Below are positions 1 to 32,000 of a DNA stretch of 32,000 bases, piece by piece. Source of the stretch: Desulfobulbus propionicus DSM 2032 (GTDB lineage: Bacteria; Desulfobacterota; Desulfobulbia; Desulfobulbales; Desulfobulbaceae); the NCBI RefSeq assembly GCF_000186885.1, contig NC_014972.1, positions 420,001 through 452,000 of the forward strand, written 5' to 3'. Position numbers and translations under genes: made by a program. How positions within the stretch are numbered: position 1 is the first letter of the stretch; the number at the start of each line of letters is the position of its first letter. The notes below the pieces were generated by a model. That model was not told the DNA's origin. It did not search any database and worked only from the letters and a program-made list of their open reading frames with translations.

Positions 1-70
1 ATAAGCGTATCGAAGAACGCTTGGAACCAAGAAAGTATTATTTTAATCAAAGAATCCATTGCATCAGCCC

Positions 71-1477
71 TTAGCTGAAAAGAACCATGACCGCTTTACC
101 AGTGCCGATAATGCACAGTATGGCAAAGAAAAAATTCATTACCTTCACAACTGAATCAAACGGCGCCATATCAAGAACCATTGGATCAGTTATGAAACGG
201 CTCGACAAATCAACAGTAATTTTTGGAGGATATTCACAACCGCTGCCTTCAACGTAGCCGAGGCAATCAAGAAGCAGGTTGGGGAGTTGATATAGGGCTG
301 TTTCTTGGAATGCGACTGAGGCATTCAAGATTTGCTCATAATTAATGCATGAAGACAGGCCGTCGGACAGGTCACATGTAGGGGTATACCAAGAGGTTGG
401 GACTGGATAGTTAGGTTCAGATTCGGGATCAGGTTCCGATTGATTTGCGGCGGATTGAGCAGCGGTAACTGCTGCCTGCAATGCAGCAATTTGGGCAGTA
501 GCATTATCAGCGTTTGAATTGACAATCTCTTGAGCAACCGTAGCGGCAGCTTGTGCAACTGAAGTTGCATTATCCTTGAGAGCTTGCGCGACTTCGGCAG
601 CGGTAAGGGTGGGCTCTGTCAGGGTGTCAACGGATGCGCCCGGAACCGCATCGGCAATTTTCTTTTTCGCGTCGGGCAAATCTTTAATGGCTTGCTGTAA
701 ATCCGAAGCAACTTCAGGCGCCGGGCTTACAAGACCATCGGCCAAGCCGGGATAGCTGACGCCGGGTGATGGTTTGTATGTCGGTTCCTTTGTCTCAAGA
801 CTCCCTTTCGCTATCCAAACTCTATAGGTGGTAGCTCCGTAGGAATTGACGGAAGTATCATTCAAATCGAGAAAAACAGCCTGAGAGGGAGTTGCATAGA
901 TAAGCGTAGAATAAACAGATTTAGGGTATGTGGACCCGTTGTTGTTGAAATAAGTGAGAGTCGTGTAATTGGCAGCGTATGGAGCTTGTGTGATCTCAAA
1001 AAATGTACCGTCCGTAAGTTCGAGAACAACACCGACAAAAAAATCTGATGGATTCACGGAGACAGGCAAAGAGTTAGCTTCTATCAAGTTCTTGAGGCTA
1101 GTGTATGCACCGGATGCGGAGGTTCTAACCTGATCTACAATATCAGCAATTGACGCACCCACAGCGGCAGCCTTAGCCGCATAGTAATTTTGAGCCGTGG
1201 TAAGAGATTGAGGGGTGAAAAGGGCACCAACGGCCTGAGCAAGATAAGAGGGCTGGAACACAGCGTCGGCCGCCGTGGCGACGGCACCGGAAGCCGTCTT
1301 GACATATTGGGGTATTTGCCCGGTTTGGGCGTAATAGGTTCCGGCGGAAGTTGCCGCCATGGATGCACCAATGGCAGCGGCCGCTATGAGGGCAACGGGA
1401 ACGGCAGAGTGACTTTGCGGCGGTTGCGCAAAGGTGCAGCAGTAGAAAAAGACGGTGAGCAGGGCGATCCGTTTCAT
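71..1477 (-). CDS. pIII-like minor coat / adsorption protein candidate (468 aa)
   Basis: It has an N-terminal signal peptide (MKRIALLTVFFYCCTFAQP...), an Ala/Thr/Gln-rich middle and a Cys-containing C-terminal domain. It ends in a hydrophobic anchor (FFFAILCIIGTGKAVMVLFS). Its start overlaps the upstream stop as ATGA. The call rests on position and architecture only. Confidence 0.5.
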   Translation of the reverse strand: MKRIALLTVFFYCCTFAQPPQSHSAVPVALIAAAAIGASMAATSAGTYYAQTGQIPQYVKTASGAVATAADAVFQPSYLAQAVGALFTPQSLTTAQNYYAAKAAAVGASIADIVDQVRTSASGAYTSLKNLIEANSLPVSVNPSDFFVGVVLELTDGTFFEITQAPYAANYTTLTYFNNNGSTYPKSVYSTLIYATPSQAVFLDLNDTSVNSYGATTYRVWIAKGSLETKEPTYKPSPGVSYPGLADGLVSPAPEVASDLQQAIKDLPDAKKKIADAVPGASVDTLTEPTLTAAEVAQALKDNATSVAQAAATVAQEIVNSNADNATAQIAALQAAVTAAQSAANQSEPDPESEPNYPVPTSWYTPTCDLSDGLSSCINYEQILNASVAFQETALYQLPNLLLDCLGYVEGSGCEYPPKITVDLSSRFITDPMVLDMAPFDSVVKVMNFFFAILCIIGTGKAVMVLFS

Positions 1478-1872
1478 CTTTTAGCCCCCTTGACCAGCTG
1501 CCCGCCGGTGAGATCGTCGCCGCACTGACAGCGGAAATGCTCGTCAAAGGGTTGGAAGTCCTGACCGATGCAGACGAAGCGGAACATATCGCCGCGCTCC
1601 GCACACGACCGCTCACAGATAGCGAGATATTCCCGGCAGGGCTTGGCCTGCTTGATCCGCATCGAGGGGCTGGTTGTGGTGGTGTAGGGAAACCCGCCGC
1701 CAAAGGTGCCGGTATTGCCCGGCGTGTCCTGAGCAGGGTTGGAGGCGGACGCCGAGCTGGATTGCGGGGTAGAAGGGGTCCGAGAGTAGGTGACGCCGCC
1801 GTTAGCGCTGTTGAGCCCAAAGCCGAAGATGTTCAGGAAAGCAAGACAAAGAAGAAAAAAGATATTAGGCAT
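1474..1872 (-). CDS. Membrane-anchored or secreted Cys-rich protein; possible detached TM/periplasmic part of the pI assembly protein (pXI-like)
   Basis: The ATG at 1872 follows an AGGTG and overlaps the Zot-like stop (ATGCCTAA). The N-terminus is hydrophobic (IFFLLCLAFLNIFGFGL), followed by an S/T/P/G-rich linker and six Cys in the C-terminal 60 aa. The ORF track starts it at a GTG at 1881. Confidence 0.45.
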   Translation of the reverse strand: MPNIFFLLCLAFLNIFGFGLNSANGGVTYSRTPSTPQSSSASASNPAQDTPGNTGTFGGGFPYTTTTSPSMRIKQAKPCREYLAICERSCAERGDMFRFVCIGQDFQPFDEHFRCQCGDDLTGGQLVKGAKR

Positions 1873-2713
1873 GGCAGGCACCTGGATTAATGATTTCTCG
1901 GTAATCGTGAATAAAGGAGGATTCGGTTATCGCCTGATGTTTTTCCCTCAGTTCCTGAACGGCGGTCCTGTAATATATTTGCGGATCAAGGCCGAGGGGT
2001 TCGAGGCCAAATTCCTCTTCCAGGGCGTCATTCTTGAAAAGTTCGAAGGAGTCGTATAAGTCGCAGGTGTCGAAGTCTAATTTGTAGGTGAATTTATCTT
2101 CCATCATGCCTTTGAAGGTGCCTTCACCGTTGACGATGGATTGTGTGGCAAAACGAGGATGCTTGTAAAAAAGGCCGAGCGAAATCCCGAGAAGCTTTCT
2201 CTTCTGCATGTTTCGACACCAGGTAACCAAGTCCACCTTGCCGCGAATCTGCTTGTCGATGTCCTCGGAATTGTGCGACATGAAAATTGCTTGAATTTTG
2301 AGTTTTCGTATATTGATGAAATATTCGATAAATTGGTTGTTTCTGGATTTTCGATAATCCCTGGCGTTAAAATAAAGACTGGCTTCATCGAAAACTTGTA
2401 GCCCCCATTCTTCGCGCGTTTTTGCCTGTTTCCCGGTGGCAAGCTGAGAAACCTTTTCGGCAAATTCATAGCATGAAGCCACGGAGCCAAAACGGAAGGC
2501 TCGGTTATAGAACTCGCAGGCTTTATCTAAAATTTCTTGATCGGAGACATAAGGCGGAAGGATGCGCGAGGCATATTTGATGGCCCAATCATCGACAAGC
2601 GGGTAGTTCAGGCCAATAACGCCGCCGCGACGCAGGAACTTGAAGGCTATTGAATTGACGATAGCGGATTTGCCGTTACCCATGGCACCGCAGAACATTT
2701 CGATGACAGCCAT
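1865..2713 (-). CDS. Zot / pI-family phage assembly P-loop NTPase (282 aa, no TM segment)
   Basis: A Walker A motif sits at the extreme N-terminus (FCGAMGNGKSAIV) and a Walker B-like motif follows (LQVFDEA). Size and position match the Zot/pI ATPase domain. Its start overlaps the upstream small ORF stop (TAATG). Confidence 0.8.
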   Translation of the reverse strand: MAVIEMFCGAMGNGKSAIVNSIAFKFLRRGGVIGLNYPLVDDWAIKYASRILPPYVSDQEILDKACEFYNRAFRFGSVASCYEFAEKVSQLATGKQAKTREEWGLQVFDEASLYFNARDYRKSRNNQFIEYFINIRKLKIQAIFMSHNSEDIDKQIRGKVDLVTWCRNMQKRKLLGISLGLFYKHPRFATQSIVNGEGTFKGMMEDKFTYKLDFDTCDLYDSFELFKNDALEEEFGLEPLGLDPQIYYRTAVQELREKHQAITESSFIHDYREIINPGACHA

Positions 2714-2865
2714 TATCTGAAATACATGAAACGGGAAAAGACACGAAGACCGGCAATCACAGCGATGAGCGAGGCAATAACCCCGAAAATGCTCACCACC
2801 GAGATTGCCAGCCAGCCGGTTGCAGCCGTGGCCATGTCAAAATATGAAATGGACGGCAAGCCCAT
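2713..2865 (-). CDS. Small hydrophobic virion/coat-type protein (50 aa); not in the supplied ORF track
   Basis: My translation is MGLPSISYFDMATAATGWLAISVVSIFGVIASLIAVIAGLRVFSRFMYFR. It has one TM helix and a basic C-terminus, and it is coupled to neighbours on both sides. Confidence 0.45.
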   Translation of the reverse strand: MGLPSISYFDMATAATGWLAISVVSIFGVIASLIAVIAGLRVFSRFMYFR

Positions 2866-2867
2866 GA

Positions 2868-3017
2868 TTAACGCCCCTGGATGAGACGGCTGAACATGGA
2901 CAACCCAACCTGAACACCCTTAATGGAACCGTAGATGCCCATACCGCCCGTAATAGCCAGGGCGATCATGGAGGTTACTTCAGTTGCGGCGTCAGTAAAG
3001 TTGGCAGCGCTAAGCAT
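2868..3017 (-). CDS. Major-coat-protein-like small protein (49 aa)
   Basis: AGGAGG lies 7 nt upstream of the ATG at 3017. The product is MLSAANFTDAATEVTSMIALAITGGMGIYGSIKGVQVGLSMFSRLIQGR, with an acidic N-terminus, hydrophobic core and basic C-terminus as in pVIII/Pf3-type coats. The ORF track extends it to 3056. Confidence 0.55.
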   Translation of the reverse strand: MLSAANFTDAATEVTSMIALAITGGMGIYGSIKGVQVGLSMFSRLIQGR

Positions 3018-3063
3018 AATATGCCTCCTGTGCTGATTGAACGGTTTGAGGGCCAAGGCCCCG

Positions 3064-3186
3064 TTATAGCCAAAGTATGGATTTCAGGAAGTTGAGCGCC
3101 AAATGGAAGCCCACGGCTGAAATCCAAATCAGCAGGCCGACCGCGAAGGATGATCCGAAAATTTGGATGAAATCAAATTCGCTCAT
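3064..3186 (-). CDS. Small hydrophobic protein (40 aa), pVII/pIX-like by size and position; not in the ORF track
   Basis: My translation is MSEFDFIQIFGSSFAVGLLIWISAVGFHLALNFLKSILWL. Its start overlaps the upstream stop (TAATG). Confidence 0.4.
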   Translation of the reverse strand: MSEFDFIQIFGSSFAVGLLIWISAVGFHLALNFLKSILWL

Positions 3187-3335
3187 TATCGGCCCAATCG
3201 TATTTGAATGGTCGATGCCACGATGTTGGCAGCCAGTAACCCGGCATTGATTGCGAGCAACGTGGCAAGCCAGTAACCAATTGTTCTTAGCTCTTCGAGG
3301 TGCCCGAAGAGAGTAAGCACGTCATCGGAGGTCAT
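3186..3335 (-). CDS. Small hydrophobic protein (49 aa), coat-type; not in the ORF track
   Basis: My translation is MTSDDVLTLFGHLEELRTIGYWLATLLAINAGLLAANIVASTIQIRLGR. Its ATG overlaps the stop of the 3332..3601 gene (ATGA). Confidence 0.4.
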   Translation of the reverse strand: MTSDDVLTLFGHLEELRTIGYWLATLLAINAGLLAANIVASTIQIRLGR

Positions 3336-3601
3336 GCCAAGTTGAAGCCAATAATCCGACCTTCATAAAACGATGGCATAATCTTCACCGAGACAGGTTC
3401 AAAATCATGGAACTTGGTCAAGTCGGTGCCAGTGGGAACCTCGATCTGAAGGGAAGATGTAGCGCCGGGAAGATTGATCAAAAGTTGAGTGACCACTTCA
3501 CCGGTTTTTTTCCGGGTATACTGACGGAAACCGTTACAGATGCCTTTTACGAACATCCCGAAATTCTCTTTGCGTTGTTCAGGAGTTTTTTCAGTTGTCA
3601 T
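3332..3601 (-). CDS. pV-like ssDNA-binding protein candidate (89 aa)
   Basis: The size and the position directly upstream of the coat-gene run match gene V of filamentous phages. The protein looks beta-rich and has no TM segment. I recognised no sequence motif, so the call is positional. Confidence 0.35.
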   Translation of the reverse strand: MTTEKTPEQRKENFGMFVKGICNGFRQYTRKKTGEVVTQLLINLPGATSSLQIEVPTGTDLTKFHDFEPVSVKIMPSFYEGRIIGFNLA

Positions 3602-3605
3602 TGTT

Positions 3606-3893
3606 CTACCTCTGAATGTTGAGTTGATGGTTCAAGTCATGGGTTAGGGTAAGGGGGAAGGTGAATTGCCCGATCAGCCTGCCCTGGTCCGACGGACCCA
3701 GGGCAGGCTGATCGGGGGAAAAAGTTATTCTGTTATGGCAACGAGGACAGACAAGCTGATCTACTCGACGGTTCAGAACAAGCAGCGGCGCCAACTGATA
3801 CCGCTCCTTGCACCGCGCGCAGAGAATGACGGCCACTTCGTGGAGCGGATATTTTTTTGATCCGGATATGTCTTTGCCGAGATGGTATTTCAT
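3606..3893 (-). CDS. Hypothetical phage protein with a CxxC...CxxC zinc-ribbon-like motif (95 aa)
   Basis: It contains CARC...CPRC. The C-terminal ~40 codons run through a 19-bp perfect inverted repeat, so the 3' part may not be genuinely coding. Confidence 0.35.
   Translation of the reverse strand: MKYHLGKDISGSKKYPLHEVAVILCARCKERYQLAPLLVLNRRVDQLVCPRCHNRITFSPDQPALGPSDQGRLIGQFTFPLTLTHDLNHQLNIQR
3669..3716. repeat. Perfect 19-bp GC-rich inverted repeat (CCCGATCAGCCTGCCCTGG / CCAGGGCAGGCTGATCGGG) with a 10-nt spacer
   Basis: Read directly from the sequence. The spacer adds 3 more pairs (TCC/GGA) with one bulge. No flanking U-run occurs on either strand. Confidence 0.8.
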
Positions 3894-4087
3894 CAGGTGA
3901 GCCTCGATTTTTCCGGAATGACTGGTTGGCTCTCCTGGTAGGATTTGTACATCAGGGGAAAAAGCCGTGTATGGATACGCGCGAAAAGTGAGAGCAGTTG
4001 ACAGTAGATGAGCAAGCCGAACCCGAGGAAAACGAGAAACAGACCGAAAAGAATCAGGGAATCATGATAAGTCATGGATAACCTCAC
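3893..4087 (-). CDS. Small integral membrane protein (64 aa), phage
   Basis: Two hydrophobic segments are present (LILFGLFLVFLGFGLLIYCQLLSLF). It is coupled to neighbours by overlapping start/stop codons on both sides. Confidence 0.4.
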   Translation of the reverse strand: MRLSMTYHDSLILFGLFLVFLGFGLLIYCQLLSLFARIHTRLFPLMYKSYQESQPVIPEKSRLT

Positions 4088-4287
4088 AGAATTCGTAATT
4101 TGTTGAGTTCGTACTGAAGAATGTCGGCGGTAAGGTTGCGAAAGGCTTCGGCATAATCGGAACCGATTTGGATATCGCCGTAATTGGTGTGAATGGTGAA
4201 CCCGCTCATCATGTCGGGAACTTGCCGGGTGAGGGCGTATTTCAGTTTTTTAATGGTCGGTTCGTCGGTGGAAGTGATGGTTGGCAT
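4084..4287 (-). CDS. Hypothetical phage protein (67 aa from the ATG at 4287)
   Basis: It is the first gene of the minus-strand operon. The ORF-track N-terminal extension to 4371 is AT-rich, low-complexity and covers operator-like palindromes, so I prefer the internal start MPTITSTDEP. Confidence 0.4.
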   Translation of the reverse strand: MPTITSTDEPTIKKLKYALTRQVPDMMSGFTIHTNYGDIQIGSDYAEAFRNLTADILQYELNKLRIL

Positions 4288-4317
4288 GGCCGTCTCTTTA
4301 TTAGAAGTGGTGAGGTT

Positions 4318-4391
4318 ATAAGTTTTCTTATTGATTGAAACCTTATAATAGGAAAACCTATTGGTCAACAAAAAAATATAAGATTTCTTAT
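4318..4391. promoter_or_regulatory. Divergent switch region with three operator-like palindromes
   Basis: The palindromes are ATAAG-TTTT-CTTAT (4318-4331), AATAGG-AAAA-CCTATT (4347-4362) and ATAAG-ATTT-CTTAT (4378-4391). The last overlaps the repressor ATG at 4390. Confidence 0.5.
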
Positions 4392-4797
4392 GAAAAGTGA
4401 ATTTGAAGAAATATGGGAAAGGATAAAGATCGAAACAAACTTAAAAAGCCTTCAAGGGCTTGCTAATATTATAAAAATATCGCAACCTGCTGTTTCGGAA
4501 ATGAAATCAAAAGGTAAATTCCCGCCAGGTTGGGCCTATTTAGTTGGAAAAGAATTTGGATTGCTGACAGAATGGATAATGACGGGTGTAGGGCCTAAAA
4601 CCTTAGAGGAACTAAAAGGAGATATGGCCTTTTACGAAGAACTTGAAGAGTGGGCGAAGGAAACGGGCAGATCGGAAAACACACAATGGTTGAAAAACCA
4701 GATCGAAAGTTTTTTCCCGATGTTCAGTGAATGGAAGAAAAGAAAGGCCGAAGGGGGAATTGCTCAGCCTGAGTCCCCATCATCAAAGGTAGCATAA
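4390..4797 (+). CDS. CI-type phage repressor, HTH (135 aa)
   Basis: The N-terminal 70 aa match the Phage_CI_repr pattern (LQGLANIIKISQPAVSEMKSKGKFPPGWAYLVGKEFGLLTEWIMTGVGP). It is divergent from the structural operon. Confidence 0.75.
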   Translation: MKSEFEEIWERIKIETNLKSLQGLANIIKISQPAVSEMKSKGKFPPGWAYLVGKEFGLLTEWIMTGVGPKTLEELKGDMAFYEELEEWAKETGRSENTQWLKNQIESFFPMFSEWKKRKAEGGIAQPESPSSKVA

Positions 4798-4867
4798 AAA
4801 GTGTTTAAAAGTTGTAAAATTTCAAGTTGTTACAACGTGGTGTTAAAGCAATATAATGAGGTAACTT

Positions 4868-5311
4868 GTGACCGTTTTGAATCCTAACGACAACTTTTCA
4901 GGCAAAAGAAGTGAAGATTTAACCGGGTACAAATTCACAAAATACGGCGAAAAAAATGTATCAAACGTCAAATGGACCTATGATTTTACCCCGTTAAAAA
5001 AATGGGCTTTATTCATCCTAAGCGCTTGTTTCGTTGGAGCCTTGGGAGCATTATTGATTGGACAAAGACAAAAGATTGAACAGCAAAAAGAAATAGCCAT
5101 CGAAGCGCAAGATGCGCGAAAACATTATCTCCAAAAGATACTTGAGGACGTCAAGCAACAAACCATAGCTGAAGAGCGCCGGAAAAGCATGGCAACCGAA
5201 AACACAGTCGTTGAACCAGCAAAACAACAGCAACCTCGAGGCAAGAAACTGTACAGCTGGGTTAACGAAAATGGTCAAACTGTTTATTCAAATAAGCCGA
5301 AACCAGAATGA
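4868..5311 (+). CDS. Membrane-anchored coiled-coil protein with a DUF4124-like C-terminus (147 aa)
   Basis: A GTG start is preceded by GAGGT. It has one TM segment (WALFILSACFVGALGALLIG), a charged helical region, and the C-terminal motif KLYSWVNENGQTVYSNKP. Confidence 0.5.
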   Translation: MTVLNPNDNFSGKRSEDLTGYKFTKYGEKNVSNVKWTYDFTPLKKWALFILSACFVGALGALLIGQRQKIEQQKEIAIEAQDARKHYLQKILEDVKQQTIAEERRKSMATENTVVEPAKQQQPRGKKLYSWVNENGQTVYSNKPKPE

Positions 5312-5322
5312 ACGTTACCGAA

Positions 5323-5604
5323 TCAGGCCGGTTCAAGCTCCAGGTGAACACGCCGACCTAAAGCCGTTGCAATGTTCACTAAAGCATCCAAGGAGAAACG
5401 AGAGACACGACCACGCAATAAATCATTGATACGGGGTTGAGTCACACCGCAATGCAAGGCGGCATCGGCCTGCTTCCATTCATTGGCTTTAATAATGGCT
5501 GCAATCTGGCGCATCAGTTCAGCCCTTGCCCGAAGATTGGCAGCCTGTTCCGGTGTGTCGGTTAATGCATCCCAAATATTGTTATAGGTTTCCATTTCGA
5601 TCAT
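5323..5604 (-). CDS. higA: HigA-type XRE-family antitoxin (93 aa)
   Basis: It carries an HTH (QADAALHCGVTQPRINDLLRG) and the SLDALVNIATALG tail typical of this antitoxin family. It overlaps the toxin stop by 4 nt. Confidence 0.7.
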   Translation of the reverse strand: MIEMETYNNIWDALTDTPEQAANLRARAELMRQIAAIIKANEWKQADAALHCGVTQPRINDLLRGRVSRFSLDALVNIATALGRRVHLELEPA

Positions 5605-5933
5605 TTGAACACCTTCATCAGTTCAGAGTATCGGAATTTAGCAAGGTCGATATCCTTTCTTGAAGTTGCTTGCGTTTTCTTCTGAAATGCGTGGAGCACA
5701 AACACCGCGTCAGCAAGCCTTGCAGTATAGATAATGCGGAAAGTTCCGGATTCATCCCAGATGCGAATTTCTTCTACTCCTTTGCCGATAGAAGGCATGG
5801 GCTTAAAATCATCTGGCTGTTCCCCTCGTTGCACCTTATCAAGCTGATAACCGGAATCCTGCCGGGCACCCTCCGGAAAGGAACGTAAGCACTTCAAAGA
5901 ATCCCCGAGAAATCGAATCACTTTCATAAACAA
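5601..5933 (-). CDS. higB: HigB / RelE-superfamily toxin (Gp49-like, 110 aa)
   Basis: The motifs GVEEIRIWDESGTFRIIYTARLADAVFVLHAFQKKTQ are typical of phage Gp49/HigB-like toxins. The toxin-first gene order matches HigBA. Confidence 0.7.
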   Translation of the reverse strand: MFMKVIRFLGDSLKCLRSFPEGARQDSGYQLDKVQRGEQPDDFKPMPSIGKGVEEIRIWDESGTFRIIYTARLADAVFVLHAFQKKTQATSRKDIDLAKFRYSELMKVFK

Positions 5934-6100
5934 ATTATATTCAATTGGATATAAAAAAACAAGCTTAAATGTGTCCCGAAAGCCTTGAAGCTGAAGGATT
6001 TTTGAAGGACATTTTCCCCCAAAAATAAGGAAAAGAAAAGAGCTGTGTGGAGAAAAATATAATAAAAATAGCTATATAGATCGGGAAAGCGTGCTGTTTT

Positions 6101-6148
6101 GCGGCCTTTCACGCCGGCAACACCGGTTCAAATCCGGTTGGGGACGCC
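6101..6148 (+). other. 3' fragment of tRNA-Glu(UUC): anticodon loop, variable loop, T-arm, acceptor 3' strand and CCA; attR-like remnant
   Basis: cggc-CTTTCAC-gccgg-caac-accgg-TTCAAAT-ccggt-tggggac-g-cca parallels the 3' two-thirds of bacterial tRNA-Glu (which ends ...GGGGACGCCA). No GTCCCCA 5' acceptor strand or D-arm lies upstream. Confidence 0.7.
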
Positions 6149-6155
6149 AAAATAT

Positions 6156-6192
6156 CAGCCTGTTAGCTCTCGCCAGCTAGCAGGCTTTTTTT
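6156..6192 (+). terminator. Rho-independent terminator downstream of the tRNA fragment
   Basis: The stem AGCCTGTTAGCT / AGCTAGCAGGCT is 12 bp with one G-U pair. The loop is CTCGCC, and a run of 7 T follows. Confidence 0.8.
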
Positions 6193-6404
6193 GTTGGTGA
6201 GTCACAAGTGACTTGTCCTCCTTTCAAAATACACAATGAGGGCAAACAGACTTCAGCAGGTGAATATATTGCGTTCCCCTTTTTCGTGCCTGCTGGTCAA
6301 AATTTCAATCCTTTCATTCTTTCCTTTGCAAATCCTGTAACTTGACGGTATTGCTTGCACACTAGACCGATTGTTCCCCCGCATCCCGCCGGGTGAGGAC
6401 CGCC

Positions 6405-7139
6405 ATGACGCTATCCTTGTGTGCCAGCGAACTCGACCGTCAATCACCCTTTGGTTTTACTTGTCGTCGCTGCCTTACTTGTTGTCGCTTCAAGAAGATT
6501 CAGCTCAACCCGTACGAAACCGCCCGCCTGGCTGGTCGTTTGGGAATCTCCACCACCGATTTCATTGCTCGCTATACCACCGGCGGCACCGTGTTGCGCT
6601 TTGATGATCAAGGTGCCTGCGTTTTTCTGCAGGCCGACGGTTGTACGGTTCATCCCGACCGGCCGCTAGTGTGTCGGCTGTATCCGCTTGGCCGCTACGT
6701 TGATTCCCTGGGCGTGGAAACCTTTGCCCAGCTGGCCCTTGAGGATGGTTGTCAGGGAGAGCTCCATGCCCAAGGCACCATTGCCCGCTACCTGCAGGAC
6801 CAAGAGGCCTTTCCCTTCATGGAAGCCGCTGACCTCTATCTCGATCTGCTATGGTATCTTGTCGAACATCTACATGAGCAGGATCTTGCACCACTCCAGG
6901 CAACAGCGGTCAGCGACGCGGCGGGGGGAGAGGCCGAAGCGGAAAGCGATGATAGGTGCCAACTGGTCTGGATTGACCTTGATCGGACGGTGCGCGAATA
7001 CTGCCAACGCACCGGCACCCCGGTGCCCGGCGACATCGATGCACGGATGAAACTGCAAATAAAGGCTGTCCGGCAGTGGGCAGCACAACCTCAAGGAGGA
7101 GACAGGTATGGAAACGACCCAGAACCGGCAGGTGGATAA
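6405..7139 (+). CDS. YkgJ-family (UPF0153) Cys-cluster Zn/Fe-S protein
   Basis: The CRRCLTCCRF motif and downstream CVFL...CTVHPDRPLVCRLYP match the family. GAGGA lies 5 nt before the ATG at 6405. The ORF track starts at a GTG at 6393. Confidence 0.7.
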   Translation: MTLSLCASELDRQSPFGFTCRRCLTCCRFKKIQLNPYETARLAGRLGISTTDFIARYTTGGTVLRFDDQGACVFLQADGCTVHPDRPLVCRLYPLGRYVDSLGVETFAQLALEDGCQGELHAQGTIARYLQDQEAFPFMEAADLYLDLLWYLVEHLHEQDLAPLQATAVSDAAGGEAEAESDDRCQLVWIDLDRTVREYCQRTGTPVPGDIDARMKLQIKAVRQWAAQPQGGDRYGNDPEPAGG

Positions 7140-7419
7140 GGACCAACAAGCAGCGAATCACTCGCTGAAAAAAAGTTTGGCGATTGCAACGGTGGCGGTT
7201 TCGCTGGGTATCGCCTTGGGGGTGGATGTCGTTGATGTCCTGGCAGGAGAAGGACCGGGCAGTCCTCCAACGCGCGCCCTTTCTCGTCAGGACAAGGATC
7301 TTGTTTCAAAGCAGCATAAGGATGTCAGTCAGATCCAGCAATCGACGCGACAGTCGATTAATCAGTCGAAACAAATCAAAATCGATAGCCACCCCTCTCA
7401 GACCATCTACGGAAAATAA
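7108..7419 (+). CDS. Small single-TM hypothetical protein (103 aa)
   Basis: A strong AGGAGG precedes the ATG. It has a TM segment (LAIATVAVSLGIALGV) and a Q/S/K-rich tail, and it overlaps the preceding gene by 32 nt. Confidence 0.5.
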   Translation: METTQNRQVDKDQQAANHSLKKSLAIATVAVSLGIALGVDVVDVLAGEGPGSPPTRALSRQDKDLVSKQHKDVSQIQQSTRQSINQSKQIKIDSHPSQTIYGK

Positions 7420-7454
7420 AAACAATCTTCCGGTTTCTTTTCCGCGTTGTTTTT

Positions 7455-7484
7455 CCGGCCACGGCGGCTTGCTTCCGTGGCCGG
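7455..7484 (+). terminator. GC-rich hairpin, possible terminator
   Basis: The 10-bp stem CCGGCCACGG / CCGTGGCCGG is perfect, with a 10-nt loop. The trailing U-tract is weak (TTCTCGCTT). Confidence 0.3.
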
Positions 7485-7814
7485 TTCTCGCTTGACACCT
7501 TCAACGCGGTATAAAAACTCCTCGCCGATCAGGCGGTTGACAATAGCAAAGGAATATGGATGCCAGGTCCAGATCTTCGGCTGTTTGGGGCCGGTGTTGG
7601 CTCCATGAACTAGCCCCGCCAGCCAGCGGTTATCCTATTCGCGCTGAGCCAAGACACATTTAATCCTCAGTTTTTATGCGAATCGATTGTGAGCCGGTGT
7701 ACATTCTCTTATTCTAGCCGAGGACAGAACCATCTCTTGAGCGGAGTTCCTTGCCTTGTCTGGAGAGATGCCCCTTTTTCATGAGGGAATGAAAACCACC
7801 ACCTTTTTTCGTTA

Positions 7815-9704
7815 GTGCCCATGCCCACACTCATTGTTTGTCAGGATGCCCACGATTATCGGGTGATCGATTTTGTCGGCTCGGTCACCATCGGTCGCGA
7901 AAACGATAACGACCTTGTGCTGGCCTCACCCCAGGTTTCCCGGCACCATGCATCCGTCGCTCAGCGGGAAAACGGCGACTACATGCTGTTTGATCATGAA
8001 AGTACCAACGGTGTCTGGATGGAGCAGCGCCGGGTCAACGGTGTCCGTCTCGGCCACGGGGCAAGCTTTCGCATCACCAACTTTTCTTTTACCTTCCTTG
8101 ATGAACAGCACGATGACCGCCCTTCGAAAGTGTTTGCCTCGGAGGGCGAGAGCGGGCCGCCTGCACGGCAACGACCGCTGGATTCGGCCACTGTTCTTTT
8201 TAATCGGGGATCGGATTCGGCGGCCGAGGCGCCCGCCGTAGAACGGCCTGCTCCCTTGATGAATGAGGAAACGGTGGCGATGGTACCCCTTGCCAGCCTG
8301 TTTCTCGCCCTGCAGACCATTGACGAGGCCATCACCTTGGGCGAGCGGATTCTGGCTGGCGCCGTGCAGTTGACCGGAGCTGATCGCGGCTTTCTCGCCC
8401 TGCTCAACGAGAAGAACGAACTGTTATACACGGCGACCCACCGGTTCGATCCGCGCAAGGACAGTCTGGAGATCAGCCGGGAGGCGGTTCAACTGGTGAT
8501 GGAGCAATGCCGTTCGATCCGGATCGAAGAGGAGGGACAGGAACGACGCAAGGGCAAGGGCCGAGCCCGCTCGGTGCTCTGTGTGCCGCTGGTGCGCGAG
8601 GACAAGGCGTCCGGCTGCCTGTATCTCGATCACCCAAACGATGCTTTTTTCGACGTTGCGGCGCAGAGCCTTCTCGAAATTCTGGCCTTGCACGGTGCCG
8701 TCCTGCTCGACAATCTCAATAGCCGCCAACGGCTGTTTCGGGAGCGAGAATCCCTCAAATCCCGGCTTGCCTCCAAGGATGAAACCATTGTCAAGAGCGA
8801 GAAAATGGTCAAGCTCTATGAGGATATCCGCACCATTGCCGCCATCAATGTGCCGGTGTTCATCCAGGGCGAGGCCGGCAGCGGCAAGGAGCATGTGGCT
8901 GCGGCGCTGCATGCTTTTTCCCAGCGCAAGGGAGCGTATATCCCTCTGAACTGCTCGGCCATTCCCGAAGGCATTTTTGAAAGCGAGCTGTTCGGTTCAA
9001 AAAAAGGCGCCTTTCACGAGGCGATCGACAAGCCGGGCAAACTGGAATTGGCTGATGGCGGCACCCTGTTTCTCGATGAAGTGGCCGATATGTCCCTTGC
9101 CCTGCAGCCCAAGCTGCTGCGGTTTCTTGAAAACGGCGAGATCACCCGTCTGGGTGATACCCGCAGCCGCCGGTTGGATGTGCGGGTGGTGACCGCCACC
9201 AACCGTGATGTGGCCGCGATGATCCAGGAACATCAATTCCGCGACGACCTGTTCCAGCGGCTTTCCTGCTTTACCCTCAAGGTGCCGCCGTTGCGCGAGC
9301 GGCTGGAGGATATCGAGCCTCTGAGCCATTATTTCCTGGAGAAGTTCTCGGCCGAGTACAATTGGAAAACGCCCCGCCTGACCGAGAGTGCCCTGCAACG
9401 GCTCACCCAGTACCCGTGGCCCGGTAATGTCCGCCAGTTGCGCAACGTGCTGTTGCGCCTCGCCGTTCAGTCCCAGGGCAGAATGATCACCGAGCGTGAT
9501 ATACTGGCTCTCTCCGATGAATTCGGCAGCAAGGAGGAACCGGCACGGATCGAAGTCTTTCCCAGCCTGGAAGAGATGGAGAAGAACCACCTTCGGGCGG
9601 CCCTGGAGCGGGCGGACGGCAACATCTCCGATGCCGCGGCCTTGGTGGGAATCGCCCGTTCCACCTTTTACCAAAAAATGAAAAAGTACGAAATTTCAAT
9701 ATAA
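7815..9704 (+). CDS. FHA-GAF-AAA+ sigma-54-dependent transcriptional activator with a C-terminal Fis-type HTH (629 aa)
   Basis: The FHA domain shows GRENDNDLVLASPQVSRHHASV...STNGVW, and a GAF-like middle region follows. The AAA+ domain has Walker A GEAGSGKE, Walker B TLFLDEV and a GAFHEA loop in place of GAFTGA. The HTH is NISDAAALVGIARSTFYQKMKK. The start is a GTG at 7815, or an ATG at 7821. Confidence 0.9.
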   Translation: MPMPTLIVCQDAHDYRVIDFVGSVTIGRENDNDLVLASPQVSRHHASVAQRENGDYMLFDHESTNGVWMEQRRVNGVRLGHGASFRITNFSFTFLDEQHDDRPSKVFASEGESGPPARQRPLDSATVLFNRGSDSAAEAPAVERPAPLMNEETVAMVPLASLFLALQTIDEAITLGERILAGAVQLTGADRGFLALLNEKNELLYTATHRFDPRKDSLEISREAVQLVMEQCRSIRIEEEGQERRKGKGRARSVLCVPLVREDKASGCLYLDHPNDAFFDVAAQSLLEILALHGAVLLDNLNSRQRLFRERESLKSRLASKDETIVKSEKMVKLYEDIRTIAAINVPVFIQGEAGSGKEHVAAALHAFSQRKGAYIPLNCSAIPEGIFESELFGSKKGAFHEAIDKPGKLELADGGTLFLDEVADMSLALQPKLLRFLENGEITRLGDTRSRRLDVRVVTATNRDVAAMIQEHQFRDDLFQRLSCFTLKVPPLRERLEDIEPLSHYFLEKFSAEYNWKTPRLTESALQRLTQYPWPGNVRQLRNVLLRLAVQSQGRMITERDILALSDEFGSKEEPARIEVFPSLEEMEKNHLRAALERADGNISDAAALVGIARSTFYQKMKKYEISI

Positions 9705-9725
9705 TAAGAATTGAATCGCTTTGCT

Positions 9726-9774
9726 TGTAGGAAAATCGAACAGGCGAACACGCTGTCTGTCCGATTTTCCTACA
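9726..9774 (+). promoter_or_regulatory. Long inverted repeat: activator-gene terminator or enhancer (UAS) for the downstream sigma-54 promoter
   Basis: TGTAGGAAAATCG (9726-9738) and CGATTTTCCTACA (9762-9774) pair perfectly. The repeat is extendable to 19 bp with one mismatch, and each arm reads TGT-N11-ACA. It lies 22 nt after the activator stop and ~210-255 bp upstream of the -24/-12 element. Confidence 0.4.
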
Positions 9775-9836
9775 ATTTGCTCTTTGCCTGAAAATTCCCT
9801 TTTTTCAAGATGATCACTCTTTTTCTCCTCCGCGCT

Positions 9837-9851
9837 GTTCGATTTTCGAAC
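9837..9851 (+). promoter_or_regulatory. Palindrome GTTCGA-TTT-TCGAAC, candidate enhancer-binding site
   Basis: This perfect 6-3-6 palindrome lies ~135 bp upstream of the -24/-12 promoter. Confidence 0.3.
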
Positions 9852-9981
9852 ATTTGCGCGATCCCCCGCAAGGGAACCCCCGAGGGGGTGCCTCCGGTGG
9901 CCATCGCCGGTACAGCTGGCTTGGAAATGATGATGCCATATTTCAGTGTGTTGCGACTCGTTCGCGGCGCAAATCTGCACT

Positions 9982-9997
9982 TGGCACGCTCGTTGCT
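9982..9997 (+). promoter_or_regulatory. Sigma-54 (-24/-12) promoter TGGCACGCTCGTTGCT
   Basis: It matches TGGCACG-N4-TTGCW exactly, with GG at 9983-9984, GC at 9995-9996 and correct spacing. It lies ~75 nt upstream of the first operon ATG (10072) and directly downstream of a sigma-54 activator gene. Confidence 0.75.
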
Positions 9998-10071
9998 TTA
10001 GCTGTGGCAACCAGTTTTGCTGTCTGTCAGCATAAGAACGAACATCAAGCACCTATTTGAGGAGGTTCATC

Positions 10072-10920
10072 ATGAAAAAAACAGTTTTCACAGCCGCTGT
10101 TATCTTTGCTTTGTCCGCCGGAGTTGCCCATGCCGATCATCGTGATCGCGGCGACTCGACGTTGCTGGGTTCTTTCGGCAGCAAACATCGAGGCGGGGCG
10201 ATCCATCACAACACCTTTGCCGCGCAGCCCATCACCAACACCAATTCCAACGTCATCACCATCAATACCTCGGCAACCCAGACCGCCACCCAGACCGCAA
10301 GCGCCACTTCGCCGGTGACCCAGACAACAACTTCCACCTCCACCTCTGACTCCGGCAGCAACGCCACCGCCACCAGCAGCAACACAGACAGTTCCACCAC
10401 CACGGCTGGCACCGATACCTCAGCCTCCACCACCGATTCGACCACGGACAGCACCACGGATACCACGGCGTCGACCACCGACAGCACCGATACCGCCGCT
10501 GACAGCACGGCCGATACCGCGACCGATGCCACCGCCGATGCCACGACCACCAGCGAGCAGAACGACGACCAGGATGGTCTCCAGGCCGAGATCCGCAACG
10601 AAATCAAAGGAGTTGGCAATATCTCCAGCACCATCTCCGGTGGCAACAACAACTTGGCCAACGCCGCCTCCATCTCCGTAGGCGGCAGTGCTCAGAGCAC
10701 TGATTCCATCATCAACAAGGTCAGTTCCGCCGGCAACATCTCCAGTTCGATCAAAGGCGGCAACAACAACCGCGCCAATGCAGCGTCCATCTCCATGGGC
10801 GGCGGCATCGCGGTCAAAGGCCGGGTGATCAACGAGGTTGAGGGCGCCGGCGATATTTCCAGTTCCATCGAGGGCGGCAACAACAACCAGGCTAACGCCG
10901 GTTCCATCGCCATCAACTGA
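10072..10920 (+). CDS. Secreted repeat protein A: signal peptide, Thr/Ser/Asp-rich linker, three 39-aa GGNNNxANAxSI (curlin-like) repeats
   Basis: GAGGAGG lies 6 nt before the ATG at 10072 (the ORF track uses a TTG at 10057). The signal peptide ends AHA. The GGCAACAACAAC motif occurs at 10642, 10759 and 10876, exactly 117 nt apart. Confidence 0.7.
   Translation: MKKTVFTAAVIFALSAGVAHADHRDRGDSTLLGSFGSKHRGGAIHHNTFAAQPITNTNSNVITINTSATQTATQTASATSPVTQTTTSTSTSDSGSNATATSSNTDSSTTTAGTDTSASTTDSTTDSTTDTTASTTDSTDTAADSTADTATDATADATTTSEQNDDQDGLQAEIRNEIKGVGNISSTISGGNNNLANAASISVGGSAQSTDSIINKVSSAGNISSSIKGGNNNRANAASISMGGGIAVKGRVINEVEGAGDISSSIEGGNNNQANAGSIAIN
10267..10554 (+). repeat. Low-complexity Thr/Ser/Asp/Ala-coding tract inside protein A
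   Basis: I count 39 Thr and 20 Ser in 96 residues. The DNA is built from reiterated ACC/ACG/GAC/AGC/GAT units (for example ACCACCGATTCGACCACGGACAGCACCACGGATACCACG). Confidence 0.8.
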
Positions 10921-11009
10921 TGTGCTTCCTCCCTCCGTGTCGCGGTCCGCATGTGCTGCGGCACGGAGTATCCCCTATTGCAAATGTTATCCTTCTGCGG
11001 AGAACCATC

Positions 11010-11603
11010 ATGAAAGTCCTGCATATTCTTACCATCGGCGCCCTGCTGCTGGCACCGGCCCTCAGCCAGGCGGACATGCTCGGCCTGCGCGTCGAGAACC
11101 GGGTCAAGGGCGGCGAGTACAGCGCCCGAACCAAGGGCAACAACAACATCGCCAACGCGGCCTCGATCAACATGACCGGCAGCACGGCGCGCGAGGTCAA
11201 CAATCGGGTTCAGGCCGCCGGCGCGATCTCCGCCTCGGCCACCGGCAACAACAACACCGTCAACAGCGCTTCGGTGCAGATGCAGAACTCGACCGCCGGT
11301 AAAGTGTCCAATACGGTCAAGGTTGATTCCATCGGCAACACGGTGCGGGGCAACAACAACATCTCCAATATCGGTTCGGTGTCGATGCGCAATTCCGCGG
11401 CCGGCGTGGTGACTTCCGAAGTGACCGGAGGTCAGTTGAACGGCGTGATCGACGGCAACAACAACCGCCTCAATGTCGGGTCGGTGCAGATGACCGAGGC
11501 CCAGCGCGGTGAGGTAATGACCAAAACCGATCTCGGCAACGTCTCGGTGTCGATGTCCGGCAGCAATTCCAGCGTGGCCATCGATTCGGTGGTCGCCAAC
11601 TGA
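11010..11603 (+). CDS. Secreted repeat protein B: signal peptide plus five ~35-aa GNNNxxNxxSV (curlin-like) repeats (197 aa)
   Basis: The signal peptide is MKVLHILTIGALLLAPALSQA. GGCAACAACAAC occurs at 11136, 11244, 11349 and 11454 (spacing 108, 105 and 105 nt), followed by one degenerate terminal repeat (SGSNSSVAIDSV). The ORF-track start at 10920 is an upstream extension. Confidence 0.7.
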   Translation: MKVLHILTIGALLLAPALSQADMLGLRVENRVKGGEYSARTKGNNNIANAASINMTGSTAREVNNRVQAAGAISASATGNNNTVNSASVQMQNSTAGKVSNTVKVDSIGNTVRGNNNISNIGSVSMRNSAAGVVTSEVTGGQLNGVIDGNNNRLNVGSVQMTEAQRGEVMTKTDLGNVSVSMSGSNSSVAIDSVVAN

Positions 11604-11623
11604 CAGCGACGGAGGATCATTCC

Positions 11624-11947
11624 ATGCAAACGATCACCGCGACCCTGGTGCTGTCCCTGCTGCTGACGGGAATCTTCCGCGCGGACCCCGTCCGCGCCGA
11701 CGACCTCGATGACGGCATCACCATTGATGATTCGGCCTATTCGTACGGCAATATCAGCAGTTCGAGCCAAAATTTCTCCTATCTCGCCCAGCGGGCGCGG
11801 AGCAAGGCCGCATCGGGGTCCGGTGACGTGGTCCTGTCCGACAGCGGCGCGCTCAACAGCGTCATCCTCGATGCAGGGGCGCAGATCAATGGCGACATCA
11901 TCATCATCGATGATTCTTCGGGCGACAAGACCGTTATTTCCAATTAA
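11624..11947 (+). CDS. Small secreted hypothetical protein (107 aa)
   Basis: It has a GGAGGA RBS and the signal peptide MQTITATLVLSLLLTGIFRADPVRA. The mature part is Asp/Ser/Ile-rich. It sits where a curli accessory factor would, but I recognise no similarity. Confidence 0.55.
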   Translation: MQTITATLVLSLLLTGIFRADPVRADDLDDGITIDDSAYSYGNISSSSQNFSYLAQRARSKAASGSGDVVLSDSGALNSVILDAGAQINGDIIIIDDSSGDKTVISN

Positions 11948-11966
11948 TCCAGCGTGAGGGACGAGC

Positions 11967-13460
11967 ATGCCGTTTGTGACCATCAGACCCCGATCCCGGC
12001 GAGCGCCGGGCCTTTTGCTGTTGATGCTGCCGCTGGTTTTCCTGGGGCTGACCTCCTGCTCCTCGATTGACCCGCGCCAGGTGGATGTTGATCTGCCGTC
12101 GGACATGCCGGAGGTCAAGGAAACCAGCTTCGACAAGCCGCTGGCCGAATTGGGGCGGATGACCCAGATCTACGGCAAGCGGGCTTATATTCAGGGCAAG
12201 GATATCACCGACTTCACCGGCCTTTCCACCTATGGGTACGGTGAGATCCCGCGTGACATCACCGAGATGACCAAAAGCGCGCTCAACGCCATCGGCGGCA
12301 ACGTGGTCTACATCCCCTACAGTCCGGTGTTCATCAACAACCAGATGGTGACCGGTTATTCCAATTTCCAGGGCAAGCTGATTCCCGATGTCGTCCTCTC
12401 CGGCGGCATCACCGAATTTGACCGGGGCCTGGAAACCAGGGGCAGCAACACCGATTTCGGTGTGACCACCAAACCGTTCAACGTCAACGAATCCTGGGTG
12501 CCAGGCGATACCATATCCCTCGATTACAACCAGGAAGATCAGGATAGCCTGGCCCGGATCACCCTTGATTTCAACCTGCTCGATTTCCAGACCATGTCTG
12601 GCGTGGCCCGCATGCAGACGGTCAACACCATCAACGTCTACAAGGCGGTCAAGGAAAAAGAGCTCGGCTTTACCATCTTTGGCCCGACCTTCGGCCTCAA
12701 GGGCACGGTCAAGAAGGTGCAGGGCCGGCATGCGGCCATCCGTCTGCTGGTCCAGACCAGTGTGCTGCAGATCGTCGGCAAATACCTCTATCTGCCCTAC
12801 TGGAAGCTGATCCCCAACATGAAGCCCGATCCAGTGGTGCTCGACAAGATCCGTCAGGATTTCCGCAACCTGAGCCAAACCGACAAGGTCGGCGAAATGC
12901 AGACCTGTCTCTACCTCAAGGGGTACAATGTGCCAGTTACCGGCCAGCTCGATGCCCAGACCCAGTCCGCTCTGACCAGCTTCAAGCAGCAGTATGCAGT
13001 CCAGGGGGCGGGTGACGCCGAATTGTATGTCGCGCTGTGGAGTTCACTGGGTGACAACATGGAGCAGGTATCCTATCGCCGCGAACTGCTGGCCAGGGCC
13101 TTGGAGAATCCAAGCCAGCAGGCGGCGGTCGCCAAGGCGCCGGCGAAGAAGGAACCGGCCAAAGAGGTGGCCAACAGGGCGGCTGCACCTTCCGAGAAGG
13201 TGGCGACCCGCAAGGCGGCCGACAAATCCAGCGGGAAAAAGGATGTTCCGGCCCAGCGACGGGCCAGTTCCGGCCCGGCTGCCGTGGCCAGCACCGCGCC
13301 ATCCGAGATCAAGGCCGCAGGATCGGTCTCGAAAGAATCGACTCCTGTCAACCAGGACAAGGATCGCAACGACATCGCCCAGGTGTTGCGTAGTCAGCCG
13401 GTCCTGGGGAATAAAAATTCAGCGGAGGCAATGATCAATGAAAGGCGCATGGCCGAATAA
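11967..13460 (+). CDS. CsgG/HfaB-family outer-membrane lipoprotein fused to a peptidoglycan-binding-like domain and an Ala/Lys/Pro-rich tail (497 aa)
   Basis: The lipobox is LGLTSC. CsgG-like blocks are present (DITEMTKSALNAIGGNVVYIPY, DVVLSGGITEFDRGLE, ITLDFNLLDFQT, and AAIRLLVQTSVLQIVGKYL). A PG_binding_1-like segment follows (MQTCLYLKGYNVPVTGQLDAQTQSALTSFKQQY). Confidence 0.7.
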   Translation: MPFVTIRPRSRRAPGLLLLMLPLVFLGLTSCSSIDPRQVDVDLPSDMPEVKETSFDKPLAELGRMTQIYGKRAYIQGKDITDFTGLSTYGYGEIPRDITEMTKSALNAIGGNVVYIPYSPVFINNQMVTGYSNFQGKLIPDVVLSGGITEFDRGLETRGSNTDFGVTTKPFNVNESWVPGDTISLDYNQEDQDSLARITLDFNLLDFQTMSGVARMQTVNTINVYKAVKEKELGFTIFGPTFGLKGTVKKVQGRHAAIRLLVQTSVLQIVGKYLYLPYWKLIPNMKPDPVVLDKIRQDFRNLSQTDKVGEMQTCLYLKGYNVPVTGQLDAQTQSALTSFKQQYAVQGAGDAELYVALWSSLGDNMEQVSYRRELLARALENPSQQAAVAKAPAKKEPAKEVANRAAAPSEKVATRKAADKSSGKKDVPAQRRASSGPAAVASTAPSEIKAAGSVSKESTPVNQDKDRNDIAQVLRSQPVLGNKNSAEAMINERRMAE

Positions 13461-13758
13461 TTTCGGAGGCGGTTTGCTGGCGGGGGGGCTGGTGGTCCTG
13501 TTGGCCGGTCTGCTCATGGGAGCGGTTCATCACGATCCGCCTTCCCTGCCGGTGGCGGTGCTCGACCCGCAGGTGGAACGGCCCGTGCCCCTTGCCAGCA
13601 ATGGTCGTTATCAGATTGTCACCTGGCAGGGCGGCGGCGGATACGGGGCCTTTGTCCTCGACACCGCGACCGGCACCACCAAGGTCGCCTACAGCTCGAT
13701 CAAAGGACCGGGTGGCAAAAGCGTCAACAATATCGGCAAACCCTTTGCCCAGATGTAA
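13438..13758 (+). CDS. Small membrane-anchored hypothetical protein (106 aa)
   Basis: It has a GGAGG RBS and one N-terminal TM segment (GGLLAGGLVVLLAGLLMGAV). It overlaps the upstream gene by 23 nt. Confidence 0.5.
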   Translation: MKGAWPNNFGGGLLAGGLVVLLAGLLMGAVHHDPPSLPVAVLDPQVERPVPLASNGRYQIVTWQGGGGYGAFVLDTATGTTKVAYSSIKGPGGKSVNNIGKPFAQM

Positions 13759-13768
13759 GGAGTATGCA

Positions 13769-14950
13769 ATGCAGTGCAGTGATCGGACGGAGGAGTTGAA
13801 AATGAAGTGGTGGCAAAAGTTGCAACCCGTGGCTGCGGAGTTGATCATCCTGGCGCTAGTGCTGGCTGCTGTGCTGGCGGCCAACCTCGGCCATGCGGCC
13901 ACAGCCGGTGGCCCGGCGCAGGGGTATGGATTGAAGATCTTCCGCGTGGAGTCGGGACTGTATCCCTTTGTTCATGTCTACATGCGCACCTTTGACCAGG
14001 AAATGAATCCCCTGGTCAACCTCAACGTGCTCAACATCGGGGTGATGGTCGAGGGACGGGCCTACGATCCGAGAAAAAAACAGTATGTCATTCAACCGTT
14101 GCGCAACCGGGAGGAAGCGACCCGCTCCATCCTGGTGCTCGACACCAACAAGATGCTGAAGGGGCAGGATTTTGAAGCCATGATCCGGGCAGCGGCCCGG
14201 TTCATCGACGCCAAGCGGCCCCAGGATCAGGTGGCCCTGATCGCCCTGGACAACAGTGGCGAGGGATATACGGTCTTGTCCAATTTCGACCGCGAACCGG
14301 GCATCCTCGGTCGGCGGCTGGCCGATCTGCAGCCGCGCGGCGACAAGACCAGGCTCTACGACGGGGTGGCGGCCGCCATGCAGATGGCCGGTGGCGCGGT
14401 GGGCGGCGATTCCTCCAGCGAGGTGGAATACATTGTTTCGACCTCGATCATCGTGCTGGGGAGCGGCCGGGATGACGACAGCGCCATCAGCCGTTCCGAT
14501 CTGATGACCCGCATTTCCAGCCTGAAAATTCCGGTGCCGATCTATTCGTTGTGCTTTACCGGTCCCGAGGGCAAGGATCAGCGCAACCTGCAGGCCCTGT
14601 CGAAGAATTCCTTCGGCAAGTACTACTCCATTGGCGGCGCCTACGACACCATCACGCGCAATATCGAGGATATTCAAAACATCATGCAGAGCGACTACGT
14701 GCTCACCTTCCGGGCCTACATTCCGGTGGACGGCGGCAGGCACAATGTCAAGATCGGGGTCGAATATCCGACCGGCAGCGGCATCATGTACTATGACGCC
14801 TCCGTGTTCGAGGCCATCGAACCGCCGACCTTCCCCCGGATCATCGAGGCGCAGCAGAAGCTCGACAAGGCGATCCCCGCGCTCAAGGATGAGGAATTGT
14901 ATCTGAAAAATCCTTACGCTCCGGCGGCGGTACCGGGCGGGAAAAGCTGA
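13769..14950 (+). CDS. Exported or membrane-anchored von Willebrand factor A (VWA) domain protein
   Basis: The VWA pattern is SILVLDTNKMLKG...VALIALDN...GDKTRLYDG...IIVLGSGRDDDS, and the MIDAS position reads DTNKM rather than DxSxS. The ATG at 13769 has an AAGGAG RBS. The alternative ATG at 13802 (MKWWQK...) also has a GGAGGAG RBS. The ORF-track start at 13592 overlaps the previous gene. Confidence 0.7.
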   Translation: MQCSDRTEELKMKWWQKLQPVAAELIILALVLAAVLAANLGHAATAGGPAQGYGLKIFRVESGLYPFVHVYMRTFDQEMNPLVNLNVLNIGVMVEGRAYDPRKKQYVIQPLRNREEATRSILVLDTNKMLKGQDFEAMIRAAARFIDAKRPQDQVALIALDNSGEGYTVLSNFDREPGILGRRLADLQPRGDKTRLYDGVAAAMQMAGGAVGGDSSSEVEYIVSTSIIVLGSGRDDDSAISRSDLMTRISSLKIPVPIYSLCFTGPEGKDQRNLQALSKNSFGKYYSIGGAYDTITRNIEDIQNIMQSDYVLTFRAYIPVDGGRHNVKIGVEYPTGSGIMYYDASVFEAIEPPTFPRIIEAQQKLDKAIPALKDEELYLKNPYAPAAVPGGKS

Positions 14951-15051
14951 TCCTGTCCTTCGGCGTGGATTGATAGCGCAACACGGTTCTTGTGCAGCCT
15001 CCGACCGCCCTCCCGAGCACCCGGGGGCTGCACTTTTATTCTCCTCATCGC

Positions 15052-17667
15052 ATGGCATCCTCCAGGCATCATTCTTCCCCCAGCGAACATACCGCTTATT
15101 TGGCAGCCAGGGCTGCCGGATGCGCCCATCGGGAGTATTGTCTCACCTCGGCGAGCACAACCATCGGACGCGATGGCACCCTCTGCGACATTGTCCTTAC
15201 CGGCGCCACTGTCTCGCGCCGCCACGCCTGCTTATCTCGAACGGGTGAAACCGACTATCAGCTCCACGATCTCCAGTCCACCAACGGAGTATTTGTCAAC
15301 GGCGAGCGGATTAAGGGTTCGCGCTTTCTGCGTGATGGCGACCTGATCGGGCTTGGCACCGCCCTGCCGCATCTGCGTTTCCAATATCACAGCATCCGGG
15401 AACCGCATCACCTGATTCTGCCACCCCAGGCCCAGTGGCTGATCGGCCGGGCTCCCCACTGCGATCTCTCCCTGCCCTTCGAGCCAACGGTCAGCTCCCA
15501 CCATGCCACCCTCAGTAGCCAAGATGGCACACTGCGAATCGCCGACGCCCACAGCCTCAATGGAACCTGGGTCAACGGCTCGAACCGGTTCAAGGCGTTC
15601 CTTGCCCCCGACGACACCGTGGTCATCGGGTCCACGCATTTCCAGTTCCGTCTCCGGGAGGACGGTTCGCTGTCCGTGCTCCAACGGGAATATGGCCAGT
15701 CGGTCAAACTGGAATGTGTCGGTCTCCACCGCACCGCCCCGCGTGCGAACGGCACGGCGAGAATGCTGCTCAACGACATCACTCTGAGCATTGAACCCGG
15801 CGAATTTGTAGGTATTCTCGGCCCTTCGGGCGCGGGCAAGACTACCCTGCTCACCGCCCTCAATGGTTTCAGCCGTCCGGACCGGGGGTGGGTGCTGTGC
15901 AACGAGACGCCCATGGACAGCGCCTCGGCCCTGTTCCGCAACACCATCGGCTATGTGCCCCAGGATGATATTCTCCACCGGGAGTTGAGCGTGCAGGCCA
16001 GCCTTGAATATGTCGCCCGCCTGCGGTTGTCGCCGGATCTTTCTCCACGCCAACGTGCCGAGATCATCGACAACACGATCGAAACCCTTGGATTGCACCC
16101 GGTGCGGCACCTGCCGATCGACCAACTGAGCGGCGGCCAGCGAAAACGGGTGTCCATCGGCGCGGAGCTGCTGGTTCGCCCAAGCCTGCTCTTCCTCGAC
16201 GAGCCCACCTCAGGACTGGATCCCAGCACCGAGGACCGGCTGATGCATCACTTCCGGGACATGGCCGACCACGGCACCACGGTGATCATTACCACCCACC
16301 TGCTCGACAACCTCGACCTGCTGGACAAGGTGGTGATTCTCGCCCAGGGACGGGTGGTCTTCTTCGGCGCCCCCTCCGAGGCCCTAACCTTCTTCGGCAC
16401 GGAGCAGCAGCCCCTTGCCCGGGCAACCGGTATCTTCGCCGTGCTCACCGAGGCGGACACCCCGTCCTCGGCAGCGGCATCCTCCTGGAAAGGGCAGGAG
16501 GAGATCGCCACCCATCATGCCGCCCGTTTCCTCGCCTCTCCCTGGTTTCGGCAACATATCGAACAGCGGCTTTCGCCGGCAGCCCACGCGTGCATGGCCA
16601 TGGATACCGCCTCCCCCTCTCGGCCGCTAGCACGGCTGCGCACCCTGTGGGCCGATCGTTCACGGCGCGGCCATGGTTTTTCTCCTGGCGAATGGCTGCG
16701 TTCCTGGTGCATTCTTTCGCGTCGCCACCTGCACATCCGTGCCAGTGCCGGCAAACGGCTGCTGCTGTTCCTGCTCATTCCCATGGCGCTGGCCCTGGTG
16801 ACCCTGTCGCAGCATATCCCTGGCGTGGCCAGCGACGCGGTAGTGGCGGAACGGAGGGCCGAAATAGAGGCCCTGGTTGCCCCAGGCGGCGCCCTGATGG
16901 ACACGCAGCTCAAGCTCCTCCTGTCTCCGGCCGGCATTGGCGAAACCCGTTCGGGCGCTGAATTGCTCCACGCCCTGCGTTACGAAGGCATCGCGCATTT
17001 GCCGGTTCCCATGAGCGTCTTGCTGATGATCGTCATGACCGCCGTGTTTTCCGGCACCCTGATCGCCTGTCAGGAAATTTCCACCGAGCGGTCGATTTAC
17101 CTCCGGGAGCGGATGTCCCATCTGCGCATCCTGCCGTACCTTGGGGCGAAAATGCCTTTTTGCCTGGGGCTTGCCGCCCTGCAGTGCCTGATCTTTCTCT
17201 CCCTGTGCTGGCTCAACCCCGCCCTGCGCCAGGCGGATTTCTTTCCGGTCTGGCTGACCATGGTCGCCGTGGCCTGGAGTTCGGTGGCCATTGGGCTGAC
17301 CCTGAGCGCTGTTGATCCGACCGGCGGCCGGTTGTCGGTGATGCTGACCGTGGCCGTGGTCCTGCCGCAGTTGCTGCTTTCCGGCGGCCTCGGTCCTGAT
17401 TTTTACGGGCGCATGCACGGCCCGCTGCGCCTGGCGGCGGATCTGCTGCCGGCCCGCTGGGGGCTGGAGATGGTGTGCACCGCGCTGTTCGATACACTCA
17501 AGGGCGAGGGCGCGCGATGGATTCCAGCCTTTGTCCGTGAGGTGATAGGTTTTGACTTCGGCCAGGGCGTCTATTATAGTGGCATGATCTTTCTGTTGGC
17601 TCAATTCCTGCTTTGGGTGCTGTTCTGCACAGGATTCCTGACTTACCGCGATAGACGATCATGTTGA
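15052..17667 (+). CDS. FHA-FHA-ABC ATPase-ABC-2 permease fusion (Rv1747-type exporter)
   Basis: It has two FHA domains (TIGRDGTLCDIVL...SRRHACL...STNGVFVNG and LIGRAPHCDLSL...SSHHATL...SLNGTWVNG). The ATPase shows Walker A GPSGAGKTT, signature LSGGQRKRVSIG and Walker B LLFLDEPTSGLD. The C-terminus is multi-TM. The start is uncertain, either the ATG at 15052 or the GTG at 14992. Confidence 0.85.
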   Translation: MASSRHHSSPSEHTAYLAARAAGCAHREYCLTSASTTIGRDGTLCDIVLTGATVSRRHACLSRTGETDYQLHDLQSTNGVFVNGERIKGSRFLRDGDLIGLGTALPHLRFQYHSIREPHHLILPPQAQWLIGRAPHCDLSLPFEPTVSSHHATLSSQDGTLRIADAHSLNGTWVNGSNRFKAFLAPDDTVVIGSTHFQFRLREDGSLSVLQREYGQSVKLECVGLHRTAPRANGTARMLLNDITLSIEPGEFVGILGPSGAGKTTLLTALNGFSRPDRGWVLCNETPMDSASALFRNTIGYVPQDDILHRELSVQASLEYVARLRLSPDLSPRQRAEIIDNTIETLGLHPVRHLPIDQLSGGQRKRVSIGAELLVRPSLLFLDEPTSGLDPSTEDRLMHHFRDMADHGTTVIITTHLLDNLDLLDKVVILAQGRVVFFGAPSEALTFFGTEQQPLARATGIFAVLTEADTPSSAAASSWKGQEEIATHHAARFLASPWFRQHIEQRLSPAAHACMAMDTASPSRPLARLRTLWADRSRRGHGFSPGEWLRSWCILSRRHLHIRASAGKRLLLFLLIPMALALVTLSQHIPGVASDAVVAERRAEIEALVAPGGALMDTQLKLLLSPAGIGETRSGAELLHALRYEGIAHLPVPMSVLLMIVMTAVFSGTLIACQEISTERSIYLRERMSHLRILPYLGAKMPFCLGLAALQCLIFLSLCWLNPALRQADFFPVWLTMVAVAWSSVAIGLTLSAVDPTGGRLSVMLTVAVVLPQLLLSGGLGPDFYGRMHGPLRLAADLLPARWGLEMVCTALFDTLKGEGARWIPAFVREVIGFDFGQGVYYSGMIFLLAQFLLWVLFCTGFLTYRDRRSC

Positions 17668-19085
17668 ACGACGACATCCAGACGCTGATCGACCCCAGCG
17701 TTGTCCAGCCGCTCAAGGCCGTGGCGGTCAGCGACAGTGGCGTGCTGATCGCCGACCGGTATCGGATGCTGCGACCGCTTGGCGAAGGAGGCATGGGCAA
17801 TGTCTACTTGGCCGAGGATCTGGTGTTGGCGCGGCGCGTGGCGATCAAGACCATTCGGCCGGAGTTGAGCGGCAACGAAGAGATCCGCTCGCGCATCAAG
17901 CGTGAATGCCGCATGCATGCGGCCATTGGCGTCCATCCCCATATCATCACCCTCTACGACTCGGTCGAGGAAAACGGGCATATCTACCTGGTGATGGAGT
18001 ATTTTGCCGGCGAGACCCTGGCCGCTCGGCTTGCCTCGCAAACTGGCGAGCAAGGCCTCCCGCTGGACCAGACGCTCGATATCGTCCGCCAGGTACTCCG
18101 CGCCTTGGCCTGCATCCATGACCAGGGGATCGTCCATCGCGACATCAAGACCGCCAACATCCTCCTCCAGCAGGGGACCGACGGCAATCTGCGCGTCAAG
18201 CTCGCCGATTTCGGCATTGCCCGGGCGGGGATGGCGGCGCAAACCGTGACCCGCCTGACCGCTCTGGATGTTCAAGGGCCGGGGACGCCGGTGTACATGG
18301 CGCCGGAGCGGATCGACCCGCAGACCTTCGGCGGGGTCTGTCCCGCTTCGGACCTTTACGCGGTGGGCATCATCCTCTTTGAACTGCTCACCGGACACCC
18401 CCCCTTCACCGGCTCCATGACCGAGATTTTTTCCGGCCATCTGGTCCAGCCGCCGTGCCTGGACCGCCTGCCAGCCACGCTTCCCCCCACGGTACTGGCG
18501 GTTCTTCGCACCGCCTTGGCCAAACAGCCATCGGAGCGGTTTCAGCGCGCCCAGAGCTTTCTTGAAACCTTGGAGGGGGGGCACCCGAGCTTGGACCATG
18601 CCTTCATTCCGCCCCGGGCACCCTCCCACCCGCCGGTTCACGCTCAGACGCTCTTGGCCGTGTCGGCGGAACCGACGGCGCAAAGCGAGTCCGTTACCCT
18701 ACTGAACCCGTCGTGCGGGGCTGGCCGTGGCTCAGATCCTTCGCGGCGATGGCGGCAAGGGTTGATGTATGCGGCACTGGCCTGCGTGCTGGTGCTTGTC
18801 AGCGGATGGTATCTGTACGATCATTTTGTCACCCCATCCTTGACCGCCTCTGCGCCCGTCAACAGCCAAGAAATCACCACGACGGGATCCGAAAAGGACA
18901 CGGTTGCCGTCCCTGCCAGCGTTCCGGACGACATCGAGGCGGCCAAAACCGTCACCGCCTTGCAGACGTTGGAAAAGGTCCGGCAGCAAAAAACCATCGA
19001 ATCCATGGCCGCCGCCGAGCGCCCCGGGGGCAATCCGGCAAACGAGTGGCAGGTGATCGAAGACCGCTCGCGAAGAATACGCTGA
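17661..19085 (+). CDS. Hanks-type Ser/Thr protein kinase with one TM segment and a short extracytoplasmic tail (474 aa)
   Basis: Kinase motifs are GEGGMGNVY, VAIK, HRDIKTANILL, DFGIAR and GTPVYMAPE. The TM segment is LMYAALACVLVLVSGWYLY. It overlaps the ABC gene by 7 nt. Confidence 0.9.
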   Translation: MLNDDIQTLIDPSVVQPLKAVAVSDSGVLIADRYRMLRPLGEGGMGNVYLAEDLVLARRVAIKTIRPELSGNEEIRSRIKRECRMHAAIGVHPHIITLYDSVEENGHIYLVMEYFAGETLAARLASQTGEQGLPLDQTLDIVRQVLRALACIHDQGIVHRDIKTANILLQQGTDGNLRVKLADFGIARAGMAAQTVTRLTALDVQGPGTPVYMAPERIDPQTFGGVCPASDLYAVGIILFELLTGHPPFTGSMTEIFSGHLVQPPCLDRLPATLPPTVLAVLRTALAKQPSERFQRAQSFLETLEGGHPSLDHAFIPPRAPSHPPVHAQTLLAVSAEPTAQSESVTLLNPSCGAGRGSDPSRRWRQGLMYAALACVLVLVSGWYLYDHFVTPSLTASAPVNSQEITTTGSEKDTVAVPASVPDDIEAAKTVTALQTLEKVRQQKTIESMAAAERPGGNPANEWQVIEDRSRRIR

Positions 19086-19099
19086 CCCACCCTTTGCTC

Positions 19100-19657
19100 A
19101 TGTCAGGTAAATTGGTCCTCGTTGTTCTTGCTGTCGGCAGCTTGCTTCTTGGCGGCTGCGCGCCCCTGGTGTTCACCGCCGGGGCCGGAACCGGATACGT
19201 GGCGACGCAGGATAAACCGCGGAACAAGATCGAGGCCTTTTTTGACGATCTGGCCAGATCAATCCGGCAAACGACCCGCAAGATCACCGGGGCTCCCCCC
19301 AGCCGGCGGAAAAGCACCGCCAAGCCGACGTCCACATTGCAGCTGGCCATTCAAAAAGCCACTCTCTCCCCGGCCAAGGTCCGCACCGGCGATCAAATTA
19401 CCCTGACCCTGCGCTACAGCATTGCCGGTGCGCCGAAAAAAGGGATCCAGGTTCGAGAGAAAAGTTCCTTGTCCAAGGACGGCAAGACGTTGAGTCTCTT
19501 GAAGGACGAATCCTCGCAACGGGAAAACGGGGTGTGGGAAAATACCTTGTCTTTCGCGGTCCCCCAATCGGCTAAACCGGGCAGCTACACTGTGACCATG
19601 CGGATCAGCGCCCAAGGCCTGAACCGGAACGTCCGAAAGACCTTTACCGTCCAGTGA
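19100..19657 (+). CDS. Lipoprotein with a beta-sandwich-like C-terminal domain (185 aa)
   Basis: The lipobox is in MSGKLVLVVLAVGSLLLGGC. The ORF-track start at 18713 is an Arg-rich extension overlapping the kinase gene. No clear RBS is present. Confidence 0.55.
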   Translation: MSGKLVLVVLAVGSLLLGGCAPLVFTAGAGTGYVATQDKPRNKIEAFFDDLARSIRQTTRKITGAPPSRRKSTAKPTSTLQLAIQKATLSPAKVRTGDQITLTLRYSIAGAPKKGIQVREKSSLSKDGKTLSLLKDESSQRENGVWENTLSFAVPQSAKPGSYTVTMRISAQGLNRNVRKTFTVQ

Positions 19658-19713
19658 GGATCATGCGGGTGTTCCGGTTGCGCATCTCCAGTCCTGGCGA
19701 ACGGAGCTGAACC

Positions 19714-20514
19714 ATGGAGCTCCTTGAGGGGCATTGCCGCATGGGCGGTTTCCAGGTCGTCTATGCCGGGGCAACCGATCCGGGGCGAGTGCGTCGCTGC
19801 AATGAAGACAATCTGCTGATCTATCCCGAAGCCGGCGTCTTTGCCGTGGCCGACGGGCTGGGTGGGTTGGATGCGGGAGATGTTGCCAGCAGCACGGCGC
19901 TCGCGCATCTGCGAGAGCTTGTCCCGACCCCTTTCGCCGGCAACAGGTTTTTTGCCTTGTTCAACGACAAACACCCATTGCGGCAACTTGAAGCGGTGGT
20001 GGCCGCGGTCAATCGCCGAACCTATGAGCATCGAATGACCCTGGGCAAGAACATGGCCACCACCTTGGCCATGGTGCAGCTGCGAGGCGACAAGGTCGTG
20101 CTTGCCCACGTCGGTGACAGCCGCGTCTATCGCTGGCGCGACAATGCATTGCACTGTCTCACCAGCGACCATTCCTTGGTCAATGAACTGGTGCGGAAAG
20201 GGGCCTTGACTGCTTCCCAGGCCAGACAGTCCTCCCAGCGCCACGTCATCACCCGCGCGGTCGGCGCGGAACCGACCGTCATGCCCACCTTGCAACAACA
20301 GCCGCTGGCGGTAGGCGACATCCTGCTGCTGTGCACCGACGGGTTGACCAGTATGCTGTCGGACAGGGACATCGGTCAATGCCTTGGTAACGCGGCCACC
20401 ACCATCGGCGGCAGCGTGGCGCAACTCATCACCTTGGCCAACCAAGCTGGTGGGCATGACAACATCACCGTGGTGGGCGTGATCCTGCTGCCGATAGAAG
20501 AGAAGTCGGATTGA
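19714..20514 (+). CDS. PP2C-family Ser/Thr phosphatase (266 aa)
   Basis: Motifs are RRCNEDN, FAVADGLGG, AHVGDSRVY, LLLCTDGL and GGHDNITVV. Confidence 0.9.
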   Translation: MELLEGHCRMGGFQVVYAGATDPGRVRRCNEDNLLIYPEAGVFAVADGLGGLDAGDVASSTALAHLRELVPTPFAGNRFFALFNDKHPLRQLEAVVAAVNRRTYEHRMTLGKNMATTLAMVQLRGDKVVLAHVGDSRVYRWRDNALHCLTSDHSLVNELVRKGALTASQARQSSQRHVITRAVGAEPTVMPTLQQQPLAVGDILLLCTDGLTSMLSDRDIGQCLGNAATTIGGSVAQLITLANQAGGHDNITVVGVILLPIEEKSD

Positions 20515-20542
20515 TTTGTCGGCTTGTGCGCGAACGGAAAAG

Positions 20543-20574
20543 AAAAAAGGCGTTCCAATGGAACGCCTTTTTTT
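20543..20574. terminator. Bidirectional rho-independent terminator between the convergent PP2C and MFS genes
   Basis: The structure is AAAAAA-GGCGTTCC-AAT-GGAACGCC-TTTTTTT, a perfect 8-bp stem flanked by A and T runs. Confidence 0.85.
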
Positions 20575-20594
20575 AATGACAGGATGTCAGCGGA

Positions 20595-21956
20595 TCAGGC
20601 GTGTTTTTTCTCGGGAGCTTTCAGCGTCATGAGGATGACGACCGCCACAGCGAGAACGACCGCCGAAACCACGAACGGCACGAAGAAGGAGCCGGTCATG
20701 GCCTGAAGCTTACCACCCGCGTAGGGGCCGCAGAAACCGGCGACACCCCAGGCAGTGAACAGCAGACCATAGTTGGACCCTTGATGGGTCGGGCCGTAGT
20801 ACTGCAGCAGGGTGGCCGGGAACAGGGTGAACATCGAACCATAGTTCCAGCCGATCAGACCGGCGCAGGCGGCCAGCATGGCGGCACTCTTGCCAGCGGG
20901 GAAGAGCAGCAGCATGGCAACGGTCTGCAGGATGAAGAGCACGACGAAGATCTGCTTGGTGCCGATCTTGTCAGCCAGCGGACCGACCATGATACGAACT
21001 GCGGCATTGAAGATGGCCAAGGTGCTGGGCGCGCCTGCCGCAGCCAGGGCTATCTTCTTGGCCTCGTCCGGCGGGATGTCGGCGATCGCCTTGAGTCCAT
21101 TCTTGGTGATGAAGTCGAGGGACATGGCGTCGATACCGTGCTTGGCAATCAGGCCGATGACCATGAGGCCGGCAAAGGAACCACAGAAGTAGGCCACCCA
21201 CAGCAGCCAGAATTGCGGTGAGCTCTTGGTCTCTTCGTAGGTATAATCGCGGTAGGCCTTGGGGGCGCCAGCGCCACCGGCGGGGGCGGGCGGATTCCAG
21301 CCGGCCGGTTTGTATCCTGCCGGCGGCACTTTCAAGCAGAGGGCAGCCATGACGACCATCACAGCCATAACCATGCCGACATATTTAAAGACAGGCAGGG
21401 CGCTGCCAAAATGGTTGATCATACCAGTGGCCAACGGAGCCATGATGAACGAACCGAGGCCGAGGCCGACAACGGTGAAGCCGGTGGCCAGGGCACGTTT
21501 GTCCGGCCACCACTTGGGCGCGGTGGCGATGGGCGGCAGGTAGACCATGGCGCCGCCGATACCACAGATGACACCATAATAGAGGTAGAGCAGCCAGAGA
21601 CCTTTTTTAGCGGCGGCCAAGGCGGTTGGATCCTTCGCAGCAAGGAGGGCTGGGTCGGGAGGGGTGATGGTGGACACCATGAAGAAACCGAAGGCCATGA
21701 AAAGGCCGCCGAAAAGAACAACGTTCCGGGGGCCGATCTTGTCGCTGATCCGACCGGCGGGGAAGGTGAGCAAACCAAAGATCAGACAGATGAGGGCGTA
21801 TGCCATGGCAACTTCTGGCACCGTCCAACCGAACTGTTTCATGAGAGGTTTGATGAAAACACTAAAAGCATACAACAGTAAACCGCAAGTGGTGCTGCCT
21901 AAAAGACCTCCAAGCAATGGAATCCATCGTGGAAAAGTAGTTTGTGTTTGAGACAT
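20595..21956 (-). CDS. MFS transporter, oxalate/formate antiporter (OFA)-like family (453 aa)
   Basis: It has ~12 TM segments. The N-terminal pattern is [12 protein letters not shown]...FGW with the [10 protein letters not shown] loop typical of OFA-type MFS proteins. Confidence 0.75.
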
Positions 21957-22155
21957 TTATGCACTCCCCCTTCATTGTAGTTTTGTTGAACTGCTTGTTG
22001 CAACTAGTTCGTCCTAACTGCGAATGATGTTTTCTCTTCCTCCTTTTTTGCTGAATATTCTTAGGGTTGTCTGTCTATTCCTTGGCCTCTACGCAATGTA
22101 GCGGTGACTATAAATGAGAAGGAAAATGCTGTCAATGAACAAAATCAAGGCGTTC

Positions 22156-22172
22156 ATGGCAATTTTTGCCAT
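22156..22172. promoter_or_regulatory. Perfect palindrome ATGGCAA-TTT-TTGCCAT in an AT-rich intergenic region
   Basis: Read directly from the sequence, ~200 bp upstream of the MFS start codon. The function is unknown. Confidence 0.25.
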
Positions 22173-22447
22173 TTTTTCATGGAGTTTCCCTTTAAGGAGG
22201 CCAAATAATGACGCGCCATTCATCCTGAACAGCCAACAGATTCGCATGCTTCCATTGGCCCCCTTGGATCGAAACCCAGTGGAGGTGCATCTCCTTTTCG
22301 CCAGGAGAAAAAATATAATAAATACTGGGAAGAAAGAGATGTGGGCAAAAAACCGCAAGTGGTCGAGGCTTGCCGCGTGTTGCCGCTGACCGGCAGATGC
22401 CGGTCAAGGCGACAGGGATGGATCGGAGAGGGACCGGGGCGATCGGA

Positions 22448-23416
22448 TCAACGGGAAGACGTTCGATCCAGATCCTCGAGAAGACGCCGCACGGCCTGTT
22501 CCTTGGCCTTGGCCTCGACTTCGACGGTGATCCGCAGGGAACGCCAGCAATCGGGCAGGTCGCACGGGTCTATGAAATCGTGGTGGGGCCGGGGATTGGC
22601 GCTGTGCCAACCGTCCCTTGGGCTGGACAGGTGAAAGAGCGGTTCCCTGGTCCAGGTGGCCAGGGCCTGTTCGGTGACCTGTTCGACACGTAGCCCATCG
22701 GCGAGGCAGCGGTGATGATGGACATCGTACACAAAGGGGAGGCCGGTTGCCCCACAAACCGGCAGCAGGTCAGCCGGCGTGTAGATGCGATCGTCGTTTT
22801 CCAGGGCCAGTCGCGAACGTACCGGGTCTGACAAACATTCCACGGCGGTGCGCAGCCGTTGCAACGCCGCCGCCTTGTCACCGTAGGCGCCACCGCCATG
22901 GAGAGTGATCACATCGGCGCCAATCCATCGCGCCGCCTCGGCATGATACTCCAACTCGGCGAGCGACCGGACGAGAACGCCGGCATCCGGCGAGGACAGC
23001 AGCGTGAACTGGTCGGGATGAAAACTCAGGCGAATGTTGTGCTGCCGCGCCAGGGCCGCCGCCTGGCGATACGTCTGTTCGATGGCGGCATGGTCGGGTA
23101 GTTCGGCCAGGGCGTAGCCCTGCTGGGGATGGGTTTTCAAGGGGAAGATGCGGCTGTTGACCCGGAACGCGCCGATACGGTTGCGGGAACAGTAGACGAT
23201 GGCCGCCTGCAGGGCCTGGCCGTTGGCCAGAACCGTGTCCGCAAGGAGGGCCAGCTGCCGGGCGCGGTCAAACTTCGCCAGGTATGCGGCCTGGCGGATG
23301 GCGAAACGAATCGGCTCCTCCTTGAACAGACAGCAGAGCCCCCAACGAATCCGTTCATATCCTCGTCCTCCCTTGCTGTCGTCGTGACCAACGGAAGGCG
23401 CGTGCTGTTGCCGCAT
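22448..23416 (-). CDS. uvsE: UV-damage endonuclease UvdE/UvsE family
   Basis: Family blocks are RWGLCCLF, FRVNSRIFP, RLSFHPDQF, ITLHGGGAYGDK, LALENDD and VYDVHHH. GGAGGA precedes the ATG at 23416. The ORF track extends it to 23485. Confidence 0.8.
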   Translation of the reverse strand: MRQQHAPSVGHDDSKGGRGYERIRWGLCCLFKEEPIRFAIRQAAYLAKFDRARQLALLADTVLANGQALQAAIVYCSRNRIGAFRVNSRIFPLKTHPQQGYALAELPDHAAIEQTYRQAAALARQHNIRLSFHPDQFTLLSSPDAGVLVRSLAELEYHAEAARWIGADVITLHGGGAYGDKAAALQRLRTAVECLSDPVRSRLALENDDRIYTPADLLPVCGATGLPFVYDVHHHRCLADGLRVEQVTEQALATWTREPLFHLSSPRDGWHSANPRPHHDFIDPCDLPDCWRSLRITVEVEAKAKEQAVRRLLEDLDRTSSR

Positions 23417-23641
23417 GCGGGTTTTTCCTCCGGTGATTGTTGCCTGCCAGCCGCTTGGCCGATTCCCGGAACCGGGAGTCTGCAAGAAAAAGCGTGTTTG
23501 CGGGGTTGAGCAAACAGCTTGTGGCCGCCCCTGCCGTTACCCCGTGATCGCCGCGGGACTCTGCTTGCGTTGAGGGCCAGGCTCCACTATCATACAACGA
23601 CATCGAAGGCTGAACACAACAACTTTTTGCCGGAGCGCGCC

Positions 23642-25777
23642 ATGGCCGACAGTCTGTATATCGCCAACCTGGAAAAGGATTGCGGGAAACTGGTCGTCAC
23701 CCTCGGAGTGATGGAACTTCTCTCACGCCGGATCGGCCGGGTGGGCTTCTTCCGGCCGATCATCCCCGGTGACGGCAAGGAGGACAACGACATCAACCTG
23801 ATCAAGCAGCGCTACAACATCAGCCTGCGTTTCGACGAGATGGCTGGTGTCAGCCATGAACTGGCCCGCGCCCTGATCGCCGAAGGCAACGAACTGGGGC
23901 TCTTTCGGGAGATTGTCCGCAAATACGGCGAGGTGCGCCGCAAGTGCGATTTCCTTCTTTGCGAGGGACCCAACATCATCAGCATGTCCGAGGCTTTTGA
24001 CTACGACATCAGCATTCGCATCGCCCGCGAGCTGGGCACGCCCACCCTGCACGTGGTTAACGGCCGCAACCGGGACGTGGCCGAGATCCAGGAAAATATC
24101 GGCGTGGCGGAGAAGATCTACGAACAGTACCAGTGCCCGCTGCTGGCCATCTTCGTCAACCGCATCGATCCCGCCCTGTTGGCGGAGGCCGAGGCCGAAA
24201 TCAGGGCCAGCCACCAGGGCAAGCCCTATCGCCTCGATTTTCTGCCGGAGATGAAGGGGTTCAGCATGCCGACCATGGAGGAAATCATCGAGGCCCTGGG
24301 GGCGCGCCACTTCAGCGGCCCCAAGGCGGGGCTGCAACGCGATGTCCATGCCATCAAGGTGGCGGCAATGAGCCCGGCCAACTACATCGATTTCCTCGAA
24401 GAAGACGACATGATCGTCACCCCCGGCGACCGGCCGGATATCATTTTCGCCACCCTGGGGGCTATTGCCTCGCGCAACTATCCCTCGCCGGCCGGCATGC
24501 TGCTGTCCGGCAACCTGGAACCGAGCTCCTCCATGGTCCGGTTGCTCGACGGACTCGACGACCTGTCGTTGCCCATTTACCTGATCCCCGGCGATACCTA
24601 CACCGTTGCTCAGCGTGCCGGCGAGATCAAGGGGACCCTGCGGCCGCACAATGAACAGAAGATTGCCCGGGCACTCGGGGTGTTCGAGAGTCATGTCGAT
24701 ACCCTTGGCCTGGAACAGCAGGTGATCGAAACCGTGGCCACCATCATGTCGCCGCTAATGTTCGAGTATTCGCTTTTCCAGCGGGCCAGGGCCGATCGCC
24801 AGCACATTGTCCTGCCCGAAGGCGAAGACGAGCGCATTCTTCGCGCCGCCGAGATTCTCCGTGCCCGCGAGGTGGTCGATCTCACTCTGCTCGGCGAGGA
24901 AAAAACCATTCGCAACCGGGCCGCCTCTCTCGGGCTGAAGCTCCAGGATGTGACCATTATCGACCCCAAGAGCTCACCGTTGCGCGAGGCGTTCATCGAG
25001 AGCCTCTATGAGGCGCGAAAGTACAAGGGGATCACCCGAGACTGGGCCCATGACGCCATCAGCGATGTCAGCTACTTCGGTACGCTGATGGTCCATACCG
25101 ACCGCGCCGACGGCATGGTGTCCGGTGCGGTCCATACCACCCAGCATACGGTTCGTCCGGCCTTTCAGATCATCCGTACCCGCCCCGAAGTGTCGGTGGT
25201 CTCGAGCGTCTTCTTCATGTGCATGGAGACGCGGGTGCTGGTCTACGGTGACTGTGCGGTCAACCCCAACCCCAACAGCGAGGAACTGGCCGAAATCGCC
25301 ATCCGCTCGGCAGAGACGGCCGCCATGTTCAACATCGAGCCGATCGTGGCCATGCTCTCCTATTCCAGCGGCTCTTCCGGCCAGGGCGAGGATGTGGAAC
25401 GGGTGCGCGAGGCCGTTCACCTGGCCCGCGCGCGGAGGCCCGGGCTCAAGATCGATGGACCGATTCAGTACGATGCGGCCATCGATCTCTCGGTGGCCCA
25501 GGAGAAGATGCCGGAAAGCGAGGTGGCTGGCCGGGCGACCGTGTTCATTTTCCCGGATCTCAACACCGGCAACAACACCTACAAGGCAGTGCAGCGGTCC
25601 GCCGGGGCGGTGGCCATCGGCCCCATCCTCCAGGGGTTGAACAAGCCGGTCAATGACCTCAGCCGCGGCTGCCTGGTGTCCGATATCGTCAACACTGTGG
25701 CCATCACCGCCATTCAGGCCCAGGCCGTGAAAAAACAGGCCTGGTTACAATCAGCGCCAGCAGCGACCACGATCTGA
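23642..25777 (+). CDS. pta: Phosphate acetyltransferase, long form (N-terminal P-loop-like/DRTGG region plus PTA_PTB domain, 711 aa)
   Basis: The N-terminus is MADSLYIANLEKDCGKLVVTLGVMELL...FFRPI. The C-terminal half carries IVLPEGEDERILRAA and SGAVHTT...VAMLSYS, followed by IFPDLNTGNNTYK. The ORF-track start at 23519 is an extension. Confidence 0.9.
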   Translation: MADSLYIANLEKDCGKLVVTLGVMELLSRRIGRVGFFRPIIPGDGKEDNDINLIKQRYNISLRFDEMAGVSHELARALIAEGNELGLFREIVRKYGEVRRKCDFLLCEGPNIISMSEAFDYDISIRIARELGTPTLHVVNGRNRDVAEIQENIGVAEKIYEQYQCPLLAIFVNRIDPALLAEAEAEIRASHQGKPYRLDFLPEMKGFSMPTMEEIIEALGARHFSGPKAGLQRDVHAIKVAAMSPANYIDFLEEDDMIVTPGDRPDIIFATLGAIASRNYPSPAGMLLSGNLEPSSSMVRLLDGLDDLSLPIYLIPGDTYTVAQRAGEIKGTLRPHNEQKIARALGVFESHVDTLGLEQQVIETVATIMSPLMFEYSLFQRARADRQHIVLPEGEDERILRAAEILRAREVVDLTLLGEEKTIRNRAASLGLKLQDVTIIDPKSSPLREAFIESLYEARKYKGITRDWAHDAISDVSYFGTLMVHTDRADGMVSGAVHTTQHTVRPAFQIIRTRPEVSVVSSVFFMCMETRVLVYGDCAVNPNPNSEELAEIAIRSAETAAMFNIEPIVAMLSYSSGSSGQGEDVERVREAVHLARARRPGLKIDGPIQYDAAIDLSVAQEKMPESEVAGRATVFIFPDLNTGNNTYKAVQRSAGAVAIGPILQGLNKPVNDLSRGCLVSDIVNTVAITAIQAQAVKKQAWLQSAPAATTI

Positions 25778-26652
25778 TGCGGCTGCCTCTGCCGCCTCTT
25801 GCCGCCACCCTTGTCGGGGCTGGGATCATCTCCTTTTCCGCGGTCTGGGTAAAGCTGGCCACGGTGACGCCACCGGTATCCGCCTTTTATCGGGTTTTCT
25901 TCGGCTTCCTGTTTCTGCTGGCGGCTTGTGCCCTGCGCAGCGACCTCCGATCGGTCAGTGGCCGCCATCTGGGCTTTGCCGTGCTCTGCGGCCTATTCTT
26001 CGCTTTGGATCTTTATTGTTGGCATGCGAGTATTCGGTATGTTGGGCCGGGCTTGGCAACCATGCTGGGGAATTTCCAGGTGTTCGTGCTCACCGCCTTT
26101 GGCCTGCTTTTTCTGGGAGAAAAGATCCATCCGCGCTTTGTGCTGGCTGTACCCGTTGCCGTGGTCGGCCTGAGCCTCATCGTCGGCGTCCAATGGGAGG
26201 AACTCAGCCCCTCGTACCGTGTCGGCATTGCCCTCGGCCTGATGACCGCAGTGTGGTACAGCGGCTTTCTCCTCATCCTGCGCAAACTGCAGGCCGAAGC
26301 GCCGGGTGTTTCCTTTTTCTTCAACCTGATGCTCATTTCCGGGGCCAGTGCGTTCTTTCTCGGCACGCACTTGGCATTCGTCGGCGAATCCCTTGCCATC
26401 CCCGACCGAACCAGCTGGCTGGCCCTACTGGCGCTGGGACTGCTCAGTCAGACCATTGGCTGGACGCTGATCGCCAATGCCCTGCCCGGGATGCGCACTT
26501 CGCTCGCCGGCCTGGTGCTCCTGTTCCAGCCGGCGCTTTCCTTTGTCTGGGATGTGACCCTGTTTGCCCGGCCGACCACCCTGGTCAACTGGATCGGCGT
26601 GGGCATCACCTTGTTTGCTATTTACCTGGGCATCCAGAGCAGCCGTGGTTGA
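25777..26652 (+). CDS. DMT/EamA-family transporter (291 aa, ~10 TM)
   Basis: The hydrophobicity pattern shows two EamA-like halves. Its ATG overlaps the pta stop (TGATG). Confidence 0.7.
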   Translation: MRLPLPPLAATLVGAGIISFSAVWVKLATVTPPVSAFYRVFFGFLFLLAACALRSDLRSVSGRHLGFAVLCGLFFALDLYCWHASIRYVGPGLATMLGNFQVFVLTAFGLLFLGEKIHPRFVLAVPVAVVGLSLIVGVQWEELSPSYRVGIALGLMTAVWYSGFLLILRKLQAEAPGVSFFFNLMLISGASAFFLGTHLAFVGESLAIPDRTSWLALLALGLLSQTIGWTLIANALPGMRTSLAGLVLLFQPALSFVWDVTLFARPTTLVNWIGVGITLFAIYLGIQSSRG

Positions 26653-26709
26653 ATTTTCCTCGGGATGCTATTCCCCTCTCTTGTCTAACCTTTGCATGGA
26701 GCCATAACA

Positions 26710-27096
26710 ATGACAGCAGAAAACGCAGACATGGCCGAGCTATTCGAACAGATTGGCGCGGTGCTTTCCGCCGCTGAACAGAACGACTTGGATACTGTAT
26801 ACGACCACCGCGCGGCCATTGTCTCGATGTACGCGCAAGCCATGGTCGAGTTTCACTTCGAGGAAAGCCAGCTCGATTGGCTCAACGATCTGCTCGACGC
26901 GGTAGAGAGAGACGATCTGGCCGCCTGCCGTCGTCTGCTTGCCCAGGAAGCGGATACCGACACAGTCTTTCTCGCCACCCAATTCGCCGCCGTCATGGCC
27001 GGATTTTTTCACCACGACGAATGCATGACCCTGATCCAGGCCATCGGCCTCCAGGCGCTGCTCAAGGGCATGCAGTCCGAGCCGGATAAGAGCTGA
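26710..27096 (+). CDS. Acidic hypothetical protein (128 aa)
   Basis: It is a clean ORF with GGAG 8 nt before the ATG at 26710 (an alternative ATG lies at 26692). I recognised no motif. Confidence 0.5.
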   Translation: MTAENADMAELFEQIGAVLSAAEQNDLDTVYDHRAAIVSMYAQAMVEFHFEESQLDWLNDLLDAVERDDLAACRRLLAQEADTDTVFLATQFAAVMAGFFHHDECMTLIQAIGLQALLKGMQSEPDKS

Positions 27097-27117
27097 ATCG
27101 ACGGCAGGGGCCTGCCT

Positions 27118-28092
27118 CTAGCGGACCTCGCGACCGCGTCCGGAATCGCTGAGGTCGGCCAAGGCGCGGGGATAGGGGCGGAGAAAGACCTGAGCCAGCA
27201 GATACTGGTTGTCGAAGCGCAGGGCATGGGCCTCCAGCAGCCGGGTGACCGCCTGCAGGGGTAGCCGCTCGTCGCGGTATTCCTCGATCGAGTTGATCAC
27301 ATGCTGTTTTTCCGCGGACCCGAGATGTTCGGAGATCCAGCCAAAGGCATGAAAGAGGGTGTTGATCACCCCGGAGATGCGCAGCGGCGCATCCAGGATA
27401 TGACGGAGTTCCTCGCGGTAGAGGTGGAAGACTTCGGCGGCCGGCCGTTTTTCGTGGTTGGCCACGATCTTGCCGGCCTGGCGAAAACGGCTCTGGTTGT
27501 AGGCGAGGAAAAGCAGCTTGTGGCTGGCATGGAAGGCGACCAGCGCGCCCATCTCCGGCCGCTCGTTTAAGCTGCGGAATCGCGCCAGGGTGAAGAGCTT
27601 GATCAGGAAGTGCTCGCGCAAGGAGAGGTTGGTCAGCCGCATTTCGTCCTCGATCGCGGCTCCGGCAAAGGTGTGCCGCACCTGTTCCCCGAACAGGCCG
27701 CCGGCTTTCTTGAGAAACTGCGGCTTGTCGATCCCCTGGTAGATCTTGGTATCATAAAGGCCGCAGCTCGGCGACTTGCTCTTGAGGATGGCGCCGTCGA
27801 TCTGCGGATGCTCCTTGAAGATGGCGTCGATGGTGGCTTGCAACTGGGTGGTCACCTCCCGGCCGGTGGCGGGCTGATAGACCACCAGCCCCCCCTCCGA
27901 CTGGCACAGGCGGATCGGCGCCCGGGGGATGCCCAGACCGCAGTCGGTTTCCGGGCAGACCGGGATTATCTCCACCTGGGTCTGCAACTGCTCGACAAAG
28001 GGATTCTTGAGGATGGCGCCATCATAACGGCAGGCGGCAAAGCCCAAACAACGACTGACCAGGACTGTGGGGCGGGGAAAGGTGTCGTTCAT
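27118..28092 (-). CDS. DUF523 (TudS-like Cys-cluster) plus DUF1722 (YbgA-like) fusion protein (324 aa)
   Basis: The N-terminus is VLVSRCLGFAACRYDG...IPVCPE...GLGIPR. The C-terminal half is YbgA-like (HFLIKLFTLARF...HKLLFLAYN). It lies 34 nt downstream of hgcB on the same strand. Confidence 0.7.
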   Translation of the reverse strand: MNDTFPRPTVLVSRCLGFAACRYDGAILKNPFVEQLQTQVEIIPVCPETDCGLGIPRAPIRLCQSEGGLVVYQPATGREVTTQLQATIDAIFKEHPQIDGAILKSKSPSCGLYDTKIYQGIDKPQFLKKAGGLFGEQVRHTFAGAAIEDEMRLTNLSLREHFLIKLFTLARFRSLNERPEMGALVAFHASHKLLFLAYNQSRFRQAGKIVANHEKRPAAEVFHLYREELRHILDAPLRISGVINTLFHAFGWISEHLGSAEKQHVINSIEEYRDERLPLQAVTRLLEAHALRFDNQYLLAQVFLRPYPRALADLSDSGRGREVR

Positions 28093-28126
28093 GGAATGTT
28101 CCCTCTATGAAGGTTGAGAAAAGCGG

Positions 28127-28414
28127 TCAGCAGCAGCCGGACAGGAGCTTGCGGCCCAACAGCCGGTTGATCCAGGCGGCGAGGATGGCCACGGCGCACC
28201 CGACTCCTGGGGTGACGGTGAGGGCCTGGACCGGGCAGTTGCGGGCGCAGGCCCCACACTCCATGCACAGATCCCTATCGCCAACCTTTAATTTTTCACC
28301 TTCCAGCGCGAAGATGCGGTGTGGACAGACCACGGTGCAGTTGCCGCAGCCAATGCAGCGATCAAAATCGACCTCTAGGGTCGCAGTGTCGTCGATGTAG
28401 CGATAGCCGTGCAT
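28127..28414 (-). CDS. hgcB: HgcB, mercury-methylation 2x[4Fe-4S] ferredoxin (95 aa)
   Basis: It has two CxxCxxCxxxCP motifs (CIGCGNCTVVCP and CMECGACARNCP), the conserved GVGCA Cys and a C-terminal vicinal Cys pair (SGCC-stop). GGAG precedes the ATG at 28414, 13 nt after the hgcA stop. Confidence 0.85.
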   Translation of the reverse strand: MHGYRYIDDTATLEVDFDRCIGCGNCTVVCPHRIFALEGEKLKVGDRDLCMECGACARNCPVQALTVTPGVGCAVAILAAWINRLLGRKLLSGCC

Positions 28415-28427
28415 GGGGCGTCTCCGT

Positions 28428-29447
28428 TCAATGCAAAAAGGGGCTGGCCAGCCAGAGCACCAGGGCGAGGCAGGTGGCCGCGAGCTGCACCGGCAACCCC
28501 CGGCGCATCTCGTACTCGACACCGCTGGGCGAGGTGAAGGGGGTGGAGCCGGTGAAATTCATCGCCAGGTAGGAGCTGAGGCTCAGCACCCAGGAGATCA
28601 GGGCAACCTGTTCCACTGCCGCCAGGCGGGCTGCGAGCAGCAGCCACGCTCCCAGTGCCGCCGGCAGTCCGGCCCATACGCCTTTGAGCCAGAACTGACG
28701 GCCGGGCAGCCAGGGCAGCAGCATGGGGGTGAGCACCGCCCCGCCAAGCATGCCCAACCCGGTGGCGGCGAGCAGTGCCTCGCCACGCTCCAAGGCCGCG
28801 GTAAGGGAAAAAATTGTCGGACTGATGCCGGAAAGGAGAAAGCCAAGGATCAGCATGGCCAGCAGGGGCTTGGCCAGGAGAAACAGCTCCACCGGAATCA
28901 GCACTGCCCGGTCCGCCAAGGGGAAGGTGACCTCACGCATGGCTTCGTCGCACCGGTTGCCCTGACCAAGATAGGCGGGCAGATCGGCGGCGCGGACTGG
29001 GCCGAAAAGCACGGTAAACCCGCAGCCCTTGCGCACCGCCTGCGCCGACACACCCGGAGCGGCCAATTGCGGCAGGATCAGTTCCCGATGGGCGACCACT
29101 TCGTTCAAGCGGTATCGTTGCACGCAGTCGATCACTTCCCAGGTGGAAAAGGTGCCCTTGCCGGCGGCACACCAGACATTGATCCCTCGGGTGTCGACCA
29201 CCAGCAGCCAGGCGTCGAGGCCGCCCAGCTGGTGGCGCAGGGCGTCGAAGGAAAGTTTGTAGTTGGCGCTCACCAGTACGGCTGACTGGTTTCCCGGCGA
29301 TCCCACGGCGTAGAGGCCGGGGGCAACCTTGTAGTTGCGGCGGATGATGCCGATGCGGGCGCCGATGGTGCCCCATAGATCACGGCTGCTTCTTGTGGTG
29401 GTCACTTGCGGCACCGGGCCGGCGGGCGTGTCGATGAAGCCGGTCAC
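28428..29447 (-). CDS. hgcA: HgcA, corrinoid-dependent mercury methyltransferase (339 aa)
   Basis: The signature cap-helix motif GINVWCAAGKG lies at 29157-29180, with its Cys at residue 93. The N-terminal domain is corrinoid-binding-like and the C-terminal half has ~5 TM segments. The start is a GTG with no obvious SD. Confidence 0.9.
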   Translation of the reverse strand: MTGFIDTPAGPVPQVTTTRSSRDLWGTIGARIGIIRRNYKVAPGLYAVGSPGNQSAVLVSANYKLSFDALRHQLGGLDAWLLVVDTRGINVWCAAGKGTFSTWEVIDCVQRYRLNEVVAHRELILPQLAAPGVSAQAVRKGCGFTVLFGPVRAADLPAYLGQGNRCDEAMREVTFPLADRAVLIPVELFLLAKPLLAMLILGFLLSGISPTIFSLTAALERGEALLAATGLGMLGGAVLTPMLLPWLPGRQFWLKGVWAGLPAALGAWLLLAARLAAVEQVALISWVLSLSSYLAMNFTGSTPFTSPSGVEYEMRRGLPVQLAATCLALVLWLASPFLH

Positions 29448-29762
29448 AAAGGGGCAGAGGCTGTAGCCTGCCCGCTCATGGACCCCGGACCGGGGTTCCG
29501 GTTTCGGCCCTCAGCAGGGTGCCTCGGGCGGTGACGGGGCAAAGAGCGGCAACGGTTGGGGCGAGGCGGGACAGGGATTGATCGGTTGCATGGAGACTCG
29601 TTTCCTCGTGAACGGTAACTGTACGGTAAAGATACCGTGCCGTTGGGTATCAAGCCAGGTTTTTCTCCGAGCATCCCAGGCTCGACGGCGGGCCGCGCAT
29701 CGAGTAGGCTGACCCCAACGCCCTTGTCTCTTTCTGGTTGTCCTCTTCTTGGGAGCACGTCC

Positions 29763-30704
29763 ATGACCATCGCCGCCCTCGCCCTGCACGCCAGCGGCCT
29801 CCTTCAGCAGCGGGCCGACACCGCCCGACGGCTGCTGGCCCCCTGCACTCTCTGCCCGCGCCGTTGCCGGGTCAACCGCCTCGCCGGTAAAACCGGTCTG
29901 TGCGGAACCGGTGCCCAGGCGCGCATCGCCAGCTACGGCCCCCATTTCGGCGAGGAGCAGCCCCTGGTCGGCACCCACGGCTCCGGTACCATCTTTCTGG
30001 CCGGCTGCAACCTGCGCTGCTGCTTCTGCCAGAACTTCGACATCAGCCAGGGCAACGATCCCGGCCAGGAGGTGGATGCCCATGAGTTTGCCGCCATCAT
30101 GCTGGAGTTGCAGGCCACGGGCTGCCACAACATCAACCTGGTCACCCCCAGTCATGTGGTGCCGCAGCTCCTCGACGCCCTGATTCCGGCCATCGAGGGT
30201 GGGCTCGACATTCCCCTGGTGTTCAACTGCAGCGGTTATGAGAGCGTGGAGACACTCGCCCTGCTCGACGGCGTCATCGACATCTACATGCCTGATGTCA
30301 AATTCTGGCACCTGGCCACGGCGGCCCGCTATGCGGCGGCCCCGGACTATCCCCAGCGGGTGCGTGCGGCCCTGATCGAGATGCATCGCCAAGTAGGGGA
30401 TCTGGTGATCGGCCCGGACGGTTGTGCCCGCTCGGGCCTGCTCGTCCGCCATCTGCTCATGCCTGGCCTCATGGAGGAAACCGAGGCTATCCTTGCCTTT
30501 ATCGCCACCCGGCTCTCGCCCCGGACCTACGTCAACATCATGGCCCAGTACCACCCCTGCGGCCGGGCCGATCGCTATCCGGAGCTGATGCGCACCATCA
30601 CCGGCGAGGAGTATCGCCAGGCCCTGGACGCGGCGCGCAAGATCGGCCTCACCCGTCTTGACCACCCGGATGTGGGCCGTCTGCTCAGGCAGCTCGGTGT
30701 CTGA
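29763..30704 (+). CDS. Radical SAM protein, PflX/COG1313-like (313 aa)
   Basis: The CNLRCCFCQN cluster motif follows an N-terminal CTLCPRRC...C Cys group. GGGAG precedes the ATG at 29763. The ORF-track start at 29637 is an extension. Confidence 0.75.
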   Translation: MTIAALALHASGLLQQRADTARRLLAPCTLCPRRCRVNRLAGKTGLCGTGAQARIASYGPHFGEEQPLVGTHGSGTIFLAGCNLRCCFCQNFDISQGNDPGQEVDAHEFAAIMLELQATGCHNINLVTPSHVVPQLLDALIPAIEGGLDIPLVFNCSGYESVETLALLDGVIDIYMPDVKFWHLATAARYAAAPDYPQRVRAALIEMHRQVGDLVIGPDGCARSGLLVRHLLMPGLMEETEAILAFIATRLSPRTYVNIMAQYHPCGRADRYPELMRTITGEEYRQALDAARKIGLTRLDHPDVGRLLRQLGV

Positions 30705-30716
30705 GTGATATTTTTC

Positions 30717-30746
30717 TTGACGAAATGGGCCCCTGTTCGGTATCAA
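30717..30746 (+). promoter_or_regulatory. Candidate sigma-70 promoter for the ilv leader
   Basis: It reads TTGACG-18 nt-TATCAA and lies ~57 nt upstream of the leader-peptide ATG. Confidence 0.35.
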
Positions 30747-30802
30747 GAAAATAATTGTTCCCTGCCGGGGACAAATATTTTCCTCTAAGACAAGACCTTG
30801 AT

Positions 30803-30904
30803 ATGAAAACCCAATCCGCCATCGCCAACATTTTTGCTCTGCTCGCTCTCGTCGTGGTCGTGAGTGTGGTGGTCGTGGTGCGTACACGGTTCGAGGCGCC
30901 TTAG
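30803..30904 (+). CDS. ivbL: Val-run leader peptide (33 aa), IvbL-like
   Basis: My translation is MKTQSAIANIFALLALVVVVSVVVVVRTRFEAP, with 9 Val in 10 consecutive codons. A terminator hairpin and an acetolactate synthase gene follow it. It is too short for the ORF track. Confidence 0.7.
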   Translation: MKTQSAIANIFALLALVVVVSVVVVVRTRFEAP

Positions 30905-30932
30905 CGGGAAGCATCCAGAGTGGAGAATACAA

Positions 30933-30967
30933 CCCCTGCCGGCGCCAGCCGGCGGGGGTTTTTTTTT
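30933..30967 (+). terminator. Attenuator: rho-independent terminator between the leader peptide and ilvB
   Basis: The stem CCCCTGCCGGC / GCCGGCGGGGG is 11 bp with one G-U pair. The loop is GCCA, and a run of 9 T follows. The ilvB RBS lies ~25 nt downstream. Confidence 0.85.
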
Positions 30968-31004
30968 GCCCATCATCGATTCACAATCACAGGAGGAGCA
31001 CACC

Positions 31005-32000
31005 ATGTCCAGACTCAACGGCGCCCAACTCATCATCGGTTTCCTGGAACGACAGGGAATTCGCATTGTCAGCGGTATCCCCGGCGGAGCCAACCTGCCC
31101 TTGTACGACGCCCTGGCGTCCAGCCCGACCATCCGCCACGTGCTTGCCCGCCATGAGCAAGGCGCGGGTTTTATCGCCCAAGGCATGGCGCGCGCAAGTG
31201 GCCAAATCGGCGTCTGTTTTGCCACATCCGGCCCCGGCGCGACCAATATCCTCACCGCCCTGGCCGACGCCTTTCTCGATTCCGTGCCTCTGGTCTGCAT
31301 CACCGGCCAGGTGGCGCGCTCCCTGCTCGGCACCGACGCCTTCCAGGAGGTCGACACCTACGGCCTGTCCATGCCGATCACCAAACACAATTACCTGGTG
31401 CGCTCGGCCGCCGAGCTGCTCACCATCCTGCCCAAGGCCTTTCACCTGGCCGGTTCCGGCCGACCTGGACCGGTGCTGATCGACGTGCCCAAGGACGTGC
31501 AGACCGAGGTGGTGGAGTTCGGAGCCTGGCCTGAACTGGTCTCGACCGCCGATCACCAGCCCGGCTGTCCGGAGTCGATCCGGACCGCGGCCACGATGAT
31601 CAACGAGGCAGAGCGGCCGATCCTCTATCTCGGAGGCGGGGTCATCCATGCCGGGGCGGCGGCCGAGGCCCGCCGCCTGGCCGAGCAAGGCGCCATCCCC
31701 ACGGTTATGACCCTGATGGGGCTGGGCATCCTGCCCTCGGACCACCCACTCTCCTTGGGCATGCTCGGCATGCATGCCTGCCGCGCCACCAACTTGGCCA
31801 TGGAGGAGTGCGATCTGCTCATCGCCGCCGGGGTGCGCTTCGACGACCGGGCCACCGGCCGGATCAGCGACTTTTGCCCCAAGGCCAAGGTCATTCACGT
31901 GGACATCGATGCCAGCGAGATCAACAAGCTGCGGCCGGCCGACGCCGGCATCACTGGCGATGCCCGCCACGCTTTTGCCGCCCTTCTGCCCCAGGTGCGA
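31005..32000 (+). CDS. ilvB: Acetolactate synthase (AHAS) large subunit, N-terminal 332 codons; continues past the window end
   Basis: AGGAGG precedes the ATG. The translation begins MSRLNGAQLIIGFLERQGIRIVSGIPGGANLPLYDAL and continues with RHVLARHEQGAGFIAQGMAR. It also contains SGPGATN and ITGQV...GTDAFQEVD, followed by ITKHNYLV and GRPGPVLIDVPKDVQ. It is nearly colinear with E. coli IlvB as I recall it. No stop codon occurs before 32000. Confidence 0.9.
   Translation, partial: MSRLNGAQLIIGFLERQGIRIVSGIPGGANLPLYDALASSPTIRHVLARHEQGAGFIAQGMARASGQIGVCFATSGPGATNILTALADAFLDSVPLVCITGQVARSLLGTDAFQEVDTYGLSMPITKHNYLVRSAAELLTILPKAFHLAGSGRPGPVLIDVPKDVQTEVVEFGAWPELVSTADHQPGCPESIRTAATMINEAERPILYLGGGVIHAGAAAEARRLAEQGAIPTVMTLMGLGILPSDHPLSLGMLGMHACRATNLAMEECDLLIAAGVRFDDRATGRISDFCPKAKVIHVDIDASEINKLRPADAGITGDARHAFAALLPQVR

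Follow-up and report, generated by a model that had tools for sequence, protein, structure and literature searches.

Here, we report that ten consecutive genes (g1–g10) of Desulfobulbus propionicus DSM 2032 and the activator gene upstream of them (Table 1) form, as judged from their sequences, the junction of two separately conserved modules, i.e., module A (g1–g5) and module B (the activator plus g6–g10). We lean toward the reading that a surface-structure module and an envelope phospho-threonine (pThr) relay have been brought into one sigma-54 transcription unit. The cluster lies in a window of 32,000 nucleotides, which is the whole stretch of DNA that was analysed and to which all positions refer.

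Table 1. Features of the two-module cluster and its upstream region.
Feature	Position	Strand	Basis
Activator, FHA - GAF - sigma54 AAA+ - HTH_8 enhancer-binding protein	7815-9704	+	Pfam
Distal upstream element, two 17-mers (9726-9742 and 9758-9774)	9726-9774	.	direct sequence reading
Proximal upstream palindrome TGTTCGATTTTCGAACA, TGTYCG-N5-CGRACA	9836-9852	.	motif scan
Sigma-54 promoter, -24/-12	9982-9997	+	TGGCACgctcgTTGCT, TGGCAC-N5-TTGCT, exact consensus
g1, Sec-signal repeat protein	10072-10920	+	translation and repeat register
g2, Sec-signal protein, five ~35-aa GNNN repeats, predicted beta-solenoid	11010-11603	+	AF2 model
g3, small secreted acidic protein, DDLDDGI..., C-terminal GDIIIIDDSSGDKTVISN	11624-11947	+	translation
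g4, lipoprotein, remote CsgG-superfamily core	11967-13460	+	lipobox LTSC, Foldseek, hhalign
g5, small protein, one N-terminal TM segment, periplasmic Gly-rich beta region	13438-13758	+	hydropathy
g6, VWA protein, N-terminal signal/anchor	13802-14950	+	VWA_2 3e-7
g7, FHA-FHA-ABC ATPase-ABC2 permease half-transporter	14992-17667	+	Pfam
g8, Hanks-type Ser/Thr kinase, one TM segment 367-385, short periplasmic tail	17661-19085	+	Pkinase 4.4e-51
g9, lipoprotein LLLGGC, C-terminal Ig-like domain	19100-19657	+	lipobox and hydropathy
g10, cytoplasmic PP2C Ser/Thr phosphatase	19714-20514	+	PP2C_2 6e-12; NCBIfam Stp1_PP2C 2.3e-64
Bidirectional intrinsic terminator, A6-GGCGTTCC-ATT-GGAACGCC-T6	20542-20574	.	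scan

The original prediction had described a ten-gene + strand operon with a single -24/-12 promoter, a strong terminator and an FHA-GAF-sigma54 activator gene upstream, and this layout is borne out. An ORF scan of the window places all ten genes on the + strand from 10072 to 20514, with spacings ranging from -23 nt at the g4/g5 overlap (13438-13460) to 41-101 nt between g6 and g7, where the value is set by the choice of g7 start; homologue alignments to g7 begin at residue 26-31, and its true start is possibly the ATG at 15052. The ATG of g1 sits 75 nt past the promoter, which has no second match in the window (exact matches expected, 0.05 per window), and TGGCAY-N5-TTGCT, with a variable spacer, is found at the same position in every Desulfobulbaceae locus covering that region. 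The terminator is a perfect 15-bp hairpin between A and U runs that separates g10 from a convergent MFS gene, and the fold of its 76-nt context reaches -30.2 kcal/mol (z = -4.3).

The activator was matched by FHA (2.8e-16), GAF_2 (6e-11), Sigma54_activat (2.8e-57) and HTH_8 (6.6e-15), with AAA_lid_14 also detected. Its FHA domain keeps the pThr-binding residues GR..SRHH..TNG, and its sigma54-contact loop reads GAFHEA in place of GAFTGA, a variant kept in 24 of 24 orthologues; an activator orthologue lies upstream in every full-cluster locus. The two distal 17-mers are mutual reverse complements at 16 of 17 positions, each carrying one perfect TGTYCG/CGRACA half-site, and they form a conserved block in 11 aligned intergenic regions with TGTCCG and ACA invariant. 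The proximal palindrome, ~146 bp upstream of the -24 element, occurs once in the window (0.25 expected even allowing 1 mismatch), and ~23 Desulfobulbaceae loci, as well as L082/L083 and L051, have the exact motif at the corresponding place; this candidate site is probably bound by the activator. The reading of g1–g10 as one sigma-54 unit with the adjacent FHA activator, supported by the layout described above, is strengthened because both the -24/-12 element and the palindromic upstream site are conserved.

Genome neighborhoods indicate that the two halves are separable and repeatedly joined. Module A stands alone in ~50 loci, which come from Desulfobacterales, Desulfuromonadales, Geomonas and Nitrospirota, and most of these loci add accessory proteins of ~130 aa and ~250 aa (the latter weakly LPP20-like) that are absent from this window. 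Module B stands alone in L082/L083, where it lies behind an activator orthologue of 45% identity and where the same palindrome recurs along with a sigma-54-like promoter; the stand-alone signalling block is headed by g6 orthologues. Every one of the ~26 Desulfobulbaceae loci has both modules in collinear order, at identities as low as 40-60%; a second arrangement of A and B has a g4 only 29% identical (L081, L084, L085), and in a third wiring (L051) the ABC transporter is replaced by an FHA-FHA unit fused to a TM-helical-repeat protein (TPR-like, by eye). The genes are thus co-conserved in the neighborhood comparison that the original prediction had proposed. Its description of the cluster did not recognize the two-module nature.

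Both g1 and g2 belong to one Asn-rich family of 35-39-aa repeats, whose HMM finds 445 units in 100 proteins beside g4 homologues, and repeat proteins still adjoin g4 homologues at ~25% g4 identity. In g1, a ~130-aa Thr/Ser/Asp-rich spacer is combined with three 39-aa GGNNNxANAASI repeats. For g2, the AF2 model is all-beta (pLDDT 84, pTM 0.77), a confident prediction of a beta-solenoid; a fold search against the PDB returned no significant neighbor (FapC, E 0.019; CsgA, E 1.3), so the repeat architecture is the sole basis of the "fibre" reading. The subunits had been called curli-like, and one could picture a true but divergent curli system (type VIII secretion) in which g1/g2 are CsgA/CsgB-type amyloid subunits, g4 is the channel and the regulation is novel. 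Such a system would agree with the remote homology of g4 to CsgG, with the secreted Asn/Gly-rich repeat subunits encoded beside it and with the functional amyloid FapC as the top, non-significant, fold match of g2. We nevertheless consider it very unlikely, and at the membership level already largely refuted: even with E <= 10 as the cutoff, the proposed Curlin_rpt search matched none of about six repeat proteins, g1/g2 included; hhalign against CsgA and CsgB aligned the signal peptides alone; and the repeat, with 35-39 aa and about four strands, differs from the CsgA repeat of about 22 aa and two strands. The candidate assignment of g1/g2 as curlins was rejected on Pfam, hhalign and fold search, and the GNNN-repeat proteins are, by these comparisons, a family of their own. 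Relatives of CsgA, CsgB, CsgC, CsgE or CsgF were not found in the locus by Pfam and hhalign, and the predicted absence of CsgD, CsgE and CsgF agrees with Pfam and profile comparison. Furthermore, the g4 family forms a compact set of its own, with 732 clusters, and a survey of curli lists a single deltaproteobacterial system, in Desulfovibrionales (Dueholm 2012, PMC3521004).

In the g4 lipoprotein, a CsgG-like core (~35-290) is combined with a PG_binding_1-like segment (~306-343) and with a disordered tail rich in Ala, Pro and Lys. Its top 9 Foldseek matches are CsgG (4uv2/4uv3, E 3e-5, prob 1.0), and its family profile (A4) aligns with E. coli CsgG at 95.5% (E 1.5e-8). Pfam CsgG is matched by 5 of 27 divergent relatives and not by g4 itself, even at E <= 10; please note that the g4 model is of only moderate confidence, with a pLDDT of 62 and TM-scores of 0.38-0.49 against CsgG. 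The claim of a CsgG-like lipoprotein therefore holds at the remote level of Foldseek and hhalign and fails at the level of the Pfam family, and we take g4 as a very distant but true relative of CsgG by fold and family profile, a remote superfamily member only. It is possible, if rather doubtful, that g4 forms no pore and is instead a peptidoglycan-bound periplasmic or outer membrane scaffold (ring-like, of the PelC, FlgT or LPP20 type), with the repeat proteins building a structure that stays within the envelope or lines the inner side of the outer membrane, while the relay monitors the state of the envelope. The non-channel lipoproteins PelC, FlgT and CT253 are indeed among the Foldseek matches of this fold class, residues 156-192, the would-be first transmembrane hairpin, are modelled at low confidence, and the PG_binding_1-like segment, the weakly LPP20-like protein of the stand-alone modules and the sensing of envelope damage by the T6SS relay point the same way. 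On the other hand, CsgG outranks PelC and FlgT, the profile alignment extends over the stretches on either side of the two hairpin insertions of CsgG, polar and non-polar residues alternate along the second insertion (KELGFTIFGPTFGLKGTVKK) as judged by eye, and the long Thr/Ser-rich spacer of g1 is typical for surface proteins. The two small companions gave no protein-family match, in domain-database searches for g3, which was also unrelated to CsgB/C/E/F by profile comparison; 64 g3 homologues among 80 loci lie always directly upstream of a g4 homologue, and 54 g5 homologues (beta region RYQIVTW...FVLDTATG) lie 3' of g4 homologues.

The domains predicted for g6–g10 were all recovered by Pfam, NCBIfam or lipobox, and, with the activator included, the count of three FHA domains to a single kinase and a single phosphatase holds, all with intact catalytic or pThr-binding motifs. 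The kinase g8 has VAIK, HRD, DFG and APE, and g10 retains the metal-binding Asp motifs. The g6 protein, which has a 100% identical counterpart among the NCBI proteins of Desulfobulbus propionicus, carries an N-terminal signal/anchor, so its VWA domain is predicted to be periplasmic; in this genome its MIDAS motif reads DTNKM and is degenerate. The lipoprotein g9, with weak Ig_VWA7/CopC-type matches, accompanies the kinase, and in L081, L082 and L084 the neighbor of a g9-like gene is either the kinase gene or the g4-like one. A VWA protein, a Ser/Thr kinase and a PP2C phosphatase make up the TerY-P triad, and the block (with or without the ABC protein) might be an anti-phage or conflict system of that type standing by chance beside surface-protein genes, an idea to which the generic defence-library matches of the kinase and ABC ATPase and an inovirus-like element upstream within the window lend some color. 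We regard it as highly improbable: g6, g4 and g9 match no PADLOC model, the kinase matches are generic Hanks-domain ones, the VWA domain is placed in the periplasm, and the block is co-conserved, and apparently co-transcribed, with the fibre genes under a dedicated activator in common.

In g7, FHA x2 (4.5e-34), ABC_tran (1.1e-30) and ABC2_membrane (4.2e-12) are joined, with Walker A, LSGGQ, DEP and H motifs, six TM segments and ABCA/ABCG as nearest solved relatives. The original prediction placed this transporter at the fibre export step, gated by phosphorylation, as would suit the shared operon, the co-conservation with fibre genes in Desulfobulbaceae and the phosphorylation control of Rv1747. 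Direct fibre export by g7 is unlikely in our opinion, because g1, g2 and g3 bear classical Sec signal peptides and g7 is an ABC2/ABCG-ABCA-type half-transporter, a type generally associated with the transport of lipids, glycans and small molecules, not of folded proteins; besides, the transporter block is known without fibre genes (L082/L083), fibre modules are known without the transporter, and L051 has its FHA-FHA unit on a different protein.

We propose that g1 and g2 would cross the inner membrane via Sec, and that their repeats would fold, or polymerize, into beta-solenoids; g4, tethered to peptidoglycan, may help them across the outer membrane or anchor them there, with g3 and g5 as accessory factors. 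Module B would act as a threonine-phosphorylation relay across the envelope, in which the pThr state is set by the membrane kinase g8 and the phosphatase g10, the input probably enters via g6 and g9, and the state is read by FHA domains at two places, the activator and g7. This wiring, in essence that of the original prediction, gains support from the presence of the FHA activator, its site and the promoter only where FHA/kinase partners are present. The activator, on its TGTYCG-N5-CGRACA sites, would open the sigma-54 promoter, so the circuit would also control its own genes; since the kinase would be made only from a promoter under its own control, basal expression must be assumed. For g7, we envisage regulation like that of Rv1747 by PknF, and export of an envelope or matrix component other than protein, or signal transduction like that of TagTS, seems likelier than export of fibre proteins.

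The combination of a CsgG relative, repeat proteins, a kinase/phosphatase/FHA block and a sigma-54 switch, as seen in this Desulfobulbus operon, was not found in the literature searched, and its parts are of known kinds. Precedents for the signalling half, which the original prediction had missed, are close. The FHA-FHA-ABC exporter Rv1747 is encoded in one operon with PknF, which phosphorylates it and regulates it positively (PMC3138270). In the TagQRST-PpkA-Fha1-PppA relay of the T6SS, with which P. aeruginosa senses its envelope, an outer membrane lipoprotein and a periplasmic protein are combined with an ABC-like complex, a kinase, an FHA protein and a PP2C phosphatase (PMC7817224). The FHA enhancer-binding proteins of Myxococcus are a further precedent.

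The cluster comprises an activator gene, encoding an FHA-GAF-sigma54 AAA+ protein, followed by g1 and g2 (secreted repeat proteins), g3 (small secreted acidic protein), g4 (CsgG-like lipoprotein), g5 (small transmembrane protein), g6 (VWA protein), g7 (FHA-FHA-ABC protein), g8 (Hanks kinase), g9 (lipoprotein), and g10 (PP2C phosphatase). Spacings range from a 23-nt overlap at g4/g5 up to 41-101 nt at g6/g7, the latter depending on the start, and the g8 start overlaps the g7 stop by 7 nt. The genes on either side are unrelated to the cluster: a CxxCxxCC protein is encoded ahead of it, and behind it follow a convergent MFS transporter, UvdE, Pta, and EamA. Just upstream, a Zot-like ORF (PF05707, E 2e-7), a 468-aa ORF without a family match, and a run of small ORFs together look like an integrated filamentous-phage (inovirus-type) element.

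Coordinates of features in the window and in the comparison loci (L-numbers, genome loci fetched from other bacteria)
Feature	Sequence	Position	Strand	Remark
Inovirus-type element (putative)	window	71-~6000
468-aa ORF	window	71-1477	-	no family match
Zot-like ORF	window	1865-2713	-	PF05707
Small ORFs	window	3300-5950
Activator gene	window	7815-9704	+	precedes ten-gene run
17-mer pair	window	9726-9742 and 9758-9774		mutually reverse-complementary; conserved in 11-region alignment
Proximal perfect palindrome	window	9836-9852		TGTTCGATTTTCGAACA; conserved in 11-region alignment
Sigma-54 promoter	window	9982-9997		TGGCACgctcgTTGCT; upstream of g1; exact TGGCAC-N5-TTGCT
Ten genes g1-g10	window	10072-20514	+
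VWA protein gene g6	window	13802-14950
Sigma-70-like match	window	17552-17580		TTGACT-17-TATAGT (10/12)
Terminator hairpin	window	20542-20574		-30.2 kcal/mol in 76-nt context, z = -4.3
Internal palindrome copy	L019	9819-9835
Internal palindrome copy	L020	5737-5753
Internal palindrome copy	L022	1805-1821
Internal palindrome copy	L023	1039-1055
Internal palindrome copy	L024	9889-9905
Internal palindrome copy	L025	8872-8888
Extra fibre-module proteins	L031	11316-12444
Extra fibre-module proteins	L046	11294-12034
Two-FHA, one-TM protein	L051	11701-13386		replaces FHA-FHA-ABC
Very divergent g4-family lipoproteins	L087	233-6119
Very divergent g4-family lipoproteins	L089	5633-7549

The sigma-54 element is the sole match in the window, where 0.05 exact matches are expected, and its -24 GG/-12 GC spacing is correct upstream of the first operon gene. 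In every Desulfobulbaceae locus covering the region, TGGCAY-N5-TTGCT lies ~280 nt past the activator gene and directly before the first repeat gene, with the five spacer bases differing among the loci. Conservation farther upstream was read from an alignment of 11 intergenic regions; the conserved palindromes sit 146 and ~210-255 bp upstream of the promoter and are candidate activator sites. The motif TGTYCG-N5-CGRACA occurs once in the window, upstream and not inside the cluster, and at the equivalent position in ~23 related loci. Divergent Desulfobulbaceae loci carry a second exact copy within the cluster, ahead of the g2 or g4 homologue, which suggests internal activator-dependent promoters there. 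Consensus scans of the window overall were at chance level for both sigma-70 promoters (five found, 4.3 expected) and terminators (19 against 13.7), and of the terminators the hairpin behind g10 alone was used. One sigma-70-like match, ~80 nt ahead of the kinase gene and still inside the 3'-terminal part of g7, could provide the basal level of kinase and phosphatase on which an autoregulatory circuit depends. An Rfam search of the window returned no family. The exact promoter, the conserved sites, and the strong hairpin therefore confirm, well beyond chance, the single sigma-54 promoter and strong terminator proposed to bracket the operon.

Pfam and NCBIfam assign FHA-GAF-Sigma54_activat-HTH_8 to the activator (Sigma54_activat, 2.8e-57). 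Its sigma-54-contact loop (residues ~397-411) reads GAFHEA, in contrast to the canonical GAFTGA, and GA[FY]H[END]A is kept in 24/24 activator orthologues; the loop is GAFQDA in the L082 activator and GSFTGA in an unrelated activator at L049. These proteins represent a whole clade of activators that lacks the conserved Thr-Gly and is apparently functional. Such a non-canonical loop, paired with a target promoter that is well conserved, is of interest for the question of how sigma-54 is contacted by its activators.

The same databases confirm the predicted domain calls for the signalling proteins: VWA_2 in g6, FHA-FHA-ABC_tran-ABC2_membrane in g7, Pkinase in g8, and PP2C in g10. All three FHA domains, one on the activator and two on g7 (GR..SxxH..NG in both), retain the phospho-threonine-binding residues, and the kinase, phosphatase, and ATPase motifs are intact. 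On a single polypeptide, g7 joins the two N-terminal FHA domains, an NBD with Walker A/B, signature, and H motifs, and an ABC-2 permease with six TM segments; its closest solved relatives are ABCA/ABCG exporters, and the g7/g8 pair is kept in all related loci, including the stand-alone signalling block described below. The kinase has a single TM segment and g9 a lipobox. The N-terminal anchor of g6 places its VWA domain, by prediction, in the periplasm. The MIDAS motif of g6 near residue 113 is degenerate (LDTNKM vs DTSITM in the L084 homologue), and classical binding of metal or ligand by this domain may be absent. A VWA protein next to a kinase and a phosphatase also brings to mind the TerY-P type defence triad; this reading is rejected because PADLOC gave no match for g6, TerY-type or other, at E <= 1e-3 and the VWA domain is predicted to be periplasmic.

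The identity of g4 required more distant comparison. No match to Pfam CsgG (PF03783) was obtained at E <= 10; neither the single sequence nor a close-family profile recovered CsgG from PDB sequences, and hhalign of the close-family profile against CsgG was marginal, so that a more divergent alignment was needed. An exhaustive profile search delimited the g4 family as a compact set of 732 clusters, and a profile of its most divergent members aligned with E. coli CsgG over 170 columns at an hhalign probability of 95.5% (E 1.5e-8). Five of 27 distant relatives match Pfam CsgG directly, and other divergent relatives carry DUF4384 or PG_binding_1. The AlphaFold model of g4 has a pLDDT of 62; its nine best Foldseek matches are all CsgG structures (E 3e-5 and up, Foldseek probability 1.0, TM 0.38-0.49), followed by CT253, FlgT, and PelC. 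The CsgG pore is an oligomeric beta-barrel to which each subunit contributes two transmembrane hairpins; insertions occupy both expected hairpin positions in the monomer model of g4, the first (156-192) at pLDDT < 50. Taken together, the Foldseek matches, the 732-cluster family, and the divergent-profile alignment identify g4 as a true yet remote CsgG-superfamily lipoprotein that falls outside the CsgG family proper. The CsgG/HfaB-like call thus stands at the level of the superfamily, and membership in Pfam CsgG itself does not. The genes of the very divergent g4-family lipoproteins at L087 and L089, some of which carry a C-terminal DUF4384, adjoin caspase-like Peptidase_C14 genes and, at L087, also an ECF sigma/anti-sigma pair, which is a different regulatory and enzymatic setting for the same core.

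The secreted repeat proteins, proposed in the original prediction as curli-like subunits, did not bear out that likeness. Curlin_rpt was sought in g1, g2, and four distant repeat proteins with no match at E <= 10, and hhalign against CsgA and CsgB aligned the signal peptides alone. The g2 model is all-beta and confident (pLDDT 84); Foldseek found no significant solved neighbour for it (FapC, E 0.019; the CsgA fibril, E 1.3), g2 had no match among PDB sequences, and a word-indexed homologue search with g2 returned five relatives only. None of the three comparisons, i.e., Curlin_rpt, profile alignment to CsgA/CsgB, and fold, supports a curlin identity. The repeats are a family of their own, distinct from the curlins: units built on the core GKVTNKVDVGNISNVAIGNNNTANMGSV recur every 35-39 aa, and the fetched loci contain 445 of them in 100 proteins. 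In g1, a stretch of ~130 residues (~55-185) made almost only of Thr/Ser/Asp/Ala separates the signal peptide from three repeats; it resembles a flexible or glycosylated stalk, and its length varies among orthologues, judging from the shifting positions of the g1 matches. For the accessory proteins, family profiles of g3 and g5, along with g2, gave hhalign probabilities of no more than 2.5% against E. coli CsgB, CsgC, CsgE, and CsgF, aligning signal peptides only, in keeping with the earlier remark that CsgE and CsgF are not recognisable here.

How the two modules, i.e., the fibre genes g1-g5 and the signalling genes g6-g10 behind the activator, are distributed was examined with tblastn, in which every protein of the window was compared with 80 genome loci encoding g4 relatives. 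All eleven genes keep their order in ~26 Desulfobulbus/Desulfobulbaceae loci, with identity down to 40-60%, and the gene neighbourhood is thus conserved. The repeat proteins recur with g3, g4, and g5 alone in ~50 loci (Desulfobacterales, Desulfuromonadales, Geomonas, Nitrospirota, and others), without VWA, ABC, kinase, or PP2C and mostly without the sigma-54 promoter. These stand-alone fibre loci usually have two extra secreted proteins between g4 and g5, one of ~130 aa ('AGNxxMVE...') and one of ~250 aa ('AGNKRIMTIRAAKV...'), neither of which is present in the window; examples are found at L031 and L046 and at equivalent positions elsewhere. The ~250-aa protein is weakly LPP20-like (22.9 bits vs a cutoff of 25.9), and DUF2807 and HtrA-like genes, of which the window has none, often come after the pair.

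The signalling block also stands alone, headed by distant VWA homologues. At L082/L083 the VWA, FHA-FHA-ABC, kinase, lipoprotein, and PP2C genes come directly after an activator gene orthologous to that of the window (FHA-sigma54, 45% identity), the palindrome already described, and TGGCAG-N5-TTGCT, and the fibre genes are absent. At L081, L084, and L085 the VWA/FHA-FHA-ABC/kinase block adjoins a second gene set, which encodes a pair of secreted repeat proteins, a small protein with DDLDDE, a homologue of g4 with 29% identity, a lipoprotein resembling g9, and another VWA protein. It could be argued that the eleven-gene arrangement arose from a one-off fusion in Desulfobulbaceae; we reject this because a g4 homologue as distant as 29% is again linked to the block in these three loci, i.e., the junction recurs. 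L051 offers a further arrangement: an FHA-sigma54 activator with palindrome and promoter precedes the repeat proteins, g3, g4, and g5, and in place of FHA-FHA-ABC there follows a protein whose two FHA domains are joined to a single TM segment and a long region of helical repeats (TPR-like, by eye). The FHA-FHA unit thereby has the look of a pThr reader that is anchored in the membrane and portable. Very divergent g4 relatives (~25% identity) are still found behind Asn-rich repeat proteins, with other regulators, e.g., an ECF sigma factor. From these patterns, the constant core therefore consists of repeat proteins, the small protein, and the CsgG-like lipoprotein. Judging from gene order, regulation is modular, and the FHA/pThr block has been recruited repeatedly.

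A surface module controlled by a phospho-relay is the best-supported reading of the cluster, and all of its functional steps are inferred. The surface module would comprise the Sec-signal repeat proteins, which have a beta-solenoid architecture and of which g1 has the Thr/Ser-rich spacer; g4, a lipoprotein of the CsgG superfamily tethered to peptidoglycan; and the accessory proteins g3 and g5. The control module would be an envelope-spanning Thr-phosphorylation relay with two FHA readouts, one being the activator at its conserved putative sites and promoter and the other g7. Since the kinase, the phosphatase, and the readers lie within the operon they would regulate, the circuit would be autoregulatory. 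Export of the fibre itself had been assigned to the ABC protein; it is unlikely that g7 directly exports the fibre proteins, because the repeat proteins have Sec signals, because of the class of the transporter, and because each module exists independently of the other. A more far-reaching joint reading, which we offer tentatively and regard as possible rather than probable, is that the locus represents a new CsgG-dependent (type VIII-like) secretion branch with new fibre repeats, plus a Thr-phosphorylation checkpoint acting on the FHA activator. Surface fibres would then be built from 35-39-aa Asn-ladder beta-solenoid repeats spread in Desulfobacterota and Nitrospirota; the envelope-spanning checkpoint (VWA, lipoprotein, FHA-ABC, kinase, and PP2C), to which the branch would have been coupled in Desulfobulbaceae and no fewer than one further lineage, would inform the dedicated activator of the state of assembly or of the envelope, and fibre production would thereby come under self-reinforcing, reversible control.

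Curli, mainly of Proteobacteria and Bacteroidota, are almost the only functional surface fibres known to be secreted through pores of the CsgG type. The present locus points to a second substrate class for the CsgG pore superfamily, in anaerobic sulfate and metal reducers, and to a compact, genetically linked case of Ser/Thr phosphorylation read by FHA domains at both a transcription factor and a membrane transporter. Our literature search found no described system that joins CsgG-like, FHA, kinase, and sigma-54 components, nothing relevant on Desulfobulbus expression, and no experimental data for the locus; a system of this type is also absent from the curli survey of Dueholm 2012. Each part is of a known kind and the combination is undescribed in the literature searched, as the original prediction had supposed. 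What appears new is the class of substrates and the set of accessory proteins that go with a lipoprotein of the CsgG superfamily, and their predicted coupling to a phospho-relay that resembles PknF/Rv1747 and TagQRST and stands under a dedicated FHA sigma-54 activator. With the cis-elements defined, the whole circuit is testable with few deletions, and the stand-alone signalling block (L082) and stand-alone fibre module are natural controls. Regulators (sigma-54/FHA, ECF sigma, FHA-TPR) are swapped in modular fashion, which shows how control circuits come to be attached to surface-structure modules. The curli framing is only half right; the cluster is strongly conserved and experimentally tractable, with a predicted function.

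As in curli, a CsgG-superfamily outer-membrane lipoprotein is encoded beside Sec-exported Asn/Gly-rich repeat proteins, here predicted beta-solenoids, and the minimal module needs no ATPase. In contrast to curli, g4 lies outside Pfam CsgG and ends in a long disordered tail, with a further segment that resembles a PG-binding domain, the repeats of the subunits show no relation to curlin, CsgB/C/E/F are replaced by g3 and g5 as accessory proteins, and control would be exerted by sigma-54/FHA/pThr and not by CsgD. FHA-domain sigma-54 enhancer-binding proteins are found in Myxococcus xanthus (Jelsbak et al. 2005, as cited in PMC12288465), likewise with an N-terminal FHA in place of the receiver domain, an exchange that according to that source implies Ser/Thr-kinase control. 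The Desulfobulbus clade differs in its added GAF domain, its conserved GA[FY]H[END]A loop in place of GAFTGA, and the genetic linkage of the activator to its presumed kinase, phosphatase, and target promoter.

The closest counterpart of the g7/g8 pair is found in Mycobacterium tuberculosis, where PknF positively regulates, via phosphorylation, the FHA-FHA-ABC exporter Rv1747 encoded in the same operon (PMC3138270); both systems place a Hanks kinase in an operon with an ABC exporter that has two N-terminal FHA domains, an NBD, and an ABC-2-type permease. The FHA1-FHA2 linker of g7 is short (~25 aa), whereas that of Rv1747 is non-structured and bears the phospho-acceptor threonines T152/T210 (PMC8339232). 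In addition, genes for a VWA protein, a lipoprotein, a PP2C, and an FHA transcription factor accompany the window pair, and the host is Gram-negative. [quoted passage not shown] There, these parts act together as an envelope-spanning relay that switches on a surface machine (PMC7817224). None of the T6SS core genes (TssA-M, Hcp, VgrG) sought among the window ORFs was matched. PpkA also has a periplasmic VWA domain; in the window, by contrast, the VWA is a separate protein and the FHA domains are fused to the ABC protein. The output of the H1-T6SS pathway is post-translational T6SS assembly, whereas the outputs in the window would be a transcription factor and the ABC protein itself.

Follow-up and report, generated by a model that had tools for sequence, protein, structure and literature searches.

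A conserved Desulfobulbus propionicus operon pairing 35–39-residue repeat proteins with a CsgG-like lipoprotein: a candidate curli-like fiber system

A stretch of 32,000 nucleotides from Desulfobulbus propionicus DSM 2032 (contig NC_014972.1, positions 420,001 to 452,000; hereafter the window) encodes two neighboring exported proteins, A and B, both ending in tandem Asn-rich repeats, which raises the question of whether they are subunits of an extracellular fiber and, if so, of which kind. To our knowledge, curli and Fap are the only well-characterized dedicated systems for functional-amyloid export in Gram-negative bacteria, and they share neither the subunit repeat nor the outer-membrane channel. 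The conserved sigma-54 operon in which A and B are encoded and the CsgG-fold lipoprotein nearby point to a curli-like fiber system that has not been described. We propose, at a probability of roughly 0.6, that A and B are subunits of such an extracellular curli/Fap-like system (type-VIII-like, nucleation-precipitation) that relies on its own repeat family and accessory proteins. The features of the locus are collected in Table 1.

Table 1. Features of the repeat-protein locus, in positions of the window
Feature	Position	Strand	Evidence and remarks
Sigma-54 enhancer-binding activator, FHA - GAF - AAA+ - Fis-type HTH	7815..9704	+	Pfam Sigma54_activat 2.8e-57, FHA 2.8e-16, GAF_2 6e-11, HTH_8 6.6e-15
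Predicted sigma-54 (-24/-12) promoter TGGCACGCTCGTTGCT	9982..9997	+	75 nt upstream of gene A
Gene A, exported repeat protein, 282 aa	10072..10920	+	Signal peptide, ~155-aa linker, three C-terminal 39-aa repeats (DNA 10588-10917)
Gene B, exported repeat protein, 197 aa	11010..11603	+	Signal peptide, then five repeats: four of 35-36 aa and a degenerate last one (DNA 11085-11600)
Gene C, exported protein, 107 aa	11624..11947	+	Motifs DLDDGI, NxxF(I/Y), GDIIIIDxSxGDKT
Gene D, lipoprotein, 497 aa	11967..13460	+	CsgG-like fold ~30-290, PG_binding_1-like ~300-345, disordered Ala/Lys/Pro-rich tail
Gene E, 106 aa, N-terminal membrane anchor or signal	13438..13758	+	GRYQ...GAFVxDTxTGETK...GKPF domain; 23-nt overlap with D
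Membrane-anchored VWA-domain protein	13802..14950	+	Pfam VWA_2 4.1e-7; start set from orthologue comparison
ABC transporter, FHA-FHA-NBD-ABC2 membrane domain	14992..17667	+	Pfam FHA 4.5e-34 (2 stretches), ABC_tran 1.1e-30, ABC2_membrane 4.2e-12
Hanks-type Ser/Thr protein kinase	17661..19085	+	Pfam Pkinase 4.4e-51; 7-nt overlap with ABC gene
Putative lipoprotein, 185 aa, LLGGC lipobox	19100..19657	+	Translation
PP2C-type Ser/Thr phosphatase	19714..20514	+	Pfam PP2C_2 6.2e-12; also in locus L003

We recounted the 12-mer GGCAACAACAAC in the window and found seven copies, every one on the + strand: three in gene A at 10642, 10759 and 10876 (spacing 117 and 117) and four in gene B at 11136, 11244, 11349 and 11454 (spacing 108, 105 and 105), exactly as the earlier note had claimed. 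Dinucleotide-preserving shuffles yielded a mean of 0.01 matches, and none of 100 reached seven. In the translations, GNNN occupies residues 196, 235 and 274 of A (period 39) and residues 44, 80, 115 and 150 of B (periods 36, 35 and 35), with a degenerate fifth copy, GSNS, at residue 185 of B. The tandem units of 35–39 residues are rich in Asn, Gly, Ser, Ala and Val and share the near-invariant positions xVxNxVxxxGxISxxIxGxNNxANxxSIxM; in both proteins the C-terminus falls exactly behind the final repeat. The consensus put forward in the earlier note fits gene A well; gene B has diverged further. Tandem Repeats Finder detected no DNA-level array at the repeat genes, so the repeat copies must be less than about 70% alike at the DNA level, and the repeat is thus a feature of the proteins, together with one conserved 12-mer. 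A chance or low-complexity artifact was considered and rejected because the repeats belong to a conserved family, with conserved synteny and a promoter, as described below.

The starts of A (ATG 10072) and B (ATG 11010) correct those given previously; a GGAGG-type ribosome-binding site precedes each, and the resulting lengths agree with those of the orthologs. Predicted Sec signal peptides, plausible on inspection, open both proteins: MKKTVFTAAVIFALSAGVAHA, followed by D, in A and MKVLHILTIGALLLAPALSQA, followed by D, in B. Translations and signal peptides thereby bear out the view of A and B as paralogous exported proteins made from one periodic repeat. The supposed extra domain of A, on the other hand, proved to be a low-complexity, Thr/Ser/Ala/Asp-rich linker of ~155 residues, which varies between ~40 and 250 aa across orthologs. 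Total length in the orthologs of A ranges from 156 to 378 aa, with three repeats in 24 of 27 loci; orthologs of B measure 196–206 aa and carry four scored repeats in all 27. The pairing of a constant B with a variable A, first noticed as a five-repeat/three-repeat split, is kept in 27 of 27 Desulfobulbaceae-type loci.

In profile scans, neither A nor B belonged to a Pfam or NCBIfam family or matched a PDB sequence. Among 1.84 billion cluster representatives, a two-repeat profile recovered 257 at E<=1e-3, a rare, coherent family, and close homologs of B number only five among 5.8 billion clusters. Across 124 family proteins the period is 34–39 aa with a mode of 36; autocorrelation amounts to +1.80 at lag 36 and to −0.52, the background level, at lag 18, and no sub-period of 18–23 aa was detected. 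Many members consist of a signal peptide and merely two repeats, ~72 mature residues; this is too little to form a solenoid that is stable as a monomer, which speaks for stacking. Fusions of the module to S8 peptidase, FecR-like and DUF2807 domains also occur.

Could A and B be true, diverged curli subunits (CsgA/CsgB orthologs), and the locus an ordinary curli operon? Such a view would fit the presence, next to a CsgG-fold lipoprotein, of a paralogous pair of repeat proteins that are rich in Asn, Gly, Ser and Ala and carry signal peptides. However, Pfam scans at E<=1 found Curlin_rpt (PF07012) in neither A nor B, nor in two distant members of the family, the repeat proteins of Trichloromonas and of a Desulfobacteraceae MAG. 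The curlin consensus S-X5-Q-X-G-X-G-N-X-A-X3-Q (repeat 19–23 aa) is found in 5 of 5 CsgA repeats and in 0 of 124 family proteins, which have a period of 36 aa with nothing at half that length. Compared by hhalign, the repeat profile reached a probability of 1% with E. coli CsgA, and P values of 0.05–0.08 with curlin (0.075 against the aligned CsgA/CsgB repeats). The remaining genes speak against curli as well: relatives of CsgC, CsgE and CsgF were not recognized, and the Pfam CsgG model misses D. In a survey of curli systems, Deltaproteobacteria contributed a single one, from Desulfovibrionales (PMC3521004). We reject an ordinary curli operon because the sequence-level curlin tests all failed, and grant curlin membership next to no probability; the suggestion that the repeats form a family distinct from curlin stands.

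The AlphaFold model of B, built on five sequences, is all-beta, and its regular strand pattern recurs from repeat to repeat, but its confidence is moderate (pLDDT 72) and its neighbors among fibrils in a Foldseek search of the PDB are not significant: the FapC fibril (E 3.4e-3, probability 0.11, TM 0.12–0.14) and the CsgA fibril (E 0.09), below which only parallel beta-helices are listed. The best neighbors as a whole have TM values of 0.1–0.2, below significance, and the word solenoid is used here on the basis of the strand pattern and the kind of neighbors.

In period and motif flavor, sequence comparison places the repeat closer to those of Fap than to those of curlin, although it fails the published Fap pattern. 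The minimal Fap repeat, X15-G-X4-N-X3-G-X6-N-X7, spans ~39 aa, the same length class as ours, and FapB measures 196 ± 14 aa against 196–206 aa for the orthologs of B (PMC3792158). Type-II family members read ANIAIGxxNxANMGS where FapC reads GANIAAGSGNQQDNAAA; the repeat profile aligns with three FapC repeats over 17 columns (hhalign P 0.0027), better than with curlin; and the FapC fibril is the best Foldseek neighbor of the B model. These likenesses would be accounted for if A and B were very divergent FapB/FapC homologs in an operon that had exchanged the FapF barrel for a CsgG-like channel. We regard this as quite improbable. The core pattern G-X4-N-X3-G-X6-N is present in 3 of 3 FapC UK4 repeats (sequences taken from PDB 9nqd/9u4u) and in 0 of 124 family proteins, A and B included; the profile did not retrieve FapC from PDB sequences at E<=10; and the probability of the hhalign match is 11%, in keeping with the low Foldseek values above. 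Moreover, the repeats of A and B are contiguous, without Fap linkers, and Pfam scans assigned each ORF from 7815 to 20514 to another family or to none, recognizing no Peptidase_C39 (FapD-like) and no ORF as FapA, FapE or FapF.

The analogy to curli drawn in the earlier note gains strong independent backing from gene D, two genes downstream in conserved synteny. The Cys of its LTSC lipobox, Cys31, is invariant in 46 homologs. In the AlphaFold model an alpha/beta core is predicted at pLDDT >90, and the predicted hairpin regions at low pLDDT. When this model was compared with the PDB using Foldseek, ranks 1–5 were all CsgG (E 3e-6 to 2e-5), in alignments of ~240–270 columns including gaps to CsgG chains of 234–253 residues, membrane-bound conformers included. 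CsgG accounts for 23 of the 28 matches at E<=0.001, the other five being FlgT (rank 6, E 2.7e-5), the LPHT ring and CT253, with PelC and LPP20-like proteins further down the ranking. D has insertions exactly at the two transmembrane hairpins of CsgG, and its strand pairs 142–168 and 183–236 coincide with the positions of TM1 and TM2. An hhalign comparison with E. coli CsgG gave a weak, co-linear match (P ~0.002, probability 7–11%) that brings into register the lipobox Cys, the DxTG and GxIxx(Y/F)(E/D) motifs and both hairpin regions. The Pfam CsgG model did not match D, and an HMM of the 46 homologs did not find CsgG among PDB sequences. By signal, predicted core and hairpin insertions, D is a CsgG-like lipoprotein, the likeness being one of fold only.

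The same superfold can be read in another way, in which A and B would be non-fibrillar beta-helical proteins of the envelope or surface (adhesins, coat or periplasmic structural proteins), and D, instead of a secretion pore, a scaffold lipoprotein of the CsgG/FlgT/PelC/LPP20 superfold, anchored to peptidoglycan, by which they are organized or tethered. Non-pore lipoproteins share this superfold, and FlgT, PelC and LPP20-like proteins all score with D; D also carries a weak PG_binding_1 match (0.0024, Pfam), and the low pLDDT of its hairpin regions agrees with such a role. In addition, the repeat module, in its fusions to S8 peptidase, FecR-like and DUF2807 domains, resembles an anchoring tag, and in type-II loci there are also genes for an LPP20-like lipoprotein and a DUF2807 beta-helix protein. 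Against this, CsgG outranks the rest of the superfold near full length, the insertions sit precisely where CsgG crosses the membrane, the ~72-residue subunits are hard to explain as stable monomers, and a paralog pair with a strict repeat ladder is typical of stacking subunits. On balance we consider the scaffold role unlikely, though it deserves serious weight, and favor a fiber system with D as its candidate channel.

The operon itself appears to be sigma-54-dependent, to judge from the predicted -24/-12 promoter and the adjacent AAA+ activator gene. The promoter is the sole exact match to TGGCAC-N5-TTGCW in the window (0.05 expected), and 25 of 29 type-I (Desulfobulbaceae) loci have TGGCA[CT]-N5-TTGCT upstream of gene A; in type-I loci the FHA-GAF activator gene likewise adjoins the repeat genes. 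Gene C, for which 79 distinct homologs were aligned, always lies directly 3' of the repeat gene(s), an order that persists where the pair has been relocated downstream of D; gene E is conserved in both locus types. Neither C nor E matched a Pfam or NCBIfam family, and for D the same scans gave nothing beyond the weak PG_binding_1 match. Compared by hhalign, the C and E family alignments reached probabilities of at most 0.4% with E. coli CsgC, CsgE and CsgF, only the signal peptides being aligned, and showed no relationship to the repeat profile. The 185-aa putative lipoprotein, which has no Pfam match, has a similar counterpart of 185 aa at the same position in the D. alkaliphilus locus.

To evaluate conservation of the arrangement, loci were counted from both ends. 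Starting from D, 72 of 80 species-level genome loci show repeat gene(s), C and D in synteny, with one or more repeat genes on the same strand; truncated contigs make up four of the remaining eight. Starting from the repeats, 32 metagenome loci had a downstream flank of 2.5 kb or more, and 22 of them showed the order repeat–C–D, a count valid for type-II-like repeats since the closer type-II subset of the alignment served as query; D is absent nearby in the other 10, and some small gammaproteobacterial repeat genes also stand with no D nearby. The core of repeat gene(s), C, D and E is kept across Desulfobulbales, Desulfobacterales, Desulfuromonadales/Geobacterales, Nitrospirota and some Gammaproteobacteria. 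Cultured carriers include Desulfobulbus elongatus DSM 2908, D. alkaliphilus DSM 24258, Trichloromonas acetexigens and Geomonas sp. Red32. To this core the Desulfobulbaceae operon adds the sigma-54 promoter, FHA-GAF activator, FHA-ABC transporter, Ser/Thr kinase and PP2C phosphatase, the FHA-ABC/kinase pair being confined to Desulfobulbaceae-type loci. Literature searches on CsgG in Desulfobulbus/Desulfobulbaceae, on DUF4384 and amyloid, and on systems resembling CsgG returned no publication describing this cluster. The single paper that names both CsgG and Desulfobulbus deals with MafA, a different protein.

Based on these observations, we infer fiber formation, amyloid properties and export through D, and propose the following sequence of events. 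A and B would be exported across the inner membrane by Sec and kept unfolded in the periplasm, where C may serve as chaperone or cap. D, as an oligomeric channel fixed to peptidoglycan, would then let them through the outer membrane, and on the cell exterior they would stack as a parallel beta-solenoid in which each repeat contributes one 36-residue layer and Asn, Gly and Ser form ladders. B, given its constant length and five repeats, would be the likely bulk subunit, and A, given its three repeats and variable Thr/Ser-rich tail, a likely minor subunit, surface-exposed or acting as nucleator or adaptor; this division between major subunit and nucleator/adaptor is a guess. Expression would be turned on by the adjacent FHA-GAF sigma-54 activator, and the FHA domains of the activator and of the FHA-FHA-ABC transporter may read phospho-threonine marks set by the Ser/Thr kinase of the cluster and removed by its PP2C phosphatase.

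A bolder reading, whose chances we place a little short of even, is that the locus represents a third, independent class of dedicated bacterial functional-amyloid/fiber machinery, in which a CsgG-fold channel with its own peptidoglycan anchor would be combined with a new family of 36-residue solenoid repeats and the new accessory proteins C and E in ~200 species of anaerobic sulfate- and metal-reducers and their relatives, wired in Desulfobulbaceae to a kinase/PP2C/FHA and sigma-54 switch. The new repeat would be unrelated in sequence to curlin, would lie outside the Fap definition and could serve as a portable docking module by which S8 protease, FecR-like and DUF2807 domains join the fiber.

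If a fiber system of this kind is indeed encoded here, the CsgG channel would be a general exporter of stacking beta-solenoid subunits and not specific to curli, and the repeat would offer a natural comparison for the way in which solenoid geometry is determined by repeat length and ladder residues. The product would probably be a matrix or adhesion fiber of sulfate reducers, Desulfuromonadales/Geobacterales and Nitrospirota, in which matrix proteins are hardly known and which matter in sediment biogeochemistry, corrosion biofilms and syntrophic aggregates. Control by sigma-54, FHA domains and a Ser/Thr kinase would provide a testable regulatory logic for fiber production, and the short two-repeat subunits would be attractive as minimal blocks for engineered amyloid materials.

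Finally, we compared the cluster with known systems. With curli (E. coli csgBAC/csgDEFG; type VIII) it shares two paralogous Sec-exported Asn/Gly/Ser/Ala-rich proteins with contiguous, linker-free repeats, a CsgG-fold lipoprotein with a lipobox Cys, a DxTG-type motif and two hairpin insertions in the CsgG register, and an operon that includes small exported accessory proteins. It differs from curli in the repeat (35–39 aa with no half-period, failing both consensus and Curlin_rpt, versus 19–23 aa in curlin), in a D protein that escapes the Pfam CsgG model and bears an extra PG_binding_1-like domain and disordered tail, in accessory proteins C and E unrelated to CsgC/E/F, and in regulation, which involves sigma-54, an FHA-GAF activator, a Ser/Thr kinase and PP2C here and CsgD/RpoS in curli. 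The likeness to Fap (Pseudomonas fapABCDEF) lies in the repeat length class (~36–39 aa), the motif flavor N-[IV]-A-[AI]-G-x-x-N, a paralogous subunit pair with one member of ~196–200 aa, and the FapC fibril as nearest, non-significant, structural neighbor of the B model. Unlike Fap, the cluster has no G-X4-N-X3-G-X6-N pattern, no linkers between repeats and no FapD-type C39 peptidase recognized by Pfam, and its channel candidate is a CsgG-fold lipoprotein as opposed to the trimeric FapF barrel.

In the Caulobacter holdfast anchor HfaA/HfaB/HfaD, HfaA is curlin-like and HfaB, a member of the Pfam CsgG family, is CsgG-like. Compared by description, that system also combines a CsgG-type lipoprotein with small secreted proteins, which in Hfa form a stable multimer, extracellular or associated with the outer membrane; here, in contrast, D misses the Pfam CsgG model, and A and B have no curlin- or HfaA-type match. 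Mycobacterium tuberculosis Rv1747 is an FHA-FHA-ABC exporter regulated by the Ser/Thr kinase PknF. The ABC transporter of our cluster matches it in architecture (FHA-FHA-NBD-ABC2), and its gene is translationally coupled to that of the Hanks-type kinase, but, unlike Rv1747/PknF, this pair is embedded in a predicted sigma-54 operon together with a CsgG-like lipoprotein and repeat proteins.

Seven copies of the 12-mer GGCAACAACAAC are present in the window, all of them on the + strand; 0.01 copies would be expected. As the earlier note had described, three copies lie in gene A (10642, 10759 and 10876, 117 nt apart) and four in gene B (11136, 11244, 11349 and 11454, spaced 108, 105 and 105 nt). 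On translation, each copy encodes a Gly-Asn-Asn-Asn turn; gene A contains three repeat units of 39 residues, and gene B four units of 35–36 residues and a degenerate fifth (GSNS). At the DNA level the array escapes Tandem Repeats Finder, and the repeat is therefore conserved at the protein level. Between 10642 and 11465, the same four codons, GGC AAC AAC AAC, encode all seven turns, although the flanking repeat DNA has diverged below the detection of this program; codon preference, or selection acting at the turn, may account for this. By inspection, both A and B carry the typical Sec signal peptides assigned to them in the earlier reading. The "extra domain" ascribed to A is actually a low-complexity linker, since the stretch preceding the repeats is rich in Thr, Ala and Ser and very variable in length among type I loci (defined below).

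Features of the window, and family proteins in which the repeat is fused to other domains (window coordinates unless a locus is named)
Feature	Position	Strand	Details
Zot/pI morphogenesis protein	1865-2713	-	Pfam Zot 2.3e-7; phrog_1675 "protein I of M13" 1.8e-12
CI-like repressor	4390-4797	+	
phrog_2523 protein	5601-5933	-	4.4e-34
FHA-GAF sigma-54 activator	7815-9704	+	upstream of A
Gene A	10072-10920	+	282 aa; start from ribosome-binding site and orthologue lengths
Gene B	11010-11603	+	197 aa; start from ribosome-binding site and orthologue lengths
Gene C	11624-11947	+	107 aa, exported protein
Gene D	11967-13460	+	lipoprotein
Gene E	13438-13758	+	23-nt overlap with D
Domain-fused repeat members	L089 2038-4029 (P0169)		P0169; P0178, P0190, P0194, P0235, P0237; P0261

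A and B have no match in Pfam, NCBIfam or PDB sequences, and only five close homologues of B are found among 5.8 billion protein clusters. In the consensus of aligned units from the window and related loci, xVxNxVxxxGxxSAxIxxGxxNxANxGSxx, the Asn, Gly, Asn and Ser positions are near-invariant. Searched exhaustively with HMMER, a two-repeat profile matches 257 representatives (E ≤ 1e-3) out of 1.84 billion, which makes the family a small but genuine one. Its smallest architecture is a signal peptide with exactly two repeats (about 93 aa); others hold 3 to 15 repeats. Across 124 proteins of the family, drawn from 78 loci, repeat starts lie 34–39 residues apart (mode 36). The C-terminus directly follows the last repeat in 72/116 family proteins (...G-x-x-N-x-A-N-M-G-S-V-x-V-[E/K/N]). 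Repeats are also fused to a FecR-like domain or DUF2807, the 36-aa module being C-terminal to either, or to a subtilisin-like S8 peptidase, where it is N-terminal and the gene lies beside an ECF sigma factor gene; in these fusions the module resembles a portable tag for docking or anchoring.

Downstream of E follow a VWA protein, an FHA-FHA-ABC transporter, a Ser/Thr kinase, a small lipoprotein and a PP2C phosphatase. An exact sigma-54 promoter lies upstream of A at 9982–9997 (0.05 expected in the window); 25 of 29 related loci have it in front of A too. The D/E overlap (13438–13460), which has the same length in another locus, L001 (6639–6661), suggests translational coupling. The gene of the ABC exporter, which has two FHA domains at its N-terminus, overlaps that of the Hanks Ser/Thr kinase by 7 nt and is translationally coupled to it. 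With the small lipoprotein and phosphatase that follow, this pair occupies 14992–20514; it is present in Desulfobulbaceae-type loci only, and its architecture is that of mycobacterial Rv1747/PknF. Together with the activator, the kinase, PP2C and FHA-ABC set suggests a phospho-threonine switch over the whole cluster. The C-terminus of protein C (...GDKTxVVE or ...GDKTVISN) resembles the ...MGSVxV[E/K/N] ends of the repeat proteins (e.g. A, 10920, and B, 11603) and could be a shared recognition or stacking element; hhalign does not detect C as a homologue of the repeat. Elsewhere in the window, 71–5933 is an Inovirus-like prophage remnant, in which the flanking ORFs (71–1477 and 1474–1881, - strand) have no family match.

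D has more than 788 homologues, mainly in Desulfobulbus, Desulfobulbaceae, Desulfobacterales and Desulfuromonadales. Neither Pfam nor an HMM search of PDB sequences recognises CsgG, the curli channel, in its sequence, and hhalign of D with CsgG is weak (P about 0.002), yet co-linear along the whole CsgG chain and in register at the lipobox Cys, DxTG, GxIxx(Y/F)(E/D) and both hairpin insertions. In an AlphaFold model (46 sequences; core pLDDT above 90), the five best PDB structural neighbours are CsgG (E 3e-6 to 2e-5, about 240–270 aligned columns), which makes up 23 of the 28 matches at E ≤ 0.001. The other five comprise FlgT (rank 6), the LPHT ring and CT253, with PelC and LPP20-like lipoproteins at lower ranks. 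The main rival explanation makes D a scaffold lipoprotein that forms no pore, in the manner of FlgT and PelC, and takes A and B for envelope proteins that build no fibre. Beyond its CsgG-like part, D contains a PG_binding_1-like domain and a disordered tail.

Scanning one genome per species located relatives of D in 201 of 185,579 species; 80 loci were kept, and all their ORFs were labelled by HMM. At least one repeat gene (R) lies on the same strand as D in 72/80 loci, and four of the eight lacking one are contigs truncated upstream. Type I loci (Desulfobulbaceae, including the window) have the order activator, A, B, C, D, E, VWA, FHA-ABC, kinase; B has 196–206 aa and four scored repeats in 27/27 loci, and A three repeats in 24/27. 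Type II loci (R, sometimes two, C, D, 102-aa protein, LPP20-like lipoprotein, E, DUF2807) occur in Desulfobacterales, Desulfuromonadales/Geobacterales, Nitrospirota and some Gammaproteobacteria. In these, a second lipoprotein (weak LPP20 match, 3.4e-5; e.g. L004 10729–11469, L005 10743–11492), a coiled-coil-like protein of 102–132 aa and a DUF2807 beta-helix protein stand where type I has its VWA, ABC and kinase genes. C is always directly 3' of the repeat gene, even where an R-C pair is downstream of D. A repeat-first metagenome scan found R-C-D in 22 of 32 loci having at least 2.5 kb of downstream flank, the remaining ten encoding mostly long multi-domain repeat proteins. Small two-repeat members of gammaproteobacterial type (Ca. 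Thioglobus-like, ...ASTGSVTIE) at L087 377–667 and L088 640–930 are orphans, with no CsgG-like gene within the available flank; given these and the ten metagenome cases without a nearby D, the link between the repeat and D is not an exclusive one.

It is highly probable that A and B are exported and that their function is coupled to that of a CsgG-fold lipoprotein; we assign a probability of about 60% to a secretion-coupled, curli/Fap-like fibre system whose subunit family and accessories are new. The mechanism we propose builds on the observed signal peptides, repeat architecture, operon structure, CsgG-fold neighbour, synteny, and sigma-54 promoter and activator. A and B would cross the inner membrane by Sec, pass unfolded through a channel formed by a D oligomer and tethered to peptidoglycan, and stack outside the cell into a solenoid fibre, with B the putative bulk subunit and A a minor, surface-exposed or nucleating one; C may serve as chaperone, cap or nucleator. 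Control would be exerted through phospho-threonine signalling by the kinase and PP2C, with the FHA domains in the activator and ABC transporter as its readers. We found no description of the A–E cluster in the literature searched.

A curli survey lists a single system in Deltaproteobacteria, in Desulfovibrionales (PMC3521004). The curlin consensus matches 5/5 CsgA repeats vs 0/124 family proteins, hhalign of the repeat with CsgA gives 1% probability, and C and E are unrelated to CsgC/E/F. Sequence autocorrelation over the 124 proteins peaks only at 36 and 72, with lag 18 at background, and the 36-residue unit is therefore not two curlin-like halves. The HMM check against amyloid families proposed in the earlier note gave no Curlin_rpt match and, for Fap, only 11% hhalign probability; its suggestion of a distinct repeat family rather than curlin is upheld, and A and B are rejected as curlin members. 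Membership of Fap is likewise improbable: the minimal Fap pattern as published (PMC3792158) matches 3/3 FapC repeats vs 0/124 family proteins, a profile search of the PDB with the repeat does not retrieve FapC, and no Fap accessory genes are recognised among the cluster ORFs. Fap does share the repeat length class (about 39 aa), and FapC GANIAAGSGNQQDN (verified from PDB chains) resembles the family motif ANIAIGxxNxAN. On these comparisons the repeat family belongs to neither, although it most plausibly works like both.

Follow-up and report, generated by a model that had tools for sequence, protein, structure and literature searches.

A compact tandem-FHA ABC exporter beside a receptor-type Ser/Thr kinase in a predicted sigma-54 operon of Desulfobulbus propionicus

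The stretch of DNA analysed here (the window) comprises 32,000 nt of Desulfobulbus propionicus DSM 2032 (GCF_000186885.1, NC_014972.1, 420,001–452,000, forward strand), a member of the phylum Desulfobacterota, formerly Deltaproteobacteria. All coordinates are positions within the window, position 1 being its first letter, and the genes, promoter and intergenic hairpin described lie on the + strand. A set of fibre genes and the genes for a VWA protein, an exporter, a kinase and a lipoprotein are predicted from the sequence to form one operon. It would run from a single sigma-54 promoter (TGGCACGCTCGTTGCT, 9982–9997), about 75 nt 5' of the first fibre gene, to a bidirectional intrinsic terminator (20543–20573; a 14-bp stem between A and T runs) that closes the operon and faces a convergent MFS gene. 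No strong internal terminator was found within it.

The promoter is the sole zero-mismatch sigma-54 site in the window. L001, L004 and L005 each have one equivalent site at the corresponding position (four loci with the window); the fibre-only and kinase-only loci showed none. Upstream, a 629-aa FHA-GAF-sigma54 enhancer-binding protein is encoded at 7815–9704 (Pfam: Sigma54_activat 2.8e-57, FHA 2.8e-16, GAF_2 6e-11, HTH_8 6.6e-15). Its GAFTGA loop is non-canonical (GAFHEA); hence its capacity to drive sigma-54 is putative. The activator gene occurs solely in loci that join the fibre genes to the kinase genes.

Five fibre genes follow the promoter. Secreted repeat protein 1 (10072–10920) has a signal peptide, a Thr/Ser/Asp-rich low-complexity region and then three 39-aa GNISS-I-GGNNN-ANAASI repeats; it matched no Pfam or NCBIfam family, Curlin_rpt included. 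Secreted repeat protein 2 (11007–11603) has a signal peptide and four repeats of about 35 aa (G-N-N-N-x-x-N-x-[AG]-S-[IV]); a PDB sequence search gave no match, and a homologue is found in the fibre-only locus L086. The small secreted accessory protein (107 aa, 11624–11947) is kept in L001, L004 and L005 and in the fibre-only L085 and L086. Next come a lipoprotein (11967–13460) with a lipobox (LTSC), a region that weakly resembles PG_binding_1 and a disordered tail rich in Lys, Ala and Pro, and a small single-pass membrane protein (106 aa, 13438–13758), whose gene start overlaps the lipoprotein gene end and which has a homologue in L085. The sequence-only reading had called the lipoprotein a CsgG-type pore. 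Its AlphaFold model (pLDDT 65.8 overall, the core modelled well) does have a CsgG-like N-terminal fold, and all 23 Foldseek matches in the PDB with E ≤ 0.001 are CsgG (5e-6 to 1e-3; TM 0.34–0.48, target-normalised), followed by FlgT and PelC. CsgG and curlin profiles matched none of the fibre-gene proteins, and the CsgG-type identity would hold at the level of the predicted fold only.

The extracytoplasmic VWA protein (13769–14950; Pfam VWA_2, E 4.1e-7) consists of an N-terminal signal/anchor, its one TM/signal segment, then a beta domain, the VWA domain and a second, C-terminal beta domain. In Desulfobulbus its MIDAS motif is degenerate (DTNKM). The gap between this gene and the exporter gene holds a predicted GC-rich hairpin followed by CUUUUAUUCU (14992–15033). 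A strong hairpin is also predicted in this gap in L001–L005, with a sequence that differs from the window's. Downstream of the kinase lies a small lipoprotein (185 aa, lipobox LGGC, 19100–19657). It has a C-terminal beta-sandwich-like domain, and its counterparts in distant subfamily loci have an N-terminal Gly-zipper. The last gene (19714–20514) encodes a PP2C-type Ser/Thr phosphatase (Pfam PP2C_2 6.2e-12; NCBIfam Stp1_PP2C_phos 2.3e-64, 217 bits, slightly below the 230-bit cutoff), which is sometimes added to the module and presumably resets the system.

For the exporter, the domain order FHA-FHA-ABC ATPase-ABC-2 permease that had been read from the letters was confirmed by Pfam on an 891-aa ORF (14992–17667). 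The profile search recovered both FHA regions (FHA x2, E 4.5e-34), ABC_tran (260–407, E 1.1e-30) and ABC2_membrane (674–833, E 4.2e-12). The size first given was 872–891 aa. The start is likely to be ATG 15052, with a product of 871 aa (15052–17667) that matches database protein P0001 exactly and agrees with homologue N-termini. The alternative GTG start at 14992 lies inside the intergenic hairpin. FHA1 (about aa 24–112) and FHA2 (about 118–205) precede the NBD (about 220–450), a helical connector and a TMD of six TM helices (571–863). Between TM1 and TM2 sits an extracytoplasmic helical insert of about 65 aa, which is subfamily-specific and missing in a Streptomyces relative. The NBD is complete, and its Walker A (GPSGAGKT), Q-loop, LSGGQ, Walker B/E (LLFLDEP) and H-loop are invariant among 40 homologues.

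The comparison with ABCG-type exporters that the earlier reading had called for points to a likeness in predicted fold. In the AlphaFold model (pLDDT 87.3, pTM 0.83) every one of the best 50 Foldseek matches is ABCG2, ABCG25, ABCG16, ABCG5/8 or ABCG1 (TM 0.63–0.79 at about 20% identity over about 680 columns), and the NBD sequence matches ABCG2 with E 1.7e-35. The best NCBIfam match is the ABCG/EPP subfamily TIGR00955, at 208 bits against a 736-bit cutoff. For the exporter core an ABCG fold is predicted, and such a fold points to a lipid or another hydrophobic compound as substrate. The fold alone does not specify the substrate.

The pThr-binding residues of both FHA domains (G39, R40, S55, H58, N78; G132, R133, S148, H151, N170) are invariant among the 40 homologues. 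The FHA envelopes lie 6 residues apart in the window exporter and 6–8 aa apart across the window and L001–L005, compared with 15–172 aa in the remaining 79 of the 85 FHA-ABC loci that we examined (92–117 aa in ten Streptomyces loci). Residues 12–230 are confidently packed in the AlphaFold model (block pLDDT 79–94), and disorder is confined to residues 1–11, 469–474 and 521–526. Neither the envelopes nor the model contains a disordered inter-FHA linker with acceptor threonines, whereas Rv1747 of Mycobacterium tuberculosis has one of about 100 aa bearing T152 and T210 (PMC8339232). The window exporter is a member of a distinct compact-FHA subfamily without Rv1747's phosphorylated linker. Phosphorylation of the inter-FHA linker by the kinase, as first suggested, is therefore inapplicable: it has no substrate here.

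One could also argue that the kinase phosphorylates other Thr or Ser residues of the exporter and that the FHA domains bind these intra- or intermolecularly, causing clustering and activation in cis. Rv1747, which PknF regulates positively through its FHA domains, is a direct precedent (PMC3138270, PMC8339232). Besides its disordered N-terminus, the exporter has two short low-confidence loops with Ser/Thr in the NBD-TMD connector (DTPSSA at 469–474; the 521–526 region with T519, S521 and S523), and this connector is variable and often Ser/Thr-rich among homologues. However, the loops are 6 residues long and unconserved in sequence, the homologue alignment shows no conserved Thr N-terminal to FHA1, and the short inter-FHA gap is subfamily-wide. 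Multivalent clustering of the Rv1747 type relies on several pThr in a long flexible linker, and the window exporter has no such linker. We consider such a cis mechanism unlikely.

The kinase gene (17661–19085) encodes a single-pass receptor-type Hanks Ser/Thr kinase of 474 aa (Pfam Pkinase, E 4.4e-51) with intact VAIK, HRD, DFG and APE motifs, a catalytic domain at aa 34–295, a TM helix at 367–385 and a short extracytoplasmic tail with a conserved end, EWQVIEDRSRRIR. As had been noticed, the gene starts with the ATG at 17661 and so overlaps the end of the exporter gene, whose TGA is at 17665–17667 (tcATGTTGAac). The two genes likewise overlap in D. oligotrophicus (ATGCTGA), and are separated by 7 nt in another Desulfobulbaceae locus and by 33–75 nt in distant subfamily members. 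Hence, tight exporter-kinase linkage is conserved and the overlap itself is lineage-specific.

Where, then, could the FHA pair bind? Just before its TM helix the kinase carries S-V-T346-L-L (T346 codon, 18696–18698), and the motif x-T-[VLM]-L lies 9–25 residues before the TM helix in all eight subfamily kinases, in variable surroundings. The FHA-GAF linker of the activator carries S-A-T126-V-L-F (T126 codon, 8190–8192), the motif being kept in 3/3 readable orthologues. We propose T346 as the pThr site to which the exporter binds in trans. The kinase probably also controls how the entire operon, its own gene included, is transcribed, which would create a feedback loop. The motif is short, the sample is eight kinases and three activators, and it may signal something else. 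We infer the phosphorylation sites, and likewise the substrate.

FHA-ABC exporters are not rare: at least nine phyla have them, and in 22 of the 85 loci the exporter gene has a kinase gene as its immediate neighbour. Every subfamily locus examined has a VWA homologue upstream of the exporter. VWA protein, exporter and kinase come in this order in all eight complete subfamily loci, and the lipoprotein is added in seven (exporter identity 46–67%). The eighth, L087, has four other genes between exporter and kinase and showed no homologue of the lipoprotein. Fibre genes and kinase-exporter genes are separable modules: L085 and L086 have fibre genes without exporter and kinase, and L002, L003 and L087–L089 have VWA-exporter-kinase(-lipoprotein) genes without fibre genes. 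Hence, the exporter's ancestral role is independent of these fibres.

This separability makes the tie between exporter and fibres, which the sequence-only reading had raised as a question, a weak one. Its appeal comes from the single sigma-54 promoter under which the two modules are joined in all four Desulfobulbaceae loci, and from the CsgG-like fold of the lipoprotein. The exporter could then export a lipid or glycan for the fibre matrix, or act as a checkpoint that directly licenses repeat-protein secretion through the CsgG-like pore. However, curli-type secretion is not known to require an inner-membrane ABC exporter, and we think it quite improbable that the exporter serves the fibre pathway.

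Between 2 and 8 kb upstream are the remnant of a filamentous phage and a toxin-antitoxin pair. With the PADLOC kinase models PD-T4-6 and mad6 matching the kinase strongly (E 3e-79), and with VWA-kinase-PP2C trios described in conflict systems (PMC7159879), the kinase-centred genes could be read as an anti-phage or conflict system unrelated to envelope transport. The PADLOC matches are, however, generic kinase-domain and ABC-ATPase ones; the VWA protein, both lipoproteins and the CsgG-like protein have none, so there is no system-level match. Moreover, the VWA protein is extracytoplasmic here and cytoplasmic in conflict systems, and the D. oligotrophicus cluster has a different upstream chromosomal context, beside a PEPCK gene. 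A conflict system is scarcely credible.

The explanation that we favour, and to which we give an even chance, treats the exporter as a half-transporter of the ABCG fold, presumably working as a homodimer, under the control of Ser/Thr phosphorylation that is read through its rigid tandem FHA domains. It would belong to a conserved envelope module of extracytoplasmic VWA protein, exporter, single-pass receptor kinase and small lipoprotein. The VWA protein and/or the lipoprotein would contact the short conserved extracytoplasmic tail and activate the kinase, which would autophosphorylate the juxtamembrane T346. The exporter's FHA pair would bind pT346 in trans, unlike Rv1747, whose acceptors lie in its own linker, and the phosphorylation so read would control export activity or assembly: docking would switch on or cluster the exporter, and this would move an envelope component that is lipid-like or otherwise hydrophobic. 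In Desulfobulbaceae the module has come to lie 3' of a curli-like fibre module (two Asn/Gly/Ser-rich secreted repeat proteins, accessory protein, CsgG-fold lipoprotein and small TM protein).

Alternatively, the ABC protein could be mainly a mechanotransducer or signalling scaffold, analogous to TagST of the Pseudomonas type VI pathway or to FtsEX, in which ATP hydrolysis moves the periplasmic insert against the VWA protein or lipoprotein; it could then sit upstream of the kinase. Its strict co-occurrence with these two proteins and the subfamily-specific insert would fit, and the parts list resembles the PpkA (VWA)-PppA-Fha1-TagQRST pathway. Yet known mechanotransmitters have the MacB/FtsX fold and the fold predicted here is ABCG, whose characterised members export substrates, and FHA domains carried by the ABC protein place it downstream of the kinase. 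We regard this as rather unlikely.

How does phosphorylation-dependent export, as we favour it, compare with known systems? The pair had been taken for a counterpart of Rv1747-PknF. It shares the FHA-FHA-NBD-ABC-2-type TMD order, canonical pThr-binding residues in both FHA domains and an adjacent co-directional Hanks kinase. Among solved structures, Rv1747 FHA-2 (6cah, E 6.8e-9) ranks with the best matches of the exporter N-terminal region. The best match of the kinase is the catalytic domain of PknF (7NAA, E 6.9e-41), only 4 bits over PknA. Streptomyces Rv1747-like members, our proxies for Rv1747 in the alignment, are 30% identical to the exporter from FHA-2 to the TMD. What does not stand is the idea of a special pair, as the arrangement recurs in many phyla. 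The window exporter also lacks the linker and any T152/T210 equivalent, has the additional TM1-TM2 insert and precedes its kinase, whereas the mycobacterial order is pknF then Rv1747 (PMC3138270). Its subfamily has obligatory VWA and lipoprotein neighbours, its locus also contains a sigma-54 promoter and the genes for a PP2C phosphatase and an activator with an FHA domain, and its host is diderm.

Eukaryotic ABCG half-transporters (ABCG2, ABCG1, ABCG5/8, AtABCG25) likewise have an NBD that precedes a 6-helix TMD, and most match the model with TM 0.74–0.79 (target-normalised) at about 20% identity. The window protein differs in being bacterial, in its N-terminal tandem FHA and in its sub-cutoff TIGR00955 score. 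The fibre module resembles curli (CsgA/B, CsgE/F, CsgG) in its two secreted proteins with imperfect Asn/Gly/Ser-rich repeats, its small secreted protein and its outer-membrane-type lipoprotein. However, its repeats are 35–39 aa with a GNNN turn instead of the 19–23 aa of curlin, Curlin_rpt and CsgG profiles do not match, the TM scores are modest, and the lipoprotein is extended by a PG-binding-like region and a long tail without order. Curli is controlled by CsgD; the window operon would be controlled by sigma-54 and Ser/Thr phosphorylation.

The activator, in which an N-terminal FHA replaces the receiver domain on a sigma-54 AAA+ protein, resembles the Myxococcus xanthus activators that Jelsbak et al. 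reportedly described in 2005 and that are thought to be Hanks-kinase-controlled. In the window, by comparison, a candidate kinase, a phosphatase and two more FHA domains are encoded in the activator's predicted target operon, and the loop reads GAFHEA in place of GAFTGA. Finally, the threonine-phosphorylation pathway of the Pseudomonas aeruginosa type VI system, PpkA-PppA-Fha1-TagQRST (PMC5995506), in which the receptor kinase PpkA is associated with a periplasmic VWA domain (PMC1262709), offers an analogy only: receptor kinase/VWA, PP2C, FHA reader, lipoprotein and ABC complex. The window ORFs scanned included no type VI genes. The VWA domain here forms a protein of its own, the ABC protein itself carries the FHA domains as a fusion, and the predicted ABC fold is ABCG instead of LolCDE/MacB-like. 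The window pair shows the FHA-ABC and kinase theme in a compact, linker-less form with a VWA protein and a lipoprotein as companions.

We read ten plus-strand genes of the window as one operon and infer that they are co-transcribed. The exporter–kinase pair lies in its second half. Just upstream of the promoter is the gene for an FHA-GAF-sigma54 activator (7815–9704; Pfam Sigma54_activat 2.8e-57, HTH_8 6.6e-15). The promoter itself, TGGCACGCTCGTTGCT (9982–9997), is a perfect TGGCAC-N5-TTGC and the sole zero-mismatch sigma-54 site within the window. It is followed by genes for two secreted Asn/Gly/Ser/Thr-rich proteins with 35–39-aa GNNN-containing repeats (10072–10920 and 11007–11603), a small secreted protein (11624–11947), a 497-aa lipoprotein with a CsgG-like fold (11967–13460), a small single-pass membrane protein (13438–13758), an extracytoplasmic VWA protein (13769–14950), the exporter (15052–17667), a Hanks kinase (17661–19085; Pkinase 4.4e-51, with VAIK, HRD, DFG, and APE present), a 185-aa lipoprotein (19100–19657), and a PP2C phosphatase (19714–20514). 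A bidirectional terminator (20543–20573) faces a convergent MFS gene. Gene order and the position of the sigma-54 promoter are the same in Desulfobulbus oligotrophicus (L001) and in two other Desulfobulbaceae loci (L004 and L005, the latter ending inside the exporter gene). Neither Rfam nor a tRNA scan gave a match in the window.

The activator is missing the canonical GAFTGA loop, which reads GAFHEA in the window and L005, GAYHEA in D. oligotrophicus, and GAYQDA in L004. The loop lies at about residues 389–403, and GAFHEA is unusual for the neighbor of a perfect, conserved sigma-54 promoter. Within the operon, a strong GC-rich hairpin is predicted in the gap between the VWA and exporter genes (48–136 nt) of the window and of the five loci L001–L005, with differing sequences. 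In the window it occupies 14992–15033 and is followed by CUUUUAUUCU. Folded as a whole, the gap RNA does no better than shuffles (z −0.88); what stands out is the local hairpin alone. This hairpin may act as a partial terminator or stabilize the mRNA, in which case exporter, kinase, and phosphatase may be expressed below the fiber and VWA genes.

The longest exporter ORF, on the plus strand, begins at GTG 14992 and ends at 17667 (891 aa); an alternative start, ATG 15052, gives 871 aa. The ATG is the better start, because its product matches a database protein (P0001) at 100% identity and coverage, homologue N-termini agree with it, and the GTG sits within the intergenic hairpin. The sequence-only reading had described a tandem-FHA ABC exporter followed by a Hanks kinase with overlapping start and stop codons, and this description is confirmed. 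Pfam finds FHA twice (E 4.5e-34), ABC_tran (1.1e-30), and ABC2_membrane (4.2e-12) in the exporter, and the 7-nt overlap ATGTTGA places the kinase ATG over the exporter TGA. The two FHA stretches also settle a point on which that reading had exposed itself, namely whether its FHA regions would be recovered by a profile search. Walker A, Q-loop, signature, Walker B/Glu, and H-loop are all intact, and across 40 homologues neither FHA domain varies in its pThr-binding residues G-R, S-x-x-H, and N. The best 120 matches of the first exporter protein search all have the same architecture, at 45% identity or more. When the tandem-FHA region was compared with 1.84 billion cluster representatives, 17 matches had E ≤ 1e-30, and about 12 of these were proteins of 850–910 aa in which the whole module was covered in one stretch. 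Judged by such matches, the compact tandem-FHA module is not a singleton.

Six hydrophobic helices form the exporter's TMD, on the same polypeptide as the NBD. The sequence-only reading had suggested a comparison with ABCG-type exporters, and the predicted model does superpose on them. All of the top 50 Foldseek matches of the NBD–TMD model in the PDB are ABCG proteins (TM 0.63–0.79, mostly 0.74–0.79), including ABCG2, ABCG25, ABCG5/8, and ABCG1, with about 20% identity over about 680 columns. The best NCBIfam match is TIGR00955 (ABCG/EPP), at 208 bits far below its 736-bit cutoff. The predicted fold is that of an NBD-then-TMD, ABCG-like (type V) exporter. An extracytoplasmic helical insert of about 65 residues between TM1 and TM2 is specific to the subfamily of compact tandem-FHA exporters and is missing from the Streptomyces relative we compared. 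Characterized ABCG proteins transport sterols, lipids, hormones, and hydrophobic drugs. On the strength of the modeled fold, the substrate is most likely a lipid-like or hydrophobic envelope component. For Rv1747 of Mycobacterium tuberculosis, the suspected cargo is cell-wall glycolipids (PMC8339232).

The exporter has constant company. Our comparison took in eight complete subfamily loci, the lowest exporter identity being 46%. Upstream of the exporter, either adjacent or separated by a single gene, all eight encode an extracytoplasmic VWA protein, and downstream of it a receptor-type kinase. Seven of the eight have, after the kinase, a small lipoprotein whose C-terminal beta domain is shared; outside the Desulfobulbaceae it has a Gly-zipper N-terminus. 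At the remaining locus, L087, we found no lipoprotein homologue, and four other genes separate exporter and kinase. This interval (10683–13443 of that locus) holds two FGE-sulfatase-domain proteins, one with a weak caspase-like Peptidase_C14 match, and two further small genes without annotation; facing the kinase gene is a PP2C gene. For the VWA protein, a PDB sequence search gave no match. Its MIDAS motif (DxSxS) reads DTNK[MTSA] in Desulfobulbaceae versus DCSKT in distant subfamily members, and the former may no longer bind ligands in a metal-dependent way. The extracytoplasmic tail of the kinase is mostly of low complexity and ends in two conserved motifs, SALxxLE and (E/G)W-x-V-x5-R-[KR]-I, where the VWA protein or lipoprotein could plausibly make contact.

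How could such a kinase act on its exporter? Rv1747 is regulated through T152 and T210 (T150 and T208 in an earlier paper's numbering) in a disordered linker of about 100 aa between its FHA domains; upon phosphorylation the module compacts and clustering follows (PMC3138270, PMC8339232). The window's exporter is built differently. Its FHA envelopes are 6 aa apart, and the gap is 6–8 residues in the window and L001–L005, against 15–172 residues in all 79 other FHA-ABC loci and 92–117 residues in ten of the Streptomyces loci among them. In many relatives, the FHA domains number three or four. The 6-aa segment contains no Thr. In the exporter's AlphaFold model (40-sequence alignment, pLDDT 87.3, pTM 0.83), residues 12–230 are modeled with block pLDDT 79–94, with the inter-FHA segment at high confidence. 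Gap length, sequence, and model thus agree that a long disordered linker with acceptor threonines, as in Rv1747, is absent. Hence, the Rv1747 linker mechanism cannot apply here, and the assay first proposed for this pair, phosphorylation of the inter-FHA linker by the adjacent kinase, has no linker to work on. One could also argue that the kinase phosphorylates short loops of the exporter in cis, a reading we consider unlikely, though not far-fetched. Disorder in the model is restricted to residues 1–11, 469–474, and 521–526.

A better candidate for an FHA ligand lies in the kinase itself. In all eight kinases the motif x-T-[VLM]-L occurs 9–25 residues ahead of the TM helix, in a segment that is otherwise variable. 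It reads SVT346LLN in the window (T346, 18696–18698), ATVLS in D. oligotrophicus, and ATVLA in L004. In the loci without fiber genes it reads STMLD (L002), ATLLD (L003), ATVLD (L089), KTLLK (L087), and STMLS (L088). All three readable activator orthologues have the same motif in their FHA-GAF linker: SAT126VLFN in the window (T126 codon 8190–8192), ETILFN in D. oligotrophicus, and ETMLFH in L004. It is absent from the other predicted cytoplasm-facing proteins of the cluster. Secreted repeat protein 1 has the cluster's sole further match, which we attribute to chance. Based on this conservation in a small sample of sequences, we propose that the juxtamembrane phospho-threonine of the kinase would be the docking site, in trans, of the exporter's FHA pair. 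We further propose, from a small sample as well, that the activator would be a second target of the kinase.

These proposals can be put together, tentatively, as one device, which we regard as possible rather than probable. VWA protein, double-FHA ABCG exporter, receptor kinase, and lipoprotein would form an undescribed trans-envelope device in which the juxtamembrane x-pT-[VLM]-L of the kinase recruits the exporter in trans via a rigid double FHA. In Desulfobulbaceae, the kinase would in addition drive a self-reinforcing operon for a curli-like fiber, via the FHA-bearing sigma-54 activator that carries the same motif. If this is true, a phospho-threonine circuit couples envelope export, fiber secretion, and transcription.

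The fiber half of the operon deserves separate consideration. The lipoprotein encoded at 11967–13460 has a lipobox, LGLTSC, at residues 26–31, and at least 90% of 26 homologues share L28 and C31. It has no match to CsgG (PF03783) in Pfam even at E ≤ 10, in NCBIfam, or in a PDB sequence search. A model built from the 26 homologues has a pLDDT of 65.8 overall and a well-modeled N-terminal core. All 23 of its Foldseek matches in the PDB at E ≤ 0.001 are CsgG (E 5e-6 to 1e-3, probability 1.00), with modest target-normalized TM scores (0.34–0.48) and 10–13% identity. The related lipoproteins FlgT, PelC, and GNA1162 rank next, so we assign the fold at the level of the CsgG superfamily. Of the CsgG-type pore named earlier from the sequence, the predicted fold is therefore supported, and the searches gave no match to the curli CsgG sequence family. 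The repeat proteins match neither curlin nor Fap in Pfam, NCBIfam, and PDB sequence searches, and match no solved structure.

Is the exporter itself part of fiber biogenesis, as was first suggested? The two share a cluster in Desulfobulbaceae, but elsewhere their modules are separable. In Trichloromonas (L085) and a second locus (L086), homologues of the CsgG-fold lipoprotein, small secreted protein, small membrane protein, and a repeat protein occur together, and both loci are without the exporter, the kinase, the VWA protein, and the sigma-54 promoter. Conversely, in five kinase–exporter loci we found no fiber genes, activator, or sigma-54 promoter. The FHA-bearing activator and its promoter were seen only where both modules are joined. 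Hence, these are two separate modules that have been joined in Desulfobulbaceae, and we give a direct role of the exporter in making the fiber little credence.

We also weighed other readings. By analogy with the type VI Tag/PpkA pathway, the exporter could be a mechanotransducer or scaffold, which seems to us distinctly unlikely. The type VI pathway itself we rejected, because no type VI components were found among the window ORFs scanned against Pfam. That the cluster is a defense system is extremely improbable; PADLOC does report matches, but they concern generic kinase and ATPase domains only, and we rejected this reading because the matches are at the level of domains.

The surroundings of the cluster are mixed. 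At 71–5311 lies a low-GC (0.40–0.55) filamentous-phage-like remnant, with a Zot/pI-type morphogenesis protein on the minus strand (1865–2713; Pfam Zot 2.3e-7, phrog_1675 1.8e-12), a CI-like repressor (4390–4797), and between them a region without any ORF of at least 100 aa (2714–4389). It is followed by a minus-strand toxin–antitoxin pair (5323–5933), in which the gene for a Gp49/HigB-like toxin (5601–5933; Pfam Gp49 6e-25) overlaps that for an HTH_37 antitoxin (5323–5604; 2e-26). Between this pair and the activator are a CxxCxxCC putative Zn/Fe-chelating protein (6393–7139; Pfam 2.9e-12) and an uncharacterized 103-aa ORF (7108–7419). On the other side are two housekeeping genes, UvdE UV endonuclease (22448–23485, minus strand; Pfam 1.1e-53) and a full-length Pta with N-terminal DRTGG and AAA_26 domains (23519–25777).

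The architecture alone will not surprise a specialist; it is the partners and the candidate trans-docking motif that offer testable handles on gating and function. FHA-gated ABCG-type exporters with kinases are widespread, and the invariant extracytoplasmic partners of the compact subfamily, VWA protein and lipoprotein, are comparative handles on the sensing and cargo of such exporters. A tandem FHA without a linker lends itself to asking whether FHA gating requires cis phospho-sites and clustering, or whether kinase docking is enough. In Desulfobulbaceae, the arrangement is a compact candidate case in which a Ser/Thr kinase would control both sigma-54 transcription and a curli-like fiber, and D. 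propionicus is cultivable. The question matters beyond this species: M. tuberculosis requires Rv1747 for growth in macrophages and mice, and its substrate is still unknown (PMC8339232).

How special is the pairing of such an exporter with a kinase? Our scan of a genome collection sampled at least 600 stretches, mostly distant relatives. Among the matches listed (one genome per species), FHA-ABC-ABC-2 fusions of about 28–41% identity occur in Chloroflexota, Acidobacteriota, Cyanobacteriota, Actinomycetota (many Streptomyces, also Frankia), Myxococcota, Verrucomicrobiota, Planctomycetota, and others. The window's proteins served as queries against the six-frame ORFs of 85 loci, the window among them. 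Of these loci, 39 have one or more Hanks kinases in the flanks examined, and in at least 22 a kinase gene and the exporter gene are no more than about 450 nt apart, with the kinase upstream and co-directional (like pknF-Rv1747), downstream and co-directional (like the window), or divergent. These counts come from a sample and are a lower bound, because many contigs are incomplete. Hence, the pairing recurs across phyla and is not a mycobacterial peculiarity, and the idea that it marks a special counterpart of the mycobacterial pair falls away. The literature we searched, which covers few subscription journals, yielded no description of FHA-ABC fusions outside mycobacteria or of the VWA–exporter–kinase–lipoprotein set. 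FHA domains on bacterial ABC transporters were reportedly noted in comparative work by Pallen and colleagues in 2002.

The pair shares several features with Rv1747–PknF. Rv1747 carries two FHA domains, NBD, and ABC-2 TMD on one chain, as does the window's exporter. Our comparison with Rv1747 itself covered its FHA-2 (6cah), the second-best solved-structure match of the exporter's N-terminal region (E 6.8e-9), and the best for the kinase is the PknF catalytic domain (7NAA, E 6.9e-41), with PknA only 4 bits behind. A representative Streptomyces protein, serving as proxy for Rv1747, aligns from FHA-2 through the TMD (30% identity, 692 columns, E 4e-73); its FHA-1 aligns separately because of its long linker. 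As a counterpart of the mycobacterial pair, the window's pair agrees in domain order, intact FHA residues, and an adjoining Hanks kinase. It departs in other respects: Rv1747 has the long linker with T152/T210, which the window's exporter is without, and the locus order pknF-Rv1747 is reversed to exporter then kinase. The cluster is genuine and conserved, and belongs to a known sort of system, an FHA-gated ABC exporter with its cognate kinase. It is a distinct version of it, without a linker, with fixed envelope partners, and wired in Desulfobulbaceae to sigma-54 transcription and a curli-like fiber module.

Follow-up and report, generated by a model that had tools for sequence, protein, structure and literature searches.

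The question raised by this locus is where its hgcA gene begins, i.e., whether at the GTG codon at which it has been annotated or further upstream, beyond an in-frame TGA. The window (the whole stretch of 32,000 nt analysed here, from contig NC_014972.1 of Desulfobulbus propionicus DSM 2032) carries hgcA and hgcB on its minus strand, a pair that is the accepted genetic marker of microbial methylmercury production. We regard it as very probable that this is the hgcAB mercury-methylation operon of D. propionicus DSM 2032 (1pr3), with an hgcA of 387 codons in which UGA at codon 27 is read as selenocysteine (Sec). The hgcAB system and its presence in 1pr3 are already known, and finding the pair there adds nothing new, because 1pr3 has served as a laboratory model of methylation from about 2000 on. 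The N-terminal selenoprotein extension of hgcA was likewise published before, by Haft and Gwadz (2022/2023), and is also listed in a 2026 review. The only new contribution made here is the description of a hairpin linked to the UGA, together with its absence from the genes that have a cysteine codon instead (Cys-type).

The preliminary description of this DNA had reported a complete hgcA-hgcB pair with its 5' boundary at 29447. The family HMMs support a true pair, but the hgcA model was truncated at its 5' end and missed the Sec-containing N-terminus; the boundary has to be moved, as the gene continues through TGA 29513..29511 to ATG 29591..29589. The elements of the corrected gene model are the following.

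28428..29591, minus strand: hgcA, corrected, 387 codons plus stop, with UGA codon 27 as predicted Sec; a single internal stop on translation
29589..29591, minus strand: likely start ATG of hgcA, the sole in-frame ATG 5' of the TGA, with GAGGAAA 11 nt upstream; the exact start is a prediction
29511..29513, minus strand: in-frame TGA, predicted Sec27, motif PCUGP, 22 codons 5' of the GTG
29445..29447, minus strand: GTG, the start in the preliminary description and in GenBank ADW16620.1, here read as Val49
29592..29762, no strand assigned: region from hgcA to the divergent radical-SAM gene, from the ORF map, with a presumed promoter role

For the comparison we used 79 assessable sequences: the window and 58 loci with TGA at the codon aligned to Sec27, plus 20 with a Cys codon. 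This codon was TGA in 59/79, TGC in 16 and TGT in 4, at the same position throughout. The neighboring C and GP were invariant and the protein was conserved on both sides. An in-frame start codon was found 5' of the Sec/Cys codon in every locus examined and, in all loci but one, this was an ATG at 23-58 codons. In the window the corrected start lies 48 codons 5' of the legacy GTG, and the resulting N-terminus (MQPI...) agrees with that of a relative (L007, MQPIAPF...). The ATG at 29591 is thus proposed as the most likely start of hgcA.

It is very unlikely, in our view, that the legacy model is nevertheless correct, i.e., that HgcA (Despr_0439, ADW16620.1) is a protein of 339 aa translated from GTG 29447, and the TGA is a normal stop codon surrounded by untranslated leader. 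The model has the authority of the GenBank entry, and the ORF listing gives the same frame (28428..29447, minus strand, GTG start, 339 aa). The match to the NCBIfam HgcA profile also begins at residue 12 of the 339-aa form, and the short protein of strain ND132 has activity after expression in E. coli: a recombinant HgcA made from the annotated hgcA of that strain, with a His tag at its N-terminus, methylates Hg in E. coli lysate (PMC11588087). This construct presumably lacks the N-terminal extension, and its activity indicates that methylation in vitro does not strictly depend on the Cys-Sec tail. However, the codon aligned to the legacy GTG in the 59 TGA-type sequences is GTC in 38, GTG in 13, GTT in 7 and GTA in 1, so that 46/59 have no start codon there, and 55/59 have none anywhere between the TGA and the legacy start position. 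No Shine-Dalgarno-like sequence precedes the GTG in the window (CTGCCCCTTT). Over the 21 codons 3' of the TGA the encoded protein is conserved, with entropies by codon position of 0.68 / 0.48 / 1.32, the third-position variability being that of coding sequence, and in the 20 Cys-type homologues a Cys codon takes the place of the TGA inside one unbroken ORF. By these comparisons the legacy GTG is an internal valine codon and not a start, and the 339-aa ORF is an old gene model with a 5' truncation.

Reading through the TGA as Sec has a published precedent. The PCUGP extension was described by Haft and Gwadz in ND132, in GSU1440 and in 18 other HgcA proteins; the supplements of their preprint do not name D. 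propionicus. Table S2 of Peng et al. (2016) places D. propionicus DSM 2032 among the organisms that use Sec and gives it 8 selenoproteins. Our literature search found no report of selenium in an HgcA protein from any organism. Within our set, TAA or TAG occurred at this codon in 0/59 TGA-type sequences, and the exclusive use of TGA fits Sec recoding.

The second line of evidence is a hairpin located within the coding sequence, shortly after the UGA.

29482..29496, minus strand: SECIS-like hairpin ACCCCG[GUC]CGGGGU, beginning 14 nt 3' of the UGA

Bacterial SECIS elements, such as that of E. coli fdhF, are short hairpins that lie close 3' of the UGA and within the coding sequence. We assessed the hgcA hairpin by per-sequence and positional statistics with controls, which replaced a count of pairs in a fixed register. 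In the latter, covariation was barely above the controls; in one lineage (UCCAC[GGUCCA]GUGGA) the 3' arm lies one base out of this register. By the per-sequence measure, hairpins with 5 bp or more around a shared centre occurred in 90% of the Sec-type vs 10% of the Cys-type sequences, and 0/64 background windows reached 90% hairpin presence. The 17 stem variants found retain the pairing. Two hairpin-rich background windows fell on the invariant VWCAAGK codons and were equally frequent in Cys-type genes, so that we discarded them as reflecting the encoded peptide. When 57 TGA-type sequences were aligned over 72 nt without gaps, RNAalifold gave no consensus structure. Folded as a single sequence, the hairpin in the window was unremarkable given its composition (z = -0.58), an alternative pairing being preferred. 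No Rfam family matched the hairpin at gathering or permissive thresholds. The hgcA hairpin resembles the fdhF SECIS in being near the UGA, intragenic and provided with an apical loop containing G and U; unlike it, it has a sequence specific to hgcA with no match to an Rfam model, and SelB binding is putative. The UGA at codon 27 of hgcA would then be decoded as Sec with the aid of the hairpin that begins 14 nt downstream.

Still a little less probable than the legacy model is that the UGA is skipped, or decoded as an amino acid other than Sec (e.g., Cys or Trp by a near-cognate tRNA), or that the long form is a rare regulatory device. Cys evidently fits this position, as it occupies it in the 20 homologues, and Sec insertion itself is deduced from sequence. 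A non-Sec reading is at odds with the company that the TGA keeps, i.e., a hairpin at the distance expected of a bacterial SECIS that is absent from Cys-type genes, with the record of the strain as a Sec user and with a codon that is never TAA or TAG. We therefore infer that UGA27 is decoded as selenocysteine.

Apart from its N-terminus, HgcA is as had been described. Within the 339-aa ORF lies GINVWCAAGKG, whose Cys is residue 93, and about five TM helices follow the cap-helix motif, as both hydropathy and five long AlphaFold helices indicate. All the motifs named as signature residues are present on the minus strand, but the list could not be complete: with the gene extending upstream through the TGA, it lacked the Cys-Sec of PCUGP. 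The main features of the protein are located as follows.

28962..29339, minus strand: corrinoid-binding domain, CFeSP-like, legacy residues 37-162 (Pfam PF03599, PDB matches, Foldseek)
29157..29180, minus strand: cap-helix motif NVWCAAGK, legacy residues 90-97 (sequence motif)
29171..29169, minus strand: cap-helix Cys codon TGT, Cys93 in the legacy numbering and Cys141 in the 387-aa protein
28431..28919, minus strand: C-terminal membrane domain of five TM helices (hydropathy and AlphaFold)

The identification as HgcA and HgcB, made before from these features and for which an hgcAB-specific HMM search had been suggested as a check, was borne out by scores above the curated NCBIfam cut-offs, with E-values far beyond chance. 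HgcA reached 443.2 bits with the equivalog model NF040863 (cut-off 275, E=5e-133), the match covering positions 1-324 of the 325 in the profile. Pfam PF03599 (CdhD) was found with E=1.6e-10, and the PDB sequence matches were to the CFeSP chains 2h9a, 4c1n and 4djd (E=1.7e-07). The AlphaFold model, made with a 360-aa construct (mean pLDDT 80.5), had the HgcAB model 9a0b as its best Foldseek match, followed by CFeSP structures. Its long C-terminal helices span residues 198-227 (kinked), 236-267, 273-295, 298-320 and 328-359, and the hydrophobic segments fall within legacy residues ~173-339. The cap-helix core NxWC was conserved in 82/82 homologous loci, most of which had been retrieved through other conserved HgcA peptides and not through this motif.

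The second gene is a 95-aa ferredoxin 13 nt downstream, exactly as first reported, including its two CxxCxxCxxxCP clusters, the Cys within GVGCA and the final SGCC.

28127..28414, minus strand: hgcB, 95-aa 2x[4Fe-4S] ferredoxin (NCBIfam HgcB)
28415..28427, minus strand: hgcA-hgcB spacer, 13 nt, ACGGAGACGCCCC
28322..28357, minus strand: HgcB CX2CX2CX3CP motif 1, residues 20-31
28232..28267, minus strand: HgcB CX2CX2CX3CP motif 2, residues 50-61
28196..28198, minus strand: HgcB Cys73 codon TGC, within GVGCA
28130..28135, minus strand: HgcB C-terminal Cys94-Cys95 (SGCC; TGC TGC), followed by the TGA stop

HgcB is identical to ADW16619.1 / WP_015723166.1, and in all 6/6 proteins of the window that were compared agree exactly with D. 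propionicus DSM 2032 entries. It gave 120.3 bits with the equivalog NF040864 (cut-off 99, E=2e-35, profile positions 1-93 of 93) and a Pfam Fer4 match. The gene lies directly 3' of hgcA on the same strand in 79/80 related genome loci, and spacers of 11-13 nt are the commonest length among relatives. Elsewhere, according to Haft and Gwadz, a minority of HgcB proteins have Sec at the position of Cys73.

There is next to no chance that the pair belongs to the paralogues that do not methylate, be it as a relative of the HgcAB-like fusions or as a corrinoid protein of the acetyl-CoA pathway with its ferredoxin, a reading that the preliminary description had named as its possible refutation: Pfam alone shows just CdhD and generic Fer4 domains, but against the 443.2 bits of HgcA the NCBIfam models of the fusion (203.3 bits, cut-off 285) and of the CFeSP gamma subunit (66.4 bits, cut-off 306) stay below their own cut-offs, hgcA and hgcB are separate genes, the region of 2h9a aligned to NVWCAAGK has no Cys, the five-helix TM domain is present and the strain methylates Hg. 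HgcA is a membrane-anchored corrinoid protein and a true mercury-methylation HgcA. The methylmercury production foreseen from the gene pair had in fact been observed before, as 1pr3 converts labelled Hg(II) into MeHg in culture (PMC4683176, citing King 2000 and Benoit 2001); the isotope assay suggested as a check in the preliminary description is already on record for this strain. In its close relative D. oligotrophicus, both hgcAB and Hg methylation are absent (PMC7862947). Parks et al. (2013), as summarised by Haft and Gwadz, described the hgcAB pairs of ND132 and G. sulfurreducens as needed to form methylmercury; in the literature searched we found no report of an hgcAB deletion in D. propionicus.

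The genes that flank the pair keep their order solely in its nearest Desulfobulbus relatives, whose HgcA is at least 67% identical, and are missing from the other loci. The DUF523/DUF1722 gene, the radical-SAM gene and a 134-aa ORF were rejected as parts of the system, not being syntenic beyond those relatives. No ArsR-type regulator is found beside hgcA here. Between 26600 and 30000 the promoter scan gave no sigma-70 consensus site and the terminator scan only chance-level terminators; the tRNA gene scan found none.

The roles of HgcA Cys93 and of HgcB Cys73 and the C-terminal Cys-Cys pair were established in strain ND132, and SAM as the methyl donor is also taken from the literature. Cobalamin would be held by the CFeSP-like domain of HgcA with the cap-helix Cys (legacy Cys93/Cys141) as its lower ligand, the methyl group would pass from methyl-Co(III) to Hg(II), and HgcB would reduce the cobalt back to Co(I), its Cys73 and C-terminal Cys-Cys pair probably handling Hg. 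The N-terminal Cys-Sec pair of HgcA probably contacts mercury, and the PCUGP tail most likely binds Hg(II) or thiol-bound Hg species. A more specific role can be put forward only tentatively, namely that Sec27 is the primary acceptor in the cell, taking Hg(II) from thiol complexes and passing it to the methyl-corrinoid. If this were true, the methylmercury output of D. propionicus and of most other methylators would depend on the supply of selenium, and the "full-length" HgcA used in biochemistry to date would be without its substrate-capture arm.

There are also practical consequences. Both the 339-aa model and the "Cys93" numbering stem from a gene call that halted at the Sec codon, and scans, primers, HMMs or recombinant constructs based on that model miss 48 N-terminal residues, including the Cys-Sec pair. 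The selenocysteine of HgcA, although published, is still under-appreciated, since in a review from 2024 on mercury methylation by microbes selenium figures only as an environmental inhibitor.

The system can be compared with known proteins. The large subunit of CFeSP (AcsC/CdhE; 2h9a, 2ycl, 4c1n, 4djd, 9fzy) shares the fold of the corrinoid domain (residues 37-162); unlike HgcA it has no membrane domain and no Cys where the cap-helix motif aligns, but does include a TIM barrel and, at its N-terminus, a [4Fe-4S] domain. The alignment of the CFeSP gamma model to HgcA is confined to the last ~125 residues of the model. The HgcAB-like fusions (NF043039) have homologous corrinoid, TM and ferredoxin modules but in single polypeptides, whereas the genes are separate here (HgcB scored 51.7 bits with this model). 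SaoL, SaoB and SaoC, the CU-motif selenoproteins encoded by the SAO locus, and the MerT-family selenoproteins have in common with HgcA the vicinal Cys-Sec pair, for which binding of a mercury-like metal was proposed by Haft and Gwadz; they do not share the HgcA fold, and the window contains no SAO locus. Geobacter sulfurreducens PCA has in GSU1440/GSU1441 an hgcAB pair that can also be extended through a UGA to PCUGP (Haft and Gwadz), although its lineage is more distant and, by the published sequence, what follows the Sec is different (GPKTPAVSGTINENVPGF...). The founding, genetically tested pair is that of Pseudodesulfovibrio mercurii ND132 (DND132_1056/DND132_1057). It differs in having deletion and site-directed mutants, which the D. 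propionicus pair has not, and in the leader before the Sec, of 26 aa here and a minimal 14 aa as reported for ND132. HgcA identity to Pseudodesulfovibrio HgcA proteins (L017, L039) was 58-63%. The two pairs agree in their two-gene layout, in Cys93 (legacy numbering) of the cap helix, in HgcB Cys73 and in the C-terminal Cys-Cys, and a direct comparison of the PCUGP extensions (...DDAPCUGPRPDPRAGVFEKPGYAVEPFV in ND132 vs ...PEAPCUGPKPEPRSGVHERAGYSLCPFV in the window) gave 17 identical positions out of 28.

The preliminary description had reported a complete hgcA-hgcB pair, and the listed motifs, the 13-nt gap, the 95-aa ferredoxin and about five transmembrane helices were all found by sequence inspection, hydropathy and AlphaFold modeling. 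The pair is not complete as delimited, i.e., hgcA is truncated at its 5' end and the open frame goes on upstream through a TGA. The genes first delimited were:

28428–29447, minus strand: hgcA legacy ORF from mechanical ORF calling, 339 aa, GTG start
ATG at 28414, minus strand: hgcB, ferredoxin of 95 aa

In the legacy HgcA, Cys93 lies within GINVWCAAGKG, and hydrophobic segments follow between about residues 173 and 339, where the AlphaFold model has five long C-terminal helices (mean pLDDT 80.5). Its TGA stop is separated from the hgcB start by the 13-nt spacer ACGGAGACGCCCC. HgcB carries the cluster motifs CIGCGNCTVVCP and CMECGACARNCP, GVGCA with Cys73 (codon TGC) and SGCC at its C-terminal end. 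In the model of 28431–29510 (minus strand) the GINVWCAAGKG cap-helix segment (residues 109–119) had a pLDDT below 50 despite its invariance; the cofactor, absent from the model, would presumably organise it.

The family assignment held, with HgcA at 443.2 bits over its full length (NCBIfam equivalog cut-off 275) and HgcB at 120.3 bits (cut-off 99), while the paralogue models stayed below theirs: the HgcAB-like fusion paralogue reached 203.3 of the required 285 bits, the acetyl-CoA-pathway corrinoid subunit 66.4 of 306. Pfam matched only CdhD and Fer4 on the pair. The NxWC core of the cap helix was kept in all loci examined, and hgcB directly followed hgcA in 79 of the 80 genome loci encoding relatives. 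At the sole locus without an adjacent hgcB (L026 1–2400, MAG Desulfobulbaceae S3730MH12) the gene was not detected, and one for an MFS-type membrane protein came directly after hgcA.

The 339-aa HgcA is 100% identical to Despr_0439 (taxid 577650, D. propionicus DSM 2032), and all six window proteins compared with the GenBank entries of this strain were exact matches, among them ADW16620.1 (HgcA) and ADW16619.1 (HgcB). This strain, also known as 1pr3, turns isotopically labelled Hg(II) into methylmercury and has been called a fast methylator (PMC4683176), so that the predicted methylmercury production is on record and the assay proposed for it has already been done. The literature searched gave no account of hgcAB having been deleted in 1pr3. 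Two contigs from the JGI metagenomes 3300028760 and 3300028730 (L081 and L082) were 100% identical to the hgcAB locus of the window, and the strain or a near-clone was therefore present in both samples.

The upstream DNA of hgcA relatives was aligned to the window. In those of the TGA type (TGA at the codon in question, TGC or TGT in the Cys type) the open frame always ends at a TGA that precedes the counterpart of the window GTG by exactly 22 codons, and the protein is conserved on either side, with ...APC before the TGA, GPKPEPRSGVHERAGY..PF after it and then V.GF.... Among the 79 assessable sequences (window plus 78 loci) this codon was TGA in 59, TGC in 16 and TGT in four, and never TAA or TAG. 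The legacy start aligns with a valine codon (GTC 38, GTG 13, GTT 7 and GTA 1 in TGA-type sequences), and ATG, GTG or TTG was absent between the TGA and this valine in 55 of the 59. Variation in the 21 intervening codons was mainly at third positions, with entropies of 0.68, 0.48 and 1.32 by codon position, versus 0.89, 0.73 and 1.56 in the undisputed coding region. An in-frame start codon lay 5' of the Sec/Cys position in every locus examined (in all but one an ATG, 23–58 codons upstream). In the window the likely start is:

29591–29589, minus strand: hgcA ATG, 26 codons before the TGA, preceded by GAGGAAA

The resulting N-terminus, MQPINPC..., resembles the MQPIAPF... of one relative (L007). 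The corrected HgcA has 387 aa; PCUGP occupies residues 25–29, with Sec at 27, and the cap-helix Cys becomes Cys141. The legacy model needs this published selenocysteine correction. Unlike all of its neighbours in the cluster listing, the 339-aa form has no WP accession, consistent with RefSeq having replaced it. Several Cys-type loci (L046, L055, L075, L077 and others) had extra Cys clusters in the HgcA N-terminus, upstream of the CC codons, e.g., KGCCTSDDCCSS, CECGK...DACCG and SCCDASCDAS; Haft and Gwadz, who published the selenoprotein extension of HgcA, noted this "Cys packing" as well.

A hairpin follows the UGA:

29496–29482, minus strand: ACCCCG[GUC]CGGGGU, loop in brackets, starting 14 nt past the UGA

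One was found at that site in all 57 distinct TGA-type sequences (mean stem 6.1 bp), mostly 11–15 nt from the UGA and with loops GUC, GGC, GGUCCA or CGUGCC. Pairing was kept by differing stems, such as CCCCG/CGGGG, UCCAC/GUGGA, GAGCCCCG/CGGGGCUC and GGAUCCCA/UGGGAUCC. In half of the Cys-type genes (10/20) no hairpin at that site reached 4 bp, and only one of the 20 had a stem of 6 bp or more. With a stem of at least 5 bp and one common centre about 21 nt past the UGA, the frequency was 90% in the TGA type versus 10% in the Cys type. The 64 background windows tiling these genes averaged 0.32 and peaked at 0.85, all short of the 90% of the target. The two windows at 0.85 lie on the invariant VWCAAGK codons (29157–29180), where the Cys-type frequency was 0.90; a weak hairpin, TGGTG[CGC]CGCCG, is possible there in about 85–90% of Sec-type and Cys-type genes alike, most likely as a by-product of the fixed peptide and independent of the UGA. 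For the UGA hairpin the fixed-register covariation count was marginal, RNAalifold predicted no consensus structure, no Rfam family matched, and the fold of the window itself was unexceptional (z = -0.58).

The window sequence itself shows the domain make-up of HgcAB, the cysteines for ligation and Hg handling, and the signals for recoding. From the literature, a Cys serves as the lower ligand of the bound cobalamin, HgcA Cys93 and HgcB Cys73, Cys94 and Cys95 are important for activity in ND132, and the methyl donor is SAM, not methyl-tetrahydrofolate (PMC11588087). Hg(II) is probably bound by a flexible N-terminal Cys-Sec tail of HgcA. The 16 residues after Sec had a pLDDT below 50, and only the query covers them in the alignment. 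N-terminally His-tagged ND132 HgcA showed Hg methylation activity in E. coli lysate (PMC11588087); from the annotated hgcA and the C93 numbering in that study we infer that the recombinant protein lacked the extension, and its activity counts against an essential role of the tail.

Two genes flank the pair:

27118–28092, minus strand: DUF523/DUF1722 gene, 2-thiouracil desulfurase-like (TudS-like), 34 nt past hgcB
29637–30704, plus strand, likely start near 29763: radical-SAM gene, divergent from hgcA

The first may be co-transcribed with hgcB, given the shared strand, the 34-nt gap and the lack of a terminator between them. The second, with only weak matches to AmmeMemoRadiSam and activating-enzyme models, precedes hgcA in seven close relatives (66–79% identity; in L001 a short 49% fragment) and is absent at the loci of the remaining ones. 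We did not count either in the system because their conservation is limited to the closest Desulfobulbus relatives. No ArsR-type regulator was adjacent to hgcAB. Elsewhere, 1–6400 is a low-GC island of small genes (40–55% GC versus about 60% in the rest) that looks like a filamentous-prophage remnant or other mobile island, and 7815–20514 is a plus-strand signalling cluster, in which two ORFs at 10057–11603 had no Pfam match:

1865–2713, minus strand: Zot-like P-loop protein (island)
4390–4797, plus strand: CI-repressor-like HTH protein (island)
5601–5933 and 5323–5604, minus strand: Gp49/HigB-like and HTH_37 toxin-antitoxin pair (island)
7815–9704, plus strand: FHA-GAF-sigma54 activator (cluster)
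13592–14950, plus strand: VWA protein (cluster)
14992–17667, plus strand: FHA-FHA-ABC transporter fusion (cluster)
17661–19085, plus strand: Ser/Thr kinase (cluster)
19714–20514, plus strand: PP2C phosphatase (cluster)

No crystal or cryo-EM structure of HgcA was found. The top fold match of its model was 9a0b, a deposited integrative HgcAB model, with CFeSP structures next; among solved structures the nearest in sequence are the large subunits of CFeSP, whose alignment spans residues 37–162. Unlike HgcA, CFeSP 2h9a has no Cys in the stretch aligned to the NVWCAAGK motif. The selenocysteine extension is already published: PCUGP was perfectly conserved in 20 HgcA cases, ND132 and GSU1440 among them (Haft and Gwadz), the selenoprotein idea is cited in a 2024 PNAS paper on purified HgcAB (PMC11588087), and HgcA (CU) and HgcB (GVGU) are listed in a 2026 review of prokaryotic selenoproteomes. 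Peng et al. (2016, Table S2) list D. propionicus DSM 2032 itself as a Sec user and give it 8 selenoproteins. The pair in the window, correctly identified at the outset, is a known system in a known methylator.
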